A stretch of 64,000 nucleotides of DNA. Source: an uncultured Candidatus Saccharibacteria bacterium (lineage in GTDB: Bacteria > Patescibacteriota > Minisyncoccia > Phycocordibacterales > UBA918). A model generated the notes under the pieces. It was not told the DNA's origin. It did not search any database and saw nothing but the letters and a program-made list of their open reading frames with translations. Below, in pieces: positions 1 through 64,000 of this stretch. The stretch spans positions 64,382 to 128,381 of the forward strand of contig CAYGLK010000002.1 of the NCBI GenBank assembly GCA_964350985.1. The letters run 5' to 3'. Positions within the stretch are counted from its first letter, which is position 1; each line of letters starts with the position of its first letter. The position numbers and the translations under genes were made by a program.

Positions 1-17
1 TACCTGAATACCGAAAG

Positions 18-49
18 AAAACTATCTACGTTGTAAGGTAGATAGTTTT
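18..49. terminator. Perfect 12-bp inverted repeat (aaaactatctac / gtagatagtttt) with 8-nt loop, followed on the minus strand by a T-run; terminator downstream of pilC
   Basis: Seen in sequence: palindrome at 18-49; minus-strand reading gives hairpin then ttttctttc. Confidence 0.5.
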
Positions 50-95
50 ATTATACCGCTTGCTAGAAACCTGTTTGGAGAGAATGTGGACAACC

Positions 96-1313
96 CTACA
101 AAGAACTGGTGAGACTGTAGATCGGCATCAAAACAGAAGCAAGTAAGACACCGACTCCAAGACCGAGAAGCACAATCATAATTGGCTCGATAAGTCCGAT
201 AAGGGTATCGACAGCATTGTTTACTTCACGACGGTAGAAGTTCGCTAAAGTTTCCAAAATCTCAGAGAGACTTCCTGTCTCTTCCCCCACCTTAACCATC
301 TGGGTCAACACACCAGGAATCTCAGGGTACTCAGAAATAGAATCTGCAAATGATCTACCTCCTTTAACCTCGGTTAAAGCAATCTGGATAATTTCACGGT
401 AAACAGTGTTATCTACCACATCGGCCGTCACTTCCAGAGCCTGAACCATCGAGACACCGCTACTAAGCATTGTAGCTAGGTTGTCACAGATACGTGTCAG
501 CAATAGCTTACGCTTTAGGTCTCCCAAGTATGGTATAGAAATCATTAACTCATCGTAAGTTCGTTGACCAACTTCTGTTTGTTTAAATTTCCACAAAGCC
601 ACTAACCCTCCAGCAATCAGAATGAAAATAATTCCGATATAGTCGACTAAGAAATCAGATAGTCCGATAACAATCTTGGTGTAGATAGGAAGTTCTTGTC
701 CTGAACCGGTAAGAATTTCAGCAATTTTAGGAATCACTAGCGTAAGCATCAGTCCCATCACTGCAATAAAGATAGCGACCACAAAAGCTGGATACACCAG
801 AGCATTACGAGCCTTACTAACAATCTCGTAAGATCGATCCAAGTAATCAGCTAAATAAGAAAAAGACTTCTCGAGAGAACCTGACTCTTCTCCGGAACGA
901 ACTAGACTGACGTAAAAAGAAGAAAATACTTCTGGGTGAAAAGCTAAGGCTCGTGAGATCGAACTTCCCCCTTGTAGATCTTCCACAATTTTATTCATAA
1001 TTGATTGGAGTTGTGGACTACTGACTTCAGCAGACAGTAGTCTGAAGATACGAAGTGGTGAAACGTGAGCCTGGAACAATGTTGAAATCTGGCGCGACAA
1101 AATCACAATCTCTTTGTTGGAGACTGTGTTCATAAATGAAAACTCAAAGTTCAGCAATGATCTCCAACCTTGATTTTCGTCAGCTGGATCAATAGAAACT
1201 ACTGTATAACCACGCTTTTGGACCGCTGAAATAGCCGCATCGATAGTAGCGGCTTCAACCGTACCTTCGCGCTGGACATTGGTATTATCGATCGCAACGT
1301 AATTAAAGAGCAT
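96..1313 (-). CDS. pilC: Type IV pilus assembly platform protein PilC (GspF family inner-membrane protein)
   Basis: 405-aa ORF with two GspF-type repeats and three hydrophobic segments; last gene of the pilus operon. Confidence 0.85.
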   Translation of the reverse strand: MLFNYVAIDNTNVQREGTVEAATIDAAISAVQKRGYTVVSIDPADENQGWRSLLNFEFSFMNTVSNKEIVILSRQISTLFQAHVSPLRIFRLLSAEVSSPQLQSIMNKIVEDLQGGSSISRALAFHPEVFSSFYVSLVRSGEESGSLEKSFSYLADYLDRSYEIVSKARNALVYPAFVVAIFIAVMGLMLTLVIPKIAEILTGSGQELPIYTKIVIGLSDFLVDYIGIIFILIAGGLVALWKFKQTEVGQRTYDELMISIPYLGDLKRKLLLTRICDNLATMLSSGVSMVQALEVTADVVDNTVYREIIQIALTEVKGGRSFADSISEYPEIPGVLTQMVKVGEETGSLSEILETLANFYRREVNNAVDTLIGLIEPIMIVLLGLGVGVLLASVLMPIYSLTSSL

Positions 1314-1320
1314 AAAAAAT

Positions 1321-2388
1321 TTAGATTAACCTCTCCAAAGCTTTTGGATTAGTTGAATAAGTGAAAGCATTTTCAACAGTAATGTCTCCATTTTGGACCA
1401 AGCGAGCTAATGAACGATTCATATCGATCATTCCTTGATCTAGCCCAATTTCAATAATAGACGGAATCTCGTGAACACGGTTTTCTCGAATCAAGTTTGA
1501 AACCGCTGTGTTGTTGATGAGCAGCTCAAAGACAGGAACCATTCCCCCACTAATACGCGGAATCAATCTTTGAGAGAAGATAGCAATCAAAGAACTAGAA
1601 ATCTGAACTCGAATCTGATCTTGCTGGTCTCCTGGGAAAGAGTCAATGATACGGTTGATGGTTTGGGCAGCGTTGTTAGTGTGAAGTGTCGAATAGACTA
1701 AGTGTCCTGTTTCAGCCGCAGTCACTGCAGTAGCGATAGTTTCATGGTTACGCATTTCTCCTACTAAGATCACGTCAACGTCCTGTCTAAAGGCTGAGTT
1801 TAGCGCTGACTGAAAGCTATCAGTATCAATACCTACTTCTCGTTGATCAATAAGAGATTTTTCTTCAGTATAAACATACTCAATTGGGTCTTCAATGGTC
1901 ACAATATGCTCTGAACGAGTGCGGTTGATGTGGTTCACCATGGCCGCTAGCGTTGTTGACTTACCTTGTCCGACTGGACCTACACAAAGGAAAAAACCTT
2001 GTGGTCTTTGAGTAAAGCTCTCAAGAATTGGTGGTAGGTTTAACTCCTCAAAAGTCCGAATGACGTTGGGAATAAGCCGAAGCGCAATTGAAAGTCGTCC
2101 TCTTTGAAAGAATCCATTACCACGAAAACGAACAGAGTCAGTGTTTTCGTATGAAAAGTCTACTTCTTGGTGGGCGTTTAATCTTTCGAGCTGATCTGGG
2201 CGCAACATTGTTTTAGCAAAACCAACAACATCAGCGTCTGTTAGGATCGGTTTTTTAACCAGCGGTATCAATGTACCAGATACACGAATGAGCGGATGTG
2301 AACCAACAGAAAAGTGAATATCTGAAGATTTTTCAGTAATCAAAAGTTCGATCAGGGATTGAAGTTCTCGCTTGTAGTCTACAGACAT
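1321..2388 (-). CDS. pilT: Twitching-motility retraction ATPase PilT
   Basis: 355 aa; Walker A GPVGQGKST; PilT/GspE ATPase core; 7-bp gap to pilC. Confidence 0.85.
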   Translation of the reverse strand: MSVDYKRELQSLIELLITEKSSDIHFSVGSHPLIRVSGTLIPLVKKPILTDADVVGFAKTMLRPDQLERLNAHQEVDFSYENTDSVRFRGNGFFQRGRLSIALRLIPNVIRTFEELNLPPILESFTQRPQGFFLCVGPVGQGKSTTLAAMVNHINRTRSEHIVTIEDPIEYVYTEEKSLIDQREVGIDTDSFQSALNSAFRQDVDVILVGEMRNHETIATAVTAAETGHLVYSTLHTNNAAQTINRIIDSFPGDQQDQIRVQISSSLIAIFSQRLIPRISGGMVPVFELLINNTAVSNLIRENRVHEIPSIIEIGLDQGMIDMNRSLARLVQNGDITVENAFTYSTNPKALERLI

Positions 2389-2391
2389 AGA

Positions 2392-2772
2392 TTACTTAGT
2401 CTTAAGGTTTTTCATAATGTCGTCCACTTTCTTCACTACTTCACTTGGGATAGATTCAGCTTTAATGATATAACCAGCTGCTCCAGCGTCTACTGCTTCT
2501 TGGATATCTTCTTGTTGACCTTGATTTGAAAGGAAAATACAAACTTTTGTTTGTTCCGGAAATTGTTCACGGATAATCTTAAGTAACTCAACTCCAGAAG
2601 TGCCTGGCATAATCATGTCGAGCAAAATCAGGTCAAAAGAATCACCTTTTTCTAAAATACTTATAGTTGACGCTCCTCCATCCGCCACAGAAACCTCATG
2701 ACCATGTTGAATAAACTTGATCGTATACATGTCACGCAAGAATGCATCATCATCAACTAGCAATATCTTCAT
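2392..2772 (-). CDS. CheY-like response-regulator receiver (stand-alone REC) embedded between pilB and pilT
   Basis: 126 aa; MKILLVDDD, LILLDMIMPG and K-containing receiver signatures; overlaps the pilB 3' end by 20 bp. Confidence 0.75.
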   Translation of the reverse strand: MKILLVDDDAFLRDMYTIKFIQHGHEVSVADGGASTISILEKGDSFDLILLDMIMPGTSGVELLKIIREQFPEQTKVCIFLSNQGQQEDIQEAVDAGAAGYIIKAESIPSEVVKKVDDIMKNLKTK

Positions 2773-4588
2773 TAAGATCTATTATAGCGGGAATATTACT
2801 TTCTGCGACCGGGTTATCGACAGTTGGTTCTATTTCATCAAGTGATGTATCTATTCCAACCTTAGTTCCAAAGGCATTCATCTCTTCGTAAGGAATAATA
2901 TGGTCTAGCGCTTTGATGATAGCGTCTTCTTTCATAGTCATAAAACCATTCTTTCTAGCAGCTAAGAACATCTGTTCTTCTGAAGAGTTACGCAAAATCA
3001 GCTCTTGGATTTCTTCATTAATCTCCAAAGCTTCTATAACCGCTACCCGTCCACGCATACCTGTAGCACATCCTGGAGCCGGCTCTGGACGCATCATAGT
3101 TCGATTGGCTGGAATCCTTTTATGATAGCGCTCTGGCAATGTCTTGAAACTTTGCTCCATCATCATCTTTGTACTAGTAGTAACTGGTTCTTCCTTACCA
3201 GAATTATCACAAAGACGTCGCGCTAGACGTTGTGCAATCGCTAACTTCAGGGTTGGTGCAATCAAGTATGGATCAACACCCATATCAATCAATCGAGGAA
3301 TAACTCCAATAGAGTTGTTGGTGTGAATAGTAGAGAGTACCAAGTGACCAGTGAGAGCTGCTTGAATAGCCAGCTGAGCTGTCTCTTTGTCACGGATTTC
3401 TCCCACCATAATAATGTCGGGATCTTGACGCAAGGCTGCCCTGAGTCCATTAGCAAAAGAATAACCGATCTCGGGACGTACCTGAGACTGACTTACTCCA
3501 CTGATGTTATATTCGATCGGATCTTCAAGTGAAAGTACATTTTTTTTCATTCGATCAACCTCAGATAACATAGCGTACAAAGTAGTAGACTTTCCAGATC
3601 CGGTCGGACCAGAAATCAAGATAATGCCGTACGGCTCTTTAATCATCCGGCGGATTGTTTCGAGCACATGCCCTGAGACACCAGCGTCCTCAAGTGAACG
3701 CACCCCTTTTTCATTATCCAAAATACGCATTACCACCTTCTCTCCATGGCTAGTCGGAAGTAATGAAACACGGAAGTCAATCTTTCGACCATCAAACGTC
3801 GCAGAAAAACGACCGTCTTGCGGTTTTCGTCTTTCGTCTAGTCTCATTGAAGACAAAATCTTTACTCGAGCCACTACTGCCATATGAACATTTTTTGGTA
3901 ACTCTAGAGAGGTATTTAAATCTCCATCAACTCGGAAACGGACAGTGACTTTTTCATCTGTTGGTTCGATGTGAATGTCAGAAGCACCCCCGTCTACAGC
4001 GTAGCGCAAAATAGTAGCTACAATTTTTGTCACCGGAGCATCTTCCTCAATATGCTCCATTGCCTGTTTTTTGGTTTGAGGGAAAGCTTCCTCTACCCCA
4101 GCGGCAATTTCAGCATTTAATTCACTTTCTAGACTAACGAGGGCGTCGGTCACTTCACCTTTGAGGTTTTCGTAAAATTGGTGGGCTTTCTTAATATCTT
4201 CCTCCAACATAAAAACAAACTTGTAGGCCAAATCATATTTGGTACTAACAAAGTTCAATACTTCGCGAAGCTGTAGATTTTCAGGGTCATTCACTCCTAC
4301 TACCAATAACTCATCTTCAATCTTTAACGGAATAAGCTTGTAGTGAATCGCAGATTCTTCTGGAACGTAATTGAGTATCTCCTCGGTTAAGTTAAAACCT
4401 TCAGGCATTTCAAAAGCCGGTACTTGATAGTAAGCGGCAAAAGCATTTCTGACCGCTTCTTTAGAGACTTCAAGCTTTATCAGGGCAGCCTCTAAAGAAA
4501 TCCCCTCTTCCACAACCAAAGCCTCCGCCTGTTTAGCGACTAGCTCGGTAACCTCTTTTCGTTCCAGTAATGTATCCAGTGGATTCAT
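2753..4588 (-). CDS. pilB: Type IV pilus assembly ATPase PilB (GspE family)
   Basis: 611 aa; Walker A GPTGSGKSTTLYA; GspE N-domain. The usual C-terminal tetracysteine motif is reduced to two Cys. Confidence 0.85.
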   Translation of the reverse strand: MNPLDTLLERKEVTELVAKQAEALVVEEGISLEAALIKLEVSKEAVRNAFAAYYQVPAFEMPEGFNLTEEILNYVPEESAIHYKLIPLKIEDELLVVGVNDPENLQLREVLNFVSTKYDLAYKFVFMLEEDIKKAHQFYENLKGEVTDALVSLESELNAEIAAGVEEAFPQTKKQAMEHIEEDAPVTKIVATILRYAVDGGASDIHIEPTDEKVTVRFRVDGDLNTSLELPKNVHMAVVARVKILSSMRLDERRKPQDGRFSATFDGRKIDFRVSLLPTSHGEKVVMRILDNEKGVRSLEDAGVSGHVLETIRRMIKEPYGIILISGPTGSGKSTTLYAMLSEVDRMKKNVLSLEDPIEYNISGVSQSQVRPEIGYSFANGLRAALRQDPDIIMVGEIRDKETAQLAIQAALTGHLVLSTIHTNNSIGVIPRLIDMGVDPYLIAPTLKLAIAQRLARRLCDNSGKEEPVTTSTKMMMEQSFKTLPERYHKRIPANRTMMRPEPAPGCATGMRGRVAVIEALEINEEIQELILRNSSEEQMFLAARKNGFMTMKEDAIIKALDHIIPYEEMNAFGTKVGIDTSLDEIEPTVDNPVAESNIPAIIDLNEDIAS

Positions 4589-4600
4589 ACGGAATAATAA

Positions 4601-4912
4601 TTAAAAATTAGCACTACTTGTATCAACAAAAGGATTATTTCGACCAACAGCTTCTTGGTTTAGTGGTTTAGAAAAACTACGATAAGAACTAAATAAAGGA
4701 TCGCTAAATACTCGCGTATCCAAATCAACTTGATCTAAAAGAGTACGACGCTCGATAAATATCTGAGTACTGATGAGCATGTCTTGAGTTGAAGAGACTG
4801 GATTATCAGAATTAAGTCCCGAATTCTTATTTTGCGAATACATATAATAACCAGCAAAAGCAAGGGTAATGGTTATCAGTGCGACAGTTATGTTTTTCAT
4901 TAGTGGACTCAT
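4601..4912 (-). CDS. Small single-pass membrane protein of the pilus operon (PilP-like position)
   Basis: 103 aa with an N-terminal TM helix; start overlaps the stop of the upstream gene (4909-4912). Confidence 0.4.
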   Translation of the reverse strand: MSPLMKNITVALITITLAFAGYYMYSQNKNSGLNSDNPVSSTQDMLISTQIFIERRTLLDQVDLDTRVFSDPLFSSYRSFSKPLNQEAVGRNNPFVDTSSANF

Positions 4913-5457
4913 ATAGTATTTGTATAAGAATAAGTAATGACACTAACAGCAGCTGTTATAACTCCTTCTTCATCAGCATTCAGACCCAACTTATGGACCT
5001 CAAGTGGATAATTATTCTGCTCAAGCTTACCTAACATTACTTTAACATCTTCGTAAGAACCAACTAGAGAAAGTGAGAAGGTGTGCTTGAGTAGATTTTT
5101 ATCTTTATTATTTGTCGCGCCAGCTGGTGTGCTTTTGTCGTATCTAACAGATTGAAGATAGACGTTTGATTCTTCAGCAATACTTAACAAATCTCTTGAG
5201 ACTGCCATTTGATCAACTTTTTCTGGAAGATATGTCATCAAAGCCTTAGTGTCAGAAGCTGAAATATTATTTAGTCTTTGCTTTAGACTAGCGAGTTGAG
5301 CGTTTACTTCATTTACTTTCCCCTTCTCAGTCTGATACTGCATTATTGAGTCTTGAATCACTCCTATATTTGTAAAAGTTGGATTTACGTAGAAGAAAAG
5401 GATACCTACAGCTAGGATAGTCATTACTACTTGCGTGAAAAATGAATTAGCTATCAT
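4909..5457 (-). CDS. pilO: PilO-like pilus assembly protein
   Basis: 182 aa; N-terminal TM helix then a coiled-coil; operon position between pilN and pilB. Confidence 0.5.
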   Translation of the reverse strand: MIANSFFTQVVMTILAVGILFFYVNPTFTNIGVIQDSIMQYQTEKGKVNEVNAQLASLKQRLNNISASDTKALMTYLPEKVDQMAVSRDLLSIAEESNVYLQSVRYDKSTPAGATNNKDKNLLKHTFSLSLVGSYEDVKVMLGKLEQNNYPLEVHKLGLNADEEGVITAAVSVITYSYTNTI

Positions 5458-6200
5458 AGTACTTCTTGATTAGGTTCTTCTGACAAGATCTCATCGATTA
5501 CTGTCTCGCCAGGCGGATTATTATCAATCAGATCTGCTGGTGCTGGAGACGGTGCAATAACTGGTGATAACTGGACTGTACTTGCAGACAGTAGTTTATC
5601 TATATCAATACCCAAGTCAGCTTTAAAAGTTACTCTCACCTTTTGATCTTTAAGATCTGTCTCGCCAACAAAAGCTCCAGGAGGAGGAACGTTTTGTAGA
5701 GTTAACTCACTAATATTTGAAATTGAAAGCGTGTTGTCGTCTTCCAGTACTTGTCTTTGGAATAGAGCTGAATCAAAAGAGTTAGTAACAATACTTGAAT
5801 CAATTGAGAAAGACGTATCGTCGACTCGTTCGAGGTTGAAAGATTCTAGTTGAACAGATCCTACAGTTGATGACTCAATAGCTTCAAGTAACTTAACAAC
5901 AGAAGCTGAGTGTTCTAGTCGATAGTTCATGTGGCTCAGTCTTTTATCAAAACCTAATATTCTATCCATTTCTGCTTCATCAAAAGTAGAGATAGCGTTA
6001 TTTAGAGAAAATATTTCGTCTTTAAGCGTGGAGTCCAACTTTTTTTCATAAGCATATACACCCGCTGCTCCAACTAGAGCAGCAAAAAACAATATACGTA
6101 CAATAAAAGTACCAATATAAACCTTACGGCGACCAATACGCTTTTCTTTTTGCGCTGGATTTCTTTTTGGAATGAACGAAGTACTTGTTGAGTCCGGCAT
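5454..6200 (-). CDS. pilN: PilN-like pilus assembly protein
   Basis: 248 aa; short basic cytoplasmic N-terminus, one TM helix, periplasmic domain; directly downstream of pilM. Confidence 0.5.
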   Translation of the reverse strand: MPDSTSTSFIPKRNPAQKEKRIGRRKVYIGTFIVRILFFAALVGAAGVYAYEKKLDSTLKDEIFSLNNAISTFDEAEMDRILGFDKRLSHMNYRLEHSASVVKLLEAIESSTVGSVQLESFNLERVDDTSFSIDSSIVTNSFDSALFQRQVLEDDNTLSISNISELTLQNVPPPGAFVGETDLKDQKVRVTFKADLGIDIDKLLSASTVQLSPVIAPSPAPADLIDNNPPGETVIDEILSEEPNQEVL

Positions 6201-6255
6201 ATCAATAATTATACTTGCTTTCTAGTTGCAAAACGAACTTAGACTGTTAAGAAGT

Positions 6256-7332
6256 CTATTCAAATAATCTTAGAGCTCCGCCTAAGGCTACGTTGAAAGA
6301 TGGTCCGATGTCAGTAATCAAATCTTCCATAAAGGCAGGGTAAGCCACTTTATTAAAAGGATTAGCATAGACAACTTCTTTTCCTAAAGCTTCAGCTATG
6401 AGAGTTTTTGTACCTGGGAAGAGTGATCCTCCGCCAGAAAGATAAACTGCCTCTATCTTTGTATCTAGATTTTTTTCGTATTCATTAATTACTTGTCTGA
6501 ATTCTTGGAAGGCTCGATCATAGCAAGTATGATGCGCTCTTTTAACATCGTGGAAATTTTTATCTTTACTATCAATATTTCGCTTCAGTAATTCAGCTGC
6601 TTCAAAATCAAGATCTAACGTACTGGCTATTCTCTTGGTGGCCACGGCTCCTCCAGCTCTCACTCGGTGCATTCTTTGCAGTAGTCCGTCTTTAGCAATA
6701 TACAGCTTTGTAGAAACCGCCCCAATATCTATCAATACAACATCAGTATCTTCTTTACTATAGACTCCTCGTAACGCACTAAAGCACTCAATCTCAGTTG
6801 GCGGTTCACTTAGGTTTGCAAACTGCATCAAAACTCTGAAGCGATTTAGTGCTTCGTTTTGAATAGCGGCTACTAGAATATTTCTCTGATTCTCTTTACT
6901 ACTAGAATCGGCTTCTATCTCAGCCCAGTCCAAAGCAACTTCAGCGATCGGTACTGGAATGTATTTTCTCGCCTCGACTCTCACTCGAGTTGAGATATCT
7001 TCTTCCTCTGGAGCTATTAGGTTGATGGTAGTAACGAAGCTTGAAGACAGAGGCATAGCAAAGACTGCGTTTTTTGCTTTAACGGCTGACTCCCGAATCA
7101 CATCCACTAAAGCCTGTTGTTCTTTTTTGGCTTCAAGATCAACTGACTGGCCAATTTCTTTTGCCGCATAAGGACCAAGCTGAATCTCACCATAAGTAGT
7201 AAGTGTCAAAACATCACTTCTCTCTTGAAGCTCAACTACCTTAATAGAAGATGAACCAATATCAACTCCGACCACTCTTTGAGAGTCGCTTGATTTTTCA
7301 CTACTAAAGAATAATTTGGAAAGTGATTTCAT
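6256..7332 (-). CDS. pilM: Type IV pilus assembly protein PilM (actin-like ATPase fold)
   Basis: 358 aa; VVGVDIGSSSIKVVEL phosphate-1 motif; FtsA/PilM family. Confidence 0.8.
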   Translation of the reverse strand: MKSLSKLFFSSEKSSDSQRVVGVDIGSSSIKVVELQERSDVLTLTTYGEIQLGPYAAKEIGQSVDLEAKKEQQALVDVIRESAVKAKNAVFAMPLSSSFVTTINLIAPEEEDISTRVRVEARKYIPVPIAEVALDWAEIEADSSSKENQRNILVAAIQNEALNRFRVLMQFANLSEPPTEIECFSALRGVYSKEDTDVVLIDIGAVSTKLYIAKDGLLQRMHRVRAGGAVATKRIASTLDLDFEAAELLKRNIDSKDKNFHDVKRAHHTCYDRAFQEFRQVINEYEKNLDTKIEAVYLSGGGSLFPGTKTLIAEALGKEVVYANPFNKVAYPAFMEDLITDIGPSFNVALGGALRLFE

Positions 7333-7991
7333 TTTGGTTTATTCTAAATATTCTATCATGCCGATATCGTATACTAGTAGTAGTGTTGAATATTTTTCTT
7401 AAAATCTACGATACTATCTTCCCTCCCCATCAGTGTCTTTTGCAGATTCAGGGCGAGACAAAAGATAGCTTTGTTCGTTTTTTAAGACCACAAAAGATAC
7501 CGGGGGTAATTTACCTAAGTGATTTTCAAATTAAATCTATAAACTCAGCTATTACAGCCAACAAATTTTATAACTCAACTCACGCTAGCCAGATACTTGG
7601 TTCAATACTTGCAACCTGGCTGAAAGATCTACCTTCCGGCAAAACTGCCTTGGTACCTATACCTTTGTCTTACGCTAGACAAAAAGAACGTGGCTATAAT
7701 CAAGTAACAAGGATTCTGGAAAATATAGATATTGATAACTTTGTGGTGTTGGAGGTATTAGAAAAAACTAGACATACCGTACCTCAGACTTCTCTATCTA
7801 GAAAGGAAAGATTGAAAAATATTAACGGAGCCTTTTCAATCAAAAATAAGAGTGAGTTAGCTGACTTTAACAGAATCATTATTATAGACGACGTGGTTAC
7901 AACCGGTACAACCTTAAAAGTAGCCAAAGTGACTCTACTTCCCTATGTTAAAGATGATCAAGAGTTAATCTGTCTAGCAATAGCTCACTAA
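7323..7991 (+). CDS. comFC: ComF-family phosphoribosyltransferase-fold competence protein; the true start is probably downstream of 7323
   Basis: PRTase motif IIIDDVVTTGTTL near the C-terminus. The reported start overlaps the divergent pilM start by 10 bp, so an internal start is likely. No N-terminal Zn-finger Cys pairs. Confidence 0.65.
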   Translation: MISFWFILNILSCRYRILVVVLNIFLKIYDTIFPPHQCLLQIQGETKDSFVRFLRPQKIPGVIYLSDFQIKSINSAITANKFYNSTHASQILGSILATWLKDLPSGKTALVPIPLSYARQKERGYNQVTRILENIDIDNFVVLEVLEKTRHTVPQTSLSRKERLKNINGAFSIKNKSELADFNRIIIIDDVVTTGTTLKVAKVTLLPYVKDDQELICLAIAH

Positions 7992-8061
7992 AAGTTTTTT
8001 CGCAGAATAATGAAAATATGGTATCTTACTTTCAAGCTACTTAAGGATCAAATCAGTAGTA

Positions 8062-8147
8062 TGGAGAAGTGTCAGAGTGGTCTATCGTGCTTCCTTGCTA
8101 AGGAAGTGGGGTTCACGCCCCCGGAGGTTCGAATCCTCTCTTCTCCG
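8062..8147 (+). tRNA. tRNA-Ser, anticodon GCU (type II tRNA with long variable arm). Non-canonical 18-nt anticodon arm; no encoded CCA
   Basis: Acceptor GGAGAAG/CTTCTCC, T-arm GGAGG-TTCGAAT-CCTCT, variable arm GGGG-TTCACG-CCCC. Anticodon arm cttcc-ttgctaaa-ggaag has one extra nucleotide (8-nt loop, or 6-bp stem plus 6-nt loop). Confidence 0.75.
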
Positions 8148-8157
8148 CTTTTTGAAA

Positions 8158-8184
8158 ATACCGCCTCTGGGCGGTTATTTTCTT
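8158..8184 (+). terminator. Rho-independent terminator after tRNA-Ser (ccgcc-tctg-ggcgg plus T-run)
   Basis: Hairpin 8161-8174 followed by ttattttctt. Confidence 0.6.
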
Positions 8185-8445
8185 AAGCGGAGAAGAAGAA
8201 AAGTGCTAAGGCACTTTTCGTGAGGATTCGAAGACCTTGCCTACTATTTTGTGACGCAAGGAAACAAAATAGTGACAAGGTGTACTGCCTATGTAATGGG
8301 AGAAATTCCTCTCTTCTCGTAACAGTCTGGGAGACTGTTACGTAGGATTCGAAAAGCTTTTGAGGTAGATTCGACCAGAGGGAGAATATATCCAAAAGGT
8401 ATACTGGTTGTGTAACAACCGAAATTCCTCTCTTCTCCGCGAATA
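8185..8445. repeat. tRNA-linked repeat array A: inverted copy of the tRNA-Ser 3' tail, then two degenerate tRNA-3'-half-like units
   Basis: aagcggagaagaag at 8185-8198 is the reverse complement of ctcttctccgctt (8137-8150). Two units each contain a hairpin, a T-loop-like GGATTCGAA and an acceptor-like end gaaattcctctcttctc(cg). Confidence 0.5.
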
Positions 8446-8474
8446 CAAAAAACGCCCGAAAGGGCGATTTTTTG
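8446..8474. terminator. Bidirectional terminator (caaaaaa-cgccc-gaaa-gggcg-attttttg)
   Basis: GC stem flanked by an A-run and a T-run; serves the repeat array on the plus strand and the 739-aa gene on the minus strand. Confidence 0.6.
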
Positions 8475-8494
8475 TACGTCTCTAACATATCATT

Positions 8495-10714
8495 TTACTC
8501 TAATCTATCTTCATTTGTTTTTAACAAATCTTTTGAGCGCACCATATATGAGAACAAAAGCATAGCGCCTCCGACCATCATGAGAACAATAATTTTGTTT
8601 TGCATTCCCATAGTCGAAATATCATACAAGATAACCTTTACTAAAGTTATTCCCAGTAAGAATAAGCCAAGTAATTTTTCTGAGTGATATTTCTTTCCTA
8701 ATTTGATTCCTTTATACAGCATAAAGATCGCTATCGCTGCCCACCATAAGGTAGTTGCAATTGCTCTTGGACCCCCGTCAACATGAGCGATGTTTAAGTC
8801 ATTTGCGATAGCTGAAATGATGTAATTACCGGTAAGAAGTAAGGTGGTAAAACCAAATATTACAAGAATAAACGAAGGTCTTTTTATCACTTGTTCTAAT
8901 TGTAATTTTCGACTAATCCATAAGCCGATAAACAGAATTGCTGTCGCAAATATTCCATTAATCATCACCCAATCTGTCGGAGCGTCTGTGTGAGTAAAAA
9001 TGTAAGTATCTGTTGGTGCTGGATAAATACTAGATACTAAGTAGAAGAATGTCGTAATGAAGCCTAGAGCAAACCAACCTAATATAATTCTCAGTATAAA
9101 TGATTTTGTACCATGAGACATATTATTTGGTTTTGAAACTTGAACATAAGCTAGGTAGCTAAGTAGCACTACTGGCGCTAAATAAAAGAACAAGAAACCA
9201 ATGTCAAGATAATCAACAAATTCAGCCAAAACAAACATTGCAGCAATGATAGTCCAGACAAATGAATAAATTGTAGCTACCCCAAGAACACTTTGATCTT
9301 CTCCATTTTTAGCTACTAGGTAAGCGCTCATCGCTGGCAAAAGCGCTACTACAACGACCAATGCCTGCCACTCTAAATCTGCTGTCAGAATGTGGTGCAA
9401 AGAAAGGAGTGAACCGACCAGAGAAACTACAATATAGCTAGTAAACCTTTCTATCTTTCCAGAATCCAGAATATATAAGATTGCGAAGACTAAACTTGAA
9501 TAAGCAATAAGAATACTTGTGTAAACGTCAAATTCTTTGAAGAAAGTAACGATAGCCAAGAACGCAGATAATAGACCGGCTGCATACAAAGCCAGGTGTT
9601 GAATCCTGGACTTTGTTCCCTTCAAGAAGTGCCAGCCTGAGAAACAAGAGACTGATATAAGGGCGAACAAAATACCGACAGTTGCATCTGAAACAGAATC
9701 AAGATTATCAATATTGTAAGCAAACCAGATAACCGGAGCAATATAACCAAGAGAGAGAAAGCCTTCATCTTTTTCATCGAACTTTTTTGTAGAGAGTAAG
9801 ATACTCCACATAGAGAACACTACTAGTGCCAAAAACAAAATGGACGTAAATATCTCCCCTGTAAAAAAGTTTTCTGGACGAACTGCATTTATTGAGTCAG
9901 TAGTCGATAAGCGCCAAAGAGTTGAGACGCCGAGGAATAATCCAATTATATTTAACGGAATAACATCGCGAACTGATATCTCCCTTCCCATCAAAAATAC
10001 CGCTATGTTAACTGCAAAGAAATATATGAGGTAGGCATTAAACGAGATGTTATCGACCCACACATCATTTTGACCAATAACAAATGGAGTAATATAGGCT
10101 CCAATCATTCCCAGAATCAATATAACTTTAGAATTCCTTTTTGAAGCAAAGTAAGAAACAGCAATAGTAAATAATACAGCTGTAATAAGAGTAACGACCT
10201 CAGGAATCATTGCTGTCGCCAGTTCTGTTGTTCTAGAACCATAGATCAAAGTACCGTAGAGGAGTAAAACACCAGAACCAATACCAATGTCTGTAAAATA
10301 CCGCATCTTTTCAGGAAGAGAGAAGGAACCACCAATTATAGCCACACTGAAGAAAAAGCCGAGACTGATACGGATTTCCATTGGAAGATTTACCCAAGCA
10401 TTTGCATAAATTAAATATCCAAAACCAATGATAAGTAAGATAGCTCCAGCGATAGGTATGAATTTTTCAATAATCATATCCATCGTTATATTTTCACGAG
10501 CGAATGATTTATCTTCTGTTGCAGGCTTTGGTTCGGTCACTGACTCTGAAACAAGCTGATCTACTGTATTTATACCCAACTCAGCAAAAGCAGCGTTGAT
10601 AGTAGTTATTGAATAATCATTGTCTAACAATATCTTGATGATATCTTTTGCTTTAGCACCTGCTTGTGTATTTTGCTTGATGTAATCAAGCAACTGTTGA
10701 CTAACGTTATTCAT
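8495..10714 (-). CDS. Large polytopic membrane protein (about 20 TM segments) with a soluble N-terminal domain; function unknown
   Basis: 739-aa ORF; the hydrophobicity pattern is visible in the translation. No catalytic motif recognised. Confidence 0.55.
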   Translation of the reverse strand: MNNVSQQLLDYIKQNTQAGAKAKDIIKILLDNDYSITTINAAFAELGINTVDQLVSESVTEPKPATEDKSFARENITMDMIIEKFIPIAGAILLIIGFGYLIYANAWVNLPMEIRISLGFFFSVAIIGGSFSLPEKMRYFTDIGIGSGVLLLYGTLIYGSRTTELATAMIPEVVTLITAVLFTIAVSYFASKRNSKVILILGMIGAYITPFVIGQNDVWVDNISFNAYLIYFFAVNIAVFLMGREISVRDVIPLNIIGLFLGVSTLWRLSTTDSINAVRPENFFTGEIFTSILFLALVVFSMWSILLSTKKFDEKDEGFLSLGYIAPVIWFAYNIDNLDSVSDATVGILFALISVSCFSGWHFLKGTKSRIQHLALYAAGLLSAFLAIVTFFKEFDVYTSILIAYSSLVFAILYILDSGKIERFTSYIVVSLVGSLLSLHHILTADLEWQALVVVVALLPAMSAYLVAKNGEDQSVLGVATIYSFVWTIIAAMFVLAEFVDYLDIGFLFFYLAPVVLLSYLAYVQVSKPNNMSHGTKSFILRIILGWFALGFITTFFYLVSSIYPAPTDTYIFTHTDAPTDWVMINGIFATAILFIGLWISRKLQLEQVIKRPSFILVIFGFTTLLLTGNYIISAIANDLNIAHVDGGPRAIATTLWWAAIAIFMLYKGIKLGKKYHSEKLLGLFLLGITLVKVILYDISTMGMQNKIIVLMMVGGAMLLFSYMVRSKDLLKTNEDRLE

Positions 10715-10876
10715 AAGCTGAAAAGTTATTATATTATTTTGCTCCGATACCTTAATTGTATAACAATATTGAATTTTAAAAACAGTCTAGGCCTGTATAT
10801 TCTCTTGACACAAGGATGCCTTTATTATGAAGAACTCTCAAAATTGACCACTTGCTAATGTACAATATCAGTATAT

Positions 10877-11716
10877 ATGTTACATAAATCTAAGTTTTTT
10901 AAGTGGTTACTTATAATAGTTGTTATTTTAGGATGCTTATATTTAGCTTTGTTAGTTACATTTCAGCCATCGCACGATAGAGACTGGGAGTTAGGACATG
11001 AAAAATTACCAAGCATTACTTATTCAGCGACCAGCAGTAATATTACTGTTGATAATTTTCGTAACTTTAATTGGAATGAAGTAAAGTCAGCTGACATTAG
11101 TTATGAGACACGGGAGTATGATCTAGAAAAAATTACAGGTGTCGATGTTTTCATTTCTCACTTTGATGACTTTGAGGGCTTAGCGCACATTTTTCTCAGT
11201 TTTGGGTTTAGTGACGGTGAACAACTAGTTGTTTCAATTGAAACCAGGCGTGAGTCTGACGAGACATTCTCTCCATTACTGGGTATTCTGCGCCAATTTG
11301 AAATTATCTATGTGGTCGGCTCAGAAGAAGACCTAGTTGGTGTCAGAACCGGTCACCGTAACGAGAGAGTTTATCTCTACCCTACTAAGGCCACTCCAGA
11401 ACAAGCTCGAGAACTATTCGATTTATTGGCAATTGAAATTAATGAAGTCTATGATTCACCCCGAATGTACAACACCCTAACTCGTAACTGCACCAATGAA
11501 TTGACTCGTCCGGTAGAAAAAATGTCAGAAGTAAACTTTCCTTTAACCTGGAAGACTGTTTTACCAGGATATTTTGATGAGGTCTTATACGAGCTTGGTT
11601 TGATTGATACTCAAAAACCTTTTACAGAGATTAAGTCCGACCAACTAATTGATAATGATGACGTTGACGTAAATAGCGATACTTATAGTGCTGACTTACG
11701 AAACTCTCTGCAATAG
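10877..11716 (+). CDS. DUF4105-like (Lnb N-terminal periplasmic domain) protein with N-terminal TM anchor
   Basis: 279 aa; N-terminal TM helix; RNCTNEL motif typical of DUF4105. Confidence 0.5.
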   Translation: MLHKSKFFKWLLIIVVILGCLYLALLVTFQPSHDRDWELGHEKLPSITYSATSSNITVDNFRNFNWNEVKSADISYETREYDLEKITGVDVFISHFDDFEGLAHIFLSFGFSDGEQLVVSIETRRESDETFSPLLGILRQFEIIYVVGSEEDLVGVRTGHRNERVYLYPTKATPEQARELFDLLAIEINEVYDSPRMYNTLTRNCTNELTRPVEKMSEVNFPLTWKTVLPGYFDEVLYELGLIDTQKPFTEIKSDQLIDNDDVDVNSDTYSADLRNSLQ

Positions 11717-11814
11717 TTAATCTACAGTTGTGATAGTTGTAAGTGTTATTTTCTATCAATTGGTAGCTTACTGGGTTAAAACTTTAATTTTAATAATTTT
11801 GTTATAATTAAAAT

Positions 11815-12507
11815 ATGAAAGACATTAAATTAGACTTTAGTGACCTTAAGGCTTTATTTATTAATTGTTCCATCAAGCAGAAAAAGGAACTCTCACACAC
11901 TCAAAAATTGATAGATAGAGCGGCTGGCATAATGTCAAAAGAAGGTGTTGCCGTTGAACACATCTATCCACTTGAGCACAGTATTGCTTTTGGAATGATT
12001 AAAGACGGCGCAGAAGAAGGTTTGAGTGATGAGTGGCCAATGATTCAGAAAAAAATCATGGACGCAGATATTTTGGTAATCGGAACTCCTATCTGGCTAG
12101 GAGTAAAATCAAGTGTAGCTACTTTAGTGATAGAACGTATGTACGCTTATAGTGGCGAGAAAAACCAGAAAGGACAATATGCGTATTACGGAAAAACTGG
12201 TGGCTGCGTAATTACCGGCAACGAAGACGGTGTAAAACATTGTGCTATGGATATTCTCTACGCCCTGCAACATATTGGTTATACTATCCCACCACAAGCA
12301 GACTGTGGTTGGATTGGCGAAGTCGGTCCTGGTCCTAGTTATGGAGATACAGAATGGAAAGGAGAAAAAATTGATCCACCAACAGGCTACGATAGTGAAT
12401 TTACCAACAAAAATACTACTTTCATGGCTTGGAATCTAATGCACGCAGCACGCCTACTGAAGGACAACGGTGGAATTAATGCTGTTGGCAATGTTGCTGA
12501 AGACTAG
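11815..12507 (+). CDS. Flavodoxin-fold NAD(P)H-dependent FMN reductase-like oxidoreductase
   Basis: 230 aa; ILVIGTPIWLG and CVITGNEDG flavodoxin-like motifs. Confidence 0.55.
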   Translation: MKDIKLDFSDLKALFINCSIKQKKELSHTQKLIDRAAGIMSKEGVAVEHIYPLEHSIAFGMIKDGAEEGLSDEWPMIQKKIMDADILVIGTPIWLGVKSSVATLVIERMYAYSGEKNQKGQYAYYGKTGGCVITGNEDGVKHCAMDILYALQHIGYTIPPQADCGWIGEVGPGPSYGDTEWKGEKIDPPTGYDSEFTNKNTTFMAWNLMHAARLLKDNGGINAVGNVAED

Positions 12508-12582
12508 AAAGATGTTACTAACGCAACAAATATAAATCCGGAGTATCAATAGTTTTCACCACTTTCAAATAAATAACGCTTA

Positions 12583-12834
12583 ATGATATATTATTGCTAT
12601 ATGAATGATAATGATAAAGGCCTAGAAAACGCCGTTGAAAACTTAGAGGACAGAATTGAAAGAACGAATGATCCTAAACGGGTGTTTTTCTTTGGAATAC
12701 TTTCTGGCTTTGGCGGAGCGATCGGCGCCACAATCTTGTTTGGCTTGGTAATCACAGCAATATCAACTCTCCTCTACAAAACTGGTCTCTTTCCATCTTT
12801 CAATGAATTCCTAAATTCATTGATGCAAAATTAA
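12583..12834 (+). CDS. Small hypothetical protein with C-terminal TM helix
   Basis: 83-aa ORF; the start may be at the internal MNDNDK. Confidence 0.3.
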   Translation: MIYYCYMNDNDKGLENAVENLEDRIERTNDPKRVFFFGILSGFGGAIGATILFGLVITAISTLLYKTGLFPSFNEFLNSLMQN

Positions 12835-12854
12835 TAAAGCTCTGAGGTCTAGAA

Positions 12855-13073
12855 CTAAAGTTTTTCTATTTCTTTTAGATCTCTGTCTGGAATATAAAGT
12901 AGAAGAATTCCAAGGACAATTCCAACCAATCCTGTCCAGTGACTATACTCACCGAAAATGACAACATCTATTGCATCGAGAACATACCACACTCCCCGCC
13001 ACACCATGACAAGGCCGATGATAATAGATAATGTTCTAATAAAATATTTTATATCTTTATGTTTTTTCTTCAT
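12855..13073 (-). CDS. Small two-TM membrane protein, unknown function
   Basis: 72-aa ORF ending 2 bp before the cyclase gene start. Confidence 0.4.
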   Translation of the reverse strand: MKKKHKDIKYFIRTLSIIIGLVMVWRGVWYVLDAIDVVIFGEYSHWTGLVGIVLGILLLYIPDRDLKEIEKL

Positions 13074-13075
13074 AA

Positions 13076-14989
13076 TTATTTTGTTTTAAACTCAAAAACT
13101 CCATTCCAGTTTTTCGGCGGATTTTTAAGTAAGTCTTCTGAACGTTCCAAAAATACTTTACTTGGACCATCACTTGGGTCAGCAACTAAAGCAATTTTAA
13201 ATTCAGTCACAGCTTCAGTAAAATCACCAGACTTATAGTGTTCTCGGCCTAGTGCAAAGTGTTCCAAGACTACTTTTTTTGCTTCGGTGAGAGGCTCTGT
13301 AATTAGTTCATAAATCCGTCTTGGCTCAATCTTCCCTTTCACCATTACGTCATCTAACTCACGAGTTGGTAAATGAGATAGTCCTTTAATAGCTTCATAA
13401 GTAGTCTGTCCGATTAAACAATAAACGCCGTACTGTTTTGTTAAGCCTTCAATTCTGGCAGAAAAGTTTACCTCGTCACCAATAATTGAGTAATTGAATC
13501 GGCGCCTTGAACCCATATTACCAACCACCACTTCTCCGGTACTGATTCCAATACCAATCTTGAAAGGTGGCTTATTTTCTTCTTTCCAGCGTTCATTTAG
13601 CATGTCTAAAGCCCTCATCATACCCACGGCACTCTCGCAGGCATTCTGTGCATGTAGTTCATCAGATAAAGGAGCGCCCCAAAAAGCCATGACAGCATCT
13701 CCAATATACTTATCCACTAAACCTTTTCTCTCCATAACCGCCTCTGACATCTCTTCCAGGTATTCATTCAATTGATTCATTAATTGAGATGGGGTTAGTT
13801 GTTCAGAAATAGTGGTGAAGCCACGAATGTCTGAAAATAAAATAGACAACTTTCTCTCCTCTCCACCCAAGACCAACATTTCTGGATGATCAGTAATTTG
13901 TGCTACAACCGAGGGTGCGACATATTGCTCAAACCCACGACGGATAAATCGTTTTTCATTGGACTCAAAGACATACTGTAAAAGCAGTAAGGTTCCAGTA
14001 GTTAAGATAAAAAGAATTATCTGATATAAGTGAGGCACAATCCATTCATAGGCAAATATTGTGTAGGCTCCAAGAACAATACTTCCACCAACTAGAAGTA
14101 GTAGTAGGTAAATCAGTGGCCAGGAACGACCAAATGAAATAATTAAAAATAGCGACAAGGCAATGACTACAAAAGTACTGATACTTATATATGTAGGCAA
14201 CACCTCCATACGGATCCCTTCTCTTAGGGTATTGATAGTATTGGCACGAATCTCAACTCCGGGCATTGCGCCAAATGGCGTCTGAAAAACATCGCCAAGG
14301 CCAGCTGCACTAGCGCCCACTAAAATAATTTTGTCAGCAAAGATACTTTCGTTTATTAATCCCGCATGCACGTCTGCATAAGAAAGAGTAGTGTATGTTT
14401 TTGCTGGTCCCGAATAATAAATAAACAACTCTTCTTCAGTTTTTATGTCTCTTGTTACTTCTGAAACTCTAATATCAAAACTAGGAACTTCGTTACGATA
14501 CAAAATAGCATTACGAACTACTCCGTCTCGATCTGGCTTTGTATTTACAAAACCAGTAATAGCATTTTCAGATAGTTCTTTAAGGGGCTCTCTTACTAGT
14601 CCGCTTTGTTCATCGATAACTTGAGGAATAACCACCTTTCCAGAAAAATTTGAGATGGCCGCACCAAATCTTTGATCGTCAGCTTCGCCACTAGCTGATT
14701 TTTCTGAAAAAATAACGTCAAAACCAACGACTTTAGCTGAATTAATTTGATCAAGTAACTCAGCATGGACCGCACGATCCCAAGGCCATTGACCGATAGT
14801 TGCCAAGCTGGATTCGTCGATATCAACAATAATAATATCCTTAGGTGCTGATGTAGGTGCTAGAAAACGATCTGTTAGTTGGGCTTGAAGATTATCAAAC
14901 CAACCAAAATGATGTGTCACCACTACAAAAGCAACACATAAGACTGTAGATAAGAACAACCAACCTGTTCGCTTGCGTTGTCCAAACAT
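13076..14989 (-). CDS. CHASE2 sensor-domain class III adenylate/guanylate cyclase with C-terminal TPR-like region
   Basis: 637 aa; N-terminal TM plus CHASE2 (IIVDIDESSL..GQWPWDR), TM bundle, then cyclase core LSILFSDIRGFTTISE and YIGDAVMAFWGAP. Confidence 0.8.
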   Translation of the reverse strand: MFGQRKRTGWLFLSTVLCVAFVVVTHHFGWFDNLQAQLTDRFLAPTSAPKDIIIVDIDESSLATIGQWPWDRAVHAELLDQINSAKVVGFDVIFSEKSASGEADDQRFGAAISNFSGKVVIPQVIDEQSGLVREPLKELSENAITGFVNTKPDRDGVVRNAILYRNEVPSFDIRVSEVTRDIKTEEELFIYYSGPAKTYTTLSYADVHAGLINESIFADKIILVGASAAGLGDVFQTPFGAMPGVEIRANTINTLREGIRMEVLPTYISISTFVVIALSLFLIISFGRSWPLIYLLLLLVGGSIVLGAYTIFAYEWIVPHLYQIILFILTTGTLLLLQYVFESNEKRFIRRGFEQYVAPSVVAQITDHPEMLVLGGEERKLSILFSDIRGFTTISEQLTPSQLMNQLNEYLEEMSEAVMERKGLVDKYIGDAVMAFWGAPLSDELHAQNACESAVGMMRALDMLNERWKEENKPPFKIGIGISTGEVVVGNMGSRRRFNYSIIGDEVNFSARIEGLTKQYGVYCLIGQTTYEAIKGLSHLPTRELDDVMVKGKIEPRRIYELITEPLTEAKKVVLEHFALGREHYKSGDFTEAVTEFKIALVADPSDGPSKVFLERSEDLLKNPPKNWNGVFEFKTK

Positions 14990-14992
14990 ATT

Positions 14993-16309
14993 TTATCTTG
15001 TATAAGTAACGGCTCCTTCTGGACTAACTAGCTCAATTTTTTTAATTTGACTGAAGGTTTGATCAAATACATGCATTAAGCCATTGTTGATGCTCACAAA
15101 TTCATTTGTCTGACCATCAACCAAAACTGTTTTAACAGCTAAGAACCCTGAGCCTTTCAGTTCAATAAAATCTTCCGGCGAGTCAGTTACCCCGGCCATG
15201 ACACTGTCAATTTTTAAGCTGACAGTATTATTTATTACTGAGAAGGCTTCAGCTAAAAACAACTTTTCTCCATCGTAGTACAGAGTAATATCATAAGAGT
15301 CAGTATCAGTCGGAAGCTCAGCTCCTTCAATGGTCATCGCACCAGTACTTGTTACCAAAAACTCTACTTCCCTTTTATCAATCACTACTTTTTCAATCAC
15401 TGATAGAAAATCTCCCCTTAGAGTCAAACGAGTACCTGTTTGCCCCTGATCCAATACTTTAGGTGAAACTGAAGTCACGGTTACCTTTTGAGCTACTGGT
15501 TCTTCTGGCTTAATAGTATTAGTTGAATTATTTTCAATTGGCACAACCGGAGGATTTTCATTTTGAGTTCCCGATTGATTTGGGATTGGATCGACTAGGT
15601 TCACTTCAGCTTCAACTGAATCTTCAGTATTATCACCAGTTTCTGGATTGTGCTCGTAATACCAATCACCTTTATCTTTATCAGTAATATCCCGCACTTC
15701 TATTTTTCCATTCACATAAAGTGCAATCTTTCCTGCCGGAACAGCGATAGTAGAAGACTCATCAATTTCTCCAGTCTCTGGATCAATCAAACTTACCCAA
15801 ACAGTCCCTTCCGTAACTATTATCTGTGAAGCTGGTTCTGTGAGAACACCAAAAGAAGTTCCTCGCACTGCCGCTACCAGAGTTGGGGTGTGCACTTCAT
15901 AAACTTCATCTTGTTCTAAGGCTCGATTTATTTTAGTCCAGGTCTGCCCGGCTGCTAGTTTCAAAATAGTAGTGTTGTTATCTTGCCCCAATTCAACGAC
16001 CAGTTCTGAATTACTATTTAGTGAAGTTAAAATATCAGCATCCTGAGTCAAAATAGCTCGACCAACAGCTGAGGTTTTAACCTTGTTTCCGTTTACAACC
16101 TCTTGCGGAGTTTCAATAACTTGCCAATCAGATTCTTCAGCTGAGACAGAGACATCTGCAGACAGCGGTTGCAGCATTACAGCTGAGCCTGACTCCGTAC
16201 TAATAGCATTATCATCTAAAGTATCGTTTTTTGGTGTCGGTTCAATAAAAATTAGACCTAGTGTTAAAAGAATAATAATTACCGCCCCACCAATCACTAC
16301 TTTTTTCAT
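14993..16309 (-). CDS. Secreted FecR-domain protein with Ig-like C-terminal repeats
   Basis: 438 aa; signal/TM; FecR-like core YEVHTPTLVAAVRGTSFGV; 3-bp gap to the cyclase gene. Confidence 0.55.
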   Translation of the reverse strand: MKKVVIGGAVIIILLTLGLIFIEPTPKNDTLDDNAISTESGSAVMLQPLSADVSVSAEESDWQVIETPQEVVNGNKVKTSAVGRAILTQDADILTSLNSNSELVVELGQDNNTTILKLAAGQTWTKINRALEQDEVYEVHTPTLVAAVRGTSFGVLTEPASQIIVTEGTVWVSLIDPETGEIDESSTIAVPAGKIALYVNGKIEVRDITDKDKGDWYYEHNPETGDNTEDSVEAEVNLVDPIPNQSGTQNENPPVVPIENNSTNTIKPEEPVAQKVTVTSVSPKVLDQGQTGTRLTLRGDFLSVIEKVVIDKREVEFLVTSTGAMTIEGAELPTDTDSYDITLYYDGEKLFLAEAFSVINNTVSLKIDSVMAGVTDSPEDFIELKGSGFLAVKTVLVDGQTNEFVSINNGLMHVFDQTFSQIKKIELVSPEGAVTYTR

Positions 16310-16482
16310 AAAAAATACTTTAGCTGCTTTATTAATGGTTTGATTATATCATTTCTATAAATATTTGACTCAAATCTCTTAAAAAGTAGGGATGCCAAAC
16401 CTAAAACCAGGGCTTGGAATAAATGTCTTTTCCCTCTATAATAGGCGCTAACCACAAAAGTGGTGACAATTTGAACGAAGTG

Positions 16483-16634
16483 AATATATTGGAGGATTGG
16501 CTATGAAATCTAATTTGTTTTAGATTTCATCCGATCGTTCCCCAGAACGAATAATCGATGCTTTAGCGAGATTATAGGGAGGGTAACGAAGCCAATCCTA
16601 TCTAAGATCAGAGTGAATATATTGGAGGATTGGC
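16483..16634. repeat. 23-nt direct duplication (gtgaatatattggaggattggct) of the tRNA 5' end plus leader, with an inverted 10-nt copy (agccaatcct) in between
   Basis: Copies at 16483-16505 and 16612-16634; the inverted fragment sits around 16580. Confidence 0.55.
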
Positions 16635-16710
16635 TGAGTGGTTGAAAGCAGCAGTTTACTAAACTGCCGAACCTTAACAGGTTCCGAGAGTTCGAATCTC
16701 TCATCCTCCG
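16624..16710 (+). tRNA. Type II tRNA (Ser-class architecture) with apparent anticodon ACU (loop TTACTAA); unusual A34; no encoded CCA
   Basis: Acceptor GGAGGAT/ATCCTCC, D-loop AGTGGTTGAA, anticodon stem GCAGT/ACTGC, variable arm GAACCT-TAAC-AGGTTC, T-arm GAGAG-TTCGAAT-CTCTC. Confidence 0.65.
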
Positions 16711-16717
16711 CGAGTAC

Positions 16718-16748
16718 AAAAATAAGCACCTTTAGGTGCTTATTTTTG
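16718..16748 (+). terminator. Rho-independent terminator after the tRNA (aataagcacc-ttta-ggtgcttatt plus T-run)
   Basis: Perfect 10-bp stem with flanking A- and T-runs. Confidence 0.6.
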
Positions 16749-16750
16749 TT

Positions 16751-17150
16751 CGCGGAGGATGAAGAAAGCAAATAGTTTTGCTTTCTGTAGAGATTCGAAA
16801 GCCGCAGGCATGTCTGCAAGACAGCCGAGGCGGGGTCGAGAGTCCTTACTAGAATTAGAGCAAAGCGAATAATTATAGTTAGTAACTCGTGACCGAATTT
16901 CTATCTCTATACAACCCATTTAGGGTTGTTTTTATTTGTGCGAGCGAGAGGATGAGTAAGACGCCTGCGCGTCTTACGTAGAGATTCGAAAAGCGCAGCG
17001 ATGCCGGAGGCGAGCGAGTTGGGGTCGAGAACATTTAGTAGATTTGGAGTCGTAGACGAACAAATATACTTAATGATTCGTGACCGAATCTCCAACTCCA
17101 TACAACCCATTTAGGGTTGTTTTTATTTGTGCGAGCGGAGGATGAGAAAT
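16751..17150. repeat. tRNA-linked repeat array B: inverted copy of the tRNA 3' tail, then two tandem units of about 195 bp, each ending in the terminator-like module atacaacccatttagggttgtttttatttgtgcgagcg
   Basis: cgcggaggatga is the reverse complement of tcatcctccgcg (16701-16712). Units span about 16751-16946 and 16947-17137. Each has a hairpin, T-loop-like gtagagattcgaaagc, a GC-rich core and ccgaat + acceptor-like tail. Confidence 0.6.
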
Positions 17151-17163
17151 TTAAAAAAACAAT

Positions 17164-18177
17164 CTAACTATTCAGCTCTTTAGTTAAATCTTGCAACTCT
17201 TTATCAAGAGCACTTACCTCATCTTCCAGTCTATCCATCTGGTGCTGTGCACGTCTAATGATAGATAAGTTATTTCTTTTGGTGTTTTGAGCCGCAATAG
17301 CTAAGCTACCTGACTCCTTAAACTTTTGTTCCGTATCTTTTTCTTCTGTTTTTGCTGTTTCAATTTTAGCCTCCAACTCTTTTGCTTGCTGTTCTAATAA
17401 CTCAATTTGCTGACGTAACTCCTCCTCTTTTGATTTTCCGAAACTATCTACTTTTTTAGTTTCATTTTCAAGAAACTTCTCCCTAGAACTTTCATCACGT
17501 ATTTTTCGACGAATTTCTTCTTCTTGCCTAATCTTAGCTTCATTTATTCTCTCTCTAGCAGCAAGGGCATTTTTAAGACTCATCACATGCAGCTTCATTT
17601 TTTCAATTTTGTCTTCCTCTTGAACTACCTCTTGCCTCAGATCATTTATCTTGTCCGTCTCAATTGCTGTAGCTGACTCTTCAGTTGATAGATTATCTTG
17701 CAGTGATTTTATTTTTTTCTTTTGTTCCTTTACTAAATTCTCATCTTTCACTAACTCCGCCTGGTTTTGAGCAACTTTTGTCTCTTCTTGAAGCAAGGTC
17801 CTACTTAGTTCTTTTATTTTTGTGGTTATGCTCCGGTGTGAATTTTCTAAAGCCGAAATGTCTCTTTTTAAAGTTGGTAAGCTGTTTTTTGCAGTTGTCT
17901 TTTCTCTGTCAGCCTGTTCAGCTTTTGTCTCTTCTCGTTTATTATTTTCTACAAACTTATCAAACCTGGCTTTTAGTGAAAGAAGGTTAGCTTTTTTTGT
18001 ATTTAAGGAAGCTTTAACTTTAGTTATCTTCAGCTCGACATTCCGCTTGTGAAGTTTTTTCTTTTGCTCTTCTTGCAAACGAGCTTTTTCTAGTGCCGCT
18101 TTAGTTTCTGCTTCAGCTTCACGGCGTAATTTAGCACGACCTTCAGGTGTATTATGTGAGGGACTAGGAGCAAACAT
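17164..18177 (-). CDS. Lys/Glu-rich coiled-coil protein, function unknown
   Basis: 337 aa, almost entirely heptad-like charged sequence. Confidence 0.5.
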   Translation of the reverse strand: MFAPSPSHNTPEGRAKLRREAEAETKAALEKARLQEEQKKKLHKRNVELKITKVKASLNTKKANLLSLKARFDKFVENNKREETKAEQADREKTTAKNSLPTLKRDISALENSHRSITTKIKELSRTLLQEETKVAQNQAELVKDENLVKEQKKKIKSLQDNLSTEESATAIETDKINDLRQEVVQEEDKIEKMKLHVMSLKNALAARERINEAKIRQEEEIRRKIRDESSREKFLENETKKVDSFGKSKEEELRQQIELLEQQAKELEAKIETAKTEEKDTEQKFKESGSLAIAAQNTKRNNLSIIRRAQHQMDRLEDEVSALDKELQDLTKELNS

Positions 18178-18301
18178 GTGAAAATTGTACCACAGTGTTT
18201 TTTATAATTTAAAATTATAAGGCAAAGCGAATTGGAATATAATTAATCAGAGCTGAATAAACTTTACTACTAAATAATAATGATATAGTTAACCTATACT
18301 T

Positions 18302-19354
18302 ATGAAATTTAGCAACATACAACAAATATTTTTCTTCTCATTATTAATGTCTACTAGCATCTTGTTTTTTTGGATGTTAGGTAAATACCTTTTTCCTGTT
18401 TTTTGGGCAGCAGTAATAGCAGTAGTTTTTTATCCACTTTATCTATACTTCTCACGCAAGTTAAAAGAGCGTAATTCTATCGCCTCTATATTTACTATTA
18501 CAGCTATTGTCATAACTGTAGTTTTACCACTGACTGTTATTGGGGGCATGGTTGTCCAAGAGTCTGTCTCTCTTTATCAAAAAGTCTCGCAAAACGGTGG
18601 TGAATTACAAGGATTCAGTATTCTTAATCAAATAGAAAAGGTCACTATTTATCTTGAGCCGTTTGGTGTCTCTCCAGACATAACAGGCGAAAGACTGAAA
18701 GAGTGGACCGCAAGCGCCTCGAAAAATATCGCCTCTTCTTTAATATCTATTAGTCAGCTTACTCTGTCTTTTGTTATTAGTGGAGCCATCATGCTGTACT
18801 TACTTTTCTTTTTCTTTCGTGATGGAACCAAGATCAAAGAAACTTTGCTGCACTACATTCCTTTAGGTGATGTCTACGAGAAAAGATTATTCGCTCGTTT
18901 CGCTGAAACTTCTCGAGCAGTTATGAAAGGTACGATGACCATTGCTTTGATTCAAGGTTTTGTCGGTGGAATAACTTTCTTTTTTGTTGGTATTTCAAAC
19001 CCTGTACTTTGGGGTACTGCTATGGGCTTTTCTTCTATCATCCCTACCGTTGGTACCGGACTAGTTTGGGTTCCAGCTAGTATTATTCTCATTGCAACCG
19101 GATCTGTCTGGGAAGGAGTTACTATTATTGTCGTTGGAGTGGCGATCATTGGGATGATTGATGAATTCTTACGCCCAATCTTAGTTGGACGCGGATCTAA
19201 AATGCCAGATGCCATTGTTTTCCTAGCAACCATCGGAGGACTAACAACTTTTGGTATCTCTGGTTTTATCACTGGACCAATCATTGCCGCTTTCTTTCTT
19301 TCTCTATGGAAGATGTTTGAAGAAAAGTATCACAAAGAACTTTCCAGCAACTAA
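18302..19354 (+). CDS. AI-2E family transporter (UPF0118/PerM-like permease)
   Basis: 350 aa, 7-8 TM segments, family-typical length and topology. Confidence 0.7.
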   Translation: MKFSNIQQIFFFSLLMSTSILFFWMLGKYLFPVFWAAVIAVVFYPLYLYFSRKLKERNSIASIFTITAIVITVVLPLTVIGGMVVQESVSLYQKVSQNGGELQGFSILNQIEKVTIYLEPFGVSPDITGERLKEWTASASKNIASSLISISQLTLSFVISGAIMLYLLFFFFRDGTKIKETLLHYIPLGDVYEKRLFARFAETSRAVMKGTMTIALIQGFVGGITFFFVGISNPVLWGTAMGFSSIIPTVGTGLVWVPASIILIATGSVWEGVTIIVVGVAIIGMIDEFLRPILVGRGSKMPDAIVFLATIGGLTTFGISGFITGPIIAAFFLSLWKMFEEKYHKELSSN

Positions 19355-19361
19355 GGTCAAT

Positions 19362-20288
19362 TTACCAAAGCAAGTTTTCTCGTACCTCAGCTTCAGAGCC
19401 AACAAAAATCTCATTAGCACTTACTCTCTCACCATTGCTTAGATAAATATAAGCCGTACTATCCTCTCGTACATTAATTAATTCAGACACTGGCACTTTA
19501 ACAACCTTGTCAGACACTGGTACAAAAGCGATAGGTTGATCATCAATCTCTAATCTAACCGCTTGATTAAATCCTGTTCCTTCTACCGTAAGTAATCCGG
19601 CACTACTCCACCAAAAACCTTCTCTAGTAGCAGTAACTAAAGTCAGGTCTGGAGAACCACCCCACTCCCATTCAGGATTCGTGTGTTCATTTTCCCATTC
19701 TCCATAGTCATTATCTCTAAGAGGAGTGACTGCAAGTCGTCCGTCCTTTAAAGAAACCATGTTTCCAGCAGCAACCATCTCTACAGCATCTCCATTACGA
19801 TCTCTAACTTCGACAACCCCTTCAGTTACTACAATACGATCAATACCTTCACCAACTTCGGCACCAAATGCAGTTCCGCGTACCGCCGCTGCTAGAGTCG
19901 GAGTATAAACTTGGTAAATTTCATCTTGTTCTAAAGCTCGCTCGAGGCGTGACCAGAGCTTGCCTACAAGTAGATCAAAACTAGTTTCTTTTAAGTCACT
20001 TTCACTATTAAAGACAACTTCACTACTCTCCCCAATAGAAGTTAGAAGCTGCGGCCCAGACTTTATTAAAGCTCTTCCAGTAGTATCCGTTTTAATTGTT
20101 TCAGTTTTATTAAGCTCAGTTTCGTTACTTACCTCGTTATCTTCAATAAACACCATGCTATTTAAAGGTAAAAGAGTTGCAGTTTCATAACGTACTGATC
20201 TTTCAGTTATCGCCTCTGCTTGGCTTGAAAAATAATAAAAACCAGCGACAACCAACAAGATCGAAGCGACACTAAATATGTATTTCAT
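19362..20288 (-). CDS. Secreted FecR-domain protein, paralogue of 14993-16309
   Basis: 308 aa; YQVYTPTLAAAVRGTAFGA aligns with the FecR core of the paralogue. Confidence 0.55.
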   Translation of the reverse strand: MKYIFSVASILLVVAGFYYFSSQAEAITERSVRYETATLLPLNSMVFIEDNEVSNETELNKTETIKTDTTGRALIKSGPQLLTSIGESSEVVFNSESDLKETSFDLLVGKLWSRLERALEQDEIYQVYTPTLAAAVRGTAFGAEVGEGIDRIVVTEGVVEVRDRNGDAVEMVAAGNMVSLKDGRLAVTPLRDNDYGEWENEHTNPEWEWGGSPDLTLVTATREGFWWSSAGLLTVEGTGFNQAVRLEIDDQPIAFVPVSDKVVKVPVSELINVREDSTAYIYLSNGERVSANEIFVGSEAEVRENLLW

Positions 20289-20327
20289 TGCTTTATGATG
20301 CCTCTAAACAAAATACGAAGCAAGTCT

Positions 20328-21704
20328 TTAAATCACAGGACGACCATCAATGGTTTGTTGCGCAGCTGGTTCGGGTTCTTGTATTGGTGGCACAAAGTGA
20401 GTTGCGATGTCTTCATCTTTTAATCTTACCTTCAGCCAATCAATCACCTTTTGGGCTGCTTCATTATTTAAGGCCTCTGCTTGAGTATTAGTATAGATCA
20501 ACACTACCGGTTTATTAGAATCAAAGTCCTGCTCAAGTTGGCTAGATACTAGAGAACCAATGGCTAAGTCTTTTATTCTTTCTTCAATAACCCTTGCCTC
20601 AGCCAATATCTGAGCCGGATTTTCAATTAGATGACTTTTTTCCAAACGAGCTTCTAAAGCAGCAATTTTTGCATCATCTCCTGCAACACCCTCTAGCACC
20701 TTTTGCCACTCAGCTTCGGAAAGCGAGAAATTATTTTGCCTAACCCGTAAAACGGTATCCGTGAGCTTGAAGTCAATTAATAATTTCTGAAACTCTTCAA
20801 TTTGGTCTGGGTTAAATCGATCTGACAAAAAAGCCAATTCAATTACCTTAGGGGAAGTCTTATAAGATAAGTTTGTATAAACAACGATGTAACCTTGTTC
20901 TTTAAAAGTAGTATTTATAAAACGTTCGGCATTTTGATTAAAATTATTTTGACCAACAAATGTGTAAGCAAAATAAATCGCTGGAGTAATGATCACCAAT
21001 ATCACTGCTGTAATAATACGTCGAACCTTTAGTTGATGTTCCTGGTCAGGATATTGCACTTTTGGCAACTTCAGATATTTTGCCACCAATAAAGCAGACA
21101 GACAGATAAAGATTGAATTAATCAAAAATAAATACAAAGCCCCAAAGACAAACTTTGCCTGGAAAGTGGCAAGTCCGTATCCAATTGTACAAAGTGGTGG
21201 CATCAAAGCGGTGGCAATAGCGACGCCAGGAATAATATTATTGTGGCGTGCTCGACTAATACCAATAAACCCAGCCATCCCTCCAAAAATAGCTACAAGG
21301 ACGTCAAAGATGGTCGGCTGTATACGCGATAGTAATTCTGATTGAGCGTTAGTAATGGGACTTAAGGCAAAGTAAATTGTTGAAATAACAATACTAATAA
21401 AAGTAAGCATTCCCAGATTCCGTAAAGATCGGCGCATTAGGCCGCCATCATTAATAGCTAAAGCCATACCCATACTAACGATCGGACCCATGAGCGGTGA
21501 GATAAGCATGGCTCCGATAACAATTGGTATTGAATTAATATTTAAACCGACTGAAGCAGCTCCAATAGCAAAAACCAGAGTCCAAAGACGCGCACTACTA
21601 AAGTCCGAGTCATCTTTAATATTTTCAATCATCACTTTTTTGTCTTCTGCTCCCTCACGAAGATCAAGTAGCCGACGTAGAAATTTACTAAAATCTTTTG
21701 TCAT
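20328..21704 (-). CDS. DUF389-like polytopic membrane protein with soluble C-terminal domain
   Basis: 458 aa; N-terminal TM bundle GAMLISPLMGPIV. Confidence 0.5.
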   Translation of the reverse strand: MTKDFSKFLRRLLDLREGAEDKKVMIENIKDDSDFSSARLWTLVFAIGAASVGLNINSIPIVIGAMLISPLMGPIVSMGMALAINDGGLMRRSLRNLGMLTFISIVISTIYFALSPITNAQSELLSRIQPTIFDVLVAIFGGMAGFIGISRARHNNIIPGVAIATALMPPLCTIGYGLATFQAKFVFGALYLFLINSIFICLSALLVAKYLKLPKVQYPDQEHQLKVRRIITAVILVIITPAIYFAYTFVGQNNFNQNAERFINTTFKEQGYIVVYTNLSYKTSPKVIELAFLSDRFNPDQIEEFQKLLIDFKLTDTVLRVRQNNFSLSEAEWQKVLEGVAGDDAKIAALEARLEKSHLIENPAQILAEARVIEERIKDLAIGSLVSSQLEQDFDSNKPVVLIYTNTQAEALNNEAAQKVIDWLKVRLKDEDIATHFVPPIQEPEPAAQQTIDGRPVI

Positions 21705-21880
21705 GGAAATTAATTTACTCTGAAGATATCAGAGTAATATTATTATCATTATACTTCACTAAGAAACTAAGATATTGAATTATTAAGTTTTGAATTTGAA
21801 AATAAAAAAGCTCCCAAGAGTGGGAGTAGAGAGATCAAAATCCGGGGTGCATGTTCGCACTCCCGGACTTGCCGTCAAGA

Positions 21881-22093
21881 CTAATCATCTTGGCAGCGAA
21901 ACTTGTGGCGTAAAGCGTTTTGCATCGCTCCCGCCACTTTGAATGTTTTTTTTCTTGGCTTTCTAGCCCGAGGCTTCACAGGCGGCAAGTCTAGCTCCTT
22001 GATTCTAGACGCACGCTCCCAACCTTTCTCGCAAGCTACCTGAACATTACTTGGAAGCTTGTCAAACCCTGGCATTTCATAGATTTGAGACAT
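21881..22093 (-). CDS. Small basic hypothetical protein (about 70 aa), start at the second Met
   Basis: GGAG 9 nt upstream of the internal ATG; followed on the minus strand by hairpin ctcccactcttgggag plus T-run (21805-21832). Confidence 0.3.
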   Translation of the reverse strand: MSQIYEMPGFDKLPSNVQVACEKGWERASRIKELDLPPVKPRARKPRKKTFKVAGAMQNALRHKFRCQDD

Positions 22094-22177
22094 GGCTTTG
22101 CTCCAAAGAACCAAACTTAACTATAGCATACTTTTACCAATTTGTACATAGCTGAGTAGTGTTTATAACTGAAAAAG

Positions 22178-22212
22178 ACTGAAAAGCTTCGCTTTTCAGT
22201 CTTTTTACTTCC
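22178..22212. terminator. Bidirectional terminator (aaaagactgaaaagc-ttcg-cttttcagtcttttt)
   Basis: Perfect 13-bp stem flanked by A- and T-runs; downstream of the malic enzyme on the minus strand. Confidence 0.6.
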
Positions 22213-22226
22213 CTGTCTATGTCACC

Positions 22227-23444
22227 TTATTTAACCGCCGCAGCCACGATCTTCACCAAGCCTGGAGTCATAACTGCTGGTATCACTAGATCCGCAGTTG
22301 GTTTTTTGATCATTCCGGCTATCTTTTGCGCTGCAGCCAATTTCATATCATCGGTAATATTTTTTACTCCCTTATCTAAAGCTCCACGGAATATTCCTGG
22401 GAAAACTAAGGCGTTGTTAATCTGATTAGGAAAATCTGAACGACCAGTTGCTACAACTACTGCCCCAGCTCTAAGTGCGTCTTCTGGCAGTATCTCTGGA
22501 ACAGGGTTAGCGAGCGCAAACACAATTGGACTAGCAGCCATCGCTTCGATATGTACTTGAGCAATTGTCCCCGGACCAGAAACTCCCACGATAGCGTCCG
22601 CTCCACTAATAGCGTTCATTACATCACCTTGAACTTTTTCTGGGTTGGTAATATCACCTAAGTTTTTCTTGTAGCCAGCCAAGTCGCGTCTGCCTTTATA
22701 GATTATTCCTTTACTGTCTGTCACGATGACGTTTGTAATACCAGCTTTTAGTAAAAGTAAGGTAACTGCTCTTCCAGCAGCACCAGCACCAACTACTACC
22801 ACCTTAAGCGAAGCCAAGTTTTTCTTTACTACCTTTGCAGCATTAATCATCCCGGCCAAAACCACTACCGCTGTACCATGCTGATCGTCATGCATCACCG
22901 GAATATCAAGTTCAGCCTTCAGTCTGTCTTCGATTTCAAAACACTGTGGAGCCGCAATATCCTCTAGGTTAATAGCACCAAAAGTTGGAGCAATTGCTTT
23001 TACCGCTTTAATTATTCCTTCAACATCATGAACATCAAGCACAATTGGAATACCATCAATATCAGCCATTTCTTTTAAGATGGCGCACTTACCTTCCATC
23101 ACTGGCAGCGCGGCTATTGGGCCGATGTTACCAAGACCTAAAACTGCTGAACCGTCACTAATGACCGCCACTGTATTTCGCTTAATAGTATAAAGACGAG
23201 CGTCTTTAGGAAATTTAGCTAAGTGACTAGAGACAGCCCCTACTCCAGGTGTATACATCGTACTCCATTCATCTCGAGTAGAGAGTCTGCCTTTTGAGAC
23301 GACTTCTAACTTACCTTTTAGTTTTTTGTGTAGTGCCAGTGACAATTTACCGTAGTCTTTTTTCACTATTCTTAAAGCAGCTTTCTTTTTTGAGACTACT
23401 TTTGCTTTTTTCTTTTTTGCTGGAGCTGATTTTTTGACAGACAT
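22227..23444 (-). CDS. NAD(P)-dependent malic enzyme with Lys-rich N-terminal tail
   Basis: 405 aa; YTPGVGAV, LGLGNIGP, AALPVMEGK and the GAGAAG NAD-binding loop. About 35 N-terminal residues are K/A-rich. Confidence 0.85.
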   Translation of the reverse strand: MSVKKSAPAKKKKAKVVSKKKAALRIVKKDYGKLSLALHKKLKGKLEVVSKGRLSTRDEWSTMYTPGVGAVSSHLAKFPKDARLYTIKRNTVAVISDGSAVLGLGNIGPIAALPVMEGKCAILKEMADIDGIPIVLDVHDVEGIIKAVKAIAPTFGAINLEDIAAPQCFEIEDRLKAELDIPVMHDDQHGTAVVVLAGMINAAKVVKKNLASLKVVVVGAGAAGRAVTLLLLKAGITNVIVTDSKGIIYKGRRDLAGYKKNLGDITNPEKVQGDVMNAISGADAIVGVSGPGTIAQVHIEAMAASPIVFALANPVPEILPEDALRAGAVVVATGRSDFPNQINNALVFPGIFRGALDKGVKNITDDMKLAAAQKIAGMIKKPTADLVIPAVMTPGLVKIVAAAVK

Positions 23445-23496
23445 AAAAATTATTTAATGTCATATAGTATACTCCACTTTCTTTAAATTTAAATAT

Positions 23497-23800
23497 AAAA
23501 AAGCCGGAGCCAGTAGTGTAACTACCGACTCTGGCCTGTGCGGCGCAAGTGTTAACAACGAAACTTGCGCGCCATCCTACCTCGACACGATCCAGCCCGG
23601 ATCGTGTCGGTAGGCACCTGTGTCCGGCGCAACGGAGGCAGCTCCGTGCAACGGCAGACACCAATCGGTGTGGGCGTGTCACGGATTCGGTAGGCATCCG
23701 CCGACCGACATCCCCGTACCGTAACAAGGACCTTTCCGACCAAGACTCTTGGCATAACACCTCTCCCCGAGGCAAGTCACCACTTTAGTGACTCTATTAC
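23497..23800. ncRNA. GC-rich, hairpin-dense non-coding island; candidate structured RNA (SRP-RNA-like GUCCGG...GGAGGCAGC motif), strand undetermined
   Basis: About 60% GC versus AT-rich flanks. Multiple perfect hairpins (gcgcaagt..acttgcgc; cgacacgatcc..ggatcgtgtcg; cggaggcagctccg). Short ORFs on both strands. Confidence 0.3.
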
Positions 23801-23884
23801 TATACCATGTTTACGGCATAAAGTCAATATATAAATCGTCTTTTAAATAAGGCTTTACTAGCACTTCTCTGTTACTATTTAAGG

Positions 23885-26191
23885 ATGAATACGAGCGACT
23901 TACTCACAGACCACTTCCGGATTGATACCATTCACAAAAAGGCTTTGGCTCGCCTTGGAATTAATACTATTGAAAACCTACTGCTTCACTTACCGCAACG
24001 CTATGAAGACATCTCTTCTATCCAATCTGTTGGTTCACTACAAAAAAGCCAAGACGCGGTAGTCTTTGGACAACTAGGCGGACTTAACACTCGCAAGTCT
24101 TGGAAGAGTAAGGTACCTATTTCTGAAGGCTGGGTTGAGGACGGAACTGCTCGGATTAAGATCATGTGGTTCAACCAACCATACATCGCCAAGATGTTAA
24201 CTGACGGTATGTACGTTAAGGCGGCTGGTAAAGTAGCTGGCACTGAAGGAAAACTTTATCTAACCAATCCCGAAGTTGAAAAACTAGATAGCTTACCAAT
24301 TGATCGTCACGACTCAATCTTTAACCAAACCGAAAATTTGGACGAGACTATCTACCCGGTATATAGAGAAACAAAAGGAGTAACTTCAAAGTGGTTTTTC
24401 CATACTGTCCAAAAATGTTTTTCTGCCGGTATTTTAGATCAGATTACTGACCCAATACCAGAAGAAATTTTAAATCGATATAACCTCCCTACTTTAAAGA
24501 CAGCTCTCCAATGGATTCATACTCCAAAGAAAGCAGAGCATGCCGCAAGTGCGCGTAAGCGTTTTGCTTTTGAAGAAGTTTTTTATATTCAAACTGCTAA
24601 AGCGCGAGAACGCGCTCAAGTGAGTGTATCTTCTAGTTACCAAATAGTGACTGAGGAGGAACATATTAAAAAATTTACTGAACGCTTCCCGTTTGAACTT
24701 ACTCCAGCCCAGAATAAAACTATCAAAGAAATCCTAAAAGACTTTGGTGGTAAACATCCGATGTCACGACTACTTGAAGGCGACGTTGGTAGTGGAAAGA
24801 CGGCTGTGGCTGCTACCGCTGCCTATGCAGTCGCAACTTCGCGTCCGCCAGAGGGCTTGAAAAATAATAGCGCCGCAAATTTTTCGGATAGTTCGAGGCG
24901 TGGAGAAAGCGCTGAGGGAGGCGTACATAAGTACGACGACCGAGACGCTGAGGCTCCACAACGAAGAAATATCCAAAAATTAGCGGCGCTGGAGTATGGG
25001 AATCTTCAAGTAGCCTATATGGCCCCAACAGAAATCCTGGCCAAGCAACACTTTGAATCTTTCATTGAATACTTCAAGCACCTCCCGATTCAAATTGGTC
25101 TTATTACCGGTAGTGGTTGTTTTAAATTTCCATCTAAATCAAATCCTGAAAAACCAACTCCGATATCTAAAGCTCAGCTCTTGAAATGGGTTAAAAATGG
25201 TGAGATCCCAATTGTTATCGGAACTCATTCTTTAATATACAAATCAGTAGAATTTAAACACTTGGCTCACGTCATTATTGACGAGCAACATCGTTTTGGT
25301 ACCAACCAAAGACGAGCTCTGGCTAAAAAAGACTCTCGCATGCCGCACTTGCTTTCCATGACCGCTACTCCAATTCCTCGTACTTTAGCCCTCACTGTTT
25401 ATGGCGACTTAGATATTTCACTTTTGGACCAAATGCCTAAAGGTCGCAAGCCAATTATTACCAAGGTCTATGCTCCGAGTCAGATGGAAAAAGTTTATGA
25501 ACATGTTAAAAGTGAATTAGCTGATGGTCGGCAAGCTTATGTTATTTGTCCCCGCATAGATGAACCTGATCCAAGTAAAGAAAATGCCCTACAACTGAAG
25601 TCAGTGAAACAAGAAGCTGAGCGATTGAAGAAAAATGTCTTCAAAGACGCTCGGATTGATATCCTACATAGCAAAATGACACCAAAAGAAAAAGACAACG
25701 TCATGTTACGTTTTCTAAACCATGAGATTGATATTTTAGTTGCCACTTCAGTAGTAGAGGTTGGGGTCAGTGTCCAAAATGCCACTAATATTATTATTGA
25801 AGGAGCTGAACGTTTTGGCCTTGCTCAACTTCATCAACTTCGCGGTCGCGTAGTCCGTGGTACACACCAAGCTTATTGTTTTGTCGTGACCTCAAAAGAC
25901 ACTACTGGCAAAAGCGGCAAGACACTCGAAAGACTTAAAGCACTGACCCAAGCTAAAAATGGTTTTGAACTTGCTGAGTACGACTTAAATATCCGTGGCA
26001 GTGGTGAACTTTACGGAATGAAACAATGGGGACTGACAGACCTAGGGATGGAAGCTCTTAAAAATTTGAAAATGGTTGAAGCAGCTCGGGCAGAAGCGCA
26101 AAAGATAATTGCAGAAGATTCTACTTTAAAAAACTATCCAAAGATTGCCGGAAAAATAGCTGCCTTAAGCAAGAACCTCCACATGGAATAA
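23885..26191 (+). CDS. recG: ATP-dependent DNA helicase RecG, with a roughly 55-aa low-complexity insertion after Walker A
   Basis: 768 aa; GDVGSGKT Walker A, DEQHRFG Walker B/DEAH, helicase C motifs QLRGRVVRG. Confidence 0.85.
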   Translation: MNTSDLLTDHFRIDTIHKKALARLGINTIENLLLHLPQRYEDISSIQSVGSLQKSQDAVVFGQLGGLNTRKSWKSKVPISEGWVEDGTARIKIMWFNQPYIAKMLTDGMYVKAAGKVAGTEGKLYLTNPEVEKLDSLPIDRHDSIFNQTENLDETIYPVYRETKGVTSKWFFHTVQKCFSAGILDQITDPIPEEILNRYNLPTLKTALQWIHTPKKAEHAASARKRFAFEEVFYIQTAKARERAQVSVSSSYQIVTEEEHIKKFTERFPFELTPAQNKTIKEILKDFGGKHPMSRLLEGDVGSGKTAVAATAAYAVATSRPPEGLKNNSAANFSDSSRRGESAEGGVHKYDDRDAEAPQRRNIQKLAALEYGNLQVAYMAPTEILAKQHFESFIEYFKHLPIQIGLITGSGCFKFPSKSNPEKPTPISKAQLLKWVKNGEIPIVIGTHSLIYKSVEFKHLAHVIIDEQHRFGTNQRRALAKKDSRMPHLLSMTATPIPRTLALTVYGDLDISLLDQMPKGRKPIITKVYAPSQMEKVYEHVKSELADGRQAYVICPRIDEPDPSKENALQLKSVKQEAERLKKNVFKDARIDILHSKMTPKEKDNVMLRFLNHEIDILVATSVVEVGVSVQNATNIIIEGAERFGLAQLHQLRGRVVRGTHQAYCFVVTSKDTTGKSGKTLERLKALTQAKNGFELAEYDLNIRGSGELYGMKQWGLTDLGMEALKNLKMVEAARAEAQKIIAEDSTLKNYPKIAGKIAALSKNLHME

Positions 26192-26199
26192 GCTGATAT

Positions 26200-28314
26200 G
26201 TGTTCCTTCACTTTTTTGAGAAGTACCATAAGTATCGTATAGTACCAATCATGAGAAAACATCGATTGTTTTACTATTTAGCTTTGGCGTTTGGATTGCT
26301 TATATTAGCTTTGTTGTATGCAAACAGCTTAAACAAGACATACCAGTCTCTAGCATCAAAATCAATTACTGACCGTCATGGAGTCCCGATTCTTTTGGAA
26401 AGAAATATCCATAAAAATTACGCACTCTACTCTGACAATTTCCCAAATAGATTAAAAGAACTGGTAGTTAAAAAAGAAGATCAGTATTTTTGGTATCACC
26501 CAGGAATCAATCCGGTAAGTATTTTAAGGGCGCTCTTTTCCAGTGTGAAAGACGGCACGGTAGACGGATCAAGTACTATTTCACAACAAGTTGCAAAAAT
26601 TCTACTCTTAAATACTAACGACCGTAACATACTAAACAAGCTACATGAATCCCTAGTGGCTTTGCTACTAAATTTGAGATACTCAAAAGATACCCTGCTT
26701 ACAATGTATTTAAACCTGGCATATCTTGGGAATGAAGCCCAAGGATTTGCCACTGCTAGCTATGTCTACTACGGAATAAATATTACTGAACTTTCAGATC
26801 CACAACTTGTATCATTATTGGCTACCTTAAGTAGTCCAACAGCTTCTCATCCTTGGACCGAAGCAAATAATGAACGAACGACTTATTGGTTAGAAAGACT
26901 AGATGTTTCTGGTGATGTTCCAAAAACAGAAAAACAAGAATTTTACTTTAATAAACCTTCGGTCTTTGAGTTAACTTCTCTTTTACCAACACCTTGCAAT
27001 AATCCTTGTCAGACCACCGTCGACGCATCTCTAACTGAGTCTATTCGTAGTCTTGTAAGTGAACACACCGACCAAACAAGATCTAAAGGAGGAACCAGTG
27101 CGGCGGTTGTTATTATTGACGCCAAGACTGGCCAACTACTATCTATCGTTGGCTCACCTGACCCTACTGGTAATTTTGAGGGAGCTCAAATAAATATGGC
27201 TATCTCTCCTCGTCCTACAGGATCAACAATTAAACCTTTTATCTATGCACTCGCCTTTGAATCAGGAGCTAGACCATATTCTTTAATTAACGATCGAGAA
27301 TATAAGTACCCTATCGGAACTGGCTATCCTCTCTATCCAAAAAACTTTGACGGAAAATACTCTGGTGAAGTTACGTTACATGAAGCACTGGCCAATAGTC
27401 TAAACACTCCGAGTGTTAGATTACTTGAATTTACAACTCTTGATTCTTTTTATAGTGTACTAGAAGATAAACTTGGTCTAACGCCAATAAATCCACTCTC
27501 ATCTTATGCATACGGTATTGCTTTAGGGGGGTTGGAAATAGACTTACTCACTCTAACTCATTTTTTTACCGTTTTTACTAACCATGGTGATCTTTTACCA
27601 TTATCCATACAACCTAAAAAAATAATTCCTGCTCCTTTGGCAAAAGAAATAAGTGACGAAAATGTGTTTACACCAGCTAGTATTGAACTTGTCACAAGTA
27701 TTTTGACTGACAGACAGGCTGGTGTCGAACAGTTTGGCATTAAAAGTACCTTAGACGTTTTTAATAAAACCGTCGCCGTTAAAACTGGTACCTCTCGAGA
27801 TTTTCACGATAGTTGGACTATTGGGTACACCCCTGATTATATCGTTGGAGTTTGGCTGGGTAATCCAGAAAACAAACCTCTGGACAAGATTTCTGGTGCT
27901 GCTGGAGCAGGTGCACTATGGCGTAAAGTAATAGAACGTTTGAACACAACTAAATACAACACTAATACACAATTTATTTATGAAGAGACTGAGTTAATTA
28001 ATATTGAAGGTAATTCTTATAGATCGATACCAGACGAAATTCCCCAGGAACATCGTTCTCTATTGCTAGATAAACAAATTATTCTATTACCTCACCATGG
28101 AGATAGTTTTTTATTTAGAGAAGGTGATGTAATTACATTTACTAGCGATCAAATCTCTACCTGGAAAGTGGACGGATATATTGTAGGTCAAGGTAAGACG
28201 GCCAACTGGCAACCAGCAATGCCGGGAGTATATGGAGTCAGTGCTACTACAGAGGATAATAAAGAGGAGGAGATCACTATTGAAGTAGTCGCTGATGCTA
28301 CTTTACTACCGTAA
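26200..28314 (+). CDS. Class A penicillin-binding protein (glycosyltransferase GT51 plus transpeptidase); start may be 26251
   Basis: GT51 motif GSSTISQQVAKIL; transpeptidase STIKPF (SxxK), SLN, KTGTS. The 3' end overlaps the convergent alpha-2-macroglobulin gene by 17 bp. Confidence 0.8.
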   Translation: MFLHFFEKYHKYRIVPIMRKHRLFYYLALAFGLLILALLYANSLNKTYQSLASKSITDRHGVPILLERNIHKNYALYSDNFPNRLKELVVKKEDQYFWYHPGINPVSILRALFSSVKDGTVDGSSTISQQVAKILLLNTNDRNILNKLHESLVALLLNLRYSKDTLLTMYLNLAYLGNEAQGFATASYVYYGINITELSDPQLVSLLATLSSPTASHPWTEANNERTTYWLERLDVSGDVPKTEKQEFYFNKPSVFELTSLLPTPCNNPCQTTVDASLTESIRSLVSEHTDQTRSKGGTSAAVVIIDAKTGQLLSIVGSPDPTGNFEGAQINMAISPRPTGSTIKPFIYALAFESGARPYSLINDREYKYPIGTGYPLYPKNFDGKYSGEVTLHEALANSLNTPSVRLLEFTTLDSFYSVLEDKLGLTPINPLSSYAYGIALGGLEIDLLTLTHFFTVFTNHGDLLPLSIQPKKIIPAPLAKEISDENVFTPASIELVTSILTDRQAGVEQFGIKSTLDVFNKTVAVKTGTSRDFHDSWTIGYTPDYIVGVWLGNPENKPLDKISGAAGAGALWRKVIERLNTTKYNTNTQFIYEETELINIEGNSYRSIPDEIPQEHRSLLLDKQIILLPHHGDSFLFREGDVITFTSDQISTWKVDGYIVGQGKTANWQPAMPGVYGVSATTEDNKEEEITIEVVADATLLP

Positions 28315-31300
28315 ACTCACCACTTGCAGTTCGACCGAAAAATTCTGGGTTATACAACTCTCCTACCCAAACCGGTAGGTGTTGATACTGTCCTGGAACC
28401 AAAGTGCGCAAGTAATACTCGTAGACATAAGTACCTGGATCTAAACTTTCCTGGAAGACAAAAATACGGTCATCATGTAACTCTTCAGTACCACCTCTAA
28501 AAGCTCGTGTATATTGTCGACGGTTTGGTTTCAAAGCTTCTTTCTCATCTTTATAAACATCAACAGTTTCTAATGCAGCAAATTCACCAGTTGACATAAA
28601 GGCAGCGACATCAAACTTATTTTCTGCCTGTACCTTCGCAGCTGACTTGATCGCAGCATCAAGCACGATTTTATTCTCAGTAGAATAATCGAAGTTAATA
28701 ATTTCAAAACCAGCTGGAATCTTATCTTCAATAGCCATCATACGCATCGGAGAACCAATAGAGAAAGTTATGCGGCCCAAAACAGTATCACCTACTGTTG
28801 CTTCTGTGAGTGGGTTTTGTTTATCTATGTCATCCAAGGCAAAGAATTCACGAGTAACCTGCACACCTTCATCTCGACCAGGTAATACTTCACGATCAAG
28901 ATAGTACTTCATCTCAATATCGTAATAAATTGTATTATTTTGTCGTGCATCCGCTTCTACTTGAGTAAATGTAAAGAGATGTTCTTCACCTAAACCTAAC
29001 TCATCAAAGGTCAAAAGTTTAGATAGTCCTTCAAGTTTTGGTTGTAGTTCAGTGTTATGAGTTGCGATTATTTCACCATCTAAAAGAGCAGTTATCACTG
29101 TGCGTGCTCCTGATTCACCTTTCCACTCAATATAATCTGTAAGTGTCTGCACTACAACATGAGTAGTATTAGTTGTACCCCAAGCACCATCAAACTGTCG
29201 CTCTGACAAAAGCCAATCTACAATCTTTGGCGCCAAATCTGTCTCACGTTCTTGAGTAGTAATTGCTCTTAGAAGAATCGCTGTGTTTGCCATGTCAGTT
29301 TCGTAAAAACTTTTAGCAAAACTTACTGAGCTACGACTAATATATATACCGTCATTATTTTCGCGCAAACGGCGTTCTATTTCATTCCAGACTGTATAAC
29401 GATCCCAGAACCATAGCTCGTCTGACAAAAGTGCAGCATAAACAAGTGAATGAGTACTGAAATTTCGGATCGCTTTACGTGTAATACTTTTTCGTAGTTC
29501 TGAAACTCCTACATCAACTGCCCGTGGTCGCGGATCAATCTCTTTTAAGGTTACTAACCGTGTAGTCAAATAATCCATCTTCCAAGAACTATCTACTATA
29601 CTGTCTTCATTAAACCTTCTACTCGCAACTGTACCGGCAAATTTCTTTGCTTGGTTTAAGACATCCTCGTCTATTTCAATGCCATATTTTTCGAGTGACA
29701 ATAAAACAGACAATACATGTAGCGACAATGACACATCAGAACGCAATCCTCGATAATATCCAAAACCACCATCTCTTGCTTGTGATTCATAAATTTGTTT
29801 AAGACCTTGCTGAAGTGCTTCGTTTACTGAATAGGTATTATTATTGAATTCAACTGTTTCTAGTCGATATTCAGACCCCAATCCTTCAAGAGAAGTTAAG
29901 TGACTGATTGTTGCTAAGGTAGCTAGTTTACTAGCTAGTTGCTCGCTACATCCATAAGGATATGCTGCCATATAATTTAGTGAGTCTTCAAGGTAGGCTC
30001 CGACTGTGCCAAAAGCCTTAACTGTGACACCACCTAATTCTTGATGAATTTCAGTCGGGGTAAAAATCTTTTCTTCAATCAACTCACCGCTGGTTTGAGC
30101 TCCACGGAAGACTGTTTCATACAAAGTGTTTTCCACCACCGGAATCTGCTTACGGACAGAGTCTTCAAACAAACTGTTGCCGGCCACAAATAATACTTCA
30201 TGAGATCCGCCTAATATACTTCTTGGTGCTTCAACATCAAAGAACAAACGTTTAGATCCTTCAGCTGGAATAGTTACAGTTTGTGGCTTTCCTACCAGAA
30301 CCAATGAATCACTCTCTATGGTAAAGGTAATAGTTTGCGAGACTTTAGTACGATTAAGAACTTCCGCTCCAAGCGATAATTTATCACCTGGAACTAAGAA
30401 TCGAGGATAAAGCGGCGTCATTATTAAATCTTTTTTCTCTTCAAATTCCATATAATTGACACCTACTTTAGTATCCTTTGTGATACCAATAGTTTCTACT
30501 TGCCACCGTGTTAGGTTATCTGGCAATGTAAACTTAACAGTTGCTCGTCCGTTTGAGTCAGTTACAACATCGGCTGCCCAGAAAGCTGTATCTTTGAAGA
30601 CACCACGTTCACGCTTTGCCAAATCAACTCCTCCATCTCCTCCTTTAGTACCTGTTGGAATTTCAATTTCTTCATGGACAAATTTTAAATTAGAACTTGT
30701 TATCACATCGTGACTGAATCGGTTGTAGAAAAAAGCCAGTGGATCTCTTTTTGGATTACCTTTAAGAGCTAAGACACTCAAGTCGACTGCTGCAATAGAT
30801 ACTTCTGCCGGAACTGGAAGACCATCGTTATTTTTTGTTTCCACCTGCAAAGTAACCTCTTCCCCAGGCAGGTATGCTTTTTTGTTACTGATTACATTTA
30901 TATCGAGGTTGTATACATCATGGTCAATTTGATAATATACTTCTCCATACTTAACAGATGGCTCAGAAGAAATCAGGGTCACTGTCACAACCACGTTTGG
31001 AGAGTGATCCTTTTTAGCCACAAAGTCATAGTCGAAGAAATTTGCATCCACATCAATGACTTCATACTCCATCACACTTCCTCGCTCAACAGTAACTAGT
31101 GCCTTTGCTTTTTGGTACGGAGACTTAATAATTAACTTACTAGTTTGACCAACAGCTAAGTCAACTTCATCTACAGCGATGTCTAATGTTCTATCGTTAT
31201 TTCTTCTAACTGGCACTGCACCTTTACCGTAAACATACTGAGACGCGCTTGCTAAATACGGATTACCACGCTCATCTACACCAGATAACCGCAAAATATA

Positions 31301-34300
31301 TCTCCCAGCTTTATCAAAGGTAAATGGCAGCTCTAACAGACCATTTTGATTGGTTGTCACCTCTGCGTCAAAAACAGGTACTTCAATCTCTTCTGAGTGC
31401 ACATAGAAACTACCGTCAACTTCACGTCGTTCAAACTGTTTCCAATCTTCCCGTACAATCTCCATATTTACTTTTCCTGGACGACCGACTCCTTCAGTAT
31501 CAACAGTTCGAATTTCAATTATGTTGCTCTCACCAACAGCGCTAAAGTGATCTAATGTTCGTACCGCGCCGTAAAGCATAGCTCGGTGAACAATGAAAGA
31601 AGCCTGGGTAGAAACACTCCGACCACTCGCATCTTTAACAGTGGCGTTGATAACGAAAATTTTACTTGTATTAGAATTTTCCTCGTCTTCAAATAATTTA
31701 TTAAAATCAAGTTCAGTTAAAATGTTAGCCACTCCATTTTCTAGAGGTACTTCCCCTCTAGCAACAAACTGATCGTAATACCCACACTGGCTACAGTATT
31801 CATCAAAAGAACCATATCGAAAACGCCTATCATTTCCTTTATCAAAATAGTAATTTTGTGTTGTGATAGCGTAGGAAACAGTACCTTCAGCTACCGGAGC
31901 ACCAAAGAAATAATCTGCTGATACAATAACATCAAGTGTTTCTCCGGCGACATATTCATCGCGTTGCGATGTTGCCTTCACTTCAAACGGAGATGGGGTA
32001 TATTCTTCAACTGAAAAATAAGAGTACCCCACGTTGTAACCGGACCAAGTCTGAGCATGAATACTGTAACTACCTAAGGGTGCATTTTCTGGTAAAACTA
32101 ACTCTGCTGCAACAGTTCCGTATTCAGACAAACTGGTTGAAGTTGAAAAGATTTGACCACCTGGCCCACTAACCGTAACCGTAACTATCCGGTCAGCAAA
32201 GATTTCGTACTTGGCGTCATATCCAATTCGGTGCAATCCTTTAATGAAAACTTCATGTCCAGGCCGATAGATTGGCCGGTCAGTATAAAGATACATTTGT
32301 TCAATTTCATGCACTGCCCCAGAAGAACTGATTGTGTCAGCCCAACTACTAACCATAGCTGAGTCATCACCACTTATTACATAAGCTCCAACAGCATCAG
32401 CAACTGTTTTAACCAAACCTACTCCATCTTCATTTGTTACCACTGTTGCAGCTCGCTCAATAAGCACTTTATTTCCTGGTGCTGTATCACGATAAACTGA
32501 AATCTGAGCTCCTTCGACAGGATCTAAAGTTGAAAGATTACTTACCCAATATAGACCTGAGCCAGCACCGTCTCTAACAATACCGGTTTTACGATCAGTA
32601 ACTTCTTCACTATTAAGATCAAATTGATTAGTTCTTTTTTCTACCAAAGACAAATTAGTCACACTTGTATACATGTGATCAAAATACTGTCGTTCAGTAT
32701 TTTTCTTAAACTGATAATCAGAATATTTCAGCTCTGGATGAGTCACTGTGATAACGTAGTGCCCTTTCACATTATTAAAGTATTGTTGCAAATCAAGTTG
32801 CACATAACTAGTCCCAGATGGGTTTGAGAGATCTATACGTCGATCTTGTCTTTCAAGACAATTGCTCGGCGCCTCTTGTCCACGACCCAACTCACCACCA
32901 ATGCGAAGCATTTCTTCTGGAGATAATTTACAAATAGTTAAATCAATATAATCAATGTTTCCAAAACTATAGGTAAAAGCGGTACGGTCTGGAGTTGTCA
33001 CCTCGTAACGTTGATGTAGATTTTTCATCCAAGCAACCTTTTTTATTTCAGTTACCACTGGCTTTACTCTTTCTGGAGTACGGAAAGATGTTTCAGTGCT
33101 TAACTGATTTCCAAAAACATCTTCCGGGGTTAGCTTAATTACATAATCCGTTTCCGGCAACAAGCTAAACTGAACCGTTGTCTTAAAAGAACCGGCACAG
33201 AGTGGTTGTGATTGAAGCGGTAAAAGTGTTTCGTAAGGGGTTACAAAAGATGAAATTTCAGATCTACTAAAAGAGTATATTGGTTGTTCGGTTTGAAATA
33301 GATCTTTGTAATTTAAAGAACGATATTCAATAATTGGATTTGACGAGCAAACTGTAAGACTTCTATCTTCACTACCTGCAGTTGGTATAACTTCTGTAAT
33401 TACTAATGGTCCAACTGTTTTAAACTTAACCTCTTCCTTAACATCAGCGATTCGAACACCATCGAGATCAAAGAAATCACTGATTGTAAGCGTGTAGTCT
33501 TTAGCAAGCTCTAACTGTTCACCCACAAAAGAAACTTCAACGACCGAATCATTGTACCTATTACAAACTGGATCATAGGCTTCGCATAGACTTTGATACT
33601 TTACTGTTGCTACAGATCGACCAACGCCACTTATAGTTAACTTATCTTTATCAACCGGTTGTGAGAAGTACAAACGTATGACACCTTGAGGATCAAAGTA
33701 ATCACTTCTTACTTCACGACTCCGTTGCGAATATACATCGCTTCTCATCAAAAGATTCGCCACTGTACTTGTTGCTCTGATATCTGGGGATGTCAAAGTC
33801 CCTTCTGTCGGACGAATATTTGTGACTGTGTAGCTTATTGATTCACCAAAAAACCATCGGGCTTCATTTTCTACTGGTCTAACTATAACGGTACTACGAT
33901 CTATTACGTTCTCTTTTTGTTTTAGGTCAGGGTTATAGGTTAAGCTGCTGTCATACTCCAAGGTAACTGGTATAGAATTATTATCCTTATTCACCACTGC
34001 AATCTCCATATCTTCTATTGATACAGGCTGATTAAATGAAAAACGAAGTGGATCTTGAGCCCGTAAGTTACCACGAGAGTACTCAGTCGTTCTCAATCTA
34101 TTCACGGTAAAATTATATTCTTCTTTAGGTACTTGTAGACCATCAACTGAATAAAATCCTTCTCCAACTGTTACTGTATAATCTGACGACCTAGTTAATC
34201 TTTTGGCAGGAATAAATTCTAGCTGTCTTTCACTAGCCCACACAAAAGAACCTTCTGTAGGTGGTGTAATAGTGATCGGGACATCTATTTCATAGTCTCG

Positions 34301-35386
34301 ATCTAGAGCCTGTAGCGGTACCATTGGCCTATTAAAGGTAAAGGTCAAAATAGTTTCCTCGCTGACATTTCCAACATTTAGATTTGGTTCAAACAAATCA
34401 ATCTTGGGACGCTGCACAGCCCGGAAGCGCTTTTCACTAATTGAACCGTCAGAATTTTCGTAAGATAAAGTATAAAAATTATTCTCTTCTAGCGGTTCAC
34501 TTAATTTAAAAACAATATAATCAGGTGATGTTGTCCTTCCCCACCAAGTACTAATACTTGGATCAAAATCAACATTAAATCGAGACAAGAATTTGCCTTC
34601 ACCTTCAGGTAAACGAACAACAATTGGACCATCAAGAGGAACTGTATCGCGGATTAATTGATAATCGTTACGTAACTCGTCAGGAGTTAGTGTGACTGGC
34701 CGAGTGATAATCCAAGTAAAGTAAGCTAGTGCGCCAAGTAGTAGTATGAATAACGCTATATAATGATTTTGTCTAAACTTTTTACTTAGACTGAAATTCC
34801 TCCACCACCATCTGATAGGTAGCAGGAGAAAATGCAGTACAATCTTTCCCTTCGCAAACAGAACATTAAGAAAGACTAAGTTTATCTTTGGAACTGAGAC
34901 CTCTTCGGTAGATCCTTTTGTTAGTTCATTAAACTGGATATTACGACTATATAAACCGTGTACTATTAAATAATAGATTCCTATACTCAAGAAAAATGGT
35001 AATAAGTAGAGTACGTACGAGAAGATAAGGGTTAAGGAAAAGCCTTTCGCTATACTTTTAGAAACAACATCATAGATAAACAATAAACTTCCAGCCAAGG
35101 CCAGAAGACAAACAAGCGCCTGAGCGATATAGAGACCTAGTCGAATACGACGATATTTACCTATTTTTACTGATCCTTTAATGACAAACAATTGATATAA
35201 CGGAGTCAATGAATATTTACTAGACAGAATAATAATAGCAATCCAATAGATGGCTGGTATAAGGGAGCTACCAGTGTAGCTAAAAACTCTTTCAATGGTT
35301 AATGAACTATTAACCAAGGTCATCAACACCAAAGCTGAACCGACAAGTACTGCCGGATGAGACCAAGTAAAGAGGAGGCGAAACAT
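28298..35386 (-). CDS. Giant (2362 aa) membrane-anchored alpha-2-macroglobulin-family protein (bacterial A2M/YfhM-like)
   Basis: N-terminal TM segments; thioester-type motif YPYGCSEQ; size and beta-rich repeat organisation consistent with the A2M family. Confidence 0.7.
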   Translation of the reverse strand: MFRLLFTWSHPAVLVGSALVLMTLVNSSLTIERVFSYTGSSLIPAIYWIAIIILSSKYSLTPLYQLFVIKGSVKIGKYRRIRLGLYIAQALVCLLALAGSLLFIYDVVSKSIAKGFSLTLIFSYVLYLLPFFLSIGIYYLIVHGLYSRNIQFNELTKGSTEEVSVPKINLVFLNVLFAKGKIVLHFLLLPIRWWWRNFSLSKKFRQNHYIALFILLLGALAYFTWIITRPVTLTPDELRNDYQLIRDTVPLDGPIVVRLPEGEGKFLSRFNVDFDPSISTWWGRTTSPDYIVFKLSEPLEENNFYTLSYENSDGSISEKRFRAVQRPKIDLFEPNLNVGNVSEETILTFTFNRPMVPLQALDRDYEIDVPITITPPTEGSFVWASERQLEFIPAKRLTRSSDYTVTVGEGFYSVDGLQVPKEEYNFTVNRLRTTEYSRGNLRAQDPLRFSFNQPVSIEDMEIAVVNKDNNSIPVTLEYDSSLTYNPDLKQKENVIDRSTVIVRPVENEARWFFGESISYTVTNIRPTEGTLTSPDIRATSTVANLLMRSDVYSQRSREVRSDYFDPQGVIRLYFSQPVDKDKLTISGVGRSVATVKYQSLCEAYDPVCNRYNDSVVEVSFVGEQLELAKDYTLTISDFFDLDGVRIADVKEEVKFKTVGPLVITEVIPTAGSEDRSLTVCSSNPIIEYRSLNYKDLFQTEQPIYSFSRSEISSFVTPYETLLPLQSQPLCAGSFKTTVQFSLLPETDYVIKLTPEDVFGNQLSTETSFRTPERVKPVVTEIKKVAWMKNLHQRYEVTTPDRTAFTYSFGNIDYIDLTICKLSPEEMLRIGGELGRGQEAPSNCLERQDRRIDLSNPSGTSYVQLDLQQYFNNVKGHYVITVTHPELKYSDYQFKKNTERQYFDHMYTSVTNLSLVEKRTNQFDLNSEEVTDRKTGIVRDGAGSGLYWVSNLSTLDPVEGAQISVYRDTAPGNKVLIERAATVVTNEDGVGLVKTVADAVGAYVISGDDSAMVSSWADTISSSGAVHEIEQMYLYTDRPIYRPGHEVFIKGLHRIGYDAKYEIFADRIVTVTVSGPGGQIFSTSTSLSEYGTVAAELVLPENAPLGSYSIHAQTWSGYNVGYSYFSVEEYTPSPFEVKATSQRDEYVAGETLDVIVSADYFFGAPVAEGTVSYAITTQNYYFDKGNDRRFRYGSFDEYCSQCGYYDQFVARGEVPLENGVANILTELDFNKLFEDEENSNTSKIFVINATVKDASGRSVSTQASFIVHRAMLYGAVRTLDHFSAVGESNIIEIRTVDTEGVGRPGKVNMEIVREDWKQFERREVDGSFYVHSEEIEVPVFDAEVTTNQNGLLELPFTFDKAGRYILRLSGVDERGNPYLASASQYVYGKGAVPVRRNNDRTLDIAVDEVDLAVGQTSKLIIKSPYQKAKALVTVERGSVMEYEVIDVDANFFDYDFVAKKDHSPNVVVTVTLISSEPSVKYGEVYYQIDHDVYNLDINVISNKKAYLPGEEVTLQVETKNNDGLPVPAEVSIAAVDLSVLALKGNPKRDPLAFFYNRFSHDVITSSNLKFVHEEIEIPTGTKGGDGGVDLAKRERGVFKDTAFWAADVVTDSNGRATVKFTLPDNLTRWQVETIGITKDTKVGVNYMEFEEKKDLIMTPLYPRFLVPGDKLSLGAEVLNRTKVSQTITFTIESDSLVLVGKPQTVTIPAEGSKRLFFDVEAPRSILGGSHEVLFVAGNSLFEDSVRKQIPVVENTLYETVFRGAQTSGELIEEKIFTPTEIHQELGGVTVKAFGTVGAYLEDSLNYMAAYPYGCSEQLASKLATLATISHLTSLEGLGSEYRLETVEFNNNTYSVNEALQQGLKQIYESQARDGGFGYYRGLRSDVSLSLHVLSVLLSLEKYGIEIDEDVLNQAKKFAGTVASRRFNEDSIVDSSWKMDYLTTRLVTLKEIDPRPRAVDVGVSELRKSITRKAIRNFSTHSLVYAALLSDELWFWDRYTVWNEIERRLRENNDGIYISRSSVSFAKSFYETDMANTAILLRAITTQERETDLAPKIVDWLLSERQFDGAWGTTNTTHVVVQTLTDYIEWKGESGARTVITALLDGEIIATHNTELQPKLEGLSKLLTFDELGLGEEHLFTFTQVEADARQNNTIYYDIEMKYYLDREVLPGRDEGVQVTREFFALDDIDKQNPLTEATVGDTVLGRITFSIGSPMRMMAIEDKIPAGFEIINFDYSTENKIVLDAAIKSAAKVQAENKFDVAAFMSTGEFAALETVDVYKDEKEALKPNRRQYTRAFRGGTEELHDDRIFVFQESLDPGTYVYEYYLRTLVPGQYQHLPVWVGELYNPEFFGRTASGEFTVVK

Positions 35387-35636
35387 AACAAAACAATAGC
35401 ATGATGTATGGCTAAATCAAACAAAATAGTGGTTAATTTTTTATTAAAGTGACTCGAAGCGGAGTAAAGAAATTATCACAATGATTTTACTCTAGATGGT
35501 TACGGGAAATATTCCCTCTTTGAGTAAAGGACCTTCATATAAAACAGCTCTAAGAACGCCAGGAAATGAGCGAGGCTCATTTCCTGACTTTCTTCATATC
35601 CCAAAATACCCTTATTTTACAAGCACTTTCTAGTGC

Positions 35637-35664
35637 TTGACATTATTTTTATATATGCTATATT
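35637..35664 (+). promoter_or_regulatory. Near-consensus sigma70 promoter TTGACA-16 nt-TATATT
   Basis: Read directly from the sequence at 35637-35642 and 35659-35664. Confidence 0.4.
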
Positions 35665-35733
35665 AGATGGGTCACGACTTTTCGTGGCCATGCCTATAGC
35701 AGGCATGTTTCGCTCTTCTAAAAGGATCTCACC

Positions 35734-35862
35734 ATGAGCTACCCCCATGTGCATGACCGGATTGACGAGGATACGAATCCCAGCGAAGATCAGAATGCGA
35801 ATCCCGGCGCCGGCGGCGATCTGCCCGACACCCCCTCACCCGCGGTGACCAGCGACAGCTGA
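35734..35862 (+). CDS. GC-rich 42-aa acidic/Pro-rich small ORF (MSYPHVHDRIDEDTNPSEDQNANPGAGGDLPDTPSPAVTSDS), speculative
   Basis: AAGGA 8 nt upstream of the ATG; lies inside a GC-rich island downstream of a strong promoter. Confidence 0.25.
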   Translation: MSYPHVHDRIDEDTNPSEDQNANPGAGGDLPDTPSPAVTSDS

Positions 35863-36383
35863 GCAACCTGCGCGGCGGGCCCTGCGACGCACGCGAAACG
35901 TCGCTAGGGCCTGCGAGTAATACGCTGCGGACATGTCGAGAGGGGTTTAGGTAGAATCAATTACATCCCCGAACGTCCGCGTCGCAGCCGGAAGCCGAGT
36001 ATGATGGGGCCTTTTTGCCCCGCTTCAGTGCTCCGGCGAAACTGGGCTGTCTCTCTGAGATCGGTCCAAAAGCCCCGATACAGTTAAACGTATTCGGGTT
36101 TGCGCACCATGCGCACAACTGTCGGTCGCGGTACGATACCGCGACCGACTCAACCAAAGGAACGAGCATGCCCTACCATGCCCGAGGTCCCCCGACAAAA
36201 TAGACGAAATAGTGGGGCGCATTGCGCGCCCCACCGATGCTTCCTTCACTGGGGGCATTTTTGTATATTAAATTTAAATTTTCTACCCAAATAAATATCT
36301 ATAAAAGAACCTTCCGGCCCAAGCTCCGGCTTGTGATGTTTTTCATATTTAAATTTTCAACTACTTTTTAAATTTTCTGCGTA

Positions 36384-36412
36384 TTGACTTTGTTTCAGCA
36401 ACCACATAATAT
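36384..36412 (+). promoter_or_regulatory. Sigma70-like promoter TTGACT-17 nt-TAATAT
   Basis: 36384-36389 and 36407-36412; precedes GAGGG-7nt-ATG of a 26-codon GC-rich ORF (36454-36534, MKTQISQFHSPPFASTALRVDQHPKG). Confidence 0.35.
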
Positions 36413-36723
36413 TAAAAGTGCTTGCAAACCGCAGACATTCGCGAGGGTGCGTCATGAAGACCCAGATCTCCCAGTTCCATTCCCCGCCGTTCGCTTCCAC
36501 CGCGCTCCGCGTCGATCAGCACCCGAAAGGCTGACCGACACCCCGTACACTGGGTCACGACTGGCCCCCAGACAGGTCATCGCGGGTGAACCTCTCACCC
36601 GCGATGAACCAAGCCTCGAGCCCCAAAGCTCGCGGTTTTTCTTTTGTCTAAATTTTCACCTTCTTTTTAAAATAATTTTTCTGTGCTAGATTATTAGTCG
36701 ACCAGTACATAAGGATCATGCCT

Positions 36724-36861
36724 ATGAAAAATCCGTGTCTGAGCCTGAATCTCGGACACAAGCATTTACCGCGCAGGCCAGGGGATAGTCGTGAGACTTC
36801 CCCCTGGCCATTTGTATTTAATAACCAGCTTTATTGTCCCCTTTCTCCAAATACGGTATAG
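36724..36861 (+). CDS. 45-aa small ORF (MKNPCLSLNLGHKHLPRRPGDSRETSPWPFVFNNQLYCPLSPNTV), speculative
   Basis: AAGGAT 7 nt upstream; contains a GC hairpin ggccagggg..ccccctggcc; stop lies 16 nt before the tRNA. Confidence 0.2.
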   Translation: MKNPCLSLNLGHKHLPRRPGDSRETSPWPFVFNNQLYCPLSPNTV

Positions 36862-36876
36862 TTTCCAAGCCGACAT

Positions 36877-36949
36877 CCGCCTGTAGCTCAGTTGGTAGAG
36901 CGCAGAGCTTATACCTCTGTGGTCCTTGGTTCGAGTCCAAGCGGGCGGA
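36877..36949 (+). tRNA. tRNA with anticodon UAU (loop CTTATAC), putatively tRNA-Ile(UAU); no encoded CCA
   Basis: Acceptor CCGCCTG/CGGGCGG (one G-U), TAGCTCAGTTGGTAGAGC D-arm, anticodon stem CAGAG/CTCTG, T-arm CTTGG-TTCGAGT-CCAAG, discriminator A. Confidence 0.7.
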
Positions 36950-36955
36950 CTGGCG

Positions 36956-37021
36956 TAAAATAAAACTGACAATTGTTAACAATTGTCAGTTTTATTTTAG
37001 TTAGCAAACTTTTTTGCTAAC
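36956..37021 (+). terminator. Double terminator: 44-nt perfect palindrome taaaataaaactgacaattgttaacaattgtcagttttatttta, then hairpin gttagcaaa-ctttt-ttgctaac
   Basis: Perfect palindromes read directly. Confidence 0.6.
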
Positions 37022-37165
37022 GGCGCCAGTCCGAGCCGCAGCGCTGCGAACTAGTGAGCCGCGAGGCGGGATCGCGAACACTTAGTATATTTGGAGTGGT
37101 CGAACAAATATACTTAGTGATTCGTGATGACTGAATGTTTTAAATTTATATTCCTACTGGTCCTT
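37022..37165. repeat. tRNA-linked repeat C: inverted copy of the tRNA 3' trailer (cgccagtccg), then one unit homologous to array B; contains a perfect 15-bp AT-rich hairpin
   Basis: Hairpin is cacttagtatatttg / caaatatacttagtg. About 70 nt align with 17040-17110 of array B. Followed by the terminator aaaaagaacaacg-tcta-acgttgttcttttt (37170-37200). Confidence 0.55.
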
Positions 37166-37251
37166 GGCTAAAAAGAACAACGTCTAACGTTGTTCTTTTT
37201 ATTTTGGAAAAACTCAAATCCCCTTATCTCCTTAAGCTATAATAAATAAAC

Positions 37252-38754
37252 ATGTCCAAAAGCATTTTCTCTTGGTTTACTCTTATTGCCCTCGTTCTTA
37301 TCATTGGGGTTGTTGCTCTTACTAAACAAGTCTTTTTTCCAAGTCAGACTGAATATGTTACAGCGACAGTTGAGCTTGGTTCAGTCCGAGAAATTGTTTC
37401 TGTTTCTGGTGAAGTTGAAGCACAAAAAATTGCTGATTTAGCCTTTCCTAGTAGCGGTGTTGTGACTGATGTTTTTGTCGATGAAGGTTCAGAAATTAAA
37501 GCCGGCGACTTACTCGCTACCTTGGCCGCTAATCAACTTGTGGCTGAAAGAGCTGAAGCGGTTAGCGGCCTGCTCGCAGCTGAAGCCACTTACCGAAAAA
37601 CTCTGGCCGGGCCAAGGGATGAAACTCTCAGTGTAGCCAATACTTCAATTACCAATGCCGAAGCAAACCTAATTAGAGTTACAGCCGAAGAAGAAGTAAA
37701 GGTAAACAACGCTAGAGTTGCCTTACTTTCTACTGGACTAATAGCTACTACAGAAGATGTAGACGAGAGAGGTACGGCGCCGACAGTGAGCGGTAGCTAT
37801 ATGTGTGAAGAAGAAGGTAATTATGAAATATTAGTCTATAGCTCCAGCGCTCAGTCCGGTTATTCTTATAGTTACTCAGGCTTAGAAAAAGGAGTAGCTA
37901 CTGCTGGTACAGATCAGCCAGCTGCACTAGGTAACTGTGGTCTCTTTTTACAATTTTCTCCAGGTAATAATTACAGTTCTTCAAAATGGAACATTAAGAT
38001 TCCTAACACACGATCAAGTAATTACCCTACCCTAAACAACAATTACGAACTTACAAAAACGCAATCCAAAAACGCTATCGAGAATGCCAAAAATAACCTG
38101 GAGCTAGCTAAAAAGGAGGCTGGTTTATCTACTGCACCTGCCAGAACTGAGGAAGTCACTGAGGCCAATGCAGTTGTTGCTCAAGCTAGAGCTAGGGTAG
38201 CGGCGATTGACGCCAAGATAGCTGACCGTTCTATTGTTTCTCCCTTTGACGGCATAGTCACCAGAGTAGACATCACTAAAGGGGAAAGTTCTCCTGTTAG
38301 TTCTGTGATGACTGTACTAGCAGACGACACCTTTAGACTTAAAGCTCGGATACCAGAGATTGATATAACTAAAATAAAAGTTGGTCAAAAAACGACAGCT
38401 ATCTTTGATGCTTCTAGTGACGAAAGTATTGCAGGGACTATTACCTATATCTCCCCTATCGCCACCAAGATCGATGGCGTCGCTTACTTTGAAGTCGATA
38501 TTATTTTAGATGAAGCGCCCGAATGGCTTCGTGATGGACTAAATGCAGATATTGATATTTTGATTCAAAACAAAGATGAGGTCTTACGTTTACCAAAAAG
38601 ATTTGTTCAAAAAAATGATGCAGGAATAAATGAAGTCTTGTTACTGACAAAAAACAAAGTGACTAGCACTACTGTTGAAGTGATTTTTGTCGGTAACGAC
38701 AGCTTCGTTGAAATCACAGGTTTATCAGCTGGACAGATTGTAGTTGCTCCTTAG
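37252..38754 (+). CDS. HlyD-family periplasmic adaptor (membrane fusion protein, MacA-like) with an approximately 95-aa Ser/Tyr/Asn-rich insertion
   Basis: 500 aa; N-terminal TM; biotinyl/lipoyl-like hairpin VSGEVEAQKIADLAFPSSGVV..GDLLATL; C-terminal beta-barrel; first gene of the efflux trio. Confidence 0.7.
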   Translation: MSKSIFSWFTLIALVLIIGVVALTKQVFFPSQTEYVTATVELGSVREIVSVSGEVEAQKIADLAFPSSGVVTDVFVDEGSEIKAGDLLATLAANQLVAERAEAVSGLLAAEATYRKTLAGPRDETLSVANTSITNAEANLIRVTAEEEVKVNNARVALLSTGLIATTEDVDERGTAPTVSGSYMCEEEGNYEILVYSSSAQSGYSYSYSGLEKGVATAGTDQPAALGNCGLFLQFSPGNNYSSSKWNIKIPNTRSSNYPTLNNNYELTKTQSKNAIENAKNNLELAKKEAGLSTAPARTEEVTEANAVVAQARARVAAIDAKIADRSIVSPFDGIVTRVDITKGESSPVSSVMTVLADDTFRLKARIPEIDITKIKVGQKTTAIFDASSDESIAGTITYISPIATKIDGVAYFEVDIILDEAPEWLRDGLNADIDILIQNKDEVLRLPKRFVQKNDAGINEVLLLTKNKVTSTTVEVIFVGNDSFVEITGLSAGQIVVAP

Positions 38755-38756
38755 GT

Positions 38757-40004
38757 ATGCGTGGATTTAAAATTGGTCTTCTACTTGGATTGCGCCAAAT
38801 ACAACGAGCTAGTGTTTGGACTACAGCTCTGATTATCTTTGTGATGATGCTGACTTTCCTGAACCTGATTGCCGTCTCTGGTATTTTAGTCGGGTTAATT
38901 GAAGGAGCAGAGCAAGCAGTGCGGAAAAGTGCTTTAGGTGACATTGTTATTACTGAACTAGACGAGGAAGATCATATTCTTGAGACTGAGACCTTTGTAC
39001 GTGAGATATCTGCCTATCCTGAGATTCAAACATACTCTGTCCGTTTTAAAGCTGGAGCCACTCTGGAAGCAAATTATAAAGAGAGGCGGAACCTACAAAA
39101 CGAACGAGACGTTGCAGCTGTTAATGTTACTGGTATCGACCCAGTCCAAGAAAACACCATGACTAACCTAGCTGACCTTGTAGTTGAAGGTGAATACCTT
39201 GATCCAAATGAAGAAGGGTATATCTTAATTGGTGTCTTTTTTATTGAAGAGTACGCACAACAGTTTGGAGACGTGTTTCAAAGTGTCAAAGGAGTTAAAC
39301 CTGGAGACAGTGTCAGACTAACTAGCGGTGACATCTCAAAAGAATTTATTGTAAAAGGCCTCGTTGAATCCAAGGTTGATGAAATTAATCTCACTACGTT
39401 TATAAACGAACGAGAATTTCGAAGATTATTCAACATACTTGATCGAAACGCTGACCAAATAGTGATCCGAACTAAAGACCCTAGTGCTAACGCCGCCATT
39501 GTCTCCTCAATGCAAGCTAGTGGACTAGATGCTTACGCTAAAATTCTCACCTTTGAAGAAAACTTACCGAAGTTTTTGATTGATATCAAAAATACTTTCA
39601 ATGTCCTTGGTACATTTATCGGCTCTATCGGTATAGTAGTAGCCTCCATCACTATTTTTATTATCATCTTTATTAACGCCCTCTCACGCCGACGTCATAT
39701 AGGTATTTTAAAAGGTATTGGTATTGAACGAAGAGTAATTGAAACAGCCTACGTCGCCCAAGCCGCTTTCTATGCTTTCTCAGGATCATTACTTGGAGCC
39801 CTACTCACCTACGGCTTCTTAGTTCCCTACTTCAACCAAAACCCAATCCAATTTCCTTTTAGTGATGGAATATTATCAGCTGATGTTGAAAGCACTTTCT
39901 ATAAATTTATTGTTTTGTTTGTCATCACCCTCATTGCTGGCTTCATTCCAGCCTGGTTAATCGCTAGAGAAAATACTCTTAACTCAATTTTGGGTAGAAA
40001 GTAA
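38757..40004 (+). CDS. ABC transporter permease, FtsX/MacB-type
   Basis: 415 aa; N-terminal TM, large periplasmic domain, C-terminal 3-TM FtsX-like bundle. Confidence 0.7.
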   Translation: MRGFKIGLLLGLRQIQRASVWTTALIIFVMMLTFLNLIAVSGILVGLIEGAEQAVRKSALGDIVITELDEEDHILETETFVREISAYPEIQTYSVRFKAGATLEANYKERRNLQNERDVAAVNVTGIDPVQENTMTNLADLVVEGEYLDPNEEGYILIGVFFIEEYAQQFGDVFQSVKGVKPGDSVRLTSGDISKEFIVKGLVESKVDEINLTTFINEREFRRLFNILDRNADQIVIRTKDPSANAAIVSSMQASGLDAYAKILTFEENLPKFLIDIKNTFNVLGTFIGSIGIVVASITIFIIIFINALSRRRHIGILKGIGIERRVIETAYVAQAAFYAFSGSLLGALLTYGFLVPYFNQNPIQFPFSDGILSADVESTFYKFIVLFVITLIAGFIPAWLIARENTLNSILGRK

Positions 40005-40007
40005 TAT

Positions 40008-40700
40008 ATGGAAATTATTCAAGCAAAAAACATTGTTCGTACATTTGGTAAAGAGCCTTTACTGACTCACGTACTTAAAGGCGTCGATGTCTCAGTCCAA
40101 GAAGGAGAGTTTGTCGCCATCATGGGAAAGTCTGGTGCTGGTAAGTCTACCCTGATGTATCAACTTTCAGTATTGGATAAACCAACTTCAGGTGACTTAG
40201 TAGTGGATGGAACTAATGTCATGAGTCTAGGTGAAAAAGAAAGGACTGCTTTTCGTCTAAATACCCTAGGATATGTTTTTCAAGACTATGCCCTGGTACC
40301 TGACTTAGCTGCTAGAGAAAATATCATGATGCCGCTTTTGATGCGGGGCCAGGATTGGAGTGCAGCTAGCAAAAAAGCTGACGCCGCTTTAGATAGTGTT
40401 GGTCTTCAAGGTAAATATAAAAACCTCCCAGCAGAATTATCTGGAGGTGAACAACAAAGAGTAGCTATCGCCAGAGCTATAGCTAGTGAGCCAAAGATTA
40501 TTTTTGCTGACGAGCCAACCGCCAACCTCGACAGTGTCTCGAGTCGCCAGGTGATAGATCTCATCAGTGACCTAAACCACAACACTGGACAGACAGTTGT
40601 TATGGTTACCCACGAAAGAGAGTATGCTCTTGGTGCCAACCGTATTTTACATATGGAAGATGGAGTGATAGTTCTGGAGGAGAAGTTACGTGATTTGTAA
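40008..40700 (+). CDS. ABC transporter ATP-binding protein (MacB/LolD-like)
   Basis: Walker A GKSGAGKST, signature LSGGEQQRVAIARA, Walker B IIFADEPT, H-loop. Confidence 0.85.
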   Translation: MEIIQAKNIVRTFGKEPLLTHVLKGVDVSVQEGEFVAIMGKSGAGKSTLMYQLSVLDKPTSGDLVVDGTNVMSLGEKERTAFRLNTLGYVFQDYALVPDLAARENIMMPLLMRGQDWSAASKKADAALDSVGLQGKYKNLPAELSGGEQQRVAIARAIASEPKIIFADEPTANLDSVSSRQVIDLISDLNHNTGQTVVMVTHEREYALGANRILHMEDGVIVLEEKLRDL

Positions 40701-40720
40701 TATAAATAATAAAAAACCGT

Positions 40721-40753
40721 TGCCTAGGGGCAACGGTTTTTTATTTCTCTTAG
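40721..40753. terminator. Bidirectional terminator (aaaaaa-ccgttgcc-tagg-ggcaacgg-tttttt)
   Basis: Perfect 8-bp GC stem with A- and T-runs; lies between the convergent ABC operon and the 474-aa gene. Confidence 0.65.
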
Positions 40754-40768
40754 TAGCTACTTTGACTC

Positions 40769-42193
40769 TTAGTAACTATCTGATTTATAGACCTGATCCA
40801 AGACCGGTTGAGGTGGCATTGGGATCGGGTCTGGGTCCGGAATAAAGCTACTTTGGTAAACATTAATTACAAAGTGACTATCGCTTGAATCATAGATTCT
40901 TTTTGATGTGGCAGATATAAGACTGTCTTCTCCAGCTACAATGGTGAATTTATATTTTGAGTTGTTTGGTAAATCTCTTAATAATTTATAACAACTTGAT
41001 TCAGACGTAATTCTAAACACATTACTTTCATCTTCTAAGTAAACTTTACCTAGCGCACATCTTTTTCCTGTTGACGGCTCTAGATATGTTTGAGCCACTC
41101 CACTCAAATTCGTCGATTCCCACTTGGTGGTAATCTTCATATTGCTTTCATCGAGACTCAACGTCTCACCTCCATTTGGGCTTAGTACTTTTACTGTTGG
41201 AGTCGTGGGAGATATTGATCCTGAAACACTAAATACAACCGAGTTTCCAGGAACACCAGTAATTTTTTGTTCTATAGAAAGCTTATGCTTACCTGCACTT
41301 AAATTTTCAGGCACTACAAAACTAAATGATTTACCTGACGTATCCGGATATTGAATACCATACGTATCAAAAACGCCGTCAATAGCAATTGGATTACCAT
41401 AAAGATTTGTTCCATAGACATCTACCCTACTACCAGGAGTAACATACTCTGGCTTTATTTTAGTTATATAAGGGACTGAAGAAGTTGCAACGAGTTCACC
41501 GACAATCTTAAAATAATTACTTTCACCACAAGTTACTCCTCCGGTTGGTTTTAGAACATTAGGAGCACATACAGCAAACTTATATTCACCTGTACCGTAC
41601 TTTAATTTCACTTGTGCTAGGTCAATTCGAACTAAGTTTCCAGCGTTAAATGGACTAGTATTTACCAACTGACGAGCTACTGCAACATCACCTTGCTTGA
41701 TTAAATAGATACTCCGCTTCTCATCAACAGCAATATTAGTGTCGTATTGAATCGCAATTACATGTCTACCAGCAACAAAACTTTCACCGCCAGCAGGGTA
41801 GGTAATATCAATAGTGTAGTAAGGGCGAACATCATCTAACTCCTTACTATCAGTATCTTCAGAAGCGGCATCCATCGCAACTGTTGGAACCACAACACCT
41901 CTTTCCTTTAAGAGTGATTGATAAAGCGCCATCAACTGATTTAACGCCGCCATCAACTCAGCAATCTTTTGCTCTGAGGCGATAGTAGCGTTTACAAGCG
42001 CTCCAGGCTTATTTCTTTCCACTACTGCTGATAGAGCCAACTCAGCTCCGGAAACCAAAAGCGGAAATGTATCTTCGGTAACGCTAGCTGCTTCTGCTCG
42101 ACTGGTGGTAATAAAACTCCCGAGTCCTACGATACTTAGTATGAAAAACGCGACAGCGGTTTGTGTAAATCTTCTACTTAAATGATTGGTCAT
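40769..42193 (-). CDS. Secreted/anchored hypothetical protein with beta-rich (Ig/TIG-like) repeats and Pro-rich C-terminus
   Basis: 474-aa ORF with N-terminal TM/signal. Confidence 0.45.
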   Translation of the reverse strand: MTNHLSRRFTQTAVAFFILSIVGLGSFITTSRAEAASVTEDTFPLLVSGAELALSAVVERNKPGALVNATIASEQKIAELMAALNQLMALYQSLLKERGVVVPTVAMDAASEDTDSKELDDVRPYYTIDITYPAGGESFVAGRHVIAIQYDTNIAVDEKRSIYLIKQGDVAVARQLVNTSPFNAGNLVRIDLAQVKLKYGTGEYKFAVCAPNVLKPTGGVTCGESNYFKIVGELVATSSVPYITKIKPEYVTPGSRVDVYGTNLYGNPIAIDGVFDTYGIQYPDTSGKSFSFVVPENLSAGKHKLSIEQKITGVPGNSVVFSVSGSISPTTPTVKVLSPNGGETLSLDESNMKITTKWESTNLSGVAQTYLEPSTGKRCALGKVYLEDESNVFRITSESSCYKLLRDLPNNSKYKFTIVAGEDSLISATSKRIYDSSDSHFVINVYQSSFIPDPDPIPMPPQPVLDQVYKSDSY

Positions 42194-42317
42194 GATGATA
42201 TTGCTAATGTTATTAATGAACTAAAACACGAAAAAAGGTCGCCCTTGCGGGCGACCTCCAGTAATTTGAAATATAACACCTATTTGAACAGCTGTGTTAA
42301 GCCATTGGGGATAACAA

Positions 42318-42350
42318 AAACCCGCGTCCTAAAGGTCGCGGGTTTTTGTT
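42318..42350. terminator. Bidirectional terminator (aaaaa-cccgcg-tcctaaaggt-cgcggg-ttttt) downstream of ftsH
   Basis: Perfect 6-bp GC stem with flanking runs. Confidence 0.55.
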
Positions 42351-42360
42351 TAAAATTTAT

Positions 42361-44424
42361 TTATTTATTTTCTGACTGATTTTCTTTTCTTAAAACTTTA
42401 GTTGGATCCGCTAGAGCTTCGTCAGCTTCTCGTTGCTTTTTGAAGGCATCTTGGATAGCTACTCCTTCACTCTTAAGTAGTGCTTCGTACTCTTCACGTT
42501 CTAGAGTTTCGACTTCAGCCAAACGCTTTGAAATCACATCCAAAGCTGGTCGATACTTGGTCAAAATCTCTTTTGCTTTTTCTTTTCCTTCTTGAATGAT
42601 TCGAGATACTTCGTCATCGATAGCTTTAGCTACTTGTGGTGAGTAACCACGATCTTCGCTAGCTGCTCCGCCAATAGTTCGTCCACCCATTCCTTCAAGT
42701 GCAATTGGACCAAGAGAACTCATTCCGTACTTAGTCACCATATCACGAGCTAAGTTTGCTACCACTTGAAGATCATTACTCGGACCAGTAGACAGGTCGT
42801 CAAAAACCATTTCTTCAGTTACATACCCTCCAAGTGTCATTGCGATATCATCTAAGAATTCTTTTCGAGTATGCATTCTTCGATCTTCATCAGGAAGCTT
42901 AAGAGTGTATCCAGCTGCTCGTCCTCTAGAGATCACAGAGATCTTTTGTACCGGATCGGCATAAGGCAATACTGAAGCTACAAGTGCGTGACCAACTTCA
43001 TGGTAAGCGGTGATCAGTCTCTCACGAGAAGACAACACATGACTCTTTCGTTCAGGACCTAACATTACTTTTTCAATCGAACGGATCACATCAAATTGTC
43101 CAACCTTCTGTCGCTTTTCTCGAGCAGCCAAAATAGCGGCTTCGTTCATTAGTGAAGCTAGGTCTGCTCCAGAGAAACCAGGAGTTCGTTGCGCTACTAT
43201 TTCCAAGTTCACATCATCTTGAAGTGGCTTCTTGCGTGCGTGCACTTTAAGAATTTCTTCTCGATCTTTTCGGTCAGGTAAATCAATAGTTACTCTTCGA
43301 TCAAATCGCCCTGGTCGAAGTAGTGCCGGGTCAAGCACATCAGGACGGTTAGTGGCTGCCATGACAATCACTTTAGCGTTTGGTTCAAAACCATCCATTT
43401 CAACTAAGATCTGGTTTAGTGTTTGTTCACGTTCATCATTTCCTCCACCAACACCAGTACCACGCACTCGTCCAACCGCATCAATCTCATCGACGAAGAT
43501 GATAGCCGGAGCTGCTTTTTTTGCCATTGAGAATAAATCACGTACTCGTGACGCACCTACTCCAACAAACATTTCGACGAACTCTGAACCAGAGATAGAA
43601 AAGAATGGTACTCCGGCCTCCCCCGCTACTGCTCGAGCCAGCAAAGTCTTACCTGTACCTGGTGCACCCATCATCATCACTCCCTTAGGAATCTCAGCAC
43701 CGATATCCAAAAACTTTTTTGGATTCTTTAGAAAATCTACAATCTCTTCTAGTTCTTGCTTGGCTTCTTTAGCACCAGCAACATCTTTAAAGGTAACTTT
43801 TTGACTACTGTCGTTTGGGTCAATTACCCGCGCCTTACTATTACCAAAGTTCAGTGCCTGCATTCCAGCCCCTTTAACTGAACGAGTGAAGAACCAAATA
43901 ATCAAAATCAAGAATAGTAGCGGGAATAGGAATGGCGCAAATTGTCCAAACCAGTATCCGAAACCAGTCTCTCGCTGTACATCAATTTGAATTTCAGCTA
44001 GTTGTTCTGCACTAACACCAAAGTTAGTTAGAGATTCTGAAACCGAAGCGTCGGTTTCTCTTTTTGTTATAGCCGCATTACGAGTCTCATCGTTGTATGC
44101 AATCTCAAGCGCACTACCACGAACAATGATCTCTTTTACTTCCCCTGCCTTAACCTGATTTACCACTTCAGAAATAGAAAGTTCTTCAGGTTCTGTCTTT
44201 GTGTCTGTTAGGTAACTAAAGAGAGCTGTCACTAAGACCAACAACAAAACTGTTGAAAGCATATTGTTCCAGAAATTCCCTGGACCAAGTGGCATTTTCT
44301 TTCCTCCTTTGGGTGCTGGAACCTTTTTTTCCTCCACTGGTTTTGAAGAAGCATCATTTTCCGGCTTTACATCTGCTTTCTGGTCAACTTCTGGTGTGTT
44401 TTTTTCATTTTCTAATTTAGACAT
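42361..44424 (-). CDS. ftsH: ATP-dependent zinc metalloprotease FtsH with Lys/Glu-rich N-terminal extension
   Basis: 687 aa; AAA+ Walker [23 protein letters not shown], Walker [15 protein letters not shown], protease HEVGHAL. Confidence 0.9.
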
Positions 44425-44540
44425 AGTATGGGCATTATACAGAAAAAATACAGATTTACGAGCTTATTTTGATCAACTCAAACTACATTTAAATGATTGC
44501 TCTTCAGCCAAATAAACACTATAGTTAAGCTTATAACCAC

Positions 44541-44987
44541 ATGACTGATTACGTAAAAAACCGAAAAGCGAGCTTTGACTTTGAATTCCTCGAACAATAT
44601 GAAGCCGGGGTGATTCTCTCTGGTTTTGAAGTCAAAGCCATTAGAGCCAACAAAGCCAACCTAAATGGAGCTTATGTTATTATTCGTGGCGGTGAAGCTT
44701 TCCTGGTTAATGCCTCTATTAGTCCCTATCAGCCAATAAACACTCCAAAAAACTACGATCCAGAACGAGCTCGTAAATTGCTTTTAAGCAAGAAACAGCT
44801 GGCTGAATTGGAGCAAGGGAGTGAAAAGAATGGCTTGACAATAGTGGCTATTAAGTGGTATAATAAGGGAAGTAAGATCAAGTTACATATTGCCTTAGCT
44901 CGTGGAAAGCGTAGTGTAGACAAGCGCGAAAAGCTAAAGGAAAAAAGTAGCAAACGCGACATCGATCGTCTTTTGAAAAATCAATAA
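44541..44987 (+). CDS. smpB: SsrA-binding protein SmpB
   Basis: 148 aa; family-typical N-terminus and conserved K/R-rich C-terminal tail; immediately upstream of the tmRNA. Confidence 0.85.
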   Translation: MTDYVKNRKASFDFEFLEQYEAGVILSGFEVKAIRANKANLNGAYVIIRGGEAFLVNASISPYQPINTPKNYDPERARKLLLSKKQLAELEQGSEKNGLTIVAIKWYNKGSKIKLHIALARGKRSVDKREKLKEKSSKRDIDRLLKNQ

Positions 44988-45071
44988 CCTTTGAAAGAGT
45001 CTAGACTTTGATCCGTCATCAAATTACACATAGTTCCCGCCTTCCCTTTTATCTAGAATAGAAGTGAGTGC

Positions 45072-45464
45072 GGGGATGCTAGGCATCGACGGTTAGCCTA
45101 CCCATTATGTGCAGTGTCGAAATTGGAATCAATTCGTTAAAAGGTTCCATCTGTATTTGCAAACAAGCCAATACCAAGTCCTTACGCTAACGCGTTTGGA
45201 TTCGCTCCCGCTCTAGCGTAACCATTCGCCTAGACCCGGATCGATGCGATCGTACTAAACGCCTCATACAGTACGATTCGTAGAATAGCCACGAGGCTGT
45301 GGACTTAAGTGTCGTTGTCGCTTAAGTTCAAGATTGTCACAACTCGAGTAATTGTTGTTTTGTCTCTTCTATAGACAGTTACTTTAAATCAAAGGAGAAA
45401 CTACACACTGTAGATTCATGATGAGTACCTGATTCGGACGGGGTTTCGATTACCCCCATCTCCA
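45072..45464 (+). ncRNA. ssrA: tmRNA (ssrA), one-piece; tag ORF 45159-45221 encodes ANKPIPSPYANAFGFAPALA
   Basis: 5' end GGGGATGCTAGGCATCGACGG (tmRNA-like start); 3' tRNA-like domain GGGGT-TTCGATT-ACCCC plus acceptor CATCTCC pairing with GGGGATG. GCA resume codon in ...tttGCAAAC..., tag ends ALA-TAA. Adjacent to smpB. Confidence 0.7.
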
Positions 45465-45469
45465 CTCGC

Positions 45470-45500
45470 TGAAAATATCCCTATTTTATAGGGATATTTT
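45470..45500 (+). terminator. Terminator after tmRNA (aaaatatccctat-ttt-atagggatatttt)
   Basis: Perfect 13-bp stem plus T-run. Confidence 0.6.
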
Positions 45501-45534
45501 CTATTTATATATAATGATAAATTGAACCAAAACA

Positions 45535-45563
45535 TTGACATTTTGTGTATTTAGTTTATTATT
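45535..45563 (+). promoter_or_regulatory. Sigma70-like promoter TTGACA-17 nt-ATTATT upstream of the GC-rich ORF
   Basis: TTGACA at 45535-45540; AT-rich -10 region; RBS GGAGGTGA 4 nt before the ATG at 45603. Confidence 0.35.
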
Positions 45564-45602
45564 TTTATAAATAAATTGTCCTTTTCACTCGGAGGTGATG
45601 CT

Positions 45603-45983
45603 ATGGGATCTAACGCACGTGCTGACATTTGGGTCGGCATCAAGTTTGATGGCTTCTTCGATAGGAGCGAGTTCGTTGATTTTCTCGACACCACGCAGAT
45701 GTCGGAGGATGAACGTTATGAAATCCTGAACGGGCGCCCTGGCGCTCAAGGAGCAGGAACAATGGTGGGAGAGGATGTCTACGACACCTTCACCTGCTGT
45801 GACGACATGAAGGGCTTCGGCGTCAAGTTGCTCTGGCACGACTGGGACTTCGAGCCGAAAGTGCTCGACTTCAGCCAGCTAGCAAAACAAACGGAAGCGC
45901 TCAAAAAGCGAGTTTCTCAGGTCTTCCAGAAATGGGGTATCCAGGAAGAACCGCATGCGTATCTCCACACCGACTATCGCTGA
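45603..45983 (+). CDS. GC-rich hypothetical protein (126 aa from the RBS-supported start), unknown function, likely foreign origin
   Basis: Strong SD GGAGGTGA; codon usage markedly GC-rich versus neighbours; followed by two-tier hairpin plus cttttctttttt (45993-46043). Confidence 0.5.
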   Translation: MGSNARADIWVGIKFDGFFDRSEFVDFLDTTQMSEDERYEILNGRPGAQGAGTMVGEDVYDTFTCCDDMKGFGVKLLWHDWDFEPKVLDFSQLAKQTEALKKRVSQVFQKWGIQEEPHAYLHTDYR

Positions 45984-46301
45984 CAGTTCCAGCCCTACGA
46001 GGAAGTCCCTGCGACTTCACAACTCGTGGGGCTTTTCTTTTTTATACTATTTTCAATACCATACTTGTGACCTTTTCTCTTTTATAAATTACGTATTTCC
46101 AAGGGCATTTTGTAGGTTCGGACAGGATTTATAAAACAGCCAGAACTTTTCTAGGTAGGTTTTTAGGCGGTTCATTGTTTTACCAGACATGTACACTTTT
46201 ATAATACTAGCGCCTTCGGGCGCTTTTATTATTTAGAACCTGCAAAGACGGTTTCTATGACTAATGGCTGTATTTTTTTGTAGATATGGTATCGTTTCTT
46301 A

Positions 46302-48167
46302 ATGAAATTCGAATCGTCTTCTTTTGAAGCAGAACCTTCTTTTGTTGTAACACCTCCACCAATTGACGCCTTACTAAAAATAAGTAGAGAAGGTTCATAC
46401 CTACCACATGAGGTTATGGAGAACGACGAAAGAATCAAACAGGCTGAACTTAGACTAAAAATTCTCGATCTCCTGCAGTCAGTACTCATCACTAATGACG
46501 AGACTAAAACAGACACGTTACCTGATGAACTATACGCTTCACTTACAGAACTACTTCATTCGGACAACCAAAATAATCGGATAATTCTTTACCTCCCGTT
46601 TGAGTGGGTTCCTAAAATTAACCAATCAGACAACGTCTCTGAAAATATCAACCAACAAGCAGAAGCCTTTTTGTCAGCTTATAAAACTGCATGGCTTTCC
46701 CTACTCACCTCATCTGAATTTAGAGCTGATTATGCCGATGGTGATATTCTTGAACCAGCATTTAGAAACGAAAAATTACCTAAGGTGGTAAAAGCGGCAC
46801 ACCTTATACCAGACCTTCTTGAAAGAGGTGTTTTGACTATGGATGAAATTATCACTCTATTTGAAGAGGCTGAGAATACCACCTTGCAAAACAGCATTGC
46901 AGACGGACTTTACGTCGCTCGCGAAAGAAATCTCGTCACAGACGAGCAGCTTGCCAAAATGAAGTTTTCTCAAAACACTTTTGTTTCCAATACCGCCAGA
47001 CTCATTGAGATTGAAATAAAACAACTTACTGAAACAAATAATGAAACAACAGAGCTAGTTCAAATTATTTCAGCGTACGAAGGTGAAATCACAGAAACAC
47101 AAAAAATAGCAGAAAATACGCCGATGACAGAATCACGTCGGGCGTGGCTACAAGCAGCTGACGCCGAAAAAATTATAGAAAAATACGCCTCAAAAATCAC
47201 CAACCGGACTGATCTTGATGCCCTGCTTGTTAGTAAGGAATTAACTCATATCACCCTTGGAATTCGTTCAATCGAATATCTATTGCGCCAAGAAAGCGAC
47301 AGCAAGACACAAGAATCTTTGACTGTAGAGTATCAATCCGTACTTCAAAATTATCTTGACCATGACGTCGAATCAGTCCGCGAGGCAGCCAAAAAGACCC
47401 TCTACCATTTACGCTCACTAGGACTTATCAATGATGCTTCACTAAACTCACAGGGACTTGAGCTGCCACAACTAAATGCCTCATCAGAAACCATTCTAAA
47501 TAAATTGAGTTCGGAAATTCAGCAATTTACCGAAGCTTCAAATCGTATAAAAAATAACGAGATACTTTCTAAGCATGTATACCCAGTTACAGTCTTTCTT
47601 GGTTCACGAATGAAAGGATATGCGTCAGAAGCAGCAGACTTTGATGTCGCCGTGTTTGTGAAGCCAGGTGCCTCTGAAAGCGATCGTCAGATAATCCAAA
47701 AAGAACTTACCACAGTATTTGCTGGCACACCGGCAAAAGGGAGCGCTATGGAATTTTGGCTTGAAGAAAAAAGTGACGGTAACTATACAGTTAAAAACTA
47801 TGAGGTGCTCGATGAGAAGCGTGGAGACAACACCCTAGTTCATCCAATTCTCGGCGCCTGGTGTGGTGAAGAAAAAGCAATTGCTGAACTTCAATCAAGA
47901 CTCATGCCACAATACCTTTTCTCCAAAGACACCGCTATTATGAATGTCGACGCCCGGTCAATTTGGCTAAACGAAATTGAACATACAACATTGAAATACA
48001 GACTAATGCATAAGGGTTATTCACGATTTTCGGCATCACAACTAGGAACACCCACACCTCACAATGATCTCATAGATAGTTCAAGTGCCTTCTATGATCC
48101 TGGCTACCGCCGACTAGCAACCGAACTATTTCTCAAGAAAGTTTTTCTGCCTCAACTATCTAAGTAG
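46302..48167 (+). CDS. Large protein with C-terminal minimal nucleotidyltransferase (pol-beta-like) domain; unknown alpha-helical N-terminal region
   Basis: 621 aa; NTase signature GSRMKGYASEAADFDVAVFV (hG[GS]..D.D) around residues 435-455. Confidence 0.55.
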   Translation: MKFESSSFEAEPSFVVTPPPIDALLKISREGSYLPHEVMENDERIKQAELRLKILDLLQSVLITNDETKTDTLPDELYASLTELLHSDNQNNRIILYLPFEWVPKINQSDNVSENINQQAEAFLSAYKTAWLSLLTSSEFRADYADGDILEPAFRNEKLPKVVKAAHLIPDLLERGVLTMDEIITLFEEAENTTLQNSIADGLYVARERNLVTDEQLAKMKFSQNTFVSNTARLIEIEIKQLTETNNETTELVQIISAYEGEITETQKIAENTPMTESRRAWLQAADAEKIIEKYASKITNRTDLDALLVSKELTHITLGIRSIEYLLRQESDSKTQESLTVEYQSVLQNYLDHDVESVREAAKKTLYHLRSLGLINDASLNSQGLELPQLNASSETILNKLSSEIQQFTEASNRIKNNEILSKHVYPVTVFLGSRMKGYASEAADFDVAVFVKPGASESDRQIIQKELTTVFAGTPAKGSAMEFWLEEKSDGNYTVKNYEVLDEKRGDNTLVHPILGAWCGEEKAIAELQSRLMPQYLFSKDTAIMNVDARSIWLNEIEHTTLKYRLMHKGYSRFSASQLGTPTPHNDLIDSSSAFYDPGYRRLATELFLKKVFLPQLSK

Positions 48168-48171
48168 CATA

Positions 48172-48207
48172 TAAAAAAACAAGCGGCCCCGGGGGACCGC
48201 TTGTTGA
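48172..48207. terminator. Bidirectional terminator (aaaaaaa-caagcggcccc-ggg-ggaccgcttg-tt) between convergent genes
   Basis: GC-rich hairpin with an A-run on the left, which is a T-run for the minus-strand operon. Confidence 0.55.
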
Positions 48208-48226
48208 ACAAGAGCAAAAAGAACGT

Positions 48227-49432
48227 TTACAGCTGACCTTTGTCGCGGGAACCGATACCGCCGCCCCGTCCAGACACACCCGCGGTATCGAGTCGATCCC
48301 ACGGAATCATCGCACCGAGCTGATAGAGAGCCACGATGTACTGCAACTCAGCCTGCCCGGCGGTGACGTTCTGGAACTCGATGATGCCGAGCGCAAATTG
48401 CTTCAGGTTCCGCTCGAGTCGCGGATAGTCAGAAGACACCGCCACTCCCAGCGTGCGCAACATCTGCTCGCGATTGGCCGCGCCCACCTGAGCGGGGAGC
48501 GACGGGTTCTCGAGCACCTTGCGGATCTGCTGGGCGTCATACGCCAGCGCCATAGCGACCGGCATTCCGGTACCAGCGAACACGTAGTTGATGTCATTCA
48601 CAACACCATCAGCCGCATCACGCAGTACCTCAGCGGGAGGCGGTTGCATCATCCCCGGAGGAACGATCCCGCCAGCCCCGCCAGCCAAAGCACTCAGCAT
48701 GCCGACCATGGCGGCCGGATTGCTCATCCCCTGTTGCCAGGCGTCGACCCACTGCTTCAGCTGCTGCTGATACGAGTTCAGCGAGCCCCAGAGACGATTG
48801 TTGATTCGGCCCAAGAGCGCGGCCTTGCGCGCCTGGGTGGCGAAGCGACCGTCGACGCCGGGCATGGCCGCAAAAATCTCGGCGTAGCTCCGGCGGGTCA
48901 GAAGGGCCTGCAACTGGTAGTAGTCGTCACCGACAGGTTCTTGGAGCGATTCCGCCTGACGCTCCATCGCCAGACCGATCTTTTCGGGAAGGTCGAAGAG
49001 GCCAAGACGAGCCGCCAGAGCAGCGCTCACGGTACCGGTGACAGTCTCCTTGTTGAACCTGAGAACGCCACCAACCTTGAGAGCATTGAGCCAGGCTTCG
49101 TCCGAAGGGACGGCCGGCAAGACATCGAAGGTCGCCGCACTCATCGCCGGTACCGCGGTTTCGCTAGCGGCAGGTGCCGGAGCGATTTCACGGAGGCCAG
49201 CAATGGCCTTGGCCAACTTCGCCTTGGGAGCGCCGTCGCCCACCGCCGCACCGATATCGGTGTCGGGAGTGAACTCGCGATCCTTGAGGAGACTGATTGC
49301 TTCATCGCCCGGTTCACCGACCAAGCCCTTCAGCGCAGCGGTGATTTCCTCGACGCTCTTTCCGAGCGCAGTGGCAAACGGGGTGATGTAAGCGACCCAA
49401 CCTTCAGGAAGGGTGATGGTTGTATCATTCAT
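48227..49432 (-). CDS. GC-rich hypothetical protein (401 aa), last gene of the GC-rich operon; no recognisable motif
   Basis: Long ORF with high-GC codon bias; Ala/Gly/Gln-rich low-complexity stretches. Confidence 0.55.
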   Translation of the reverse strand: MNDTTITLPEGWVAYITPFATALGKSVEEITAALKGLVGEPGDEAISLLKDREFTPDTDIGAAVGDGAPKAKLAKAIAGLREIAPAPAASETAVPAMSAATFDVLPAVPSDEAWLNALKVGGVLRFNKETVTGTVSAALAARLGLFDLPEKIGLAMERQAESLQEPVGDDYYQLQALLTRRSYAEIFAAMPGVDGRFATQARKAALLGRINNRLWGSLNSYQQQLKQWVDAWQQGMSNPAAMVGMLSALAGGAGGIVPPGMMQPPPAEVLRDAADGVVNDINYVFAGTGMPVAMALAYDAQQIRKVLENPSLPAQVGAANREQMLRTLGVAVSSDYPRLERNLKQFALGIIEFQNVTAGQAELQYIVALYQLGAMIPWDRLDTAGVSGRGGGIGSRDKGQL

Positions 49433-49476
49433 GACTTCTCTCCACGTAGATGCGGGTTTTGCCCGCGGGTTGTATT

Positions 49477-50865
49477 TCAGAAAATTGCTTTGTCGAGTTC
49501 GGTGGGACCGAACGCGAGCATGCGTAGTGGAATGCCGAGGTTTTCGGCGACCAGCTCCTTGGCTAGTGCAATGGCACCATCCTTAGAGCCACCGGGAATC
49601 ATGTGGCGAGTAATGACCGGCTTTGCGCTCATGAGCGCTTTACCAAGTCCTTCCTGATACCACAGTTGTTTGTCGTCTTCTCCTCTTCTAACGATTATTT
49701 CACCTTCCTTGGTGAAATAGTTTTGATCGAGCTCACCTTCGTAACGCTGGCAAACATCCCAAGCGCCGAAACGCAAAGGGGTGTCAAACCAAGTCATTGC
49801 CACGGCGTCAAAAGTGCCGCTGCCTCCACTCACCTCCTTGGCGTAGCGGAGCGCAACAAAGTCTAGCGGGCCAACACGCACCTTACCACGATAGCGATCG
49901 GGCTTGCCGACCTCTTCGGGAAGTAGCGTTTCGGCCATCTTCGCATCGTCAACCACAAGCGGCCCGGCCCCGTGTCTGATTTGATACGAGCGTGTCACAC
50001 CGATTTTTGCGACGTCACCATCCCATCCGTTCTCGCGGAGCAGACTCCAAGAGGTTATCTCAGGGAGTGTCCGGAGGCGGGTGGTATGAGGATGAAAGCC
50101 GTTAAAGCGATCGGTGAGAATACCGTGTGAACTTTCAACCACAATCACTCCGTCGCGAGATAGAACCTCACGACGCAAATAGTCATGATCGACAATGCGC
50201 ACACTCCTCCCAAATTCTTCAAACACATCGCCGACCCAATCAAGGAATCCGTCAGTGCGAATGAGATCAATCTGCTTCTGCACCTCTTCAACGTCGCCTG
50301 CCAGATAGCCTGCTTCCAAGACAAGTGCCAGGTCGCAGAGCTTTTGTGCATGTGCTGCACGAAGCTTTTCTCTGATACCTGGTTGCTTGAGATCCCTTGC
50401 TCTAATCGCCAGTTCCGGAAAGAGTTCGGCGTCGAGGAATGCTTCCCCAACACCAACACCTACCGTCCCTTTTGGGTTTTCCTTGCGAGCAAGTTCCTTC
50501 AGTCGTGACGCTATGCCATGAAAAGGCGTCGTCACGAGGGCATTCTCATCGACAGCGATAATAGACAACGGGTCGTAAATTCCATGTTCGTAGCGGAGCT
50601 CCTTAGCCTCGTTGAGGAAGCCAAGGGGCGAAACCACAAACCGGTCAGTCACGAACGTGCGGGCACCATTGAAGGTGCCACACCCGAACTGACTGAAGGC
50701 AAACTGTTCACCACGGGAGGTTGTTACGCCGTGATGTCCTTGTGCTCCCCCAACCTTGATGACGGTATGGGGTTTTCGGAGTGAGCACAACTTGTGCACC
50801 ACACCCCCTTTCCCCCCGTCACCACCACCAAGGTCGGTGACAGTATAGGCTTTCTTTTCGACCAT
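49477..50865 (-). CDS. Divergent adenylosuccinate synthetase (PurA/PurZ family) homologue
   Basis: 462 aa; GGGDGGKGG aligns with the GDEGKGK P-loop, GGAQGHHG with GGHNAGH, VVSP with VLSP, GTVGVGVGEAF with GTTGRGIGPAY, VESSHGILTD with FEGAQGTLLD, RHGAGP with RVGAGP. Several substrate-contact positions are substituted. Confidence 0.6.
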   Translation of the reverse strand: MVEKKAYTVTDLGGGDGGKGGVVHKLCSLRKPHTVIKVGGAQGHHGVTTSRGEQFAFSQFGCGTFNGARTFVTDRFVVSPLGFLNEAKELRYEHGIYDPLSIIAVDENALVTTPFHGIASRLKELARKENPKGTVGVGVGEAFLDAELFPELAIRARDLKQPGIREKLRAAHAQKLCDLALVLEAGYLAGDVEEVQKQIDLIRTDGFLDWVGDVFEEFGRSVRIVDHDYLRREVLSRDGVIVVESSHGILTDRFNGFHPHTTRLRTLPEITSWSLLRENGWDGDVAKIGVTRSYQIRHGAGPLVVDDAKMAETLLPEEVGKPDRYRGKVRVGPLDFVALRYAKEVSGGSGTFDAVAMTWFDTPLRFGAWDVCQRYEGELDQNYFTKEGEIIVRRGEDDKQLWYQEGLGKALMSAKPVITRHMIPGGSKDGAIALAKELVAENLGIPLRMLAFGPTELDKAIF

Positions 50866-50931
50866 AAAACCTCCCAGTCATTGTGACCGCAAGTGTGCAG
50901 GACTCTCGTCCTGCACACCTTTACGGCAAGT

Positions 50932-52050
50932 TCAGAGCCACGTTCCGCCAGCGGCGGCTTCGGGCTCACTTCCTTCTTCAGCGACCGGCCACAGGTCGTG
51001 CTTGTTGGCAAACACCGCTCCCTTCCCGGGAATCTTGTCGAAATTGGGGAAGAGCGTCTGTGCGCCAAGCGGGATGTGCGCCACTGCGCGCTGAATTTCA
51101 CGCGCCACAGTTGCACTACACCCAGTTTCCGTGAGGAAACCCACGACCGACTGCAGGTCGAGTACACCTTCCGTCAGACCGATGATGGCCGCTTCGACGT
51201 AAGCGATGTGCTTGGTGGTATCAATCACCACCACGTGTTCATCCCCGTAGTACCGCCGCCAGTAGTTGACACTGTCACGGCCCACCATGATGGCAAACGC
51301 ATGAGCCCGCTTCTTGAGCACGCTCATGATCTCATCAGTTCCAGACGGAAAATCCCGCTGGTCCATCGGAAAGCCATTGTCCGAGCACCGCTCGAACACC
51401 GTCTCGCCGAACACCCGGATGAGATGCCGCTTGTCGACACGTCCATGACTCGTGGCGTCCGTCGTCATGAAGTGGTACGGCAGCAGACCGTAGCGGTTGA
51501 TGAAGGGGTCGGTGAGGAACGCTGCCCCGAAGAGACCGTATTCCGGATCTTCTGGCTCGTCGCCACCCTTGCCTTCAGCAATCATGAGCACGAGTTGCTC
51601 AGCGATACGGACATCCATCTCCGCCTGCGTTCGGGCGAGGACGAACTTGTCCTCCACGTCACCGAACATGGCATTCATGATCTGCACATCGTACCGTCCG
51701 AGGAGCGGGTTTGCACCCGCCGTCAGGAGGTCGTACTGCTTCGGCAGCGAGTCGAAGATCAGGCGAATGTTGCTGGCCATGGAACCCGTCGTATCGAACA
51801 AGTTCTCGACGAGCATCGGTACCCCGACGCCGAGCCGGAACTTGCCGTTCACGAGTTCATCATAGCGAGGCCACGACTTCCGTACCAGGTCATACCCAGC
51901 CGGATCGACGAGGGCATGAAGTGCCCCCGTCGCTTCGTAGTGTTGCCGACCTGCGTGTGAGGCATCGCCACCTGCGGCAGCGACCTTGGCGGATTCTCCG
52001 GCGTAGGCCGAACGATCAAAGTGACGAAAGCTCTTGTCTGCACGACTCAT
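50932..52050 (-). CDS. vWA-like (MIDAS-type) domain protein, tentative
   Basis: 372 aa; beta-strand MLVENLF followed by DTTGSM (compare DxSGSM); overlaps the upstream gene by 4 bp (ATGA). Confidence 0.4.
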   Translation of the reverse strand: MSRADKSFRHFDRSAYAGESAKVAAAGGDASHAGRQHYEATGALHALVDPAGYDLVRKSWPRYDELVNGKFRLGVGVPMLVENLFDTTGSMASNIRLIFDSLPKQYDLLTAGANPLLGRYDVQIMNAMFGDVEDKFVLARTQAEMDVRIAEQLVLMIAEGKGGDEPEDPEYGLFGAAFLTDPFINRYGLLPYHFMTTDATSHGRVDKRHLIRVFGETVFERCSDNGFPMDQRDFPSGTDEIMSVLKKRAHAFAIMVGRDSVNYWRRYYGDEHVVVIDTTKHIAYVEAAIIGLTEGVLDLQSVVGFLTETGCSATVAREIQRAVAHIPLGAQTLFPNFDKIPGKGAVFANKHDLWPVAEEGSEPEAAAGGTWL

Positions 52051-52889
52051 GGTCTATCTCCTGTGGAAAGTGCGAGTGTTGTAAACGGATGAAAATTCCG
52101 TCCCCAGAGTGACTCTACCGTGTGGTAGAAAGCGGAATGAGCCTCACGAGCATCGCAAAATGCTCCGCGCGTAAGACTCATCAGAACTGCCTCATAGGCA
52201 GAATCATAGTCGGGGTCATCTTTCGGAAGCGTCATTGTTGCCAAGTCGCCTCCAAGTAACCACCAAACATTTCGTGCAGCCAGAGCGACTTCTTCGCGCC
52301 GGCTTTTGGCATCGAACCCTCTTTTCGCTTGCGACCAATCAAGCAGAGTCACCAGATGGTGCTCTTTCTCAATCAGGGTCGTTTCGTGATCAGCGAGGCT
52401 GCCAAAACCGACATCGCAGCTATGGACGAAGTCAAGGAACTTGAGGGTCTTCCCCAAGATCCAAACACTGGTCTTCATATCGACCCTGGACCGATCACGT
52501 TCACGAATGAAAGAGATAGGAACAAGGTCGATCAAACGGTCAACTGCTTGGAACCCAAGAACAACGACCCGGCGGCTTCCTTGATCTGGTACAACAAACG
52601 TTTCGACCACCTGCGGAAAGCAGATGGTGTAATTCAGCCTGTTGTGTCCCGGGAATTTCCGCTGATACTCAGCTTCGAGCCCCGCCGCGGCCTCGGTCAA
52701 CTCGCCGAGAAGAAAAGCTTCGCGGTCGAGAATCCCATTTTGGGCGGTCGAGACACCAATCTTCAGCATCAATTCGGAGTCGGGAGATTCTGGATTTTGC
52801 ACCCGAAAGTAGCGAAATCTGTCATTCTCTCCGACCAGGTTTTGTACCTGGTACGTACCTTTACGGCCACAAACATGTATGGAGGACAT
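52047..52889 (-). CDS. Hypothetical protein with weak protein-kinase/APH-like fold signals, first gene of the GC-rich operon
   Basis: 280 aa; HSCDVGFGSL...LLDWSQA resembles the catalytic-loop and DFG/IDW regions of APH/CotS-type kinases. Low confidence. Confidence 0.35.
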   Translation of the reverse strand: MSSIHVCGRKGTYQVQNLVGENDRFRYFRVQNPESPDSELMLKIGVSTAQNGILDREAFLLGELTEAAAGLEAEYQRKFPGHNRLNYTICFPQVVETFVVPDQGSRRVVVLGFQAVDRLIDLVPISFIRERDRSRVDMKTSVWILGKTLKFLDFVHSCDVGFGSLADHETTLIEKEHHLVTLLDWSQAKRGFDAKSRREEVALAARNVWWLLGGDLATMTLPKDDPDYDSAYEAVLMSLTRGAFCDAREAHSAFYHTVESLWGRNFHPFTTLALSTGDRP

Positions 52890-53393
52890 TGTGTTACCTC
52901 TCTTTCTTCAGTTGGTTTCTGTTGATCAGCTGTATGTCAAATAGCTTTTCCAACCCTTGCAGGCTAGCCACAATTTGGAATACGCAATTCAAACACTAAT
53001 TTGATTATCTGTCAATAATTTATGGGTTAGATTCAATGTTGGATTACAACACTGGTTAACCCATTAAATACTGACAAATACCCTTCCAGCCCATCAACAG
53101 CCACCGTAGTAATTCGATTCCGAACTTCTTTAGTTGGTTTTTAATATCCAGAGAGTTGCTGTTATATTTATATTCTTTTGTCAAAGAACCGGACACGTAC
53201 CTAAGATGGAACTACTTCATCCGCTAACGGTTTCAAACCTTCTTAGGTACTTTGTGTGTATCTGACACTAAGATACACCTGTTATGTGTTAGTGTCAACG
53301 CTACACTAAATACGATACAATTATTAATTAGCGTCAAACCTACACACCTGACAGACAGCAAAAGAGCGGCCTTACGGCCGCTCTTCCCTCCTC

Positions 53394-54107
53394 TTAGATA
53401 ACGAGCGAAAGCTCAGTAAGTTTTTCTGACTGAAAACGATAGAGTGCTGCCGGGCGATTCTTTACTCCCTGTTGTACCTCGCCAGTTTCTACCACCATCC
53501 CTAGAGCAACGATCTTTTTTCGAAAGTTACGCTTATCAATCTCCTTGCCTAAGATTAGTTCGTAGACAGTCTGAAGTTCAGTTAGTGTAAATTCTTTCGA
53601 GAGTAAGAATTGAGCAATGTTCGTATAGGAAACCTTGCCTTTCAGACGATTGAGTGCGGCGGTAAACATCTTGGTGTGGTCATACGCCAGCTTTGGCAAC
53701 TCTCGGACCGGACACCAGCGCAGTCCTTTGTCTAACTGAAGCGCGTGGGCATCCGGCCTAACCAAGCCTAAATAGCTGACAGAAATAACGCGATTACGTT
53801 TATCGCGTTCAATTTCACTAAAAGTATAGAGCTGCTCAGTATAGGTTTTCTTAAGACTTGTCTTACTAGCGATATGACGCTCGAGAGCCATCTCCGCAGT
53901 TTCCTTGGCTTCAATCAAACCGCCGATAAAGGCTTCAACCTTCGTGTAGTGTGGCGGACGATTAACTTCACCAAGGAGCACCGAAAGCTTTCCATCCAGC
54001 ACCGCGAACATCACCACATCAACCGCCATGGCGGCAAACCTCATTTTATCTGGCGCCTTTTGTGACATATTAGTGTTAAATATACACTCACTGAGACTGC
54101 AGTTCAA
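53394..54107 (-). CDS. Nudix-hydrolase-like domain fused to a C-terminal winged-helix (NrtR-like regulator); the ATG start at 54068 is plausible
   Basis: 237 aa; degenerate Nudix box GGLIEAKETAEMALERHIASKT; C-terminal helix-turn-helix-like region; intermediate GC. Confidence 0.5.
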   Translation of the reverse strand: MNCSLSECIFNTNMSQKAPDKMRFAAMAVDVVMFAVLDGKLSVLLGEVNRPPHYTKVEAFIGGLIEAKETAEMALERHIASKTSLKKTYTEQLYTFSEIERDKRNRVISVSYLGLVRPDAHALQLDKGLRWCPVRELPKLAYDHTKMFTAALNRLKGKVSYTNIAQFLLSKEFTLTELQTVYELILGKEIDKRNFRKKIVALGMVVETGEVQQGVKNRPAALYRFQSEKLTELSLVI

Positions 54108-54402
54108 GTACCTTTATTTCATTATTTAAGTGGAAAAATTACACATTTAATTTTCAATTTTATGGCCCTGCCCCCTTTTCCTCAAAACACTTAGAGCAAT
54201 TGACCAGAAGAATATTTCTGATACATTTAAATTATGTTTAAACAACATACAACTAATAGTTGGTGGCCTACACGAAATTCTCATCGTGCGGGCTTTGTGT
54301 TGTAAAATTTTATACTCATTCTTTTGTATACAAAACCCGCTCTGTGAGCGGGTTTTGTTATGTAGCAAAACAGTTCTTTCACACCAACCCAAGGAGAGTC
54401 TC

Positions 54403-55182
54403 ATGATTACCAAACGTAACCGCACTGCCATCATGCAGTATGCGCAAAGCCACCAGGCCGAAGGCCGAGTAGAACAAGCTTTCCAGACATTGGAAAACAT
54501 TCTGCCACTGCTTGGTCCCCAGTCGCACAGTCGGGCTATGATTAATCGTCTCGGCACTGTCCTACTGCAGGAAAAGATTCGGATTATTGCCCCCTCTTGC
54601 CCTGACTACTCACATAGTCACGGCCAGTACAATTTCTGTACTGTCGGAGGTGCGATTCCGCTCTTGTCGCAGCTGCATATAAAGTTTCTCGAGACTATCG
54701 CGCCGGCAATCCCGCACATGGAGTGTGAGATTGTCGTCGCTGATCAAGAAGCTGATGATGCGGTCTTGTGCCGGAAAACTGGTCAGACCAGAGATGAATT
54801 TCTGGGAATGATTCACCAGTCTATCAAAGCAACCCGAGAACACCTCTTGGGTAAAGGCTGGATCGTCACGGCAATGACCGAACGGTTCCCCGAGCTGCGG
54901 TCTCTGGAACTGACGATGGCAGGAGAAATCACCAATAACAGTGACCTGCAAAGTCGCATTACCCATGACGCCCAGGCACGTTCTGTGATGTATCAAAAAC
55001 TTGGAGTTTCTGACTTCAGTGAGATGCGTCAAAGAACAATCCGGACAGCGTCACAGTACTGCGCCCTAGCGCACATTGCCGCTCGCGATCGATTGCTGGT
55101 CTGCAATCATGAGACGGTGAACCTTGGCTGGTACAACCAGTACGGAGCAGCGGTCCTGCACAATCCCGTATCGGTCTATTGA
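54403..55182 (+). CDS. Hypothetical protein (259 aa from the RBS-supported ATG), moderately GC-rich
   Basis: AAGGAGAG 6 nt upstream of the ATG at 54403; no recognised motif. Confidence 0.5.
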   Translation: MITKRNRTAIMQYAQSHQAEGRVEQAFQTLENILPLLGPQSHSRAMINRLGTVLLQEKIRIIAPSCPDYSHSHGQYNFCTVGGAIPLLSQLHIKFLETIAPAIPHMECEIVVADQEADDAVLCRKTGQTRDEFLGMIHQSIKATREHLLGKGWIVTAMTERFPELRSLELTMAGEITNNSDLQSRITHDAQARSVMYQKLGVSDFSEMRQRTIRTASQYCALAHIAARDRLLVCNHETVNLGWYNQYGAAVLHNPVSVY

Positions 55183-55246
55183 AGAAATTATGTGCGACTC
55201 TTCACTGGGTCGCACTTTTCTTTAAGCTATAATTAGTAAACTTTAT

Positions 55247-55801
55247 ATGACTATCCAAAAAATTCTAGACTACGATATTTATGCAGGAACCTCAGGCACT
55301 GCTCGCTACCTTCGTGTTTGTAGTCTTCTAAATCAAACAATAGATCCCGACACTCTTTACCCCGATACGCTAGATTGCTTCGGACAAAGTGTACTAACGT
55401 CACCCCGCAAACGAGCCCAAAACTGCATAAAGAAATCCTCAGCCAAATCAATCACGCCAAGCTTAGCCTTAAATGAAATTGCTTTTGAATTAAAAGAATT
55501 TTGTACCGAGGAAAATTTTCTTCAGCATGGTAGTACGGCGGTCAGAGCCGCTTTTGTTCAGGCATTTATCATGAACAGATTAGCGATACCCCACACCCAA
55601 CTACAAAGTGAATTAAAAGAAATCTTAGCTGTCACCCACCAGTCCGAAATCACTTTACGCATCTCACATACATTCCGCATTAAAATGATTGAGATCTATA
55701 GCATAATCGGCGACGAATTATTTAATAATCCCAGCCTTATCAAGGACTATCTGGACACAGAAAAACACCTCTTTGCCTTTGGAGAGAAGATTGAAGTATA
55801 G
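55247..55801 (+). CDS. Hypothetical protein (184 aa)
   Basis: ORF with an AT-rich upstream region; no motif recognised. Confidence 0.4.
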   Translation: MTIQKILDYDIYAGTSGTARYLRVCSLLNQTIDPDTLYPDTLDCFGQSVLTSPRKRAQNCIKKSSAKSITPSLALNEIAFELKEFCTEENFLQHGSTAVRAAFVQAFIMNRLAIPHTQLQSELKEILAVTHQSEITLRISHTFRIKMIEIYSIIGDELFNNPSLIKDYLDTEKHLFAFGEKIEV

Positions 55802-55877
55802 AGAGTCATACTACAGAATCTTCAGTTTTATTGTCTCTGTCTCTTTTAACTGTAGAGACGGGTTATAATTACTGAAT

Positions 55878-56354
55878 ATGAATAACATCAAATTTACCCA
55901 CGAACTGATTAAGGGAAAGATTGCAGAAATTATCTTTGAACAGATGATACACAACACTAAAGGCTATACCGTATTAGAATTCGGCTACGAAAAAGTAGTC
56001 CATCAACTGGCCAAAGCCCCTAAGAGCGAAGACGCTAAAGCAATGATAGAAATTGTCCGCAAAGCCCCTGACTACGCCATAGTAAATGAAGACACTCACA
56101 ATGTGACCTTAGTTGAAATCAAATACATGGCTAAAAGAACTAATGGTAAAGTAAACGCTATTGCCAAAGAGATAGAAAAGTCTTGGCGACACGCTGCCCT
56201 CTTCATTGCTACACCAGATGGTTTTTTCTTTGATCAAGTAGACACTATCATCACAAACAAAGGTGCTATCAAACCCTTCCATCATGGCAAAATCCAACCA
56301 AAGCTTATAGATCAGTATCTAGCGATGTTAAATGAATTTATTGTGGTGAAGTAA
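55878..56354 (+). CDS. Hypothetical protein with possible PD-(D/E)xK nuclease-fold signature
   Basis: 158 aa; ...APDYAIV...VTLVEIKYM... matches the PD..(D/E)xK arrangement. Terminator aaaaccgcc-ttag-gcggtttt at 56376-56399. Confidence 0.4.
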   Translation: MNNIKFTHELIKGKIAEIIFEQMIHNTKGYTVLEFGYEKVVHQLAKAPKSEDAKAMIEIVRKAPDYAIVNEDTHNVTLVEIKYMAKRTNGKVNAIAKEIEKSWRHAALFIATPDGFFFDQVDTIITNKGAIKPFHHGKIQPKLIDQYLAMLNEFIVVK

Positions 56355-56451
56355 CAAAACGAAAGTAAAGCAAAGTAAAACCGCCTTAGGCGGTTTTACT
56401 TGTTCTAGAATCACAACACATAATCTTCAATTTTATTGTCTCTGTCTCTTT

Positions 56452-56895
56452 TTATATTTGGGAAGGCGATAGAATTACAATTTCATTACCAACAATTTTT
56501 TCAAGTCGTTTTCTTAGTCCTTCGTCACCAGAATAGATGGTGTGTTTTTCAGCATACTCTGCGAATGGTAGTTCTAAAGACCAAAATGCGCCCTTACTTT
56601 CAATCAGTGTTTTTGCTAGCGCAAGGAGCGAAACGTCACCCATACCTCGCATAGTATAAATTGATTTACCACCAACACTGTTTAAAATAAAATGATAATT
56701 CTTTAAGTAAAGCGCTTTCTGAAATGACTCCTCTTCAAAAAGATCAATTAAATATGTTAAAGGTGCAGCTTTATTCAACGCAATTTCGAGAGTGTATATT
56801 TCCTCAAGAATATCAGGCGTAACGAAAAAGTTTTCATCAATGATAATATTATTTTTCATAACAAAATTTAGCGCTGACGTATCAAGAATTTTCAT
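56452..56895 (-). CDS. PIN-domain protein (VapC-like nuclease fold)
   Basis: 147 aa starting MKILDTSAL (PIN N-terminal Asp motif); overlaps the upstream gene by 4 bp. Confidence 0.55.
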   Translation of the reverse strand: MKILDTSALNFVMKNNIIIDENFFVTPDILEEIYTLEIALNKAAPLTYLIDLFEEESFQKALYLKNYHFILNSVGGKSIYTMRGMGDVSLLALAKTLIESKGAFWSLELPFAEYAEKHTIYSGDEGLRKRLEKIVGNEIVILSPSQI

Positions 56896-58085
56896 AGGCT
56901 GTTTGCCTTACAGTAGGATTTGAAATCTTTATGCCGAGGACGCCCAAACAAAAGATACTGTGCCGGAACATTAGTAATTCCTTTTACTCGCAAACTGCGG
57001 TTAATTGATTCAGTTGAAATGCTTCCGCAAAATTTATTTGCTGCGTTTACCGGTGTGATTCTTTTCATTGGTTTGCTCGGCATTGATTTCTTTACGTATT
57101 TTGGTGGAAGCAAAGCTTTATAAACTGACAGACTTATTATTTTCCGACGAAGCAGGGTTGTTAAGACAGCAGTTGGCGTAAGATTGTAATCGTTTGCCAA
57201 GTTGTCTCTTGTTGTTGTGGTAACTATCTTGTCTCGTAAAGCTTCAGTAACTGAGAAGGGTAATAAGAAAGCTGTGACGATGTCGTGTAAATTTTTAACC
57301 CCGCCTTTCCTTTTAAGCATACTGGCACTGTGATGGCCTTCAATATAAAAGTCATACTGATCAAGACCAATACACGCAAGAAGGTAAATGAGCGTATAAA
57401 TTCTTCTCCCAGCTACATCATCAGGATTTATTTCGTCGGGTAGAAAAATATAAGGAACTTTTTCACTTTGTAAAACGAAACCGCTGGTATTTTTATAAAC
57501 AGTAATAAGGGTGGGGCTTTCCGGTAAAACTCCACCCTTAAGTACTCCCCTCGAGATATTTATGTTCTTTTTAGTGATTTGCGAAATAAGATATTCGAGC
57601 GCGTCTTCTTTATTTTTAGATCTAAATTTTTTAATATCAATTTCAAAGTGTTTGAGAGTGAAGTTAACTTGATCTATAAGAGTTCTTCCTTTGAAAGAAG
57701 AAACAAAGGCATTGTTGGTGTAATAGGAGTCGCTTTCGACAAAAGCCTGCAGTCGAATAAGTCTATCTATGATTCGTTTTGAAGTAACATTGCCTGAACC
57801 TTTACGTTTAGAAAAGCTGGTATTTTTAAACTTGTCCTTTCTCTGCAACTCAATAGAGTCAAGTTCTTTTTTTAAGTTTCCAATATTTAAAAAGAATATT
57901 TGCCAAGGGAGACAAATTGATTCACATTCACCTAATATAACGCTGTAACTGATATGACCAGCATCACGAGCGTCCCTAAGTAGAGGTCTGTCGAAAAGAC
58001 GTTCCTCGGGATATAACCGTAGAATCAAATCAAATACGTCGTCACTGATTTCGACCGCGTTATCTCGGCCAATTTTTACCCACAT
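56892..58085 (-). CDS. Hypothetical 397-aa protein translationally coupled to the PIN gene
   Basis: ATGA-type 4-bp overlap with the PIN gene; no catalytic motif recognised (no HExxH, no YxDD). Confidence 0.5.
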   Translation of the reverse strand: MWVKIGRDNAVEISDDVFDLILRLYPEERLFDRPLLRDARDAGHISYSVILGECESICLPWQIFFLNIGNLKKELDSIELQRKDKFKNTSFSKRKGSGNVTSKRIIDRLIRLQAFVESDSYYTNNAFVSSFKGRTLIDQVNFTLKHFEIDIKKFRSKNKEDALEYLISQITKKNINISRGVLKGGVLPESPTLITVYKNTSGFVLQSEKVPYIFLPDEINPDDVAGRRIYTLIYLLACIGLDQYDFYIEGHHSASMLKRKGGVKNLHDIVTAFLLPFSVTEALRDKIVTTTTRDNLANDYNLTPTAVLTTLLRRKIISLSVYKALLPPKYVKKSMPSKPMKRITPVNAANKFCGSISTESINRSLRVKGITNVPAQYLLFGRPRHKDFKSYCKANSL

Positions 58086-58289
58086 GGACCCAATTATGCG
58101 CCTCGTTTACACAATCGCAAGAGCTGTGTAATAAAGAGAAGATAAAATCTGGCAAAACAAACCAGAGTTGTGACTTTTAGTCGTATGACAGGTCAGATTT
58201 GCTATTAAAGCTCGGGCGCGCAGAAGTCCTCTCGCAAGGGAATGGACGACATTGTAATAAATTTTGTATAATACCTTCAAAAGGCCTTT

Positions 58290-58618
58290 GAAACACTAGC
58301 GGGAGATTTAGAGTGCCCATTTCTGTAGTCTAGGGGATCAACTCACTTCCCCCCTAGTCAGCGTTCATGTTGAGCGTTGACCCAGGGCGCGGAGAGGTGT
58401 GCCCCGGATTATTAGCGTAAGCAAACCAACCTATGACGAAAGTCAAAACAGGCGGCACCGCCTCGAAGTCAGGGCAATACCGTGTTTCGGAATCGAAATA
58501 AGAGATTACTCTGTCCAAAGGTGACCGAGTTCCTCCATACGGAGGCAAAGCGGTAACCTTTGTGCTAGTCGATAAGACCAAGCATAAGAAGTAATTGTCG
58601 TTTTCCCGCTAGTGTTTC
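58290..58618. ncRNA. 329-nt GC-rich structured element closed by a perfect 15-bp terminal inverted repeat (gaaacactagcggga / tcccgctagtgtttc); candidate ncRNA, strand undetermined
   Basis: About 55% GC against AT-rich flanks; internal hairpins CUAGGGG..CCCCCUAG and ggcggcaccgcc; no plausible ORF. Confidence 0.35.
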
Positions 58619-58625
58619 AGATGAT

Positions 58626-58916
58626 TTATTTTATAAGTAGGCTGACTATTGCAACCAACACACCCACTGAGGCCGCTATACCACCAACCCATGTTGCTGT
58701 GCGAATGGACTTTGTAAGTTGATCAGATGACTTGGCGGCGCTATCAAGCATATCAGCAAGTCTGTTGATGGCTTGATGGGGTGGCGCACCCGGAATATGC
58801 TTTTCGTGATGAAACCAAACCATTTTCCATAGGAATTTATCAACCTTATCTTCATAGGTCATATTTGGCCATTCTTCTCGCAATCTGCTTATTTCATCGT
58901 TTTCTCTGTTGAACAT
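58626..58916 (-). CDS. Small protein with C-terminal TM anchor, immediately downstream of the R-M gene
   Basis: 96 aa; start overlaps or abuts the stop of the 988-aa gene. Confidence 0.4.
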   Translation of the reverse strand: MFNRENDEISRLREEWPNMTYEDKVDKFLWKMVWFHHEKHIPGAPPHQAINRLADMLDSAAKSSDQLTKSIRTATWVGGIAASVGVLVAIVSLLIK

Positions 58917-58918
58917 AA

Positions 58919-61885
58919 TTAAATTTTATAAACTGAATCTATCTCCTTCATGATGCGATCTGTTTCGATAAGGGCAACGATAATTTTTTGGTAGTGTTCA
59001 ACATCTTCATGTGTTAGCTTTCGATCTTTGCGGTCTTTAAGCCACTTTTGGGCAGGTTGGTACCCACCAATATAGAAATTCCAAGCAACTTCTGGTACGT
59101 CACCAAAACACTGCTCGCTATTGATGTAAACGTTGCTATTTTTGTAGGAAATTTTCTCCACTAAATTCTCTCCTGATACAGAGTAACTTGTCACAAAATT
59201 ATAAAGTTTTGTTGATTCCATCAGATGAATCTTTTGAAGCTCTACTCCTAGTTGTGACAATGATTGGTATGACTTAGCGTTACTAGGGAACGGTATACTA
59301 GGAAAGTTTATTTTCAAAAACTCACCGTAATTATCACGGTATGTATGAGAGTATAGAGTCGCGTATATATATCCGAAAAGCTTCTCTGCATCTGTATCAC
59401 CAACAACACTTTCAATCTTTCTGTAGATTTCTGGCTCAAAGTTGTTCATTCCTTCACCATGGTCATCGTAAACATACAAAGGGAAATGATAGGATCCAGT
59501 ACTACTCTCGGCGGTCTTCATCTCTGATAAAGTATCTGAAACAAAGTAGTGATTAGTAAAACCAGATTTTGACTGTCTACCAGAAAGTAGATTAATGTTA
59601 TTTTTGAGAGAATGTTTCATCTGTTCTTTTCTGTGTCGTTCAACAAGTTTTGTATCATAGTAAATAAATCGAACGTCAAAAGGTCTGTAAAGTATTCTCT
59701 CGACTAATTCCTCATCATAGTCAATAGGATCGACTCCATGCGCTAGAACCTGTAGTCGTAACTCTTCCTTCGAAAAACCTATAACAACAGCGTCTCTGTG
59801 TGTTTTAATCCCAGCTGCTTTTACGAGGAACAGGTCTTCAATAGAGAAGTTTTGGTTGTATTCTTCCTCAAGTTCAAAATTTTTGGGAACAAAAAAGAAG
59901 TATGGATCTTTACTATCTAATTTTTTCCACTCAGTGTTTTCGATGTTTGAATTTGTAAGTTTAGAATATTTACTTTTTTGTGTTCCATACAAGTCGGCAT
60001 GCCAAACGTTTGCTAAGTTTTTGCTTCCACCGCTTTTTTTAACTAGGATTGAGATTGCGACTCCTTGCTGAATCTCAAAAACATTTTCATCTTTACTTCC
60101 GTCTGGTGATTTCTCTTTTTTATTTGAATCTCCATGTAAATTGTATATATAAATGTCATCAAAAGTTTCTAGCAAATGTTTACGCATCTGACGGTGAACA
60201 ATGCCATCAACAAAAGAATTATTGGTGATCATGGCAATGATTCCAGACTCATTCTTTTCAATAAAATGCTCAGCCAGTCTCAGGAATTTTACATAGTCGT
60301 CAGACAAAGCGTTGTAACTTTTCTCTTCGAGACCATTTTTGTAGACCTTAACTAAATCTTGAATCCACTTACCTTTATTACTTGAGCTGGGACTATACGG
60401 TGGATTTCCAATAATAACCATAATTGGGGTATCATTCTTTATTTTGCTGGCCTCTTTAGATTCTTCGGCAATACTTTCAGCAAAACCGAATCCAGAGAAC
60501 ACAGAATCTTGTGGAGCTGTTTCTTCCAAGGAATTTGTTAGAAATATGTTTAGTCGCCGATGAAAATTCCAGAAACCTGTCTTTTTAAATGCCATACTCA
60601 ACTTTAAATGAGCGATAGTATACGGCCCCATCATCAACTCAAATGCGTGGATGCGTGGCAGTAAATCGTGGTGCACATAGGCTGGCCATGAACCTTCTTG
60701 CTTTGATTTCAAAATACGTTCGTATATTGTTCGAATTACTGCACTAATGAAAGTCCCTGTTCCGGTGGCAGGGTCAAGCACTTGTACTTTATGTATACCG
60801 TTTTCATGCTTACTTGTATCTGCTAGGCCACGAGCGAGACCAAAATCCTTCTCGAGTATTTTATCAACTGATTTCACAATAAATCGAACTACTGGAGTCG
60901 GTGTGTAGTAAGCACCCATTTTCTTTCGTAACTCAGGATCATACTCTTTGAGAAAGTCCTCATAGAAGTGAATGACCGGATCAGGTCCTTCTGTCTCATC
61001 ACCCCAAAGAGTCTTGCCGAAATATTGTGTCATCAAGTCTTTTACGTCTGCATGGCGAAAGACCTCACATAATTCATCGACAATATAACCTAGTTTTGGC
61101 TCAAAATTTACCCCTGCAATATGGTCGAAGAAGTGTGCAAGAAAAGGATTAGACGCTGGTACCAAATCGCGTGCTTCTGAACGACTGAAAGTTTCCGGTG
61201 TTTCGTCACTGTATCGAGCAACAAAAAGTCCGTATACCAGGGTCTGAGCATACATATCTGCAAAAGACTCTTTGGACATATCGTGCACAAGCAGATTTCG
61301 CATTGTTTCAAACACTTTTTGGACGTCTGTCACCTTATCTCGGTTGAGTATGCTGAGTACGTTGTCACTTAGTCTTCGCGCCTTGCCACCCATAATCTCC
61401 GCGAGATGTTTACCATCTTTAATTGGTTCAGCTTCACCATGCAAAAAGTCAGAAAGAGCATTCAAAAGTCTTTCAAATTGTTCAGTGTTTGAAACTAAAT
61501 GACCATTTTGTATATGAGCGATTCTGATTGGATCTTCGTACACGACTCCGTTTCTAAAAAAGCGAAATTCTAGATAATCAGTAAGAATTAGGTTTGAATA
61601 TCCTAAATATCTTTGCATCTGGTCGGATTTTTCCACCTTATCCAAATCAACACCAATATCTTTTGTTTCTGTGTAGCCTACGGTTACATCACCTCTGAGG
61701 AATACAAAGTCAGGATTTCCATGAGCACTTCTTGAAGGGTCATTAAGTATCTTAAGTGACGCATCAAGCTCGTGGATGAGTCTTTCGAAAACTGGTCTGT
61801 ATGCATGCTCACGTGCTTGGCCAGTCTGAAATTTGTCGTTTACTGATGCAAAGTATTCCTCAAGTAGTTTTGACGAGTATGCCAT
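58919..61885 (-). CDS. Type IIG/IIL single-chain restriction-modification enzyme (N-terminal PD-(D/E)xK nuclease, gamma-class N6-adenine methyltransferase, C-terminal target-recognition domain); MmeI-like
   Basis: 988 aa; MTase motif I VLDPATGTGTF and motif IV NPPY (VIIGNPPYSPS); GAYYTP; N-terminal D..E.K region DFVFLRGDVTVGYTETKDIG. Confidence 0.75.
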   Translation of the reverse strand: MAYSSKLLEEYFASVNDKFQTGQAREHAYRPVFERLIHELDASLKILNDPSRSAHGNPDFVFLRGDVTVGYTETKDIGVDLDKVEKSDQMQRYLGYSNLILTDYLEFRFFRNGVVYEDPIRIAHIQNGHLVSNTEQFERLLNALSDFLHGEAEPIKDGKHLAEIMGGKARRLSDNVLSILNRDKVTDVQKVFETMRNLLVHDMSKESFADMYAQTLVYGLFVARYSDETPETFSRSEARDLVPASNPFLAHFFDHIAGVNFEPKLGYIVDELCEVFRHADVKDLMTQYFGKTLWGDETEGPDPVIHFYEDFLKEYDPELRKKMGAYYTPTPVVRFIVKSVDKILEKDFGLARGLADTSKHENGIHKVQVLDPATGTGTFISAVIRTIYERILKSKQEGSWPAYVHHDLLPRIHAFELMMGPYTIAHLKLSMAFKKTGFWNFHRRLNIFLTNSLEETAPQDSVFSGFGFAESIAEESKEASKIKNDTPIMVIIGNPPYSPSSSNKGKWIQDLVKVYKNGLEEKSYNALSDDYVKFLRLAEHFIEKNESGIIAMITNNSFVDGIVHRQMRKHLLETFDDIYIYNLHGDSNKKEKSPDGSKDENVFEIQQGVAISILVKKSGGSKNLANVWHADLYGTQKSKYSKLTNSNIENTEWKKLDSKDPYFFFVPKNFELEEEYNQNFSIEDLFLVKAAGIKTHRDAVVIGFSKEELRLQVLAHGVDPIDYDEELVERILYRPFDVRFIYYDTKLVERHRKEQMKHSLKNNINLLSGRQSKSGFTNHYFVSDTLSEMKTAESSTGSYHFPLYVYDDHGEGMNNFEPEIYRKIESVVGDTDAEKLFGYIYATLYSHTYRDNYGEFLKINFPSIPFPSNAKSYQSLSQLGVELQKIHLMESTKLYNFVTSYSVSGENLVEKISYKNSNVYINSEQCFGDVPEVAWNFYIGGYQPAQKWLKDRKDRKLTHEDVEHYQKIIVALIETDRIMKEIDSVYKI

Positions 61886-62023
61886 AATTATTTCAAAAGT
61901 TCATAAACTGAAACGCTGAGTGCGTGAACTAAATTGTAAATGATGGCGAGATTTGGATTCATATCCATTAAGAGTATCACTTTCCACCTCCTCACTCAAA
62001 CAACCATTATTAAGTAACGCTTC

Positions 62024-62314
62024 TCAATTCAAAACCACCATTTCCCAAACCAAATAAAGTGTAGCTAGGTTTTGTAAAATAAGCAGTGGAATACCTAATT
62101 GGAAGTACCATTTGCGGGTTTTGTGACGGAAGGCAAGCATGCCGAGGTAGGCGCCGGCTGCACCCATGGCCGCAGCAATGAAGAAAATAAGCCCTTCGGG
62201 AATACGATCAAAATCTCCTCCCTTTCTAGAGATTCGCTTGTCATTTCCCATGACCAAAAAAGCCACAAGGTTGATGGCCGCAAAAACACCAATGAGTATG
62301 TATTCAAGAGACAT
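62024..62314 (-). CDS. DUF1294-like small membrane protein
   Basis: 96 aa, three TM helices. Confidence 0.45.
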   Translation of the reverse strand: MSLEYILIGVFAAINLVAFLVMGNDKRISRKGGDFDRIPEGLIFFIAAAMGAAGAYLGMLAFRHKTRKWYFQLGIPLLILQNLATLYLVWEMVVLN

Positions 62315-62322
62315 ATAAGTGG

Positions 62323-63498
62323 TTACTCCAGAATAACATTCCGACGATCTTCGTAGATATAGTATCCGCCTTCATCGCTTCCATAGATAGCTCCGTTCTC
62401 CCACTTCACCTTAAAACTAGAGTCATTAAAGTGTCCTTCCATGTTGCCAAGAGGCATCACCTGCTCAACTTGTAGTGCCCCGAGAGTACCGGCTAGTGCC
62501 ACAGCTACTATCCAGACCACGCCAAGGGTGACGGTCTTTTGGACGGTAAAGTAATTACACTTAGCTAAGAGACAAGCTCCGGCCACTATCAAAACTATTA
62601 GTGGTATCGTCACCACAATAAATGAAGATACTAGAGCAATAATTCCCAAGGCACTACTTAGTAGTGTTTCAAGTACGAGCTCAACTTCTGGCGGGAACAA
62701 AACCTTTTCTGAGAAAAGCAGAACGCTATAAGCCGACACCACTCCGGCAATACCGAGTGCCCCGGCAACAATAGCAACAATACCCACTACATACCGCAGT
62801 ACCAAAACGACGAACATCAAAACCGTTCCGATAATTCGAAATAATTTATCAAGGAAACTGCGGGCCCCCGACCAAGCGCCTTTAGTTTTTTCGTAATCGT
62901 ACTGATCGATATCAGTTAAGTTTTTTTTTACGCGTTCGGTGATATCTTGGAGTGTGACTCGCTCGCCGCGCATGGCGTACTTGTCTGCTGTGGTCTTAGC
63001 TATCGGTACCACTAGCCAGAGAATAATATAGACCAAGAGTCCAAGACCATTAAAGAAGATAGAAATGACAAAGATGAGACGAACTACCACTGGATCAATA
63101 CCAAAGTAATTGGCGAGACCTGAAGAAACACCAGCGATGACAGCATTGTCTTTATCACGGTATAGTCTCTTTTTTGGTTCAGGCTCTGTTTCTTTAGGTA
63201 CAGCTGTTTGGTTTGTGTTTGCAGCCTCTTCTTCACCAGTACCAAACTCAACCGGACTACCCATCTCACTAATCACGACCTCAACATCAGTAGATGTTAC
63301 AGCCATTTTTTCACTTCGTTTGCGAGCCATAAACTTCTCAGCAATAGCAATCTCGACGTCATCAATGATTTCCTTGATATCATCACTGTTCTTAAGGTTG
63401 TTTTTTATTTGCTCAAGATACGTGGCTAAAACGCTATAAGCGTCTTCATCAATTGCAAAGACGATACTGCCGAGGGTGATATTAATTACTTTTTTCAT
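62323..63498 (-). CDS. PspC-domain membrane protein (phage-shock-protein-C-like stress sensor)
   Basis: 391 aa; PspC domain RLYRDKDNAVIAGVSSGLANYFGIDPVVVRLIFV followed by TM segments. Confidence 0.7.
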   Translation of the reverse strand: MKKVINITLGSIVFAIDEDAYSVLATYLEQIKNNLKNSDDIKEIIDDVEIAIAEKFMARKRSEKMAVTSTDVEVVISEMGSPVEFGTGEEEAANTNQTAVPKETEPEPKKRLYRDKDNAVIAGVSSGLANYFGIDPVVVRLIFVISIFFNGLGLLVYIILWLVVPIAKTTADKYAMRGERVTLQDITERVKKNLTDIDQYDYEKTKGAWSGARSFLDKLFRIIGTVLMFVVLVLRYVVGIVAIVAGALGIAGVVSAYSVLLFSEKVLFPPEVELVLETLLSSALGIIALVSSFIVVTIPLIVLIVAGACLLAKCNYFTVQKTVTLGVVWIVAVALAGTLGALQVEQVMPLGNMEGHFNDSSFKVKWENGAIYGSDEGGYYIYEDRRNVILE

Positions 63499-63843
63499 AA
63501 TGATTGATTAGTGTGTTTACTGAAGTATCAAGTGATCTCCATGATGTTTCTAGTTGTTGTAAGACTTCTTTCCCTTGAATCGTGATGGTGTACATTTTTC
63601 TTGGTGGACCGCTTTTGCTCTCTTGCCACTCATACTCCACCAGACCGGAACGCTTTAGGCGAGAGAGTAGTGGGTAGAGGGTACCTTCCACTACTAGCAA
63701 GTTGGCATTCTTAAGTTGCTTTAAGATATCCGGCGCATAGGTGGGTTTGGCACCAATTATTAAAAGGATCGGGAATTCCAGAAAGCCTTTTCGCATCTGC
63801 GATTTGGCATTCTCGACGTTATATTCTTGTTTTTCATCACTCA
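63482..63843 (-). CDS. PadR-family transcriptional regulator; start at the internal ATG
   Basis: GTLYPLLSRLKRSGLVEYEW winged-helix motif of PadR; overlaps the PspC gene, a common PadR-PspC pairing. Confidence 0.7.
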
Positions 63844-64000
63844 TGCTAGTACCGTAACATGTAGTACTGTGTAATGCAAGGTACCTTACTGCTATAATTG
63901 TTAATAGCCCCTTCTCCTTCACTCTAGTGATCTTGTATAGGACACTCCATTTCAATCAAAAATACTTAAAATTAGTTCAGAGATTTCTACAAATATAAAA

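Follow-up and report, generated by a model that had tools for sequence, protein, structure and literature searches.

Three candidate small transcription units in a GC-rich island upstream of tRNA-Ile(UAU) in a Patescibacteria genome

Introduction

Dual-function small RNAs, such as RNAIII/hld, SgrS/SgrT and SR1/SR1P, are short autonomous transcripts that have their own promoter and terminator and carry a small peptide ORF within a structured RNA. The island described here resembles them in that its peptide ORFs (26-45 codons) take up a minority of a predicted structured RNA, but it shares no sequence or structural homology with them, has a foreign composition and occupies a strain-variable slot. 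With tRNA-linked genomic islands it has in common a neighbouring tRNA gene, an atypical composition and differences between relatives; however, it is very small (1.2 kb), is located 5' of the tRNA and contains tiny genes with host-type promoters. Integron cassette arrays similarly consist of tandem, short, variable and mostly orphan units with recurring junctions (here TAAATTTTC and T-run motifs). Integron cassettes are promoterless, whereas each unit of the island has its own promoter, and the junctions are AT-rich direct repeats, with no IntI, attI or attC-type palindromes. The GC-rich structured RNAs (RNase P, SRP, 6S, tmRNA, riboswitches, GOLLD, ROOL, OLE) are, like the island, long GC-rich intergenic regions with significant predicted folding, but the island has no covariance match, a GC content above that of the true RNAs of the same genome and, in part of its length, a coding-type GC3 bias.

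A last comparison is with the RAPP/RGPP arrest peptides (ApdA, ApdP, ApcA, and SecM with RAGP). These share with an 11-codon mini-ORF of the island a short reading frame led by a Shine-Dalgarno (SD) sequence and an R-[AG]-P-P core close to the C-terminus, and the mini-ORF is identical over YHARGPP to its one homologue. The known members have lengths of tens to hundreds of residues, mostly carry localisation signals and are followed by a regulated cistron (sec, yidC, TonB-related or copper-related), whereas the mini-ORF has 5 residues before RGPP and forms the 3' end of a putative small transcript, before a hairpin and terminator.

Since Patescibacteria (CPR bacteria) have tiny genomes with few intergenic regions, it is unusual to find in one of them a gene-poor island of 1.5 kb with three promoters. 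Very little is known of the factors by which these organisms interact with their hosts. We propose that three short units, each transcribed on its own, form a cluster here, in a variable and lineage-specific slot immediately upstream of tRNA-Ile(UAU), an explanation whose chances of being right or wrong we judge to be about equal.

Results

Composition and setting of the island

The window, i.e. the whole stretch of DNA that was analysed (64,000 nt), comes from a Patescibacteria genome of about 39-41% GC, and the island spans about 35387-36876. An earlier note, made from the sequence alone, had placed it between an A2M gene and the tRNA, and both neighbours are as described: the upstream gene encodes a true A2M-family protein (Pfam MG2, A2M_BRD, A2M and bMG10), and the downstream one is tRNA-Ile(UAU). 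The alternation of GC-rich blocks with AT-rich promoter segments, pointed out in the same note, is real. The blocks have 60-74% GC, with peaks (100-nt windows) of 0.74 at 35800-35899 and 0.67 at 36500-36599, far above the tmRNA (45%) and tRNA (59%) of the same genome. Promoter and terminator segments are AT-rich (0.33-0.38 at the junctions 36250-36449 and 36600-36749), and the flanking genes are at 0.30-0.43. The window holds other GC-rich islands, one of which is 4.5 kb long and has a phage-type PurZ-like gene, as well as a further GC-rich promoter-to-terminator unit at about 23490-23830 on the minus strand.

The survey also revealed an RNA element of about 120 nt that is strongly covarying, absent from Rfam and unrelated to the island, which it adjoins. 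This element is found downstream of tRNAs and is linked to tRNA and tmRNA genes. An exact-pattern scan of viral contigs gave 0 matches to it.

Three promoter-to-terminator units

The features of the island are listed in Table 1. Promoter-like sites numbered 7 (2.8 +/- 1.7 in shuffles) and terminator-like sites 10 (2.3 +/- 1.6). The two promoters reported in the earlier note are present, the first (35637-35664) with 11 of 12 consensus positions and a TG extension, the second being TTGACT-17-TAATAT. The repeated taaattttc motif of the note was recovered as TAAATTTTC at about 36275, 36352, 36369, 36652 and 36673 (families D1, D3 and D5), and the three short SD-led ORFs were also found (42, 26 and 45 or 47 aa, with SD-like sequences). 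Not all the hairpins that the note called perfect are so: in those at 36121-36149 and 36577-36607 the 13-nt arms are 100% complementary, while the first one (35670-35689) contains a G-T wobble. Further hairpins are GGGGCGC-ATTGC-GCGCCCC at 36215-36233 and one with 15-nt arms at 36776-36809. The minus strand has a single promoter-like site in the region, which faces the A2M gene.

Table 1. Features of the island and its borders, in window coordinates
Feature	Position	Strand	Remarks
A2M-side divergent upstream region	35387-35605		GC 0.30-0.40; outside the GC-rich units
Hairpin with 20-bp arms (inverted repeat I3)	35552-35594		in the A2M-side region
Unit 1 promoter region	35606-35667	+	-35 TTGACA at 35637, 16-nt spacer, TG-extended -10 TATATT ending at 35664
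Unit 1 (putative)	about 35668-36265	+	conserved 5' and 3' frame around a non-conserved insert
Two 5'-UTR stem-loops, unit 1	35670-35689, 35689-35707	+	read from the sequence; both in the minimum-free-energy and centroid folds
Small ORF 1, 42 codons, MSYPHVHDRIDEDTNPSEDQNANPGAGGDLPDTPSPAVTSDS	35734-35862	+	SD AAAGGA at 35721-35726
GC-rich non-coding, hairpin-filled spacer, unit 1	35863-36150	+	includes perfect 13-bp hairpin 36121-36149
SD AAAGGAA and 11-codon mini-ORF MPYHARGPPTK	36156-36162 (SD), 36168-36203 (mini-ORF)	+	RGPP motif
Conserved GC hairpin	36211-36235	+	arms GTGGGGCGC/GCGCCCCAC, identical in L036
Intrinsic terminator, unit 1	36236-36259 plus T run (element to 36265)	+	terminator scan
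AT-rich junction	36266-36383	+	TAAATTTTC repeats; small terminator-like hairpin 36320-36333
Unit 2 (putative)	36384-36645	+	promoter 36384-36412, ORF, hairpin, terminator
26-codon ORF of unit 2, MKTQISQFHSPPFASTALRVDQHPKG	36454-36534	+	SD GAGG
Perfect 13-bp hairpin, unit 2	36577-36607	+	inverted-repeat search
Terminator, unit 2	36617-36632 plus T run	+	terminator scan
Unit 3 (putative)	36644-36822	+	weak promoter, RNA of about 120 nt, hairpins 36735-36759 and 36776-36809, then ATTTGTATTT
Weak promoter, unit 3	TTGTCT-18-TAAAAT 36644-36673 or TG-extended TAGATT 36684-36692	+	motif
45/47-codon ORF, unit 3	36724 or 36718 to 36861	+	crosses the terminal hairpin into the tRNA promoter
tRNA promoter TTGTCC-17-TATAGT	36834-36862	+	motif scan
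tRNA-Ile(UAU)	36877-36950	+	conserved anchor of the locus

The AT-rich junction between units 1 and 2 may be a collapsed unit. Unit 2 was also considered as a frameshifted paralogue of unit 1. This was rejected, the shared motifs (CTGMCCGACACCCC and TCACCCGCGRTGA) being too short and the GC content by codon phase favouring the 26-codon frame.

Database searches

The earlier note had suggested that an essential RNA (RNase P RNA, SRP RNA or 6S RNA) could lie in the island and had proposed to search it with Infernal against Rfam. At gathering thresholds, cmscan of the whole window reported nothing but tmRNA and three tRNAs, and no credible match was found on either strand inside 35400-36870. At E<=10, the best non-tRNA scores in the island were 12-26 bits (search of 35300-37200), as compared with gathering scores of 45-128. 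The flanking tRNA-Ile(UAU) is thus all that Rfam finds, which rules out RNase P, SRP and 6S RNA, and no known family could be assigned to the island. We find it hardly credible that the island is a divergent copy of one of these RNAs or an assembly chimera. The one point in favour of the former is that structured RNAs can generally be expected to stand out as GC islands where a genome is AT-rich; against it are the lack of a match even at E<=10 and an architecture of three promoter-terminator units with SD-led ORFs, the lengths of which do not fit. As to a chimera, the sequence 35387-36985 is matched base for base by the Logan assembly of run ERR3534985, an independent assembly of the same underlying reads, and assemblies of other samples show similar GC blocks at this locus.

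The homology search that the earlier note had proposed for the peptides found no homologue for those of the window. None of eight ORF translations was present in a protein collection by exact look-up, the public collection has no gene calls for the 42- and 26-codon ORFs, and phmmer of the concatenated plus-strand peptides against 5.8 billion proteins gave no match at E<=10. Neither the window peptides nor the small proteins of relatives had a Pfam match, and blastn in 'distant' mode gave none among plasmids and phages. A search of the literature on GC-rich small genes in Patescibacteria retrieved nothing relevant.

Coding and folding signals

Codon periodicity, the third check proposed, was found in two of the three ORFs. 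GC1/GC2/GC3 amounted to 0.65/0.51/0.72 in the 42-codon ORF and 0.56/0.48/0.81 in the 26-codon ORF, while native genes have a GC3 of 0.28-0.39, and the signal stops at the stop codons, though it is statistically weak at 42 and 26 codons. The values for the 45/47-codon ORF (0.50/0.46/0.46) are flat, and this ORF therefore has no coding signature. For unit 3, the most likely identity is a short hairpin RNA without coding function, or a terminator insulating the tRNA promoter. No 3-nt GC periodicity was detected in the spacer of unit 1 (codon-phase spread <=0.13 over 35850-36030).

Folding z-scores, computed against dinucleotide shuffles, were -7.0 for unit 1, -3.9 for unit 2 and -5.0 for unit 3; for the spacer (about 35863-36150/36160), they were -5.6 on the plus strand and -4.0 on the minus strand. 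These values, together with the lack of codon periodicity in 35863-36150 and unit 3, would agree with units that are purely non-coding structured small RNAs, in which the ORFs are incidental and the GC content results from selection for stable helices in an AT-rich genome. The covarying RNA next door and the GC-rich unit at about 23490-23830 also speak for this. We nevertheless consider it rather unlikely for the island as a whole. Only the SD-led ORFs show the GC3 excess, which does not extend past their stop codons; the same slot in relatives holds ORFs of 78-101 aa with a GC3 of 0.8-0.9; the codons for YHARGPP differ only synonymously from those of a distant relative (see below); the spacer folds on its minus strand too, as palindromes would, rather than into one specific fold; and the GC content of the island far exceeds that of the tmRNA and tRNA. 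Of the three readings offered in the earlier note, none proved wholly right and two are right in part. Structured RNA, the first of them, is possible for 35863-36150 and unit 3.

The third reading, small GC-rich peptides of foreign origin, is in part borne out by the GC3 of the 42- and 26-codon ORFs and by the GC3-rich small genes found at the same locus in relatives. The 45-codon ORF does not share the coding signal, and neither a donor, a homologue nor a signal segment was found for the window peptides, which are acidic or polar and have no hydrophobic segment. The latter finding, with the sole minus-strand promoter-like site facing the A2M gene, led us to reject a small toxin of a type I toxin-antitoxin system.

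The locus in related genomes

Relatives were represented by 48 metagenome loci sharing the tRNA, 36 of which were at least 4 kb long. The tRNA-Ile and its promoter are 82-91% identical in L015, L016 and L019. GC blocks at least 0.20 above the GC content of their own locus occur within 1 kb upstream of the tRNA in 8 of the 36 longer loci, and GC-elevated windows are 6 times commoner there than in the rest of the loci. The blocks of relatives are SD-led small ORFs (GC3 0.77-0.91) with their own promoter and terminator, and they differ between near-identical strains. In one family, the order is recG, a 63-aa ORF, a 97-aa ORF, tRNA-Ile and a yknX-like gene. Between two members of this syntenic family (L070 and L071), we counted 32 substitutions in 294 nt, with flanks that are 99-100% identical, and the 97-aa ORF accumulates both synonymous and non-synonymous changes. 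A diversity-generating retroelement (DGR) was rejected as the source of the differences, which are mostly transitions and show no adenine bias.

The promoter region of unit 1 has homologues in the first-unit promoters of L036, L043 and L070-72 (local alignment score 47, shuffle maximum 36). In relatives, the position equivalent to the A2M-side region holds the terminator hairpin of the upstream gene recG, directly before this conserved promoter. Apart from the promoter match to L043, comparison of the island with every fetched locus and with the remainder of the window (tblastx and word-7 blastn) gave nothing, and cmscan of the related loci detected only tRNAs, tmRNAs and, elsewhere, one LOOT RNA. 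A profile of the 78-101-aa small secreted-protein family that lies upstream of tRNA-Ile in L021, L022, L027, L030, L052, L054 and L070 gave a best E-value of 0.72 in a six-frame hmmsearch of the window, as compared with 1e-23 to 1e-34 for members. With a profile of the first-unit small-ORF family of relatives (L070, L022, L052 and L034; 'GPP' motif), no window segment was found at E<=20, and a likeness of unit 2 to this family seen by eye (MKTQ...HSPP) was dropped as unsupported by that search.

L036 has unit 1, at the place of which its close relative L033 has a shorter and different segment. The spacer is not kept in L036, where about 135 nt stand at the matching position. The GC-rich internal segments probably turn over by recombination, as in related strains the small genes of the slot differ between almost identical flanks. 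Some relatives have duplicated tRNA-Ile halves around the tRNA gene. In the window, no tRNA-Ile fragment was found elsewhere at <=3 mismatches or by word-7 blastn, and a classical att duplication was rejected. No integrase was present near the island, its flanking genes being the A2M and yknX-like ones.

Could the blocks be decaying, functionless remnants of DNA acquired from a GC-rich donor, with promoters and SD sequences that are fortuitous or relics? The foreign composition, the lack of homologues, the other GC-rich islands of the window (including that with the PurZ-like gene), the absence of the blocks from most relatives and the gain or loss between L036 and L033 would fit such an origin. 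However, each block has a near-consensus promoter, a well-spaced SD and an intrinsic terminator, motifs that are 2.5- to 4-fold in excess over shuffles; a distant relative shares the promoter and the 3' module of unit 1; and the flanks of the island contain neither an integrase nor an att repeat nor a tRNA fragment. Furthermore, the GC-rich small genes of relatives are highly diverged yet syntenic, and therefore point to long residence rather than fresh junk. We regard the remnant explanation as unlikely.

An RGPP mini-ORF at the 3' end of unit 1

The 3' module of unit 1 (SD, mini-ORF, hairpin and terminator) aligns with L036:4788-4925. BLAST had missed this match, which was recovered by eye and with a fuzzy pattern search. 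L036 was the sole match when all related loci were searched by nhmmer with the module, and an exact-pattern scan of viral contigs for the mini-ORF module gave 0 matches. The mini-ORF, MPYHARGPPTK, has its SD 5 nt before the ATG, and RGPP ends 2 residues from the stop. It is homologous to VRYHARGPPNCS of L036, YHARGPP being identical in these two distant genomes. The seven YHARGPP codons show three synonymous third-position differences and zero non-synonymous ones in this single homologue, which corresponds to p roughly 0.04 for third-position-only changes, as calculated with one second sequence. SD-led ORFs of 6-100 codons that contain RGPP were found only in the window and in L036 when 703 kb of related DNA were searched. 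A small stem can form over the start codon of the mini-ORF (GCATG/CATGC in the window, CGTGC/GCACG in L036), and selection at the RNA level on this stretch is therefore possible.

RGPP, a strong translation-arrest motif, is reported to be the arrest core that acts most strongly and depends least on its context (PMC12992588). By its sequence, the mini-ORF is a candidate that resembles an arrest peptide. A ribosome stalled on it would end at about 36205-36207, just before the hairpin that starts at 36211. No cistron that could depend on the stall lies downstream in unit 1, where hairpin and intrinsic terminator are followed by an independent promoter.

The mini-ORF, which the earlier note had not listed, lends support to its second reading, a leader peptide. 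An extended form of this, in which the whole island is a leader or attenuator for tRNA-Ile(UAU) or for the downstream yknX-ftsX-ABC operon, appears very improbable to us. The mini-ORF, hairpin and terminator do have the layout of a classical attenuator, the units are co-oriented with the tRNA, and the locus is syntenic with it in many genomes. Yet a conserved promoter of its own serves the tRNA, and in all relatives examined a terminator-like hairpin stands before this promoter. Three terminators and two further promoters separate the tRNA from the mini-ORF; the ORFs have no AUA codons, and in most relatives the tRNA is found with no such island.

Discussion

The composition of the island, its promoter and terminator motifs, the codon-position bias, the homology of the frame of unit 1 and the variability of the locus in relatives are best explained by the cluster of independently transcribed units proposed above. 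As judged from the sequence, the expression, translation, stalling and biological role of the units might be as follows. Stable small RNAs would be made from the sigma-70-type promoters. The conserved frame of unit 1 consists of promoter, first SD and start codon at the 5' side and of second SD, mini-ORF, GC hairpin and intrinsic terminator at the 3' side. Between the two lies a non-conserved insert of about 400 nt with foreign composition, made up of the 42-codon ORF, which is probably translated, and then about 290 nt of hairpin-rich non-coding RNA. Unit 2 would be a second small mRNA, with the 26-codon ORF and a structured 3' tail. Ribosomes on the mini-ORF may stall at RGPP, a few nucleotides short of the hairpin and terminator, and the stall could determine how stable the transcript is or how often read-through to the downstream units occurs.

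A bolder version, which we hold to be quite improbable, is that unit 1 represents an undescribed CPR expression cassette, the conserved ends of which bracket an exchangeable foreign insert, with an EF-P-refractory stall acting in cis. Here, a constitutive 3' stall would protect the RNA from 3' decay or gate terminator read-through, and strains would exchange the inserts, whether small peptides or structured RNA, as determinants of host or phage interaction.

GC islands in AT-rich genomes need not be structured RNAs, as the negative result with Rfam indicates, and the survey beside the island also yielded a well-supported unannotated RNA element. If the candidate holds true, the RGPP mini-ORF would be the first of the RAPP class noted in the phylum, at a non-canonical 3'-terminal position, and, with a nascent chain of 9 residues that ends in RGPP, one of the shortest natural candidates of this class. 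If the units are expressed, they would add strain-variable micro-proteins or RNAs to CPR organisms.

Composition and coding signal of the island

The GC-rich island between the A2M gene and tRNA-Ile(UAU) is best read as a variable cluster of RNAs that bear small ORFs, and its unit 1 as an exchangeable, compositionally foreign insert in a conserved frame ending in an arrest-peptide-like mini-ORF. In 100-nt windows, the GC content peaked at 0.74 (35800-35899) and 0.67 (36500-36599); it was 0.30-0.43 in the flanking genes and 0.33-0.38 at the junctions (36250-36449 and 36600-36749). Promoter-like sites numbered 7 (2.8 +/- 1.7 in shuffles) and terminator-like sites 10 (2.3 +/- 1.6 in shuffles). 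We also found TAAATTTTC repeats, perfect hairpins and three ORFs led by a Shine-Dalgarno site (SD). The GC blocks, hairpins, repeats, SD-led ORFs and two quoted promoters of the earlier note were thus all borne out by the composition and motif scans. An assembly artefact is effectively excluded, since the Logan assembly of run ERR3534985 matched 35387-36985 with 0 differences. Both Logan contigs end within a 44-nt perfect palindrome (36956-36999), which explains the break.

At gathering thresholds, cmscan of the whole window found the tmRNA, three tRNAs and nothing else, and, at the looser threshold of E<=10, 35300-37200 gave no credible match within the island. RNase P, SRP and 6S RNA, any of which the earlier note had thought could be here, are therefore ruled out, and a known essential RNA is effectively excluded for want of a credible Rfam match.

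Against dinucleotide shuffles, the fold z was -7.0 for unit 1, -3.9 for unit 2 and -5.0 for unit 3. The spacer 35863-36160 scored -5.6 on the + strand and -4.0 on the - strand; because both strands fold well, the predicted structures would fit a series of palindromic hairpins better than a single defined fold. Codon-phase composition separates the coding-like from the non-coding parts of the island (see table): the proposed periodicity check favoured the 42- and 26-codon ORFs by their GC3 and went against the 45/47-codon ORF. A less likely rival reading takes the units as purely non-coding RNAs. A homology search of the peptides, also proposed earlier, came back empty, with no match of the window ORFs to Pfam, to a collection of 5.8 billion proteins or to either small-protein family of the relatives.

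Features of the window and of related loci (L-numbers, metagenome or CPR loci used for comparison)
Feature	Position	Remarks
Island	35387-36876	
Unit 1	~35668-36265	42-codon ORF and 11-codon mini-ORF
Unit 2	36384-36645	26-codon ORF
Unit 3	36644-36822	
Promoter TTGACA-16-TATATT	35637-35664	consensus scan, 11/12 positions, TG extension
Promoter TTGACT-17-TAATAT	36384-36412	consensus scan
42-codon ORF	35734-35862	GC1/GC2/GC3 0.65/0.51/0.72
Spacer	35863-36150	without codon periodicity
26-codon ORF	36454-36534	GC1/GC2/GC3 0.56/0.48/0.81
Unit 3 ORF, 45/47 codons		GC1/GC2/GC3 0.50/0.46/0.46; extends through terminal hairpin into tRNA promoter
Native genes of the genome		GC3 0.28-0.39
tRNA-Ile(UAU)	36877-36950	
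~120-nt element by tRNA-Ile	37013-37136	outside the flagged interval
~120-nt element by tRNA-Ser	16788-16904, 16979-17094	two copies downstream of the tRNA
~120-nt element, relatives	L002:2-124(-), L016:8128-8228, L024 (3 tandem), L028, L047, L052, L055 (2), others	
Duplicated-piece layouts	36950-37175, 8149-8440, 16712-17150; L055, L052, L016	window and relatives, around element copies
Partial tRNA-Ile copies, relatives	L015:3240-3500, L016:770-890, L034, L052, L022, L054	before or after the gene
ATGATCTTTCGA module, relatives	L015:3031-3190, L016:202-385, L034, L022	
tRNA-Ser, anticodon ACU	16624-16711	ARAGORN and Rfam alignment
tRNA-Ser(GCU)	8063-8148	
Orphan GC-rich unit	23490-23830, minus strand	promoter TTGACT-17-TATAGT
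ORF of orphan unit	23552-23755	67 codons, GC 0.60
tmRNA	45072-45467	
126-codon gene	45603-45983	GC 0.53, GC3 0.65
PurZ-like island	48300-52900	4.5 kb, 52-65% GC, GC3 0.53-0.71
LOOT RNA, relative	L015:14170-14289, minus strand	RF03000, 70 bits

A conserved frame ending in an RGPP mini-ORF

The promoter region of unit 1 (35606-35667) shares homology with that of the first unit in L036, L043 and L070-72. Its first SD and start codon align with L036 by inspection, and its 3' end (36140-36275) aligns to L036:4788-4925 (alignment A3) through SD, mini-ORF, hairpin, terminator and T-rich tail, in that order. The mini-ORF peptide is MPYHARGPPTK in the window and VRYHARGPPNCS in L036; the three differences within YHARGPP all fall at third-codon positions, and the hairpin arms (GTGGGGCGC/GCGCCCCAC) are identical. 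From the first start codon to the second SD the sequences are unrelated, with about 400 GC-rich nt in the window versus about 135 nt in L036. No further copy of the 3' module was found in 703 kb of related DNA, in which SD-led short ORFs with RGPP occurred just in the window and L036.

According to Fujiwara et al. (EMBO J 2025; PMC12992588), RAPP and RGPP give robust translation arrest refractory to EF-P. In their study, RGPP is the most stable arrest motif across varied N-terminal contexts, and no tetrapeptide is avoided more in bacterial phyla; both motifs are reported to be enriched towards the C-terminal ends of small proteins whose genes lie upstream of regulated ones. The window mini-ORF shares with such arrest peptides the core motif and its C-terminal position, and its YHARGPP peptide is the same in the single homologue, L036. 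Unlike the known ones, it has just 11 codons and no downstream cistron, and a hairpin and terminator follow it directly. If a ribosome stalled with Pro9 in the A site, its footprint on the mRNA would reach about 36205-36207, just short of the hairpin at 36211; a role of the stall in transcript stability or terminator read-through is a hypothesis only. A further, less probable rival reading is that the island is an attenuator for the tRNA.

A variable slot upstream of tRNA-Ile

Among named sequences, the best homologues of the neighbouring YknX/HlyD-like protein (500 aa) come from Candidatus Kaiserbacteria and Pacebacteria (50-57% identity), which places the genome in the Patescibacteria (CPR); the nearest sequences are just 63-64% identical. 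The gene order yknX-ftsX-ABC-ftsH-smpB-tmRNA is kept in relatives, with tRNA-Ile(UAU) upstream of yknX in L015, L016 and L018/19, and a search with a pattern derived from tRNA-Ile brought in 48 more metagenome loci.

In many related loci, tRNA-Ile is preceded, at a distance of 100-600 nt, by GC-rich blocks. Among 36 non-redundant loci, each of at least 4 kb, 8 had, within 1 kb upstream of this tRNA, a 100-nt window that exceeded their own GC background by 0.20 or more; GC-elevated windows made up 7.2% there versus 1.2% elsewhere in the loci (six times). The relatives' blocks that we read are small genes with a GC3 of 0.77-0.91, every one of them equipped with a promoter, an SD and a terminator. 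In the window, as a less likely rival reading, the GC-rich blocks may be non-functional remnants acquired horizontally. No nucleotide similarity of the island to plasmids or phages was found. One family of 78-101 aa (alignment A2; L021, L022, L027, L030, L052, L054 and L070) has hydrophobic N-termini, signal-peptide-like by inspection, just nine members among 5.8 billion proteins, and the synteny recG, 63-aa ORF, 97-aa ORF, tRNA-Ile, yknX. In this family, the 97-aa gene of L070 differs from that of L071 by 32 substitutions, mainly transitions (12 synonymous and 15 non-synonymous codons), with flanks 99-100% identical. These strains are otherwise identical except for a second divergent patch (4801-5200, 79-89% identity) inside the yknX-like gene. 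This pattern indicates mosaic recombination around the locus and not a DGR as the source. Taken together, the GC blocks, small genes and strain differences argue that the slot is a variable site, housing small GC3-rich genes in part of the clade.

Some relatives carry another conserved mini-ORF module at the position of the window's RGPP module. In it, an AAGGAG SD and ATGATCTTTCGA (peptide MIFR...) are followed by some 140 nt of GC-rich, structured RNA and then by a terminator; the window lacks this module.

Other features of the window and relatives

The PurZ-like island follows the tmRNA gene at a distance of a few kb and holds four co-oriented genes. One matches PHROG 1211 (E=5e-40), a phage family of PurZ-type (2-aminoadenine pathway) adenylosuccinate synthetases, and Pfam Adenylsucc_synt (1e-29); the island is probably a phage-derived insertion. 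The isolated 126-codon gene directly after the tmRNA has its own promoter and terminator and matched neither Pfam nor PHROG. The orphan unit has a 5' hairpin, an SD, an Arg/Cys-rich ORF without GC3 excess, and a terminator, after which comes TTTTTATATTTAAATTT; at E<=1, Rfam gave only a 12-bit GOLLD fragment. A tRNA-Ser with the unusual anticodon ACU is predicted besides tRNA-Ser(GCU), and one relative encodes a LOOT RNA.

A structured element beside tRNA genes

An unannotated element of about 120 nt lies immediately downstream of tRNA-Ile and twice downstream of tRNA-Ser. It is conserved in L002, and related loci have 20 or more additional copies, sometimes tandem, beside their tRNA or tmRNA genes; no match was found in Rfam or in viral contigs. 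Across 14 aligned sequences, pairing holds in 97.6% of cells (29-45% in slid controls), with compensatory changes at 21 of 28 pairs (5-7 pairs in slid controls). One G-U pair never varies, an indication that the RNA is read from the tRNA-sense strand.

Every copy is flanked on one side by an intact tRNA or tmRNA and on the other by a duplicated part of that gene, the breakpoint falling in the anticodon or T loop: the tRNA-Ile piece starts in the anticodon loop, and those of tRNA-Ser and tmRNA are acceptor-strand and T-arm halves. The layout, similar to attL/attR, suggests that each is a miniature element, integrated, about 250 nt long and without integrase. Relatives also carry partial tRNA-Ile copies of a type absent from the window, either a 5' half that stops in the anticodon loop and is separated from the full tRNA behind it by a conserved insert (about 90 nt), or 3' halves after the gene; they suggest repeated site-specific recombination at tRNA-Ile. 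The ~120-nt element is itself the kind of small structured RNA that the earlier note had sought.

What the first reader, a model, noticed from the sequence alone, without database searches (positions are those of the whole stretch)
37022..37200. Locus C: a unit homologous to locus B after the UAU tRNA, carrying a perfect 15-bp AT-rich hairpin
Seen in sequence:
- After a 44-nt perfect palindromic terminator, the inverted tRNA trailer cgccagtccg appears.
- It is followed by about 70 nt aligning with 17040-17110 (gaacacttagtatatttggagtggtcgaacaaatatacttagtgattcgtga versus gaacatttagtagatttggagtcgtagacgaacaaatatacttaatgattcgtga).
- The stem cacttagtatatttg / caaatatacttagtg is perfect here and compensated or degenerate at locus B. 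That points to a conserved RNA or DNA structure rather than chance.

A conserved module shared between different tRNA loci suggests a dispersed element (MITE-like or small RNA) targeting tRNA downstream regions.
Basis: seen in the sequence. Interest (0 to 1): 0.6.

Follow-up and report, generated by a model that had tools for sequence, protein, structure and literature searches.

The report
tRNA-tail structured element of Patescibacteria
The flagged segment is one copy of a folded, non-coding DNA/RNA element, apparently undescribed, that sits just behind tRNA and tmRNA genes across the candidate-phyla-radiation bacteria and carries a stretch antisense to the end of its own neighbouring tRNA gene, so it looks like a guide-bearing element aimed at tRNA gene ends.

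Summary
The "perfect 15-bp" stem is 14/15: it has a T·T mismatch that the whole family shares.

Locus C (about 36951-37137) is one complete unit. It has four parts:
- a 44-nt terminator palindrome;
- hairpin H0;
- a 10-nt segment antisense to the tRNA-Ile end;
- a roughly 95-nt core of helix P2 and a 60-nt hairpin P3.

The same core occurs twice behind tRNA-Ser(ACU) (locus B). One pattern scan of species-representative genomes gave about 77 Patescibacteria loci. A covariance model finds 106 copies in 552 kb of these loci, and covariation support is strong.

About 70% of copies lie 60-200 nt behind a tRNA or tmRNA gene on the same strand, covering about 30 isoacceptors. In 49 of 50 units, the roughly 14 nt just before the core match the neighbour tRNA's 3' end (as reverse complement) better than they match the sequence after the core. 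A direct copy of that tRNA end after the core decays.

Three related genomes lack the unit at the same tRNA-Ile locus. I found no Rfam, phage, plasmid or literature match, and no linked protein gene.

Best reading (about 0.45): a non-autonomous integrative element with a guide-like segment. The mechanism is inferred, not shown.

The parts
36877..36950 (+). tRNA-Ile(UAU) gene, the neighbour and target of the unit. Its promoter-like site TTGTCC-17-TATAGT lies at 36834-36862.
   Evidence: ARAGORN; Rfam RF00005 at 69 bits; promoter scan.
36946..36955 (+). X1: cggactggcg, the last 4 nt of the tRNA plus 6 nt of trailer. This is the sequence to which the unit's antisense segment is complementary.
   Evidence: exact 10-nt inverted copy reported.
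36956..36999 (+). T: a perfect 44-nt palindrome, a terminator-type hairpin with an A-run and a T-run. It is absent from the orthologous loci, so it belongs to the inserted unit.
   Evidence: I8; absent in L001, L002 and L004; similar palindromes in at least 38 of 56 units against 3 of 280 shuffles.
37000..37021 (+). H0: hairpin gttagcaaacttttttgctaac. It is a family-wide hairpin with a conserved base (AG-nAAG...CTTn-CGT) and a covarying stem.
   Evidence: Fold; alignment (the H0 column block shows GCAAA/TTTGC, GTGCC/GGCAC and GCGCC/GCGCT variants).
37024..37033 (+). X': cgccagtccg, the guide-like segment antisense to X1. It also forms the short closing helix P1 (CAGTC/GACTG) with 37129-37133.
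   Evidence: score 10 against the tRNA end, 5 against the sequence after the core.
37035..37067 (+). P2: helix GCC/GGC, a conserved asymmetric internal loop (GCA opposite GA), then a variable hairpin.
   Evidence: helices 2 and 3: 97% and 94% paired, with compensatory changes.
37068..37127 (+). P3: the conserved 60-nt hairpin GGGATCGCGAAC...TTCGTGA. It has a G·U pair invariant in the 78 aligned copies, a U·U mismatch (37083/37115) and the apical motif GAG-N-CGAA.
   Evidence: Pattern hits; covariation (helix 4: 98% paired, 8 of 14 pairs with double changes); model score 105 bits.
37128..37137 (+). X2: tgactgaatg, a decayed direct copy of X1. GACTG is the 5-bp direct repeat flanking the insertion. 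The host sequence continues from here, as in the empty sites of L001 and L002.
   Evidence: Comparison.
37147..37167 (+). Relic copy of the tRNA-Ile 3' half (tatattcctactggtccttgg). It is older than the unit, is shared with relatives, and is not part of the unit.
37170..37203 (+). Second terminator-like hairpin (aaaaagaacaacg tcta acgttgttcttttt) ahead of the HlyD-family gene. It is host sequence.
   Evidence: Fold; L001 has an equivalent terminator.
16750..16907 (+). Unit B1 behind tRNA-Ser(ACU). In order: X'a tcgcggaggatga, H0, X'b gagattcgaa, the core (P3 at 16832-16892), then decayed X2.
   Evidence: 119 bits.
16946..17099 (+). Unit B2. In order: X'a, H0, X'b gagattcgaa, the core (P3 at 17021-17083), then X2 ccgaatctccaactcc. 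It is orthologous to the single unit of L109.
   Evidence: 122 bits.
8187..8443 (+). Two 'type S' units behind tRNA-Ser(GCU). They use the same grammar (X'a, H0, X'b ... X2) but a different core, TGTACTG-N4-TGTAA-N4.
   Evidence: 17 copies in the fetched loci.

Best explanation
What it is (shown). Locus C is one complete unit, about 185 nt, of a non-coding, strand-specific, folded element family. The family occurs across Patescibacteria, directly 3' of tRNA and tmRNA genes and on the same strand.

A unit has these parts, in order:
- a long terminator-type palindrome (T);
- usually a hairpin H0;
- a 10-25 nt segment X' that is antisense to the last nucleotides of the neighbouring tRNA gene. This covers either T-loop to 3' end, or acceptor end plus trailer as in locus C;
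- a conserved three-way-junction core (P2 and P3);
- a direct copy X2 of the tRNA end, which decays with time.

How it most likely works (inferred). It is a non-autonomous integrative element.
- It enters at the 3' end of tRNA/tmRNA genes and duplicates the target, giving X1...X2.
- Its internal antisense segment, next to the conserved scaffold, specifies or stabilises the choice of target. This resembles the exon-binding sites of group II introns or the guide nucleotides of IS200/IS605.
- The scaffold (H0, P2, P3, with conserved non-canonical pairs) is the handle for a trans-acting factor encoded elsewhere in the genome.
- The folded strand is the tRNA-sense strand. It could act as read-through RNA from the tRNA promoter or as single-stranded DNA.
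For: Family and structure:
- One scan of species-representative genomes gave at least 119 stretches, about 77 of them Patescibacteria with near-identical P3.
- The model finds 106 copies in 552 kb.
- 95.6% of cells are paired against 79.7% in shuffles. 304 double-change cells are seen against 96 in shuffles and 16-41 in slid controls (0 of 500 shuffles reach the observed value).
- A G·U pair invariant in all 78 aligned copies, and 105-122 bits on the forward strand against 12 on the reverse, show strand specificity.

Location:
- About 56 of 80 regex-detected copies have a tRNA or tmRNA gene on the same strand ending within about 200 nt upstream of P3, covering about 30 isoacceptors. The other copies are further units of tandem arrays or lie near the edge of a fetched piece.

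Match to the neighbouring tRNA:
- Inverted copy, score 23.4 against 13.5 permuted. Direct copy, 21.8 against 11.1. Neither was reached in 200 permutations.
- The 14 nt before P2 fit the tRNA end better than the downstream copy in 49 of 50 units.
- At 38 positions where X2 differs from the tRNA, X' follows the tRNA 27 times and X2 never. That script kept only units whose X' lay within 2 mismatches of the tRNA complement.
- X' is flanked on both sides by conserved element parts. A recurring T subtype sits on its 5' side and the core on its 3' side (note).

Insertion:
- The unit is absent from the orthologous tRNA-Ile/HlyD loci L001, L002 and L004.
- The filled site shows a GACTG direct repeat.
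- L107 has one more unit than its close relative L109.

No ORF and no recurrent neighbouring protein.
Against: - No transposase, integrase or reverse transcriptase was found next to any of about 100 copies or in the part of the window I annotated. The mobilising factor is therefore hypothetical.
- Copies within one genome are no more alike than copies from different genomes (0.82 against 0.80). Copies at the same tRNA are no more alike than copies at different tRNAs (0.81 against 0.81). So there is no sign of recent bursts of the kind typical for MITEs.
- Target duplication length is not fixed: 5 nt in C, about 20-23 nt in T-loop-type units.
- How a guide would be reprogrammed for about 30 different tRNAs is unexplained.
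- The match of X' to the tRNA could be kept by palindrome correction (template switching) rather than by function.
- A terminator lies between the tRNA promoter and the unit, and no promoter of its own was seen. Expression as RNA is therefore unproven.
Confidence: 0.45

Rival explanations
1. A functional tRNA-linked RNA. The unit is read through from the tRNA promoter and acts in cis or in trans on its own tRNA precursor. X' pairs with the tRNA 3' region or trailer and so affects maturation, quality control or decay. Alternatively, the unit folds into a tRNA-shaped RNA (acceptor/T-arm-like helix with the core in the 'T-loop') that tRNA-processing enzymes release as a stable RNA. Two known cases work this way (from my own knowledge): mascRNA and the herpesvirus tRNA-miRNA precursors.
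For: - The multi-helix junction has conserved non-canonical features: a G·U pair invariant in the aligned copies, U·U, G·A, and a GA-type internal loop.
- The unit always lies on the tRNA-sense strand.
- X' stays complementary to the tRNA while X2 decays.
- T-loop-type units reproduce acceptor and T-stem helices, with H0 in place of the D and anticodon arms.
- Core divergence within a genome equals that between genomes, as expected for old, constrained sequences.
Against: - Units are individually dispensable. Many tRNAs in the same loci lack one, and the orthologous tRNA-Ile loci lack it.
- A strong terminator precedes each unit and no promoter was detected.
- The tRNA-like shape is missing in the acceptor-end/trailer class, which includes locus C.
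- Pairing of X' with the T-arm and acceptor would unfold the tRNA.
Confidence: 0.27
2. A DNA-level recombination site or scar. The X1...X2 direct repeats are att-type duplications left by site-specific integration into tRNA/tmRNA genes at the T-loop and 3'-end sublocations, which I recall from the integrase literature as classical integration points. The folded strand (X' paired with X) would act as a single-stranded-DNA hairpin site, like integron attC sites or the CTX phage attP.
For: - Direct repeats of the tRNA 3' segment flank the insert.
- The targets are tRNA and tmRNA genes.
- Gene-bearing segments are inserted at these sites. L123 has a 2.7-kb segment between two identical [X-T-unit-X] copies. 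L107 has a 1.2-kb beta-lactamase-family gene between tRNA-Ser(GCU) and its unit.
- The direct-inverted-direct topology recalls integrated CTX-type hairpin sites (from my own knowledge).
- G·T pairs and extrahelical or mismatched bases are also compatible with folded DNA.
Against: - No integrase lies in or near any copy.
- The inserts are only 0.15-0.3 kb.
- The deep sequence conservation of a multi-helix core is not a known property of att arms.
- Nothing shows that single-stranded intermediates exist.
Confidence: 0.18
3. A by-product with no unit-level function. In this reading, chance similarity in AT-rich spacers, or replication template-switching at terminator palindromes, creates inverted copies of tRNA ends.
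For: - Template switching can create and extend hairpins (PMC8794818, found). That could explain why X' stays complementary to X1.
Against: - This cannot explain a roughly 95-nt core conserved across classes of Patescibacteria with compensatory changes.
- The pattern has an expectation of 0.00 in shuffles.
- It cannot explain the fixed placement of X' within 1-3 nt of the core.
Confidence: 0.03

Closest known systems
MITEs and other small bacterial repeat elements (REP/BIME, Correia, RUP)
   Same: - Short, without an ORF, multi-copy and intergenic.
- Hairpin-forming.
- Flanked by a duplicated target.
- Present or absent between related genomes.
   Different: - The inverted repeats are not shared between copies. 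Each is copied from the neighbouring tRNA.
- Duplication length varies from 5 to about 23 nt.
- Copies within a genome are not near-identical.
- The core is a conserved multi-helix junction rather than a simple palindrome.
- No parent IS was found.
Integrative elements that target tRNA/tmRNA genes (tyrosine-integrase islands)
   Same: - The targets are tRNA and tmRNA 3' parts.
- Duplications start in the T-loop or at the 3' end.
- The tRNA stays intact.
- Gene segments are occasionally found at the same sites (L107, L123).
   Different: - No integrase.
- The size is 0.15-0.3 kb.
- There is an internal inverted copy of the target.
- The element has an RNA-like conserved structure.
Group II introns, especially class C (exon-binding sites; insertion after terminators)
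   Same: - A conserved folded scaffold carries an internal segment complementary to the sequence just upstream of the element.
- The element is closely associated with an intrinsic-terminator hairpin.
   Different: - No domain V or any group II signature (no Rfam hit).
- The element is 5-10 times smaller.
- It has no ORF.
- The terminator is part of the element.
- The target is duplicated.
Guide-bearing mobile-element RNAs/DNAs (IS200/IS605 guide nucleotides, IS110 bridge RNA, TnpB/IscB omega RNA)
   Same: A constant scaffold is combined with a variable segment that matches the flanking target.
   Different: - No associated recombinase or nuclease gene.
- The guide is 10-25 nt, antisense to the upstream flank and internal to the element.
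- The targets are restricted to tRNA/tmRNA ends.
tRNA-shaped or tRNA-flanked non-coding RNAs (mascRNA, gammaherpesvirus tRNA-miRNA units, YrlA)
   Same: - Physically linked to a tRNA or tRNA-like fold.
- T-loop-type units mimic the acceptor/T-arm stack.
   Different: - Here the mimicry copies the specific neighbouring tRNA.
- It is absent in one class of units, which includes locus C.
- No processing data exist.
Folded single-strand recombination sites (integron attC, CTX phage attP)
   Same: - Strand-specific hairpins with conserved mismatches.
- A direct-inverted-direct arrangement after integration.
- Arrays of units.
   Different: - No integron integrase or cassette ORFs in most units.
- The sequence, not only the structure, is deeply conserved.

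Membership tests
MITE | Terminal inverted repeats shared by all copies and related to a parent IS. | tested here: not met
   The arms flanking the core are the reverse complement and the direct copy of each neighbour tRNA's own 3' end. They differ from copy to copy. No transposase was found nearby.
MITE | Target-site duplication of fixed length. | tested here: not met
   The duplication is 5 bp (GACTG) at locus C, from the empty-site comparison. It is about 20-23 nt (T-loop to 3' end) in T-loop-type units.
MITE | Short, non-coding, multi-copy. | tested here: met
   The model finds 106 copies in 78 loci. Units are 150-200 nt and have no conserved ORF.
MITE | Near-identical copies within one genome (recent amplification). 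| tested here: not met
   P3 identity is 0.82 within genomes and 0.80 between genomes.
Any curated RNA family (Rfam 15) | A match to a covariance model at or near its gathering score. | tested here: not met
   In the window, only tRNA and tmRNA reach threshold. Permissive scans of locus C and of a full unit (L034) give only chance miRNA or sRNA hits far below threshold.
tRNA or tRNA-like gene | A cloverleaf recognised by ARAGORN or RF00005. | tested here: not met
   No unit is called as a tRNA. T-loop-type units reproduce only acceptor and T-stem helices. Locus C has neither.
Integrase-borne island at a tRNA gene | A direct repeat of the tRNA 3' segment flanking the insert. | tested here: met
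   The direct copy after the core scores 21.8 against 11.1 when permuted, reached in 0 of 200 permutations.
Integrase-borne island at a tRNA gene | An integrase gene inside the insert. | tested here: not met
   Units carry no ORF. No recombinase domain was found in the L123 segment. No recurrent family was found near units.
Group II intron (class C) | Catalytic domain V and the six-domain fold. | tested here: not met
   No group II hit appears in the Rfam scans, and the unit is only about 185 nt.
Group II intron (class C) | An internal segment complementary to the upstream flank (EBS/IBS), with a terminator hairpin next to the insertion point. | tested here: inconclusive
   An analogous complementarity is present and terminators are present. 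However, the terminator lies inside the element, so this is a resemblance rather than a shared defining feature.
Primer-binding site for a mature tRNA (retroelement-type) | Complementarity to the tRNA 3' end including CCA. | tested here: not met
   In 31 of 51 units the inverted copy runs at least 3 nt into the genomic, non-CCA trailer. Examples are tcgc at locus B and ctggcg at locus C.
Intrinsic terminator only | A GC-rich hairpin followed by a T-run, with nothing else conserved. | tested here: not met
   The 44-nt palindrome fits this description. The conserved H0, X', P2 and P3 downstream of it do not.
Phage or plasmid element | Presence in viral or plasmid collections. | tested here: not met
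   IMG/VR gave one chance hit without the hairpin. There was no blastn match in phages or plasmids.

The most novel reading that the evidence does not exclude
The units are programmable guide modules: a constant scaffold (H0, P2, P3) joined to a 10-25 nt antisense segment. Through them, a still unidentified, widely conserved Patescibacteria factor would recognise the 3' ends of tRNA/tmRNA genes or of their precursors. This would be either a protein-in-trans, nucleic-acid-guided integration system, or a cis-encoded guide system for tRNA 3'-end processing or surveillance. Either way it would be a new class of guide-dependent machinery specific to the candidate phyla radiation.
Probability: 0.3. 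Interest if true: 0.9.

Novelty: new variant of a known kind. Interest (0 to 1): 0.77.

Why it matters
Patescibacteria make up a large share of bacterial diversity, have tiny genomes, and are thought to carry little repetitive or regulatory RNA. Here, a deeply conserved multi-helix element is found behind many of their tRNA and tmRNA genes, each copy tailored to its neighbour by an antisense segment.

If it is mobile, it is a new way for a protein-less element to address tRNA gene ends. It also marks sites where genes are inserted.

If it is an RNA acting on tRNA precursors, it would point to a lineage-specific layer of tRNA biology.

Either way, it gives a testable target for transcriptomics in cultivable Saccharibacteria, and a new RNA family for annotation.

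Tried and rejected
- **Known RNA family.** Rfam at gathering threshold on the window, and permissive scans on locus C and on a full unit of L034, gave nothing relevant.
- **Chance similarity.** Rejected by the pattern shuffles, the model scores and the covariation controls.
- **Primer-binding site for mature tRNA.** Rejected because the complementarity continues into a non-CCA trailer.
- **Linked protein gene (autonomous element).** All-against-all BLASTP of ORFs from 77 loci found no family recurrently adjacent to units. The L123 segment has no recombinase domain. Window ORFs near the loci are ordinary chromosomal genes.
- **Phage or plasmid origin.** No real matches.
- **Recent MITE burst, or simple vertical inheritance with each tRNA.** Neither fits the identity comparisons.
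- **Self-cleaving ribozyme, group I intron or group II intron.** No Rfam signal. By eye I saw no hammerhead-type core.
- **Selection on helix P1 (X' with the downstream copy X2).** Not supported, because X' tracks the tRNA rather than X2.
- **Literature.** Seven full-text searches found no description.
- **Method problems.**
  - My first automatic terminator detector under-counted. The revised one is still conservative.
  - The exact-protein look-up of the window's HlyD ORF failed, although an identical protein is in the collection (P0001).

Full report
**1. What is at the coordinates**

The window carries three tRNA genes and a tmRNA gene, all on the + strand:
- tRNA-Ser(GCU) at 8063-8148;
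- tRNA-Ser(ACU) at 16624-16711;
- tRNA-Ile(UAU) at 36877-36950;
- tmRNA at 45072-45465.

Behind tRNA-Ile the sequence reads as follows:
- tRNA end plus trailer cggactggcg, 36946-36955;
- a perfect 44-nt palindrome, 36956-36999;
- a 22-nt hairpin gttagcaaacttttttgctaac, 37000-37021;
- gg;
- cgccagtccg, 37024-37033, the exact reverse complement of 36946-36955;
- a helix with an internal loop (P2), 37035-37067;
- a 60-nt hairpin (P3), 37068-37127.

RNAfold leaves that position open.

The rest of the stated range is not part of the unit. It holds a relic of the tRNA-Ile 3' half (37147-37167) and a second terminator. Relatives have both of these too.

**2. Is the similarity to locus B more than chance?**

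Yes.
- The core of C aligns with two tandem units behind tRNA-Ser(ACU).
- A three-part pattern, GGGRTCGMGA...CGAAYAA...TCGTGA, hits exactly these three places. The expectation is 0.00 in 100 dinucleotide shuffles.
- A covariance model built later scores them 122, 119 and 105 bits. These three copies were in its training set. The best hit on the opposite strand is 12 bits, and nothing else in the 64 kb exceeds 10 bits.
- All three loci fold far better than shuffles: z = -6.3, -8.7 and -9.6.

**3. It is a large family restricted to Patescibacteria**

- About 77 are Patescibacteria: Paceibacteria, Kaiser-, Yonath-, Zambryski- and Nomurabacteria, and Saccharibacteria. Their P3 hairpins are almost identical.
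- The remainder are GC-rich chance hits inside genes of other phyla.
- The model finds 106 copies with E < 0.001 in 552 kb of these loci.
- Nothing real was found in IMG/VR, or in the phage or plasmid collections.
- No Rfam 15 family matches.
- Seven literature searches found no description.

**4. Structure**

An alignment of 78 copies gives a three-way junction:
- a short closing helix P1;
- P2, made of a 3-bp helix, a conserved asymmetric loop G(C/G)A opposite GA, a 2-bp helix, and then a hairpin of variable length and sequence;
- P3.

P3 occurs in two main sequence versions related by several compensatory double changes. Both keep three features: a G·U pair seen in all 78 sequences, a U·U and a G·A mismatch at fixed places, and an apical GAG-N-CGAA motif.

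Controls:
- 95.6% of cells are paired, against 79.7% in shuffles.
- 304 cells have a change on both sides, against 96 in shuffles and 16-41 with slid partners.
- No shuffle out of 500 reaches the observed value.

The invariant G·U and the strand asymmetry of the model scores show that one strand is the folded one, namely the tRNA-sense strand. This fits RNA, but also single-stranded DNA.

**5. Association with tRNA and tmRNA genes**

- About 56 of 80 regex-detected copies have a tRNA or tmRNA gene on the same strand ending within about 200 nt upstream of P3, typically 100-140 nt.
- About 30 different isoacceptors are represented.
- The other copies are further units of tandem arrays or lie near the edge of a fetched piece.
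- A long terminator-type palindrome lies between the gene and the unit. A strict script finds it in 38 of 56 cases, against 3 of 280 shuffles; by eye it is present in nearly all.

**6. Each unit is tailored to its own tRNA**

Between the tRNA and the core there is an inverted copy (X') of the tRNA's 3' end. After the core there is a direct copy (X2).
- Mean local scores are 23.4 and 21.8. When tRNAs are permuted among units they are 13.5 and 11.1, and no permutation out of 200 reaches the observed values.

Two arrangements exist:
- **T-loop type.** X' is the complement of positions 54 to 73 or beyond, interrupted by H0 at the acceptor/T-stem boundary. With X2 the unit takes a tRNA-like shape, with the core in place of the T-loop. 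Locus B and many others are of this type.
- **Acceptor-end type.** The order is tRNA end, palindrome, H0, X', core. X' is complementary to the last few tRNA nucleotides plus trailer. Locus C is of this type.

The complementarity that is kept is the one to the tRNA itself.
- The 14 nt before P2 match the tRNA end with a mean of 10.2 contiguous nt, against 6.2 for the sequence after the core. The tRNA match is better in 49 of 50 units.
- At 38 positions where X2 differs from the tRNA, X' follows the tRNA alone 27 times and X2 alone never. That script pre-selected units whose X' lay within 2 mismatches of the tRNA complement; the position-based test has no such filter.
- In 31 of 51 units the inverted copy runs into a non-CCA trailer. 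It is therefore not a primer-binding site for mature tRNA.
- X' is bounded on both sides by conserved element parts: a recurrent palindrome subtype or H0 on one side and the core on the other.
- I therefore read X' as an internal, variable, guide-like segment.

**7. Evidence for insertion and turnover**

- I fetched homologues of the adjacent HlyD-family gene with their contigs. Three related genomes keep the tRNA-Ile(UAU)/HlyD/FtsX/ABC/FtsH synteny but lack the unit.
- Aligning the spacers gives an empty site GGA|CTGAATGTTTT.
- The filled site is GGACTG-GCG[T][H0]GGCGC-CAGTCC-G[core]T-GACTG-AATGTTTT. This is a 5-bp direct repeat plus an internal inverted copy. The palindrome T arrived with the insert.
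- L107 and L109 are close relatives. L107 has one extra, tRNA-proximal unit. The orthologous units carry different P2 subtypes, which indicates exchange between units.
- Copies within one genome are no more alike than copies from different genomes (0.82 against 0.80). Copies at the same tRNA are no more alike than copies at different tRNAs (0.81 against 0.81). There is thus no recent burst and no simple co-inheritance with a tRNA.
- No protein family recurs next to the units.
- The parts of the window I annotated are ordinary chromosome: RecG, a PBP1-type enzyme, FtsH and an efflux operon.

**8. Interpretation**

Shown:
- a new, deeply conserved, strand-specific folded element tied to tRNA/tmRNA gene ends;
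- a neighbour-specific antisense segment and a decaying target duplication;
- presence/absence differences between relatives.

Inferred, and my preferred reading at about 0.45:
- It is a non-autonomous integrative element.
- Its antisense segment specifies or stabilises targeting of tRNA 3' ends.
- Its scaffold is recognised by a factor encoded elsewhere.

Rivals:
- A functional tRNA-linked RNA acting on its own precursor, or released as a tRNA-shaped RNA (about 0.27).
- A folded-DNA recombination site or integration scar (about 0.18). This is supported by gene segments inserted at these sites in L123 and L107.
- A mutational by-product (about 0.03).

Main weaknesses:
- there is no candidate enzyme;
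- duplication length is variable;
- a terminator stands between the promoter and the unit;
- template switching could keep X' complementary without selection (PMC8794818, found).

**9. Comparison with known systems and novelty**

The element fails the defining tests for:
- a MITE (shared terminal repeats, fixed duplication length, near-identical copies);
- an integrase island (no integrase);
- a group II intron;
- a tRNA;
- any Rfam family.

It resembles several of them in single respects: target duplication at tRNA ends, an internal segment complementary to the upstream flank, and tRNA mimicry.

I file it as a new variant among small tRNA-targeting, non-coding elements. About 0.3 probability remains that it represents a new guide-dependent system.

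Noticed in passing
window 16624-16711; also L107 and L109: A tRNA-Ser gene with anticodon ACU (A at position 34). It is conserved in three genomes and coexists with tRNA-Ser(GCU) at 8063-8148. An unmodified-looking A34 tRNA-Ser is unusual in bacteria.
   Followed up: partly
window 16479-16635: A 133-nt insertion lies between the promoter and tRNA-Ser(ACU).
- It is flanked by a perfect 24-nt direct repeat (16479-16502 and 16612-16635), which covers the -10 box plus tRNA nt 1-12.
- It contains an internal inverted copy, AGCCAATCC (about 16592-16600).
- It is absent in L107 and L109, and has no homologue in the fetched loci.
- It shows the same direct-inverted-direct topology as the 3' units, mirrored to the 5' side.
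   Followed up: partly
window 8187-8443 (locus A); 17 copies in the fetched loci: A second core family ('type S') uses the same grammar: inverted tRNA end, H0, then TTCGAA-AAG-[long hairpin, often with the same GAG-N-CGAA apex]-TGTACTG-N4-TGTAA-N4, then a direct tRNA end. Composite units that combine both cores also exist (L021, L033, L084).
   Followed up: partly
window 37147-37167; L001 3250-3500; L002 770-890: tRNA-Ile(UAU) loci carry partial duplications of the tRNA.
- The window has a relic of the 3' half.
- L001 has a 5'-half copy and a 3'-half copy starting in the anticodon loop.
- L002 has a 3'-half copy with an unrelated AT-rich insertion in its T-loop.
   Followed up: partly
L123 590-3860: A 2.7-kb segment lies between two identical copies of [tRNA-His end, terminator, unit, tRNA end]. 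It carries NlpC/P60, guanylate kinase and NUDIX genes and has no recombinase domain. It looks like a gene segment inserted at, or duplicated through, a unit.
   Followed up: partly
L107 3760-5250: A 1.2-kb beta-lactamase-family gene sits between tRNA-Ser(GCU) and the terminator plus type-S unit. In the window, that terminator and unit follow the tRNA directly.
   Followed up: partly
window 45072-45600: The tmRNA gene has only a plain terminator behind it and no unit. The tmRNA genes of L047 and L116 carry T-loop-type units tailored to the tmRNA 3' end.
   Followed up: yes
window 28298-35386 (- strand): A very large ORF of 2362 aa lies upstream of the tRNA-Ile locus. It was not analysed.
   Followed up: no
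L017, L021, L082, L107, L124: A recurrent terminator-palindrome subtype, AA(A)TCGGC...TTGCCGTT(T)G, is found behind different tRNAs in different genomes. It is followed by a continuous antisense segment, with no H0. This indicates that the palindrome is part of the element and that sub-families exist.
   Followed up: partly

Follow-up and report, generated by a model that had tools for sequence, protein, structure and literature searches.

A conserved Patescibacteria operon joining a pseudokinase, a vWA protein and a PurA-like enzyme, with predicted NrtR operators

Four minus-strand genes, which run in one direction over positions 48227–52889 of a 64-kb window (the whole stretch of DNA analysed), form a conserved, undescribed module of Patescibacteria (CPR) and not a foreign island. 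The genes and their families are designated K, V, P and U, with N for a convergent gene (Table 1). We found no literature match for the K-V-P-U module. In many Patescibacteria, NrtR, an ADP-ribose-sensing NAD regulator, appears to turn the operon on, as predicted from its operators; this link to the NrtR/NAD regulon is a new finding beyond the earlier note on this DNA.

Table 1. Features of the operon and its surroundings (positions within the window)
Feature	Position	Strand	Description
N621	46302–48167	+	Convergent gene; large helical N-region and minimal Pol-beta-type nucleotidyltransferase (predicted)
Intrinsic terminator, K-V-P-U operon	48178–48205	-	12-bp G+C-rich stem, then TTTTT
U401	48227–49432	-	401 aa; SAM-like/HhH N-domain, disordered linker, all-helical C-domain (predicted)
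P462	49477–50865	-	462 aa; PurA-fold, predicted GTP-type enzyme with rebuilt substrate pockets
V372	50932–52050	-	372 aa; vWA-domain protein
K280	52047–52889	-	280 aa; first operon gene, predicted protein-kinase-fold pseudokinase
NrtR-type operator	53251–53271		1 mismatch to TTAGTGT-N7-ACACTAA
NrtR-type operator	53289–53309		0 mismatches to TTAGTGT-N7-ACACTAA
nrtR	53394–54107	-	NrtR_WHD PF21906 8e-26, NUDIX PF00293 1e-7
Third NrtR-type operator	54070–54090		1 mismatch; putative nrtR autoregulation

Layout, conservation and origin of the operon

K-V-P-U is a single operon with a terminator at its end. The open reading frames lie exactly where the earlier note had placed four packed, co-directional genes, and K and V overlap by the 4 bp of an ATGA. 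The same source described the terminator as bidirectional: the hairpin is there, and its bidirectionality is not clear, with a T-tract on the minus strand only. The abrupt jump in GC that had been reported is borne out. GC per kb is 0.51–0.59 over 48–53 kb against about 0.40 in the rest of the window, the four genes have a GC of 0.52–0.62, and their GC3 reaches 0.53–0.71 compared with 0.33 ± 0.06 for 30 other genes of the window. Shuffling the sense genes among synonymous codons yields exactly such antisense ORFs as the two of 419 and 355 aa, which are therefore spurious, as previously supposed.

A search for the same synteny in other genomes revealed a conserved order. K-V-P-U and the convergent N are syntenic across all major groups of Patescibacteria, and the K-V-P triad is collinear in 75–83 of 83 loci (members per 83 loci: K 75, V 82, P 83, U 67, N 74). 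Pairwise distances between families correlate (K-P r = 0.84, P-N r = 0.77), and within Patescibacteria the module is largely co-inherited by vertical descent. The order is fixed in these loci, and the neighbours are housekeeping and NAD genes, not variable defence islands. Furthermore, the GC3 excess returns in the same genes, with the same ranking, in most lineages; it is absent from N621, where it stops. We infer that the GC-richness of the operon is an intrinsic, recurrent property of its genes and not a foreign mark.

The earlier proposal that the block came by horizontal transfer from a GC-rich donor, plausibly the actinobacterial host, would, for a recent event, account for the abrupt GC and GC3 jump within the window, for the tmRNA gene 3 kb off and for Actinobacteria being the hosts of the only phages with the full-length family. 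It is, however, highly improbable: all four families are Patescibacteria-wide, largely co-inherited and phylum-wide in their synteny; the GC3 excess recurs and ends at N621; those top homologues of P, V and U that have a name (most have none) are all from Patescibacteria; the phage protein branches outside the entire CPR clade; and the block is bordered by no integrase, repeat or att-like feature.

Outside Patescibacteria, Bixzunavirus mycobacteriophages carry a homologous triad as gp250-gp251-gp253, and others are found in four lineages of bacterial and phage contigs (L095, L098, L100 and L101). One protein, P0415, is a K-V fusion. The collinear triad in CPR, Bixzunavirus and at least four further lineages supports the earlier view that the PurA-like protein works as a unit with vWA and kinase-like partners. 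U, in turn, is a lineage-specific, variable fourth gene after the K-V-P core.

The PurA-like enzyme and its partners

P462 matches the Pfam family Adenylsucc_synt (PF00709, E 1.2e-29, residues 15–378), yet it reaches 65 bits with the NCBIfam purA models (TIGR00184 / NF002223), whose cut-offs are 395–402; the description as a highly divergent PurA-family protein is thus apt. The best PHROG match is phrog_1211 (4.8e-40), a family annotated as PurZ-like, and the NCBIfam PurZ model NF038379, with a cut-off of 300, scores P462 at 15.5 bits. In the PDB, the best match by sequence is PurA of T. thermophilus (2e-13). Public annotations label P homologues adenylosuccinate synthetase.

Residue comparison shows that P keeps the predicted GTP and phosphotransfer residues and that the predicted pockets for L-aspartate and for the IMP 5′-phosphate are gone. 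D16, K19 and H45, equivalent to the P-loop Asp13 and Lys16 and the catalytic His41 of PurA, are invariant in 31 P sequences. The guanine-specifying Asp (E. coli D333) is kept as invariant D361, within a TKLD motif changed to TWFD, and the G-P of the C-terminal S-x-G-P motif persists as G453-P454. In contrast, the IMP-phosphate contacts of P462 are replaced (T129→V, R131→V, R143→E), TTGRxRR becomes RYRG-KVR, and further substitutions include N38→Q42, Q224→H247, V273→H298 and K331→W359. Across P lineages, the IMP-phosphate positions read T129→V/I, R143→E/P and N38→Q. In the phage and CPR proteins, as in four further lineages, the aspartate-pocket positions T300/T301/R303/R305 hold Y/W, Q/R, a gap and V/F, and the site is lined by two His and one Trp that are new and invariant. 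A neofunctionalised PurA homologue, as the earlier note had suggested, fits this pattern well. Its statement that both IMP- and GTP-contact motifs are substituted holds for IMP and not for all GTP contacts, as the D333 equivalent and the G-P motif are retained.

P shares with PurA (EC 6.3.4.4) the fold, the P-loop GDxGKG, the catalytic Asp/Lys/His, the Asp that specifies guanine and the G-P near the C-terminus, and differs in the replaced aspartate pocket and 5′-phosphate contacts, in the invariant histidines at Q224 and V273, in the absence of a purine-pathway context and in its constant pairing with a pseudokinase and a vWA protein. PurZ and PurZ0 likewise belong to the PurA superfamily as a branch that is associated with phages and has taken on a new function. 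In phage PurZ, the catalytic Asp is Ser in 100% of sequences and aspartate is still condensed (PMC12884076), whereas P invariably has the catalytic Asp16 and has lost the aspartate pocket. None of the Z-genome partners DatZ, MazZ, DpoZ and DutZ was seen with P.

The Pfam VWA and Pkinase models detected none of the CPR V or K proteins. V372 nevertheless has a Rossmann-like vWA fold, with the vWA domains of NorD and BchD among its structural neighbours. Its metal-ion-dependent adhesion site (MIDAS) is intact: D86-x-T88-x-S90, T180 and D198 are invariant, with the first Ser replaced by Thr. The assignment as a vWA-like protein, made earlier from the motif DTTGSM, is confirmed in both fold and site, and V is predicted to be a metal-binding adaptor. 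Its tail is disordered and ends in an invariant W(371)-L.

For K, the profile of the family (55 sequences) matches CK2alpha (E 5.6e-7) and other eukaryotic-type protein kinases in two collinear stretches, the N-lobe and the catalytic-loop/DWG region. The weak APH/kinase-like signal noticed before is accordingly right as to the kinase fold and wrong as to APH, the match being eukaryotic-type instead. The beta3 Lys is found in 27/55 members, the alphaC Glu in 27/55 and the DFG-type Asp in 43/55; no Asp is conserved at the HRD position among the 55 aligned members, and K280 of this window also misses the catalytic-loop Asn. Invariant residues are W143, G146, K150, H178 and Y255. Rizal gp250 is a homologue of K280 (6e-10; values in the family reach 2e-15). 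The alignment shows K to be a predicted protein-kinase-fold protein without catalytic residues.

A cytoplasmic MIDAS vWA gene beside a protein-kinase-fold gene also characterises the TerY-type vWA/PP2C/Ser-Thr kinase triads. K-V-P differs from them in having no phosphatase, a kinase without catalytic residues and a PurA-fold third partner; no PP2C occurs in the window or the 83 loci, the only one belonging to a separate neighbouring set in L100. The pairs MoxR-vWA, BchI-BchD, CbbQ-CbbO and NorQ-NorD similarly couple a MIDAS vWA protein genetically to a P-loop NTPase. Here, however, the NTPase has a SIMIBI-class PurA fold, not AAA+, and a pseudokinase is an obligatory third member. A simple metabolic enzyme has no obvious need of a pseudokinase or of a vWA partner, a point that weighs against the NAD-linked reading favoured below.

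The N-terminus of U401 is a SAM-like/HhH domain, followed by an all-helical C-domain without structural match. The N621 profile matches the nucleotidyltransferase cores of HI0073/MNT and GLD-2; its Pfam Polbeta (0.0023) and NCBIfam MntA (7e-4) matches are both below cut-off.

NrtR-type operators and the link to NAD genes

The nrtR gene lies directly upstream of the operon in the same direction; its real start is probably at 54029, and the public contig call is 211 aa. From the sequence, a hairpin terminator can be read at about 53362–53385. A promoter scan identified a sigma70-like operon promoter (-35 TTGACA, 53298–53293) that is overlapped by two NrtR-type operators, while the third operator is upstream of both nrtR and the divergent ORF 54286–55182. 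Within the 64 kb, only these three sites, each at nrtR or at the promoter of K, have one mismatch or none; the remaining sites carry 3 mismatches, which is the chance level.

Across Patescibacteria, an NrtR-type site precedes K in 20 of 72 loci, compared with 0.1 expected. A recognisable box is present in only 28–36% of loci, and the lineages without one may use a different motif or none. In the same genomes, the same motif is found upstream of pncA (7), ADP-ribosylglycohydrolase (7), nadE (4) and nrtR (3), and it also precedes nadD-like and prs-like genes and a NUDIX-NAMPT operon. The divergent lineage L095 has the order nrtR-nadD-pncB-nadE-x-K-V-P-x, all in one direction, with a 1-mismatch box before the sub-operon.

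In known regulons, NrtR recognises palindromes of 21 bp built around GT-N7-AC, the effector is ADP-ribose, and non-NAD genes are at times included (PMC2330246). The present case shares with the regulons of Rodionov et al. (2008) the adjacent Nudix-wHTH regulator, the promoter-overlapping 21-bp palindromes and the occurrence of the motif upstream of pncA, nadE, nadD, prs and NAMPT/NUDIX genes. No described NrtR regulon is known to include a pseudokinase-vWA-PurA-like operon, and both binding and the ADP-ribose response are here predicted from sequence.

Possible functions

We tentatively favour an ADP-ribose-induced, NAD-linked nucleotide-transforming complex, a reading that we rate somewhat below an even chance and for which we infer substrate, nucleophile and complex formation alike. 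Accumulating ADP-ribose would free the DNA from NrtR, and the operon would be on during NAD breakdown, because NrtR leaves DNA with ADP-ribose and the operator is shared with NAD genes. P would still draw on GTP and place a phosphate on an oxo (or hydroxyl) group, which a nitrogen nucleophile would then displace; the substrate would not be IMP and the nucleophile would not be aspartate. V, with its MIDAS and conserved C-terminal W-L tail, would assemble P on a partner, for instance U, or gate it there, resembling the vWA adaptors that couple NTPases to their targets in MoxR, BchD and CbbO systems. K would join V in this task as a nucleotide-binding scaffold, and may be more than a scaffold because pseudokinases such as SelO and SidJ can have unexpected catalytic activity. 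The operon would serve NAD or adenine-nucleotide recovery, or ADP-ribose handling. In cells, the NAD link may be no more than convenient regulation, with the core function lying elsewhere, since the triad-bearing phage genome contains no NAD-salvage homologue, its triad lies beside RNA-end enzymes and its K has a J-domain.

It is conceivable, if unlikely, that the operon is a bacterial immune or stress module fired by NAD cleavage to ADP-ribose, and the phage version a counter-measure. The vWA/kinase-fold pair would take the sensor and adaptor roles that it has in TerY-type triads, with the PurA-like enzyme as a nucleotide-directed effector. Homologous triads in lytic mycobacteriophages and one phage-like contig are consistent with such a conflict, as are the L100 triad directly behind a TerY-type vWA-PP2C-Pkinase set, the NrtR effector ADP-ribose, which is the product of NADase defence systems, the change of the fourth gene with lineage, and the small, patchy V family outside CPR. 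However, the four operon proteins gave zero matches at E ≤ 1 in PADLOC-DB 2.0, the kinase is degenerate in its catalytic residues and has no phosphatase beside it, and the family is almost absent from 2.9 million viral contigs. The fixed order of the Patescibacteria module and its largely vertical descent outside variable defence islands also argue against immunity.

We consider it improbable that the module repairs or modifies RNA ends or tRNA, with the PurA-like enzyme activating a base or terminal group on RNA, and the nucleotidyltransferase (N621 in CPR; RlaP or CCA-type in phages) and the HhH/SAM protein handling nucleic acid. Pol-beta-type nucleotidyltransferases do neighbour the triad in three lineages, as N621 (74/83 CPR loci), as RlaP (gp3) in Rizal and as a PolyA_pol/HD enzyme encoded just ahead of K in L098, but these are homologous only at the superfamily level (hhalign probability 0.3% for N621 against RlaP). 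The triad-bearing phage carries Pnk, an RNA ligase, a Ro-like protein and many tRNAs, whereas no RNA ligase, Pnk or RtcB adjoins the CPR operon. The HhH/SAM-like N-domain of U and the missing 5′-phosphate pocket, which fits a polymer-embedded or non-nucleotide substrate, agree with action on RNA, which leaves the NrtR/NAD link unexplained unless NAD-dependent RNA chemistry is invoked.

An ordinary divergent adenylosuccinate synthetase, salvaging purines from IMP to AMP in reduced genomes beside unrelated neighbours, is a rather improbable explanation. The significant PF00709 match and the public annotation, the intact catalytic Asp, His and GTP site, and the AMP requirement of NAD synthesis, which fits co-regulation with prs and NAD genes, speak for it. 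Nevertheless, every lineage has other residues at all four aspartate-binding positions and at three IMP-phosphate contacts, the curated purA cut-offs lie far above the score, neither purB nor other purine genes occur in the neighbourhoods of the 83 loci, and strict co-inheritance with K and V, the K-V fusion and the phage triads are unexpected for a stand-alone enzyme.

There is also a small chance that the triad is an unrecognised enzyme complex with which cells turn the products of NAD breakdown back into NAD or adenine nucleotides; ADP-ribose, acting on NrtR, would induce it in Patescibacteria, and mycobacteriophages would have borrowed it. It would, for example, join ADP-ribose and nicotinamide, or amidate a deamido intermediate, via PurA-type chemistry in which GTP drives O-phosphorylation and a nitrogen nucleophile then attacks. 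The phage pathways NARP1/2/3 are likewise tied to ADP-ribose and NAD turnover and found in both cells and phages, but their proteins (Adps/Namat; Nampt/NMNAT; PnuC/NadR-like) are entirely different and none is in the operon. If true, the triad would constitute a fourth, mechanistically new route of NAD recovery, common to ultra-small bacteria and viruses.

Operon anatomy, composition and conservation

The anatomy of the operon is near certain. The four minus-strand ORFs claimed by the earlier note lie exactly where it placed them, the genes of K280 and V372 overlapping by 4 bp. The unit closes with a G+C-rich hairpin, which had been read as a bidirectional terminator; the hairpin stands, but the T-tract is present on the minus strand only. 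The surrounding sequence belongs to a cellular genome (GC about 40%), carries tmRNA and tRNAs, and encodes FtsH, RecG, a class A PBP, a PilB-like ATPase and an alpha-2-macroglobulin-like giant protein, which is large given the small genome. The tRNA-Ile with anticodon UAU suggests that AUA is decoded without lysidine.

Features of the window and of related loci (prefixed positions refer to other contigs)
Feature	Position	Strand	Description
tRNA-Ser (second)	16624-16711	+	called with unusual anticodon ACT
alpha-2-macroglobulin-like protein	28298-35386	minus	2362 aa; MG2, A2M, bait region, TED, MG10
tRNA-Ile	36877-36950	+	anticodon UAU
tmRNA	45072-45467	+	0.8 kb upstream of N621
N621	46302-48167		convergent, downstream of operon; large helical region, then minimal Pol-beta-type nucleotidyltransferase core
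Terminator	48178-48205		G+C-rich hairpin
U401	48227-49432	minus	401 aa
P462	49477-50865	minus	462 aa
V372	50932-52050	minus	372 aa
K280	52047-52889	minus	280 aa
Leader	52890-53265	minus	376 nt, NrtR-box promoter to K280 start
NrtR-type palindrome	53251-53271		one mismatch; after nrtR terminator
NrtR-type palindrome	53289-53309		TTAGTGTCAACGCTACACTAA; after nrtR terminator
Third NrtR-type site	54070-54090		upstream of nrtR
ORF divergent from nrtR	54286-55182	+	298 aa (259 aa in public gene call)
MmeI/type ISP-like fused restriction-modification enzyme	58919-61885	minus	N6_Mtase, MmeI_Mtase, Type_ISP_C (public gene call)
TerY-type vWA-PP2C-Pkinase set	L100:601-3954		adjoins divergent K-V-P triad, upstream side
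P0415	L097:1323-3362		K-V fusion, 679 aa; K = residues 18-294, V = 340-664
J-domain K proteins	L007:3550-4680, L098:6915-7985, L100:6924-7898		

The reported jump in GC was recovered: across the block, values per kb climb to 0.51-0.59. The operon genes have a GC3 of 0.53-0.71, versus 0.33 +/- 0.06 in 30 other genes of the window, and the rise is largely synonymous. Long antisense ORFs, already called spurious in the earlier note, are by-products of this composition, since synonymous-codon shuffles yield equal open stretches; as overlapping genes they were rejected both in the window and across loci. The leader folds at -111 kcal/mol versus -79 for shuffles (z=-6.0) and contains a 24-nt inverted repeat (53006-53029 / 53057-53080). 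A riboswitch was discarded, as Rfam gave no match and the strong fold is not kept upstream of K elsewhere.

P, V and U have hundreds of homologues, at identities of 45-90%; those with a name all belong to Patescibacteria (CPR), and the majority have none. Our set comprises 83 loci from Saccharibacteria, Paceibacteria, Uhr-, Falkow-, Davies-, Moran-, Peri-, Wildermuth-, Ryan- and Nomurabacteria. The search for the same synteny that the earlier note had advised found the K-V-P-U order kept (K in 75 loci, V in 82, P in all 83, U in 67), and the convergent fifth gene, N, follows downstream in 74. K, P and N have well-correlated pairwise distances (r = 0.77-0.84), as expected for co-inheritance; V and U track the others less closely (r = 0.40-0.78). 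K-V fusions called in three loci (L009, L022, L055) are ORF-extension artefacts, an in-frame stop being present.

Relative to flanking genes, GC3 is raised by 0.21 in U (100% of loci), 0.17 in V (97%), 0.09 in K and 0.06 in P, and this ranking repeats between loci. One single transfer out of a GC-rich host could not generate such a fixed ranking, and the operon is not a foreign island. The acquisition from such a host proposed earlier does not survive the Patescibacteria-wide homologues, the kept synteny and the recurrent excess, and a recent host-derived island is exceedingly improbable. Neither integrase nor att-like repeats were seen between the tmRNA and the GC-rich block, so the tmRNA is no island boundary here. 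A viral origin of the patescibacterial operon was likewise rejected, with just 3 contigs among the 2.9 million of IMG/VR. The excess is absent from the genes of N, NrtR, PncA and ADP-ribosylglycohydrolase, and the last three dismiss it as a trait of the whole NrtR regulon. That the same genes are enriched in synonymous GC so repeatedly, across many AT-rich genomes, is in itself an evolutionary signal.

The PurA-like enzyme and its partners

P462 has the adenylosuccinate-synthetase fold (PF00709, 1.2e-29). The divergence claimed earlier is confirmed: P462 scores 65 bits versus a curated purA cut-off of 402, and the phage family phrog_1211 matches it better (4.8e-40). Its residues were compared with PurA of E. 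coli (annotated K-12 genome) and T. thermophilus. P-loop D16 and K19, the catalytic histidine H45, the guanine-specifying aspartate D361 (TWFD replacing TKLD) and the C-terminal G-P vary little or not at all. In contrast, the aspartate pocket is gone (T300, T301, R303 and R305 become Y, R/Q, a gap and V), as are the IMP 5'-phosphate contacts (T129 to V, R131 to V, R143 to E). The first motif reading thus stands for the scaffold and the IMP-phosphate contacts, but not for the guanine-specifying aspartate. Newly invariant are His for Q224, His for V273 and Trp for K331, and all PurA-like partners share TRHG and [WY]xG-xxR in place of TRVG and TTGRxRR. Phage PurZ invariably carries Ser for the catalytic Asp and has kept aspartate as a substrate (PMC12884076), whereas P462 keeps the Asp and has lost the pocket; judged by these residues, P462 is not PurZ. 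The family would represent a second reuse of the scaffold, PurZ being the first; its well-defined signature combines TRHG and [WY]xG-xxR with the lost aspartate pocket.

The kinase-like nature proposed for K280 was borne out in fold, the profile matching CK2alpha (5.6e-7), with catalytic residues unconserved. Among 55 family members, the beta3 Lys and the alphaC Glu each occur in 27 and the DFG-type Asp in 43; there is no conserved HRD Asp, and W143, G146, K150, H178 and Y255 are invariant. By the usual sequence criteria, K280 is classed as a pseudokinase. U401 begins with a SAM-like/HhH domain (PF22931 matches 18 of 42 members); a disordered linker joins this to an all-helical domain that has no structural neighbours in PDB or BFVD. 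Profiles of V372 and U401 matched no PDB sequence. In seven loci (L013:9420-10433 and six others) a protein of ~337 aa replaces U401, its SAM/HhH-like N-terminal region apparently common to both (by eye) and its C-terminal part unrelated; the fourth genes of loci L095 (353 aa) and L101 (352 aa) encode further unrelated proteins. The identity of the fourth gene varies by lineage, which suggests a modular, exchangeable partner. N621 was rejected as an RlaP-family nucleotidyltransferase like phage gp3 (hhalign probability only 0.3%).

The K-V-P triad also exists outside Patescibacteria. A full-length relative of P occurs in 202 records of cluster C (Bixzunavirus) mycobacteriophages, at 33% identity. 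The phage Rizal encodes, in order, gp250 ('kinase'), gp251, a 90-aa ORF and the PurA-like gp253; these match K (up to 2e-15), V (up to 8e-13 across 359 residues) and P (up to 3e-54), and phage annotations for the triad say only 'PurA-like' and 'kinase'. A rough NJ tree places the PurA-like protein of the phage as sister to the entire CPR clade. V is a small family, with 497 clusters among 1.84 billion representatives in an exhaustive profile search, and the contexts of its distant members are again K-V-P: bacterial in L095, L096 and L101, phage-like in L098 and L099, where K is of DnaJ-Pkinase type, and directly downstream of a vWA-PP2C-Pkinase set in L100. The K-V fusion P0415 (hhalign 2e-22 for K, 2e-55 for V) was found once, on a 3.9-kb contig. 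An N-terminal J-domain with HPD motif in phage-type and some bacterial K proteins hints at Hsp70 recruitment; K280 of CPR lacks it.

A predicted link to NrtR and NAD

Directly upstream of K280 lies nrtR, encoding a Nudix domain and the NrtR winged helix (PF21906, 8e-26). NrtR recognises 21-bp palindromes built around GT-N7-AC and leaves the DNA in response to ADP-ribose (PMC2330246). The two palindromes behind the nrtR terminator overlap a sigma70-like promoter; beyond these and the third site, the 64-kb window holds no further sites at <=2 mismatches. At the same threshold, 20 of 72 other loci carry the motif 120-240 bp ahead of K, versus 0.1 expected from shuffles. In these loci it also precedes pncA, an ADP-ribosylglycohydrolase gene, nadE, nrtR and a NUDIX-NAMPT operon and, by eye, nadD-like and prs-like genes, the nadD-like gene of L095 being the one compared with Pfam. 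Independently, L095, which represents a divergent lineage, arrays nrtR-nadD-pncB-nadE-(324 aa)-K-V-P-(353 aa) on one strand, with a one-mismatch box ahead of the second half. Given the operators before K and NAD genes and the L095 array, the operon is, in many genomes, quite probably a member of the NrtR (NAD/ADP-ribose) regulon, as predicted from sequence.

The ORF divergent from nrtR has the third site in common with it, a raised GC3 (0.545) and no match in Pfam or NCBIfam; it may be an additional regulon member. In one CPR relative (L004:2547-4885), NAMPT and a 300-aa NUDIX gene adjoin nrtR and the operon, with their own NrtR boxes and raised GC too. Annotation and tblastn revealed no NAD-salvage genes in the triad-bearing phage, which is the chief difficulty for a role in NAD recovery, so the NAD link may be confined to cellular versions.

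Possible function and significance

The module shares its fold with PurA/PurZ and lacks their defining substrate features. The vWA-kinase pairing recalls TerY-type triads, yet neither a phosphatase nor an active kinase is present; likewise, it resembles vWA-adaptor/NTPase pairs, but its NTPase is of another class. By formal criteria it would count as a member of the NrtR regulon. Comparison with NARP1/2/3 gave no match. Literature searches yielded no link of PurA-like proteins to NAD, vWA or CPR, and those of full texts no earlier description of the pseudokinase-vWA-PurA-like combination in CPR or phages. The system is without described counterpart, every part's fold being known; in particular, no counterpart is described for the strict partnership of a PurA-like enzyme with a dead kinase and a MIDAS adaptor.

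We tentatively favor a GTP-using, rewired P, gated by K and V and induced by ADP-ribose via NrtR for NAD/adenylate recovery, a composite reading that is possible rather than probable. P would bind GTP and phosphorylate an oxygen of a non-IMP substrate, whereupon a nitrogen nucleophile other than aspartate would displace the phosphate; specific proposals for the chemistry carry little confidence. V may use its MIDAS and C-terminal tail to help assemble P, or gate it, on a partner that differs between lineages, U for example; K would join in as a nucleotide-binding scaffold or an atypical SelO/SidJ-type catalyst. In Patescibacteria, ADP-ribose from NAD breakdown would de-repress the operon, whose products would help to recover NAD or adenylates, or to deal with ADP-ribose.

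A conflict module, in defence or counter-defence, is unlikely; no PADLOC model matched, which rejects membership in a known defence system. An RNA-end repair or modification module appears more doubtful still; in its favour, Pol-beta nucleotidyltransferase neighbours recur, though they are non-homologous, and the phage context includes Pnk, RlaP and RNA ligase. That P is an ordinary PurA is very unlikely.

Patescibacteria make up a big share of bacterial diversity, with tiny genomes whose conserved 'hypothetical' genes are mostly unexplained. Here, a phylum-wide operon of four to five genes has a testable predicted input, ADP-ribose via NrtR, and the triad of Bxz1-type mycobacteriophages offers a genetically tractable route to function. 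If NAD/adenylate recovery is its true role, the operon would bear on the cofactor pools of episymbionts with minimal metabolism and on the phage-bacterium arms race that centres on NAD.
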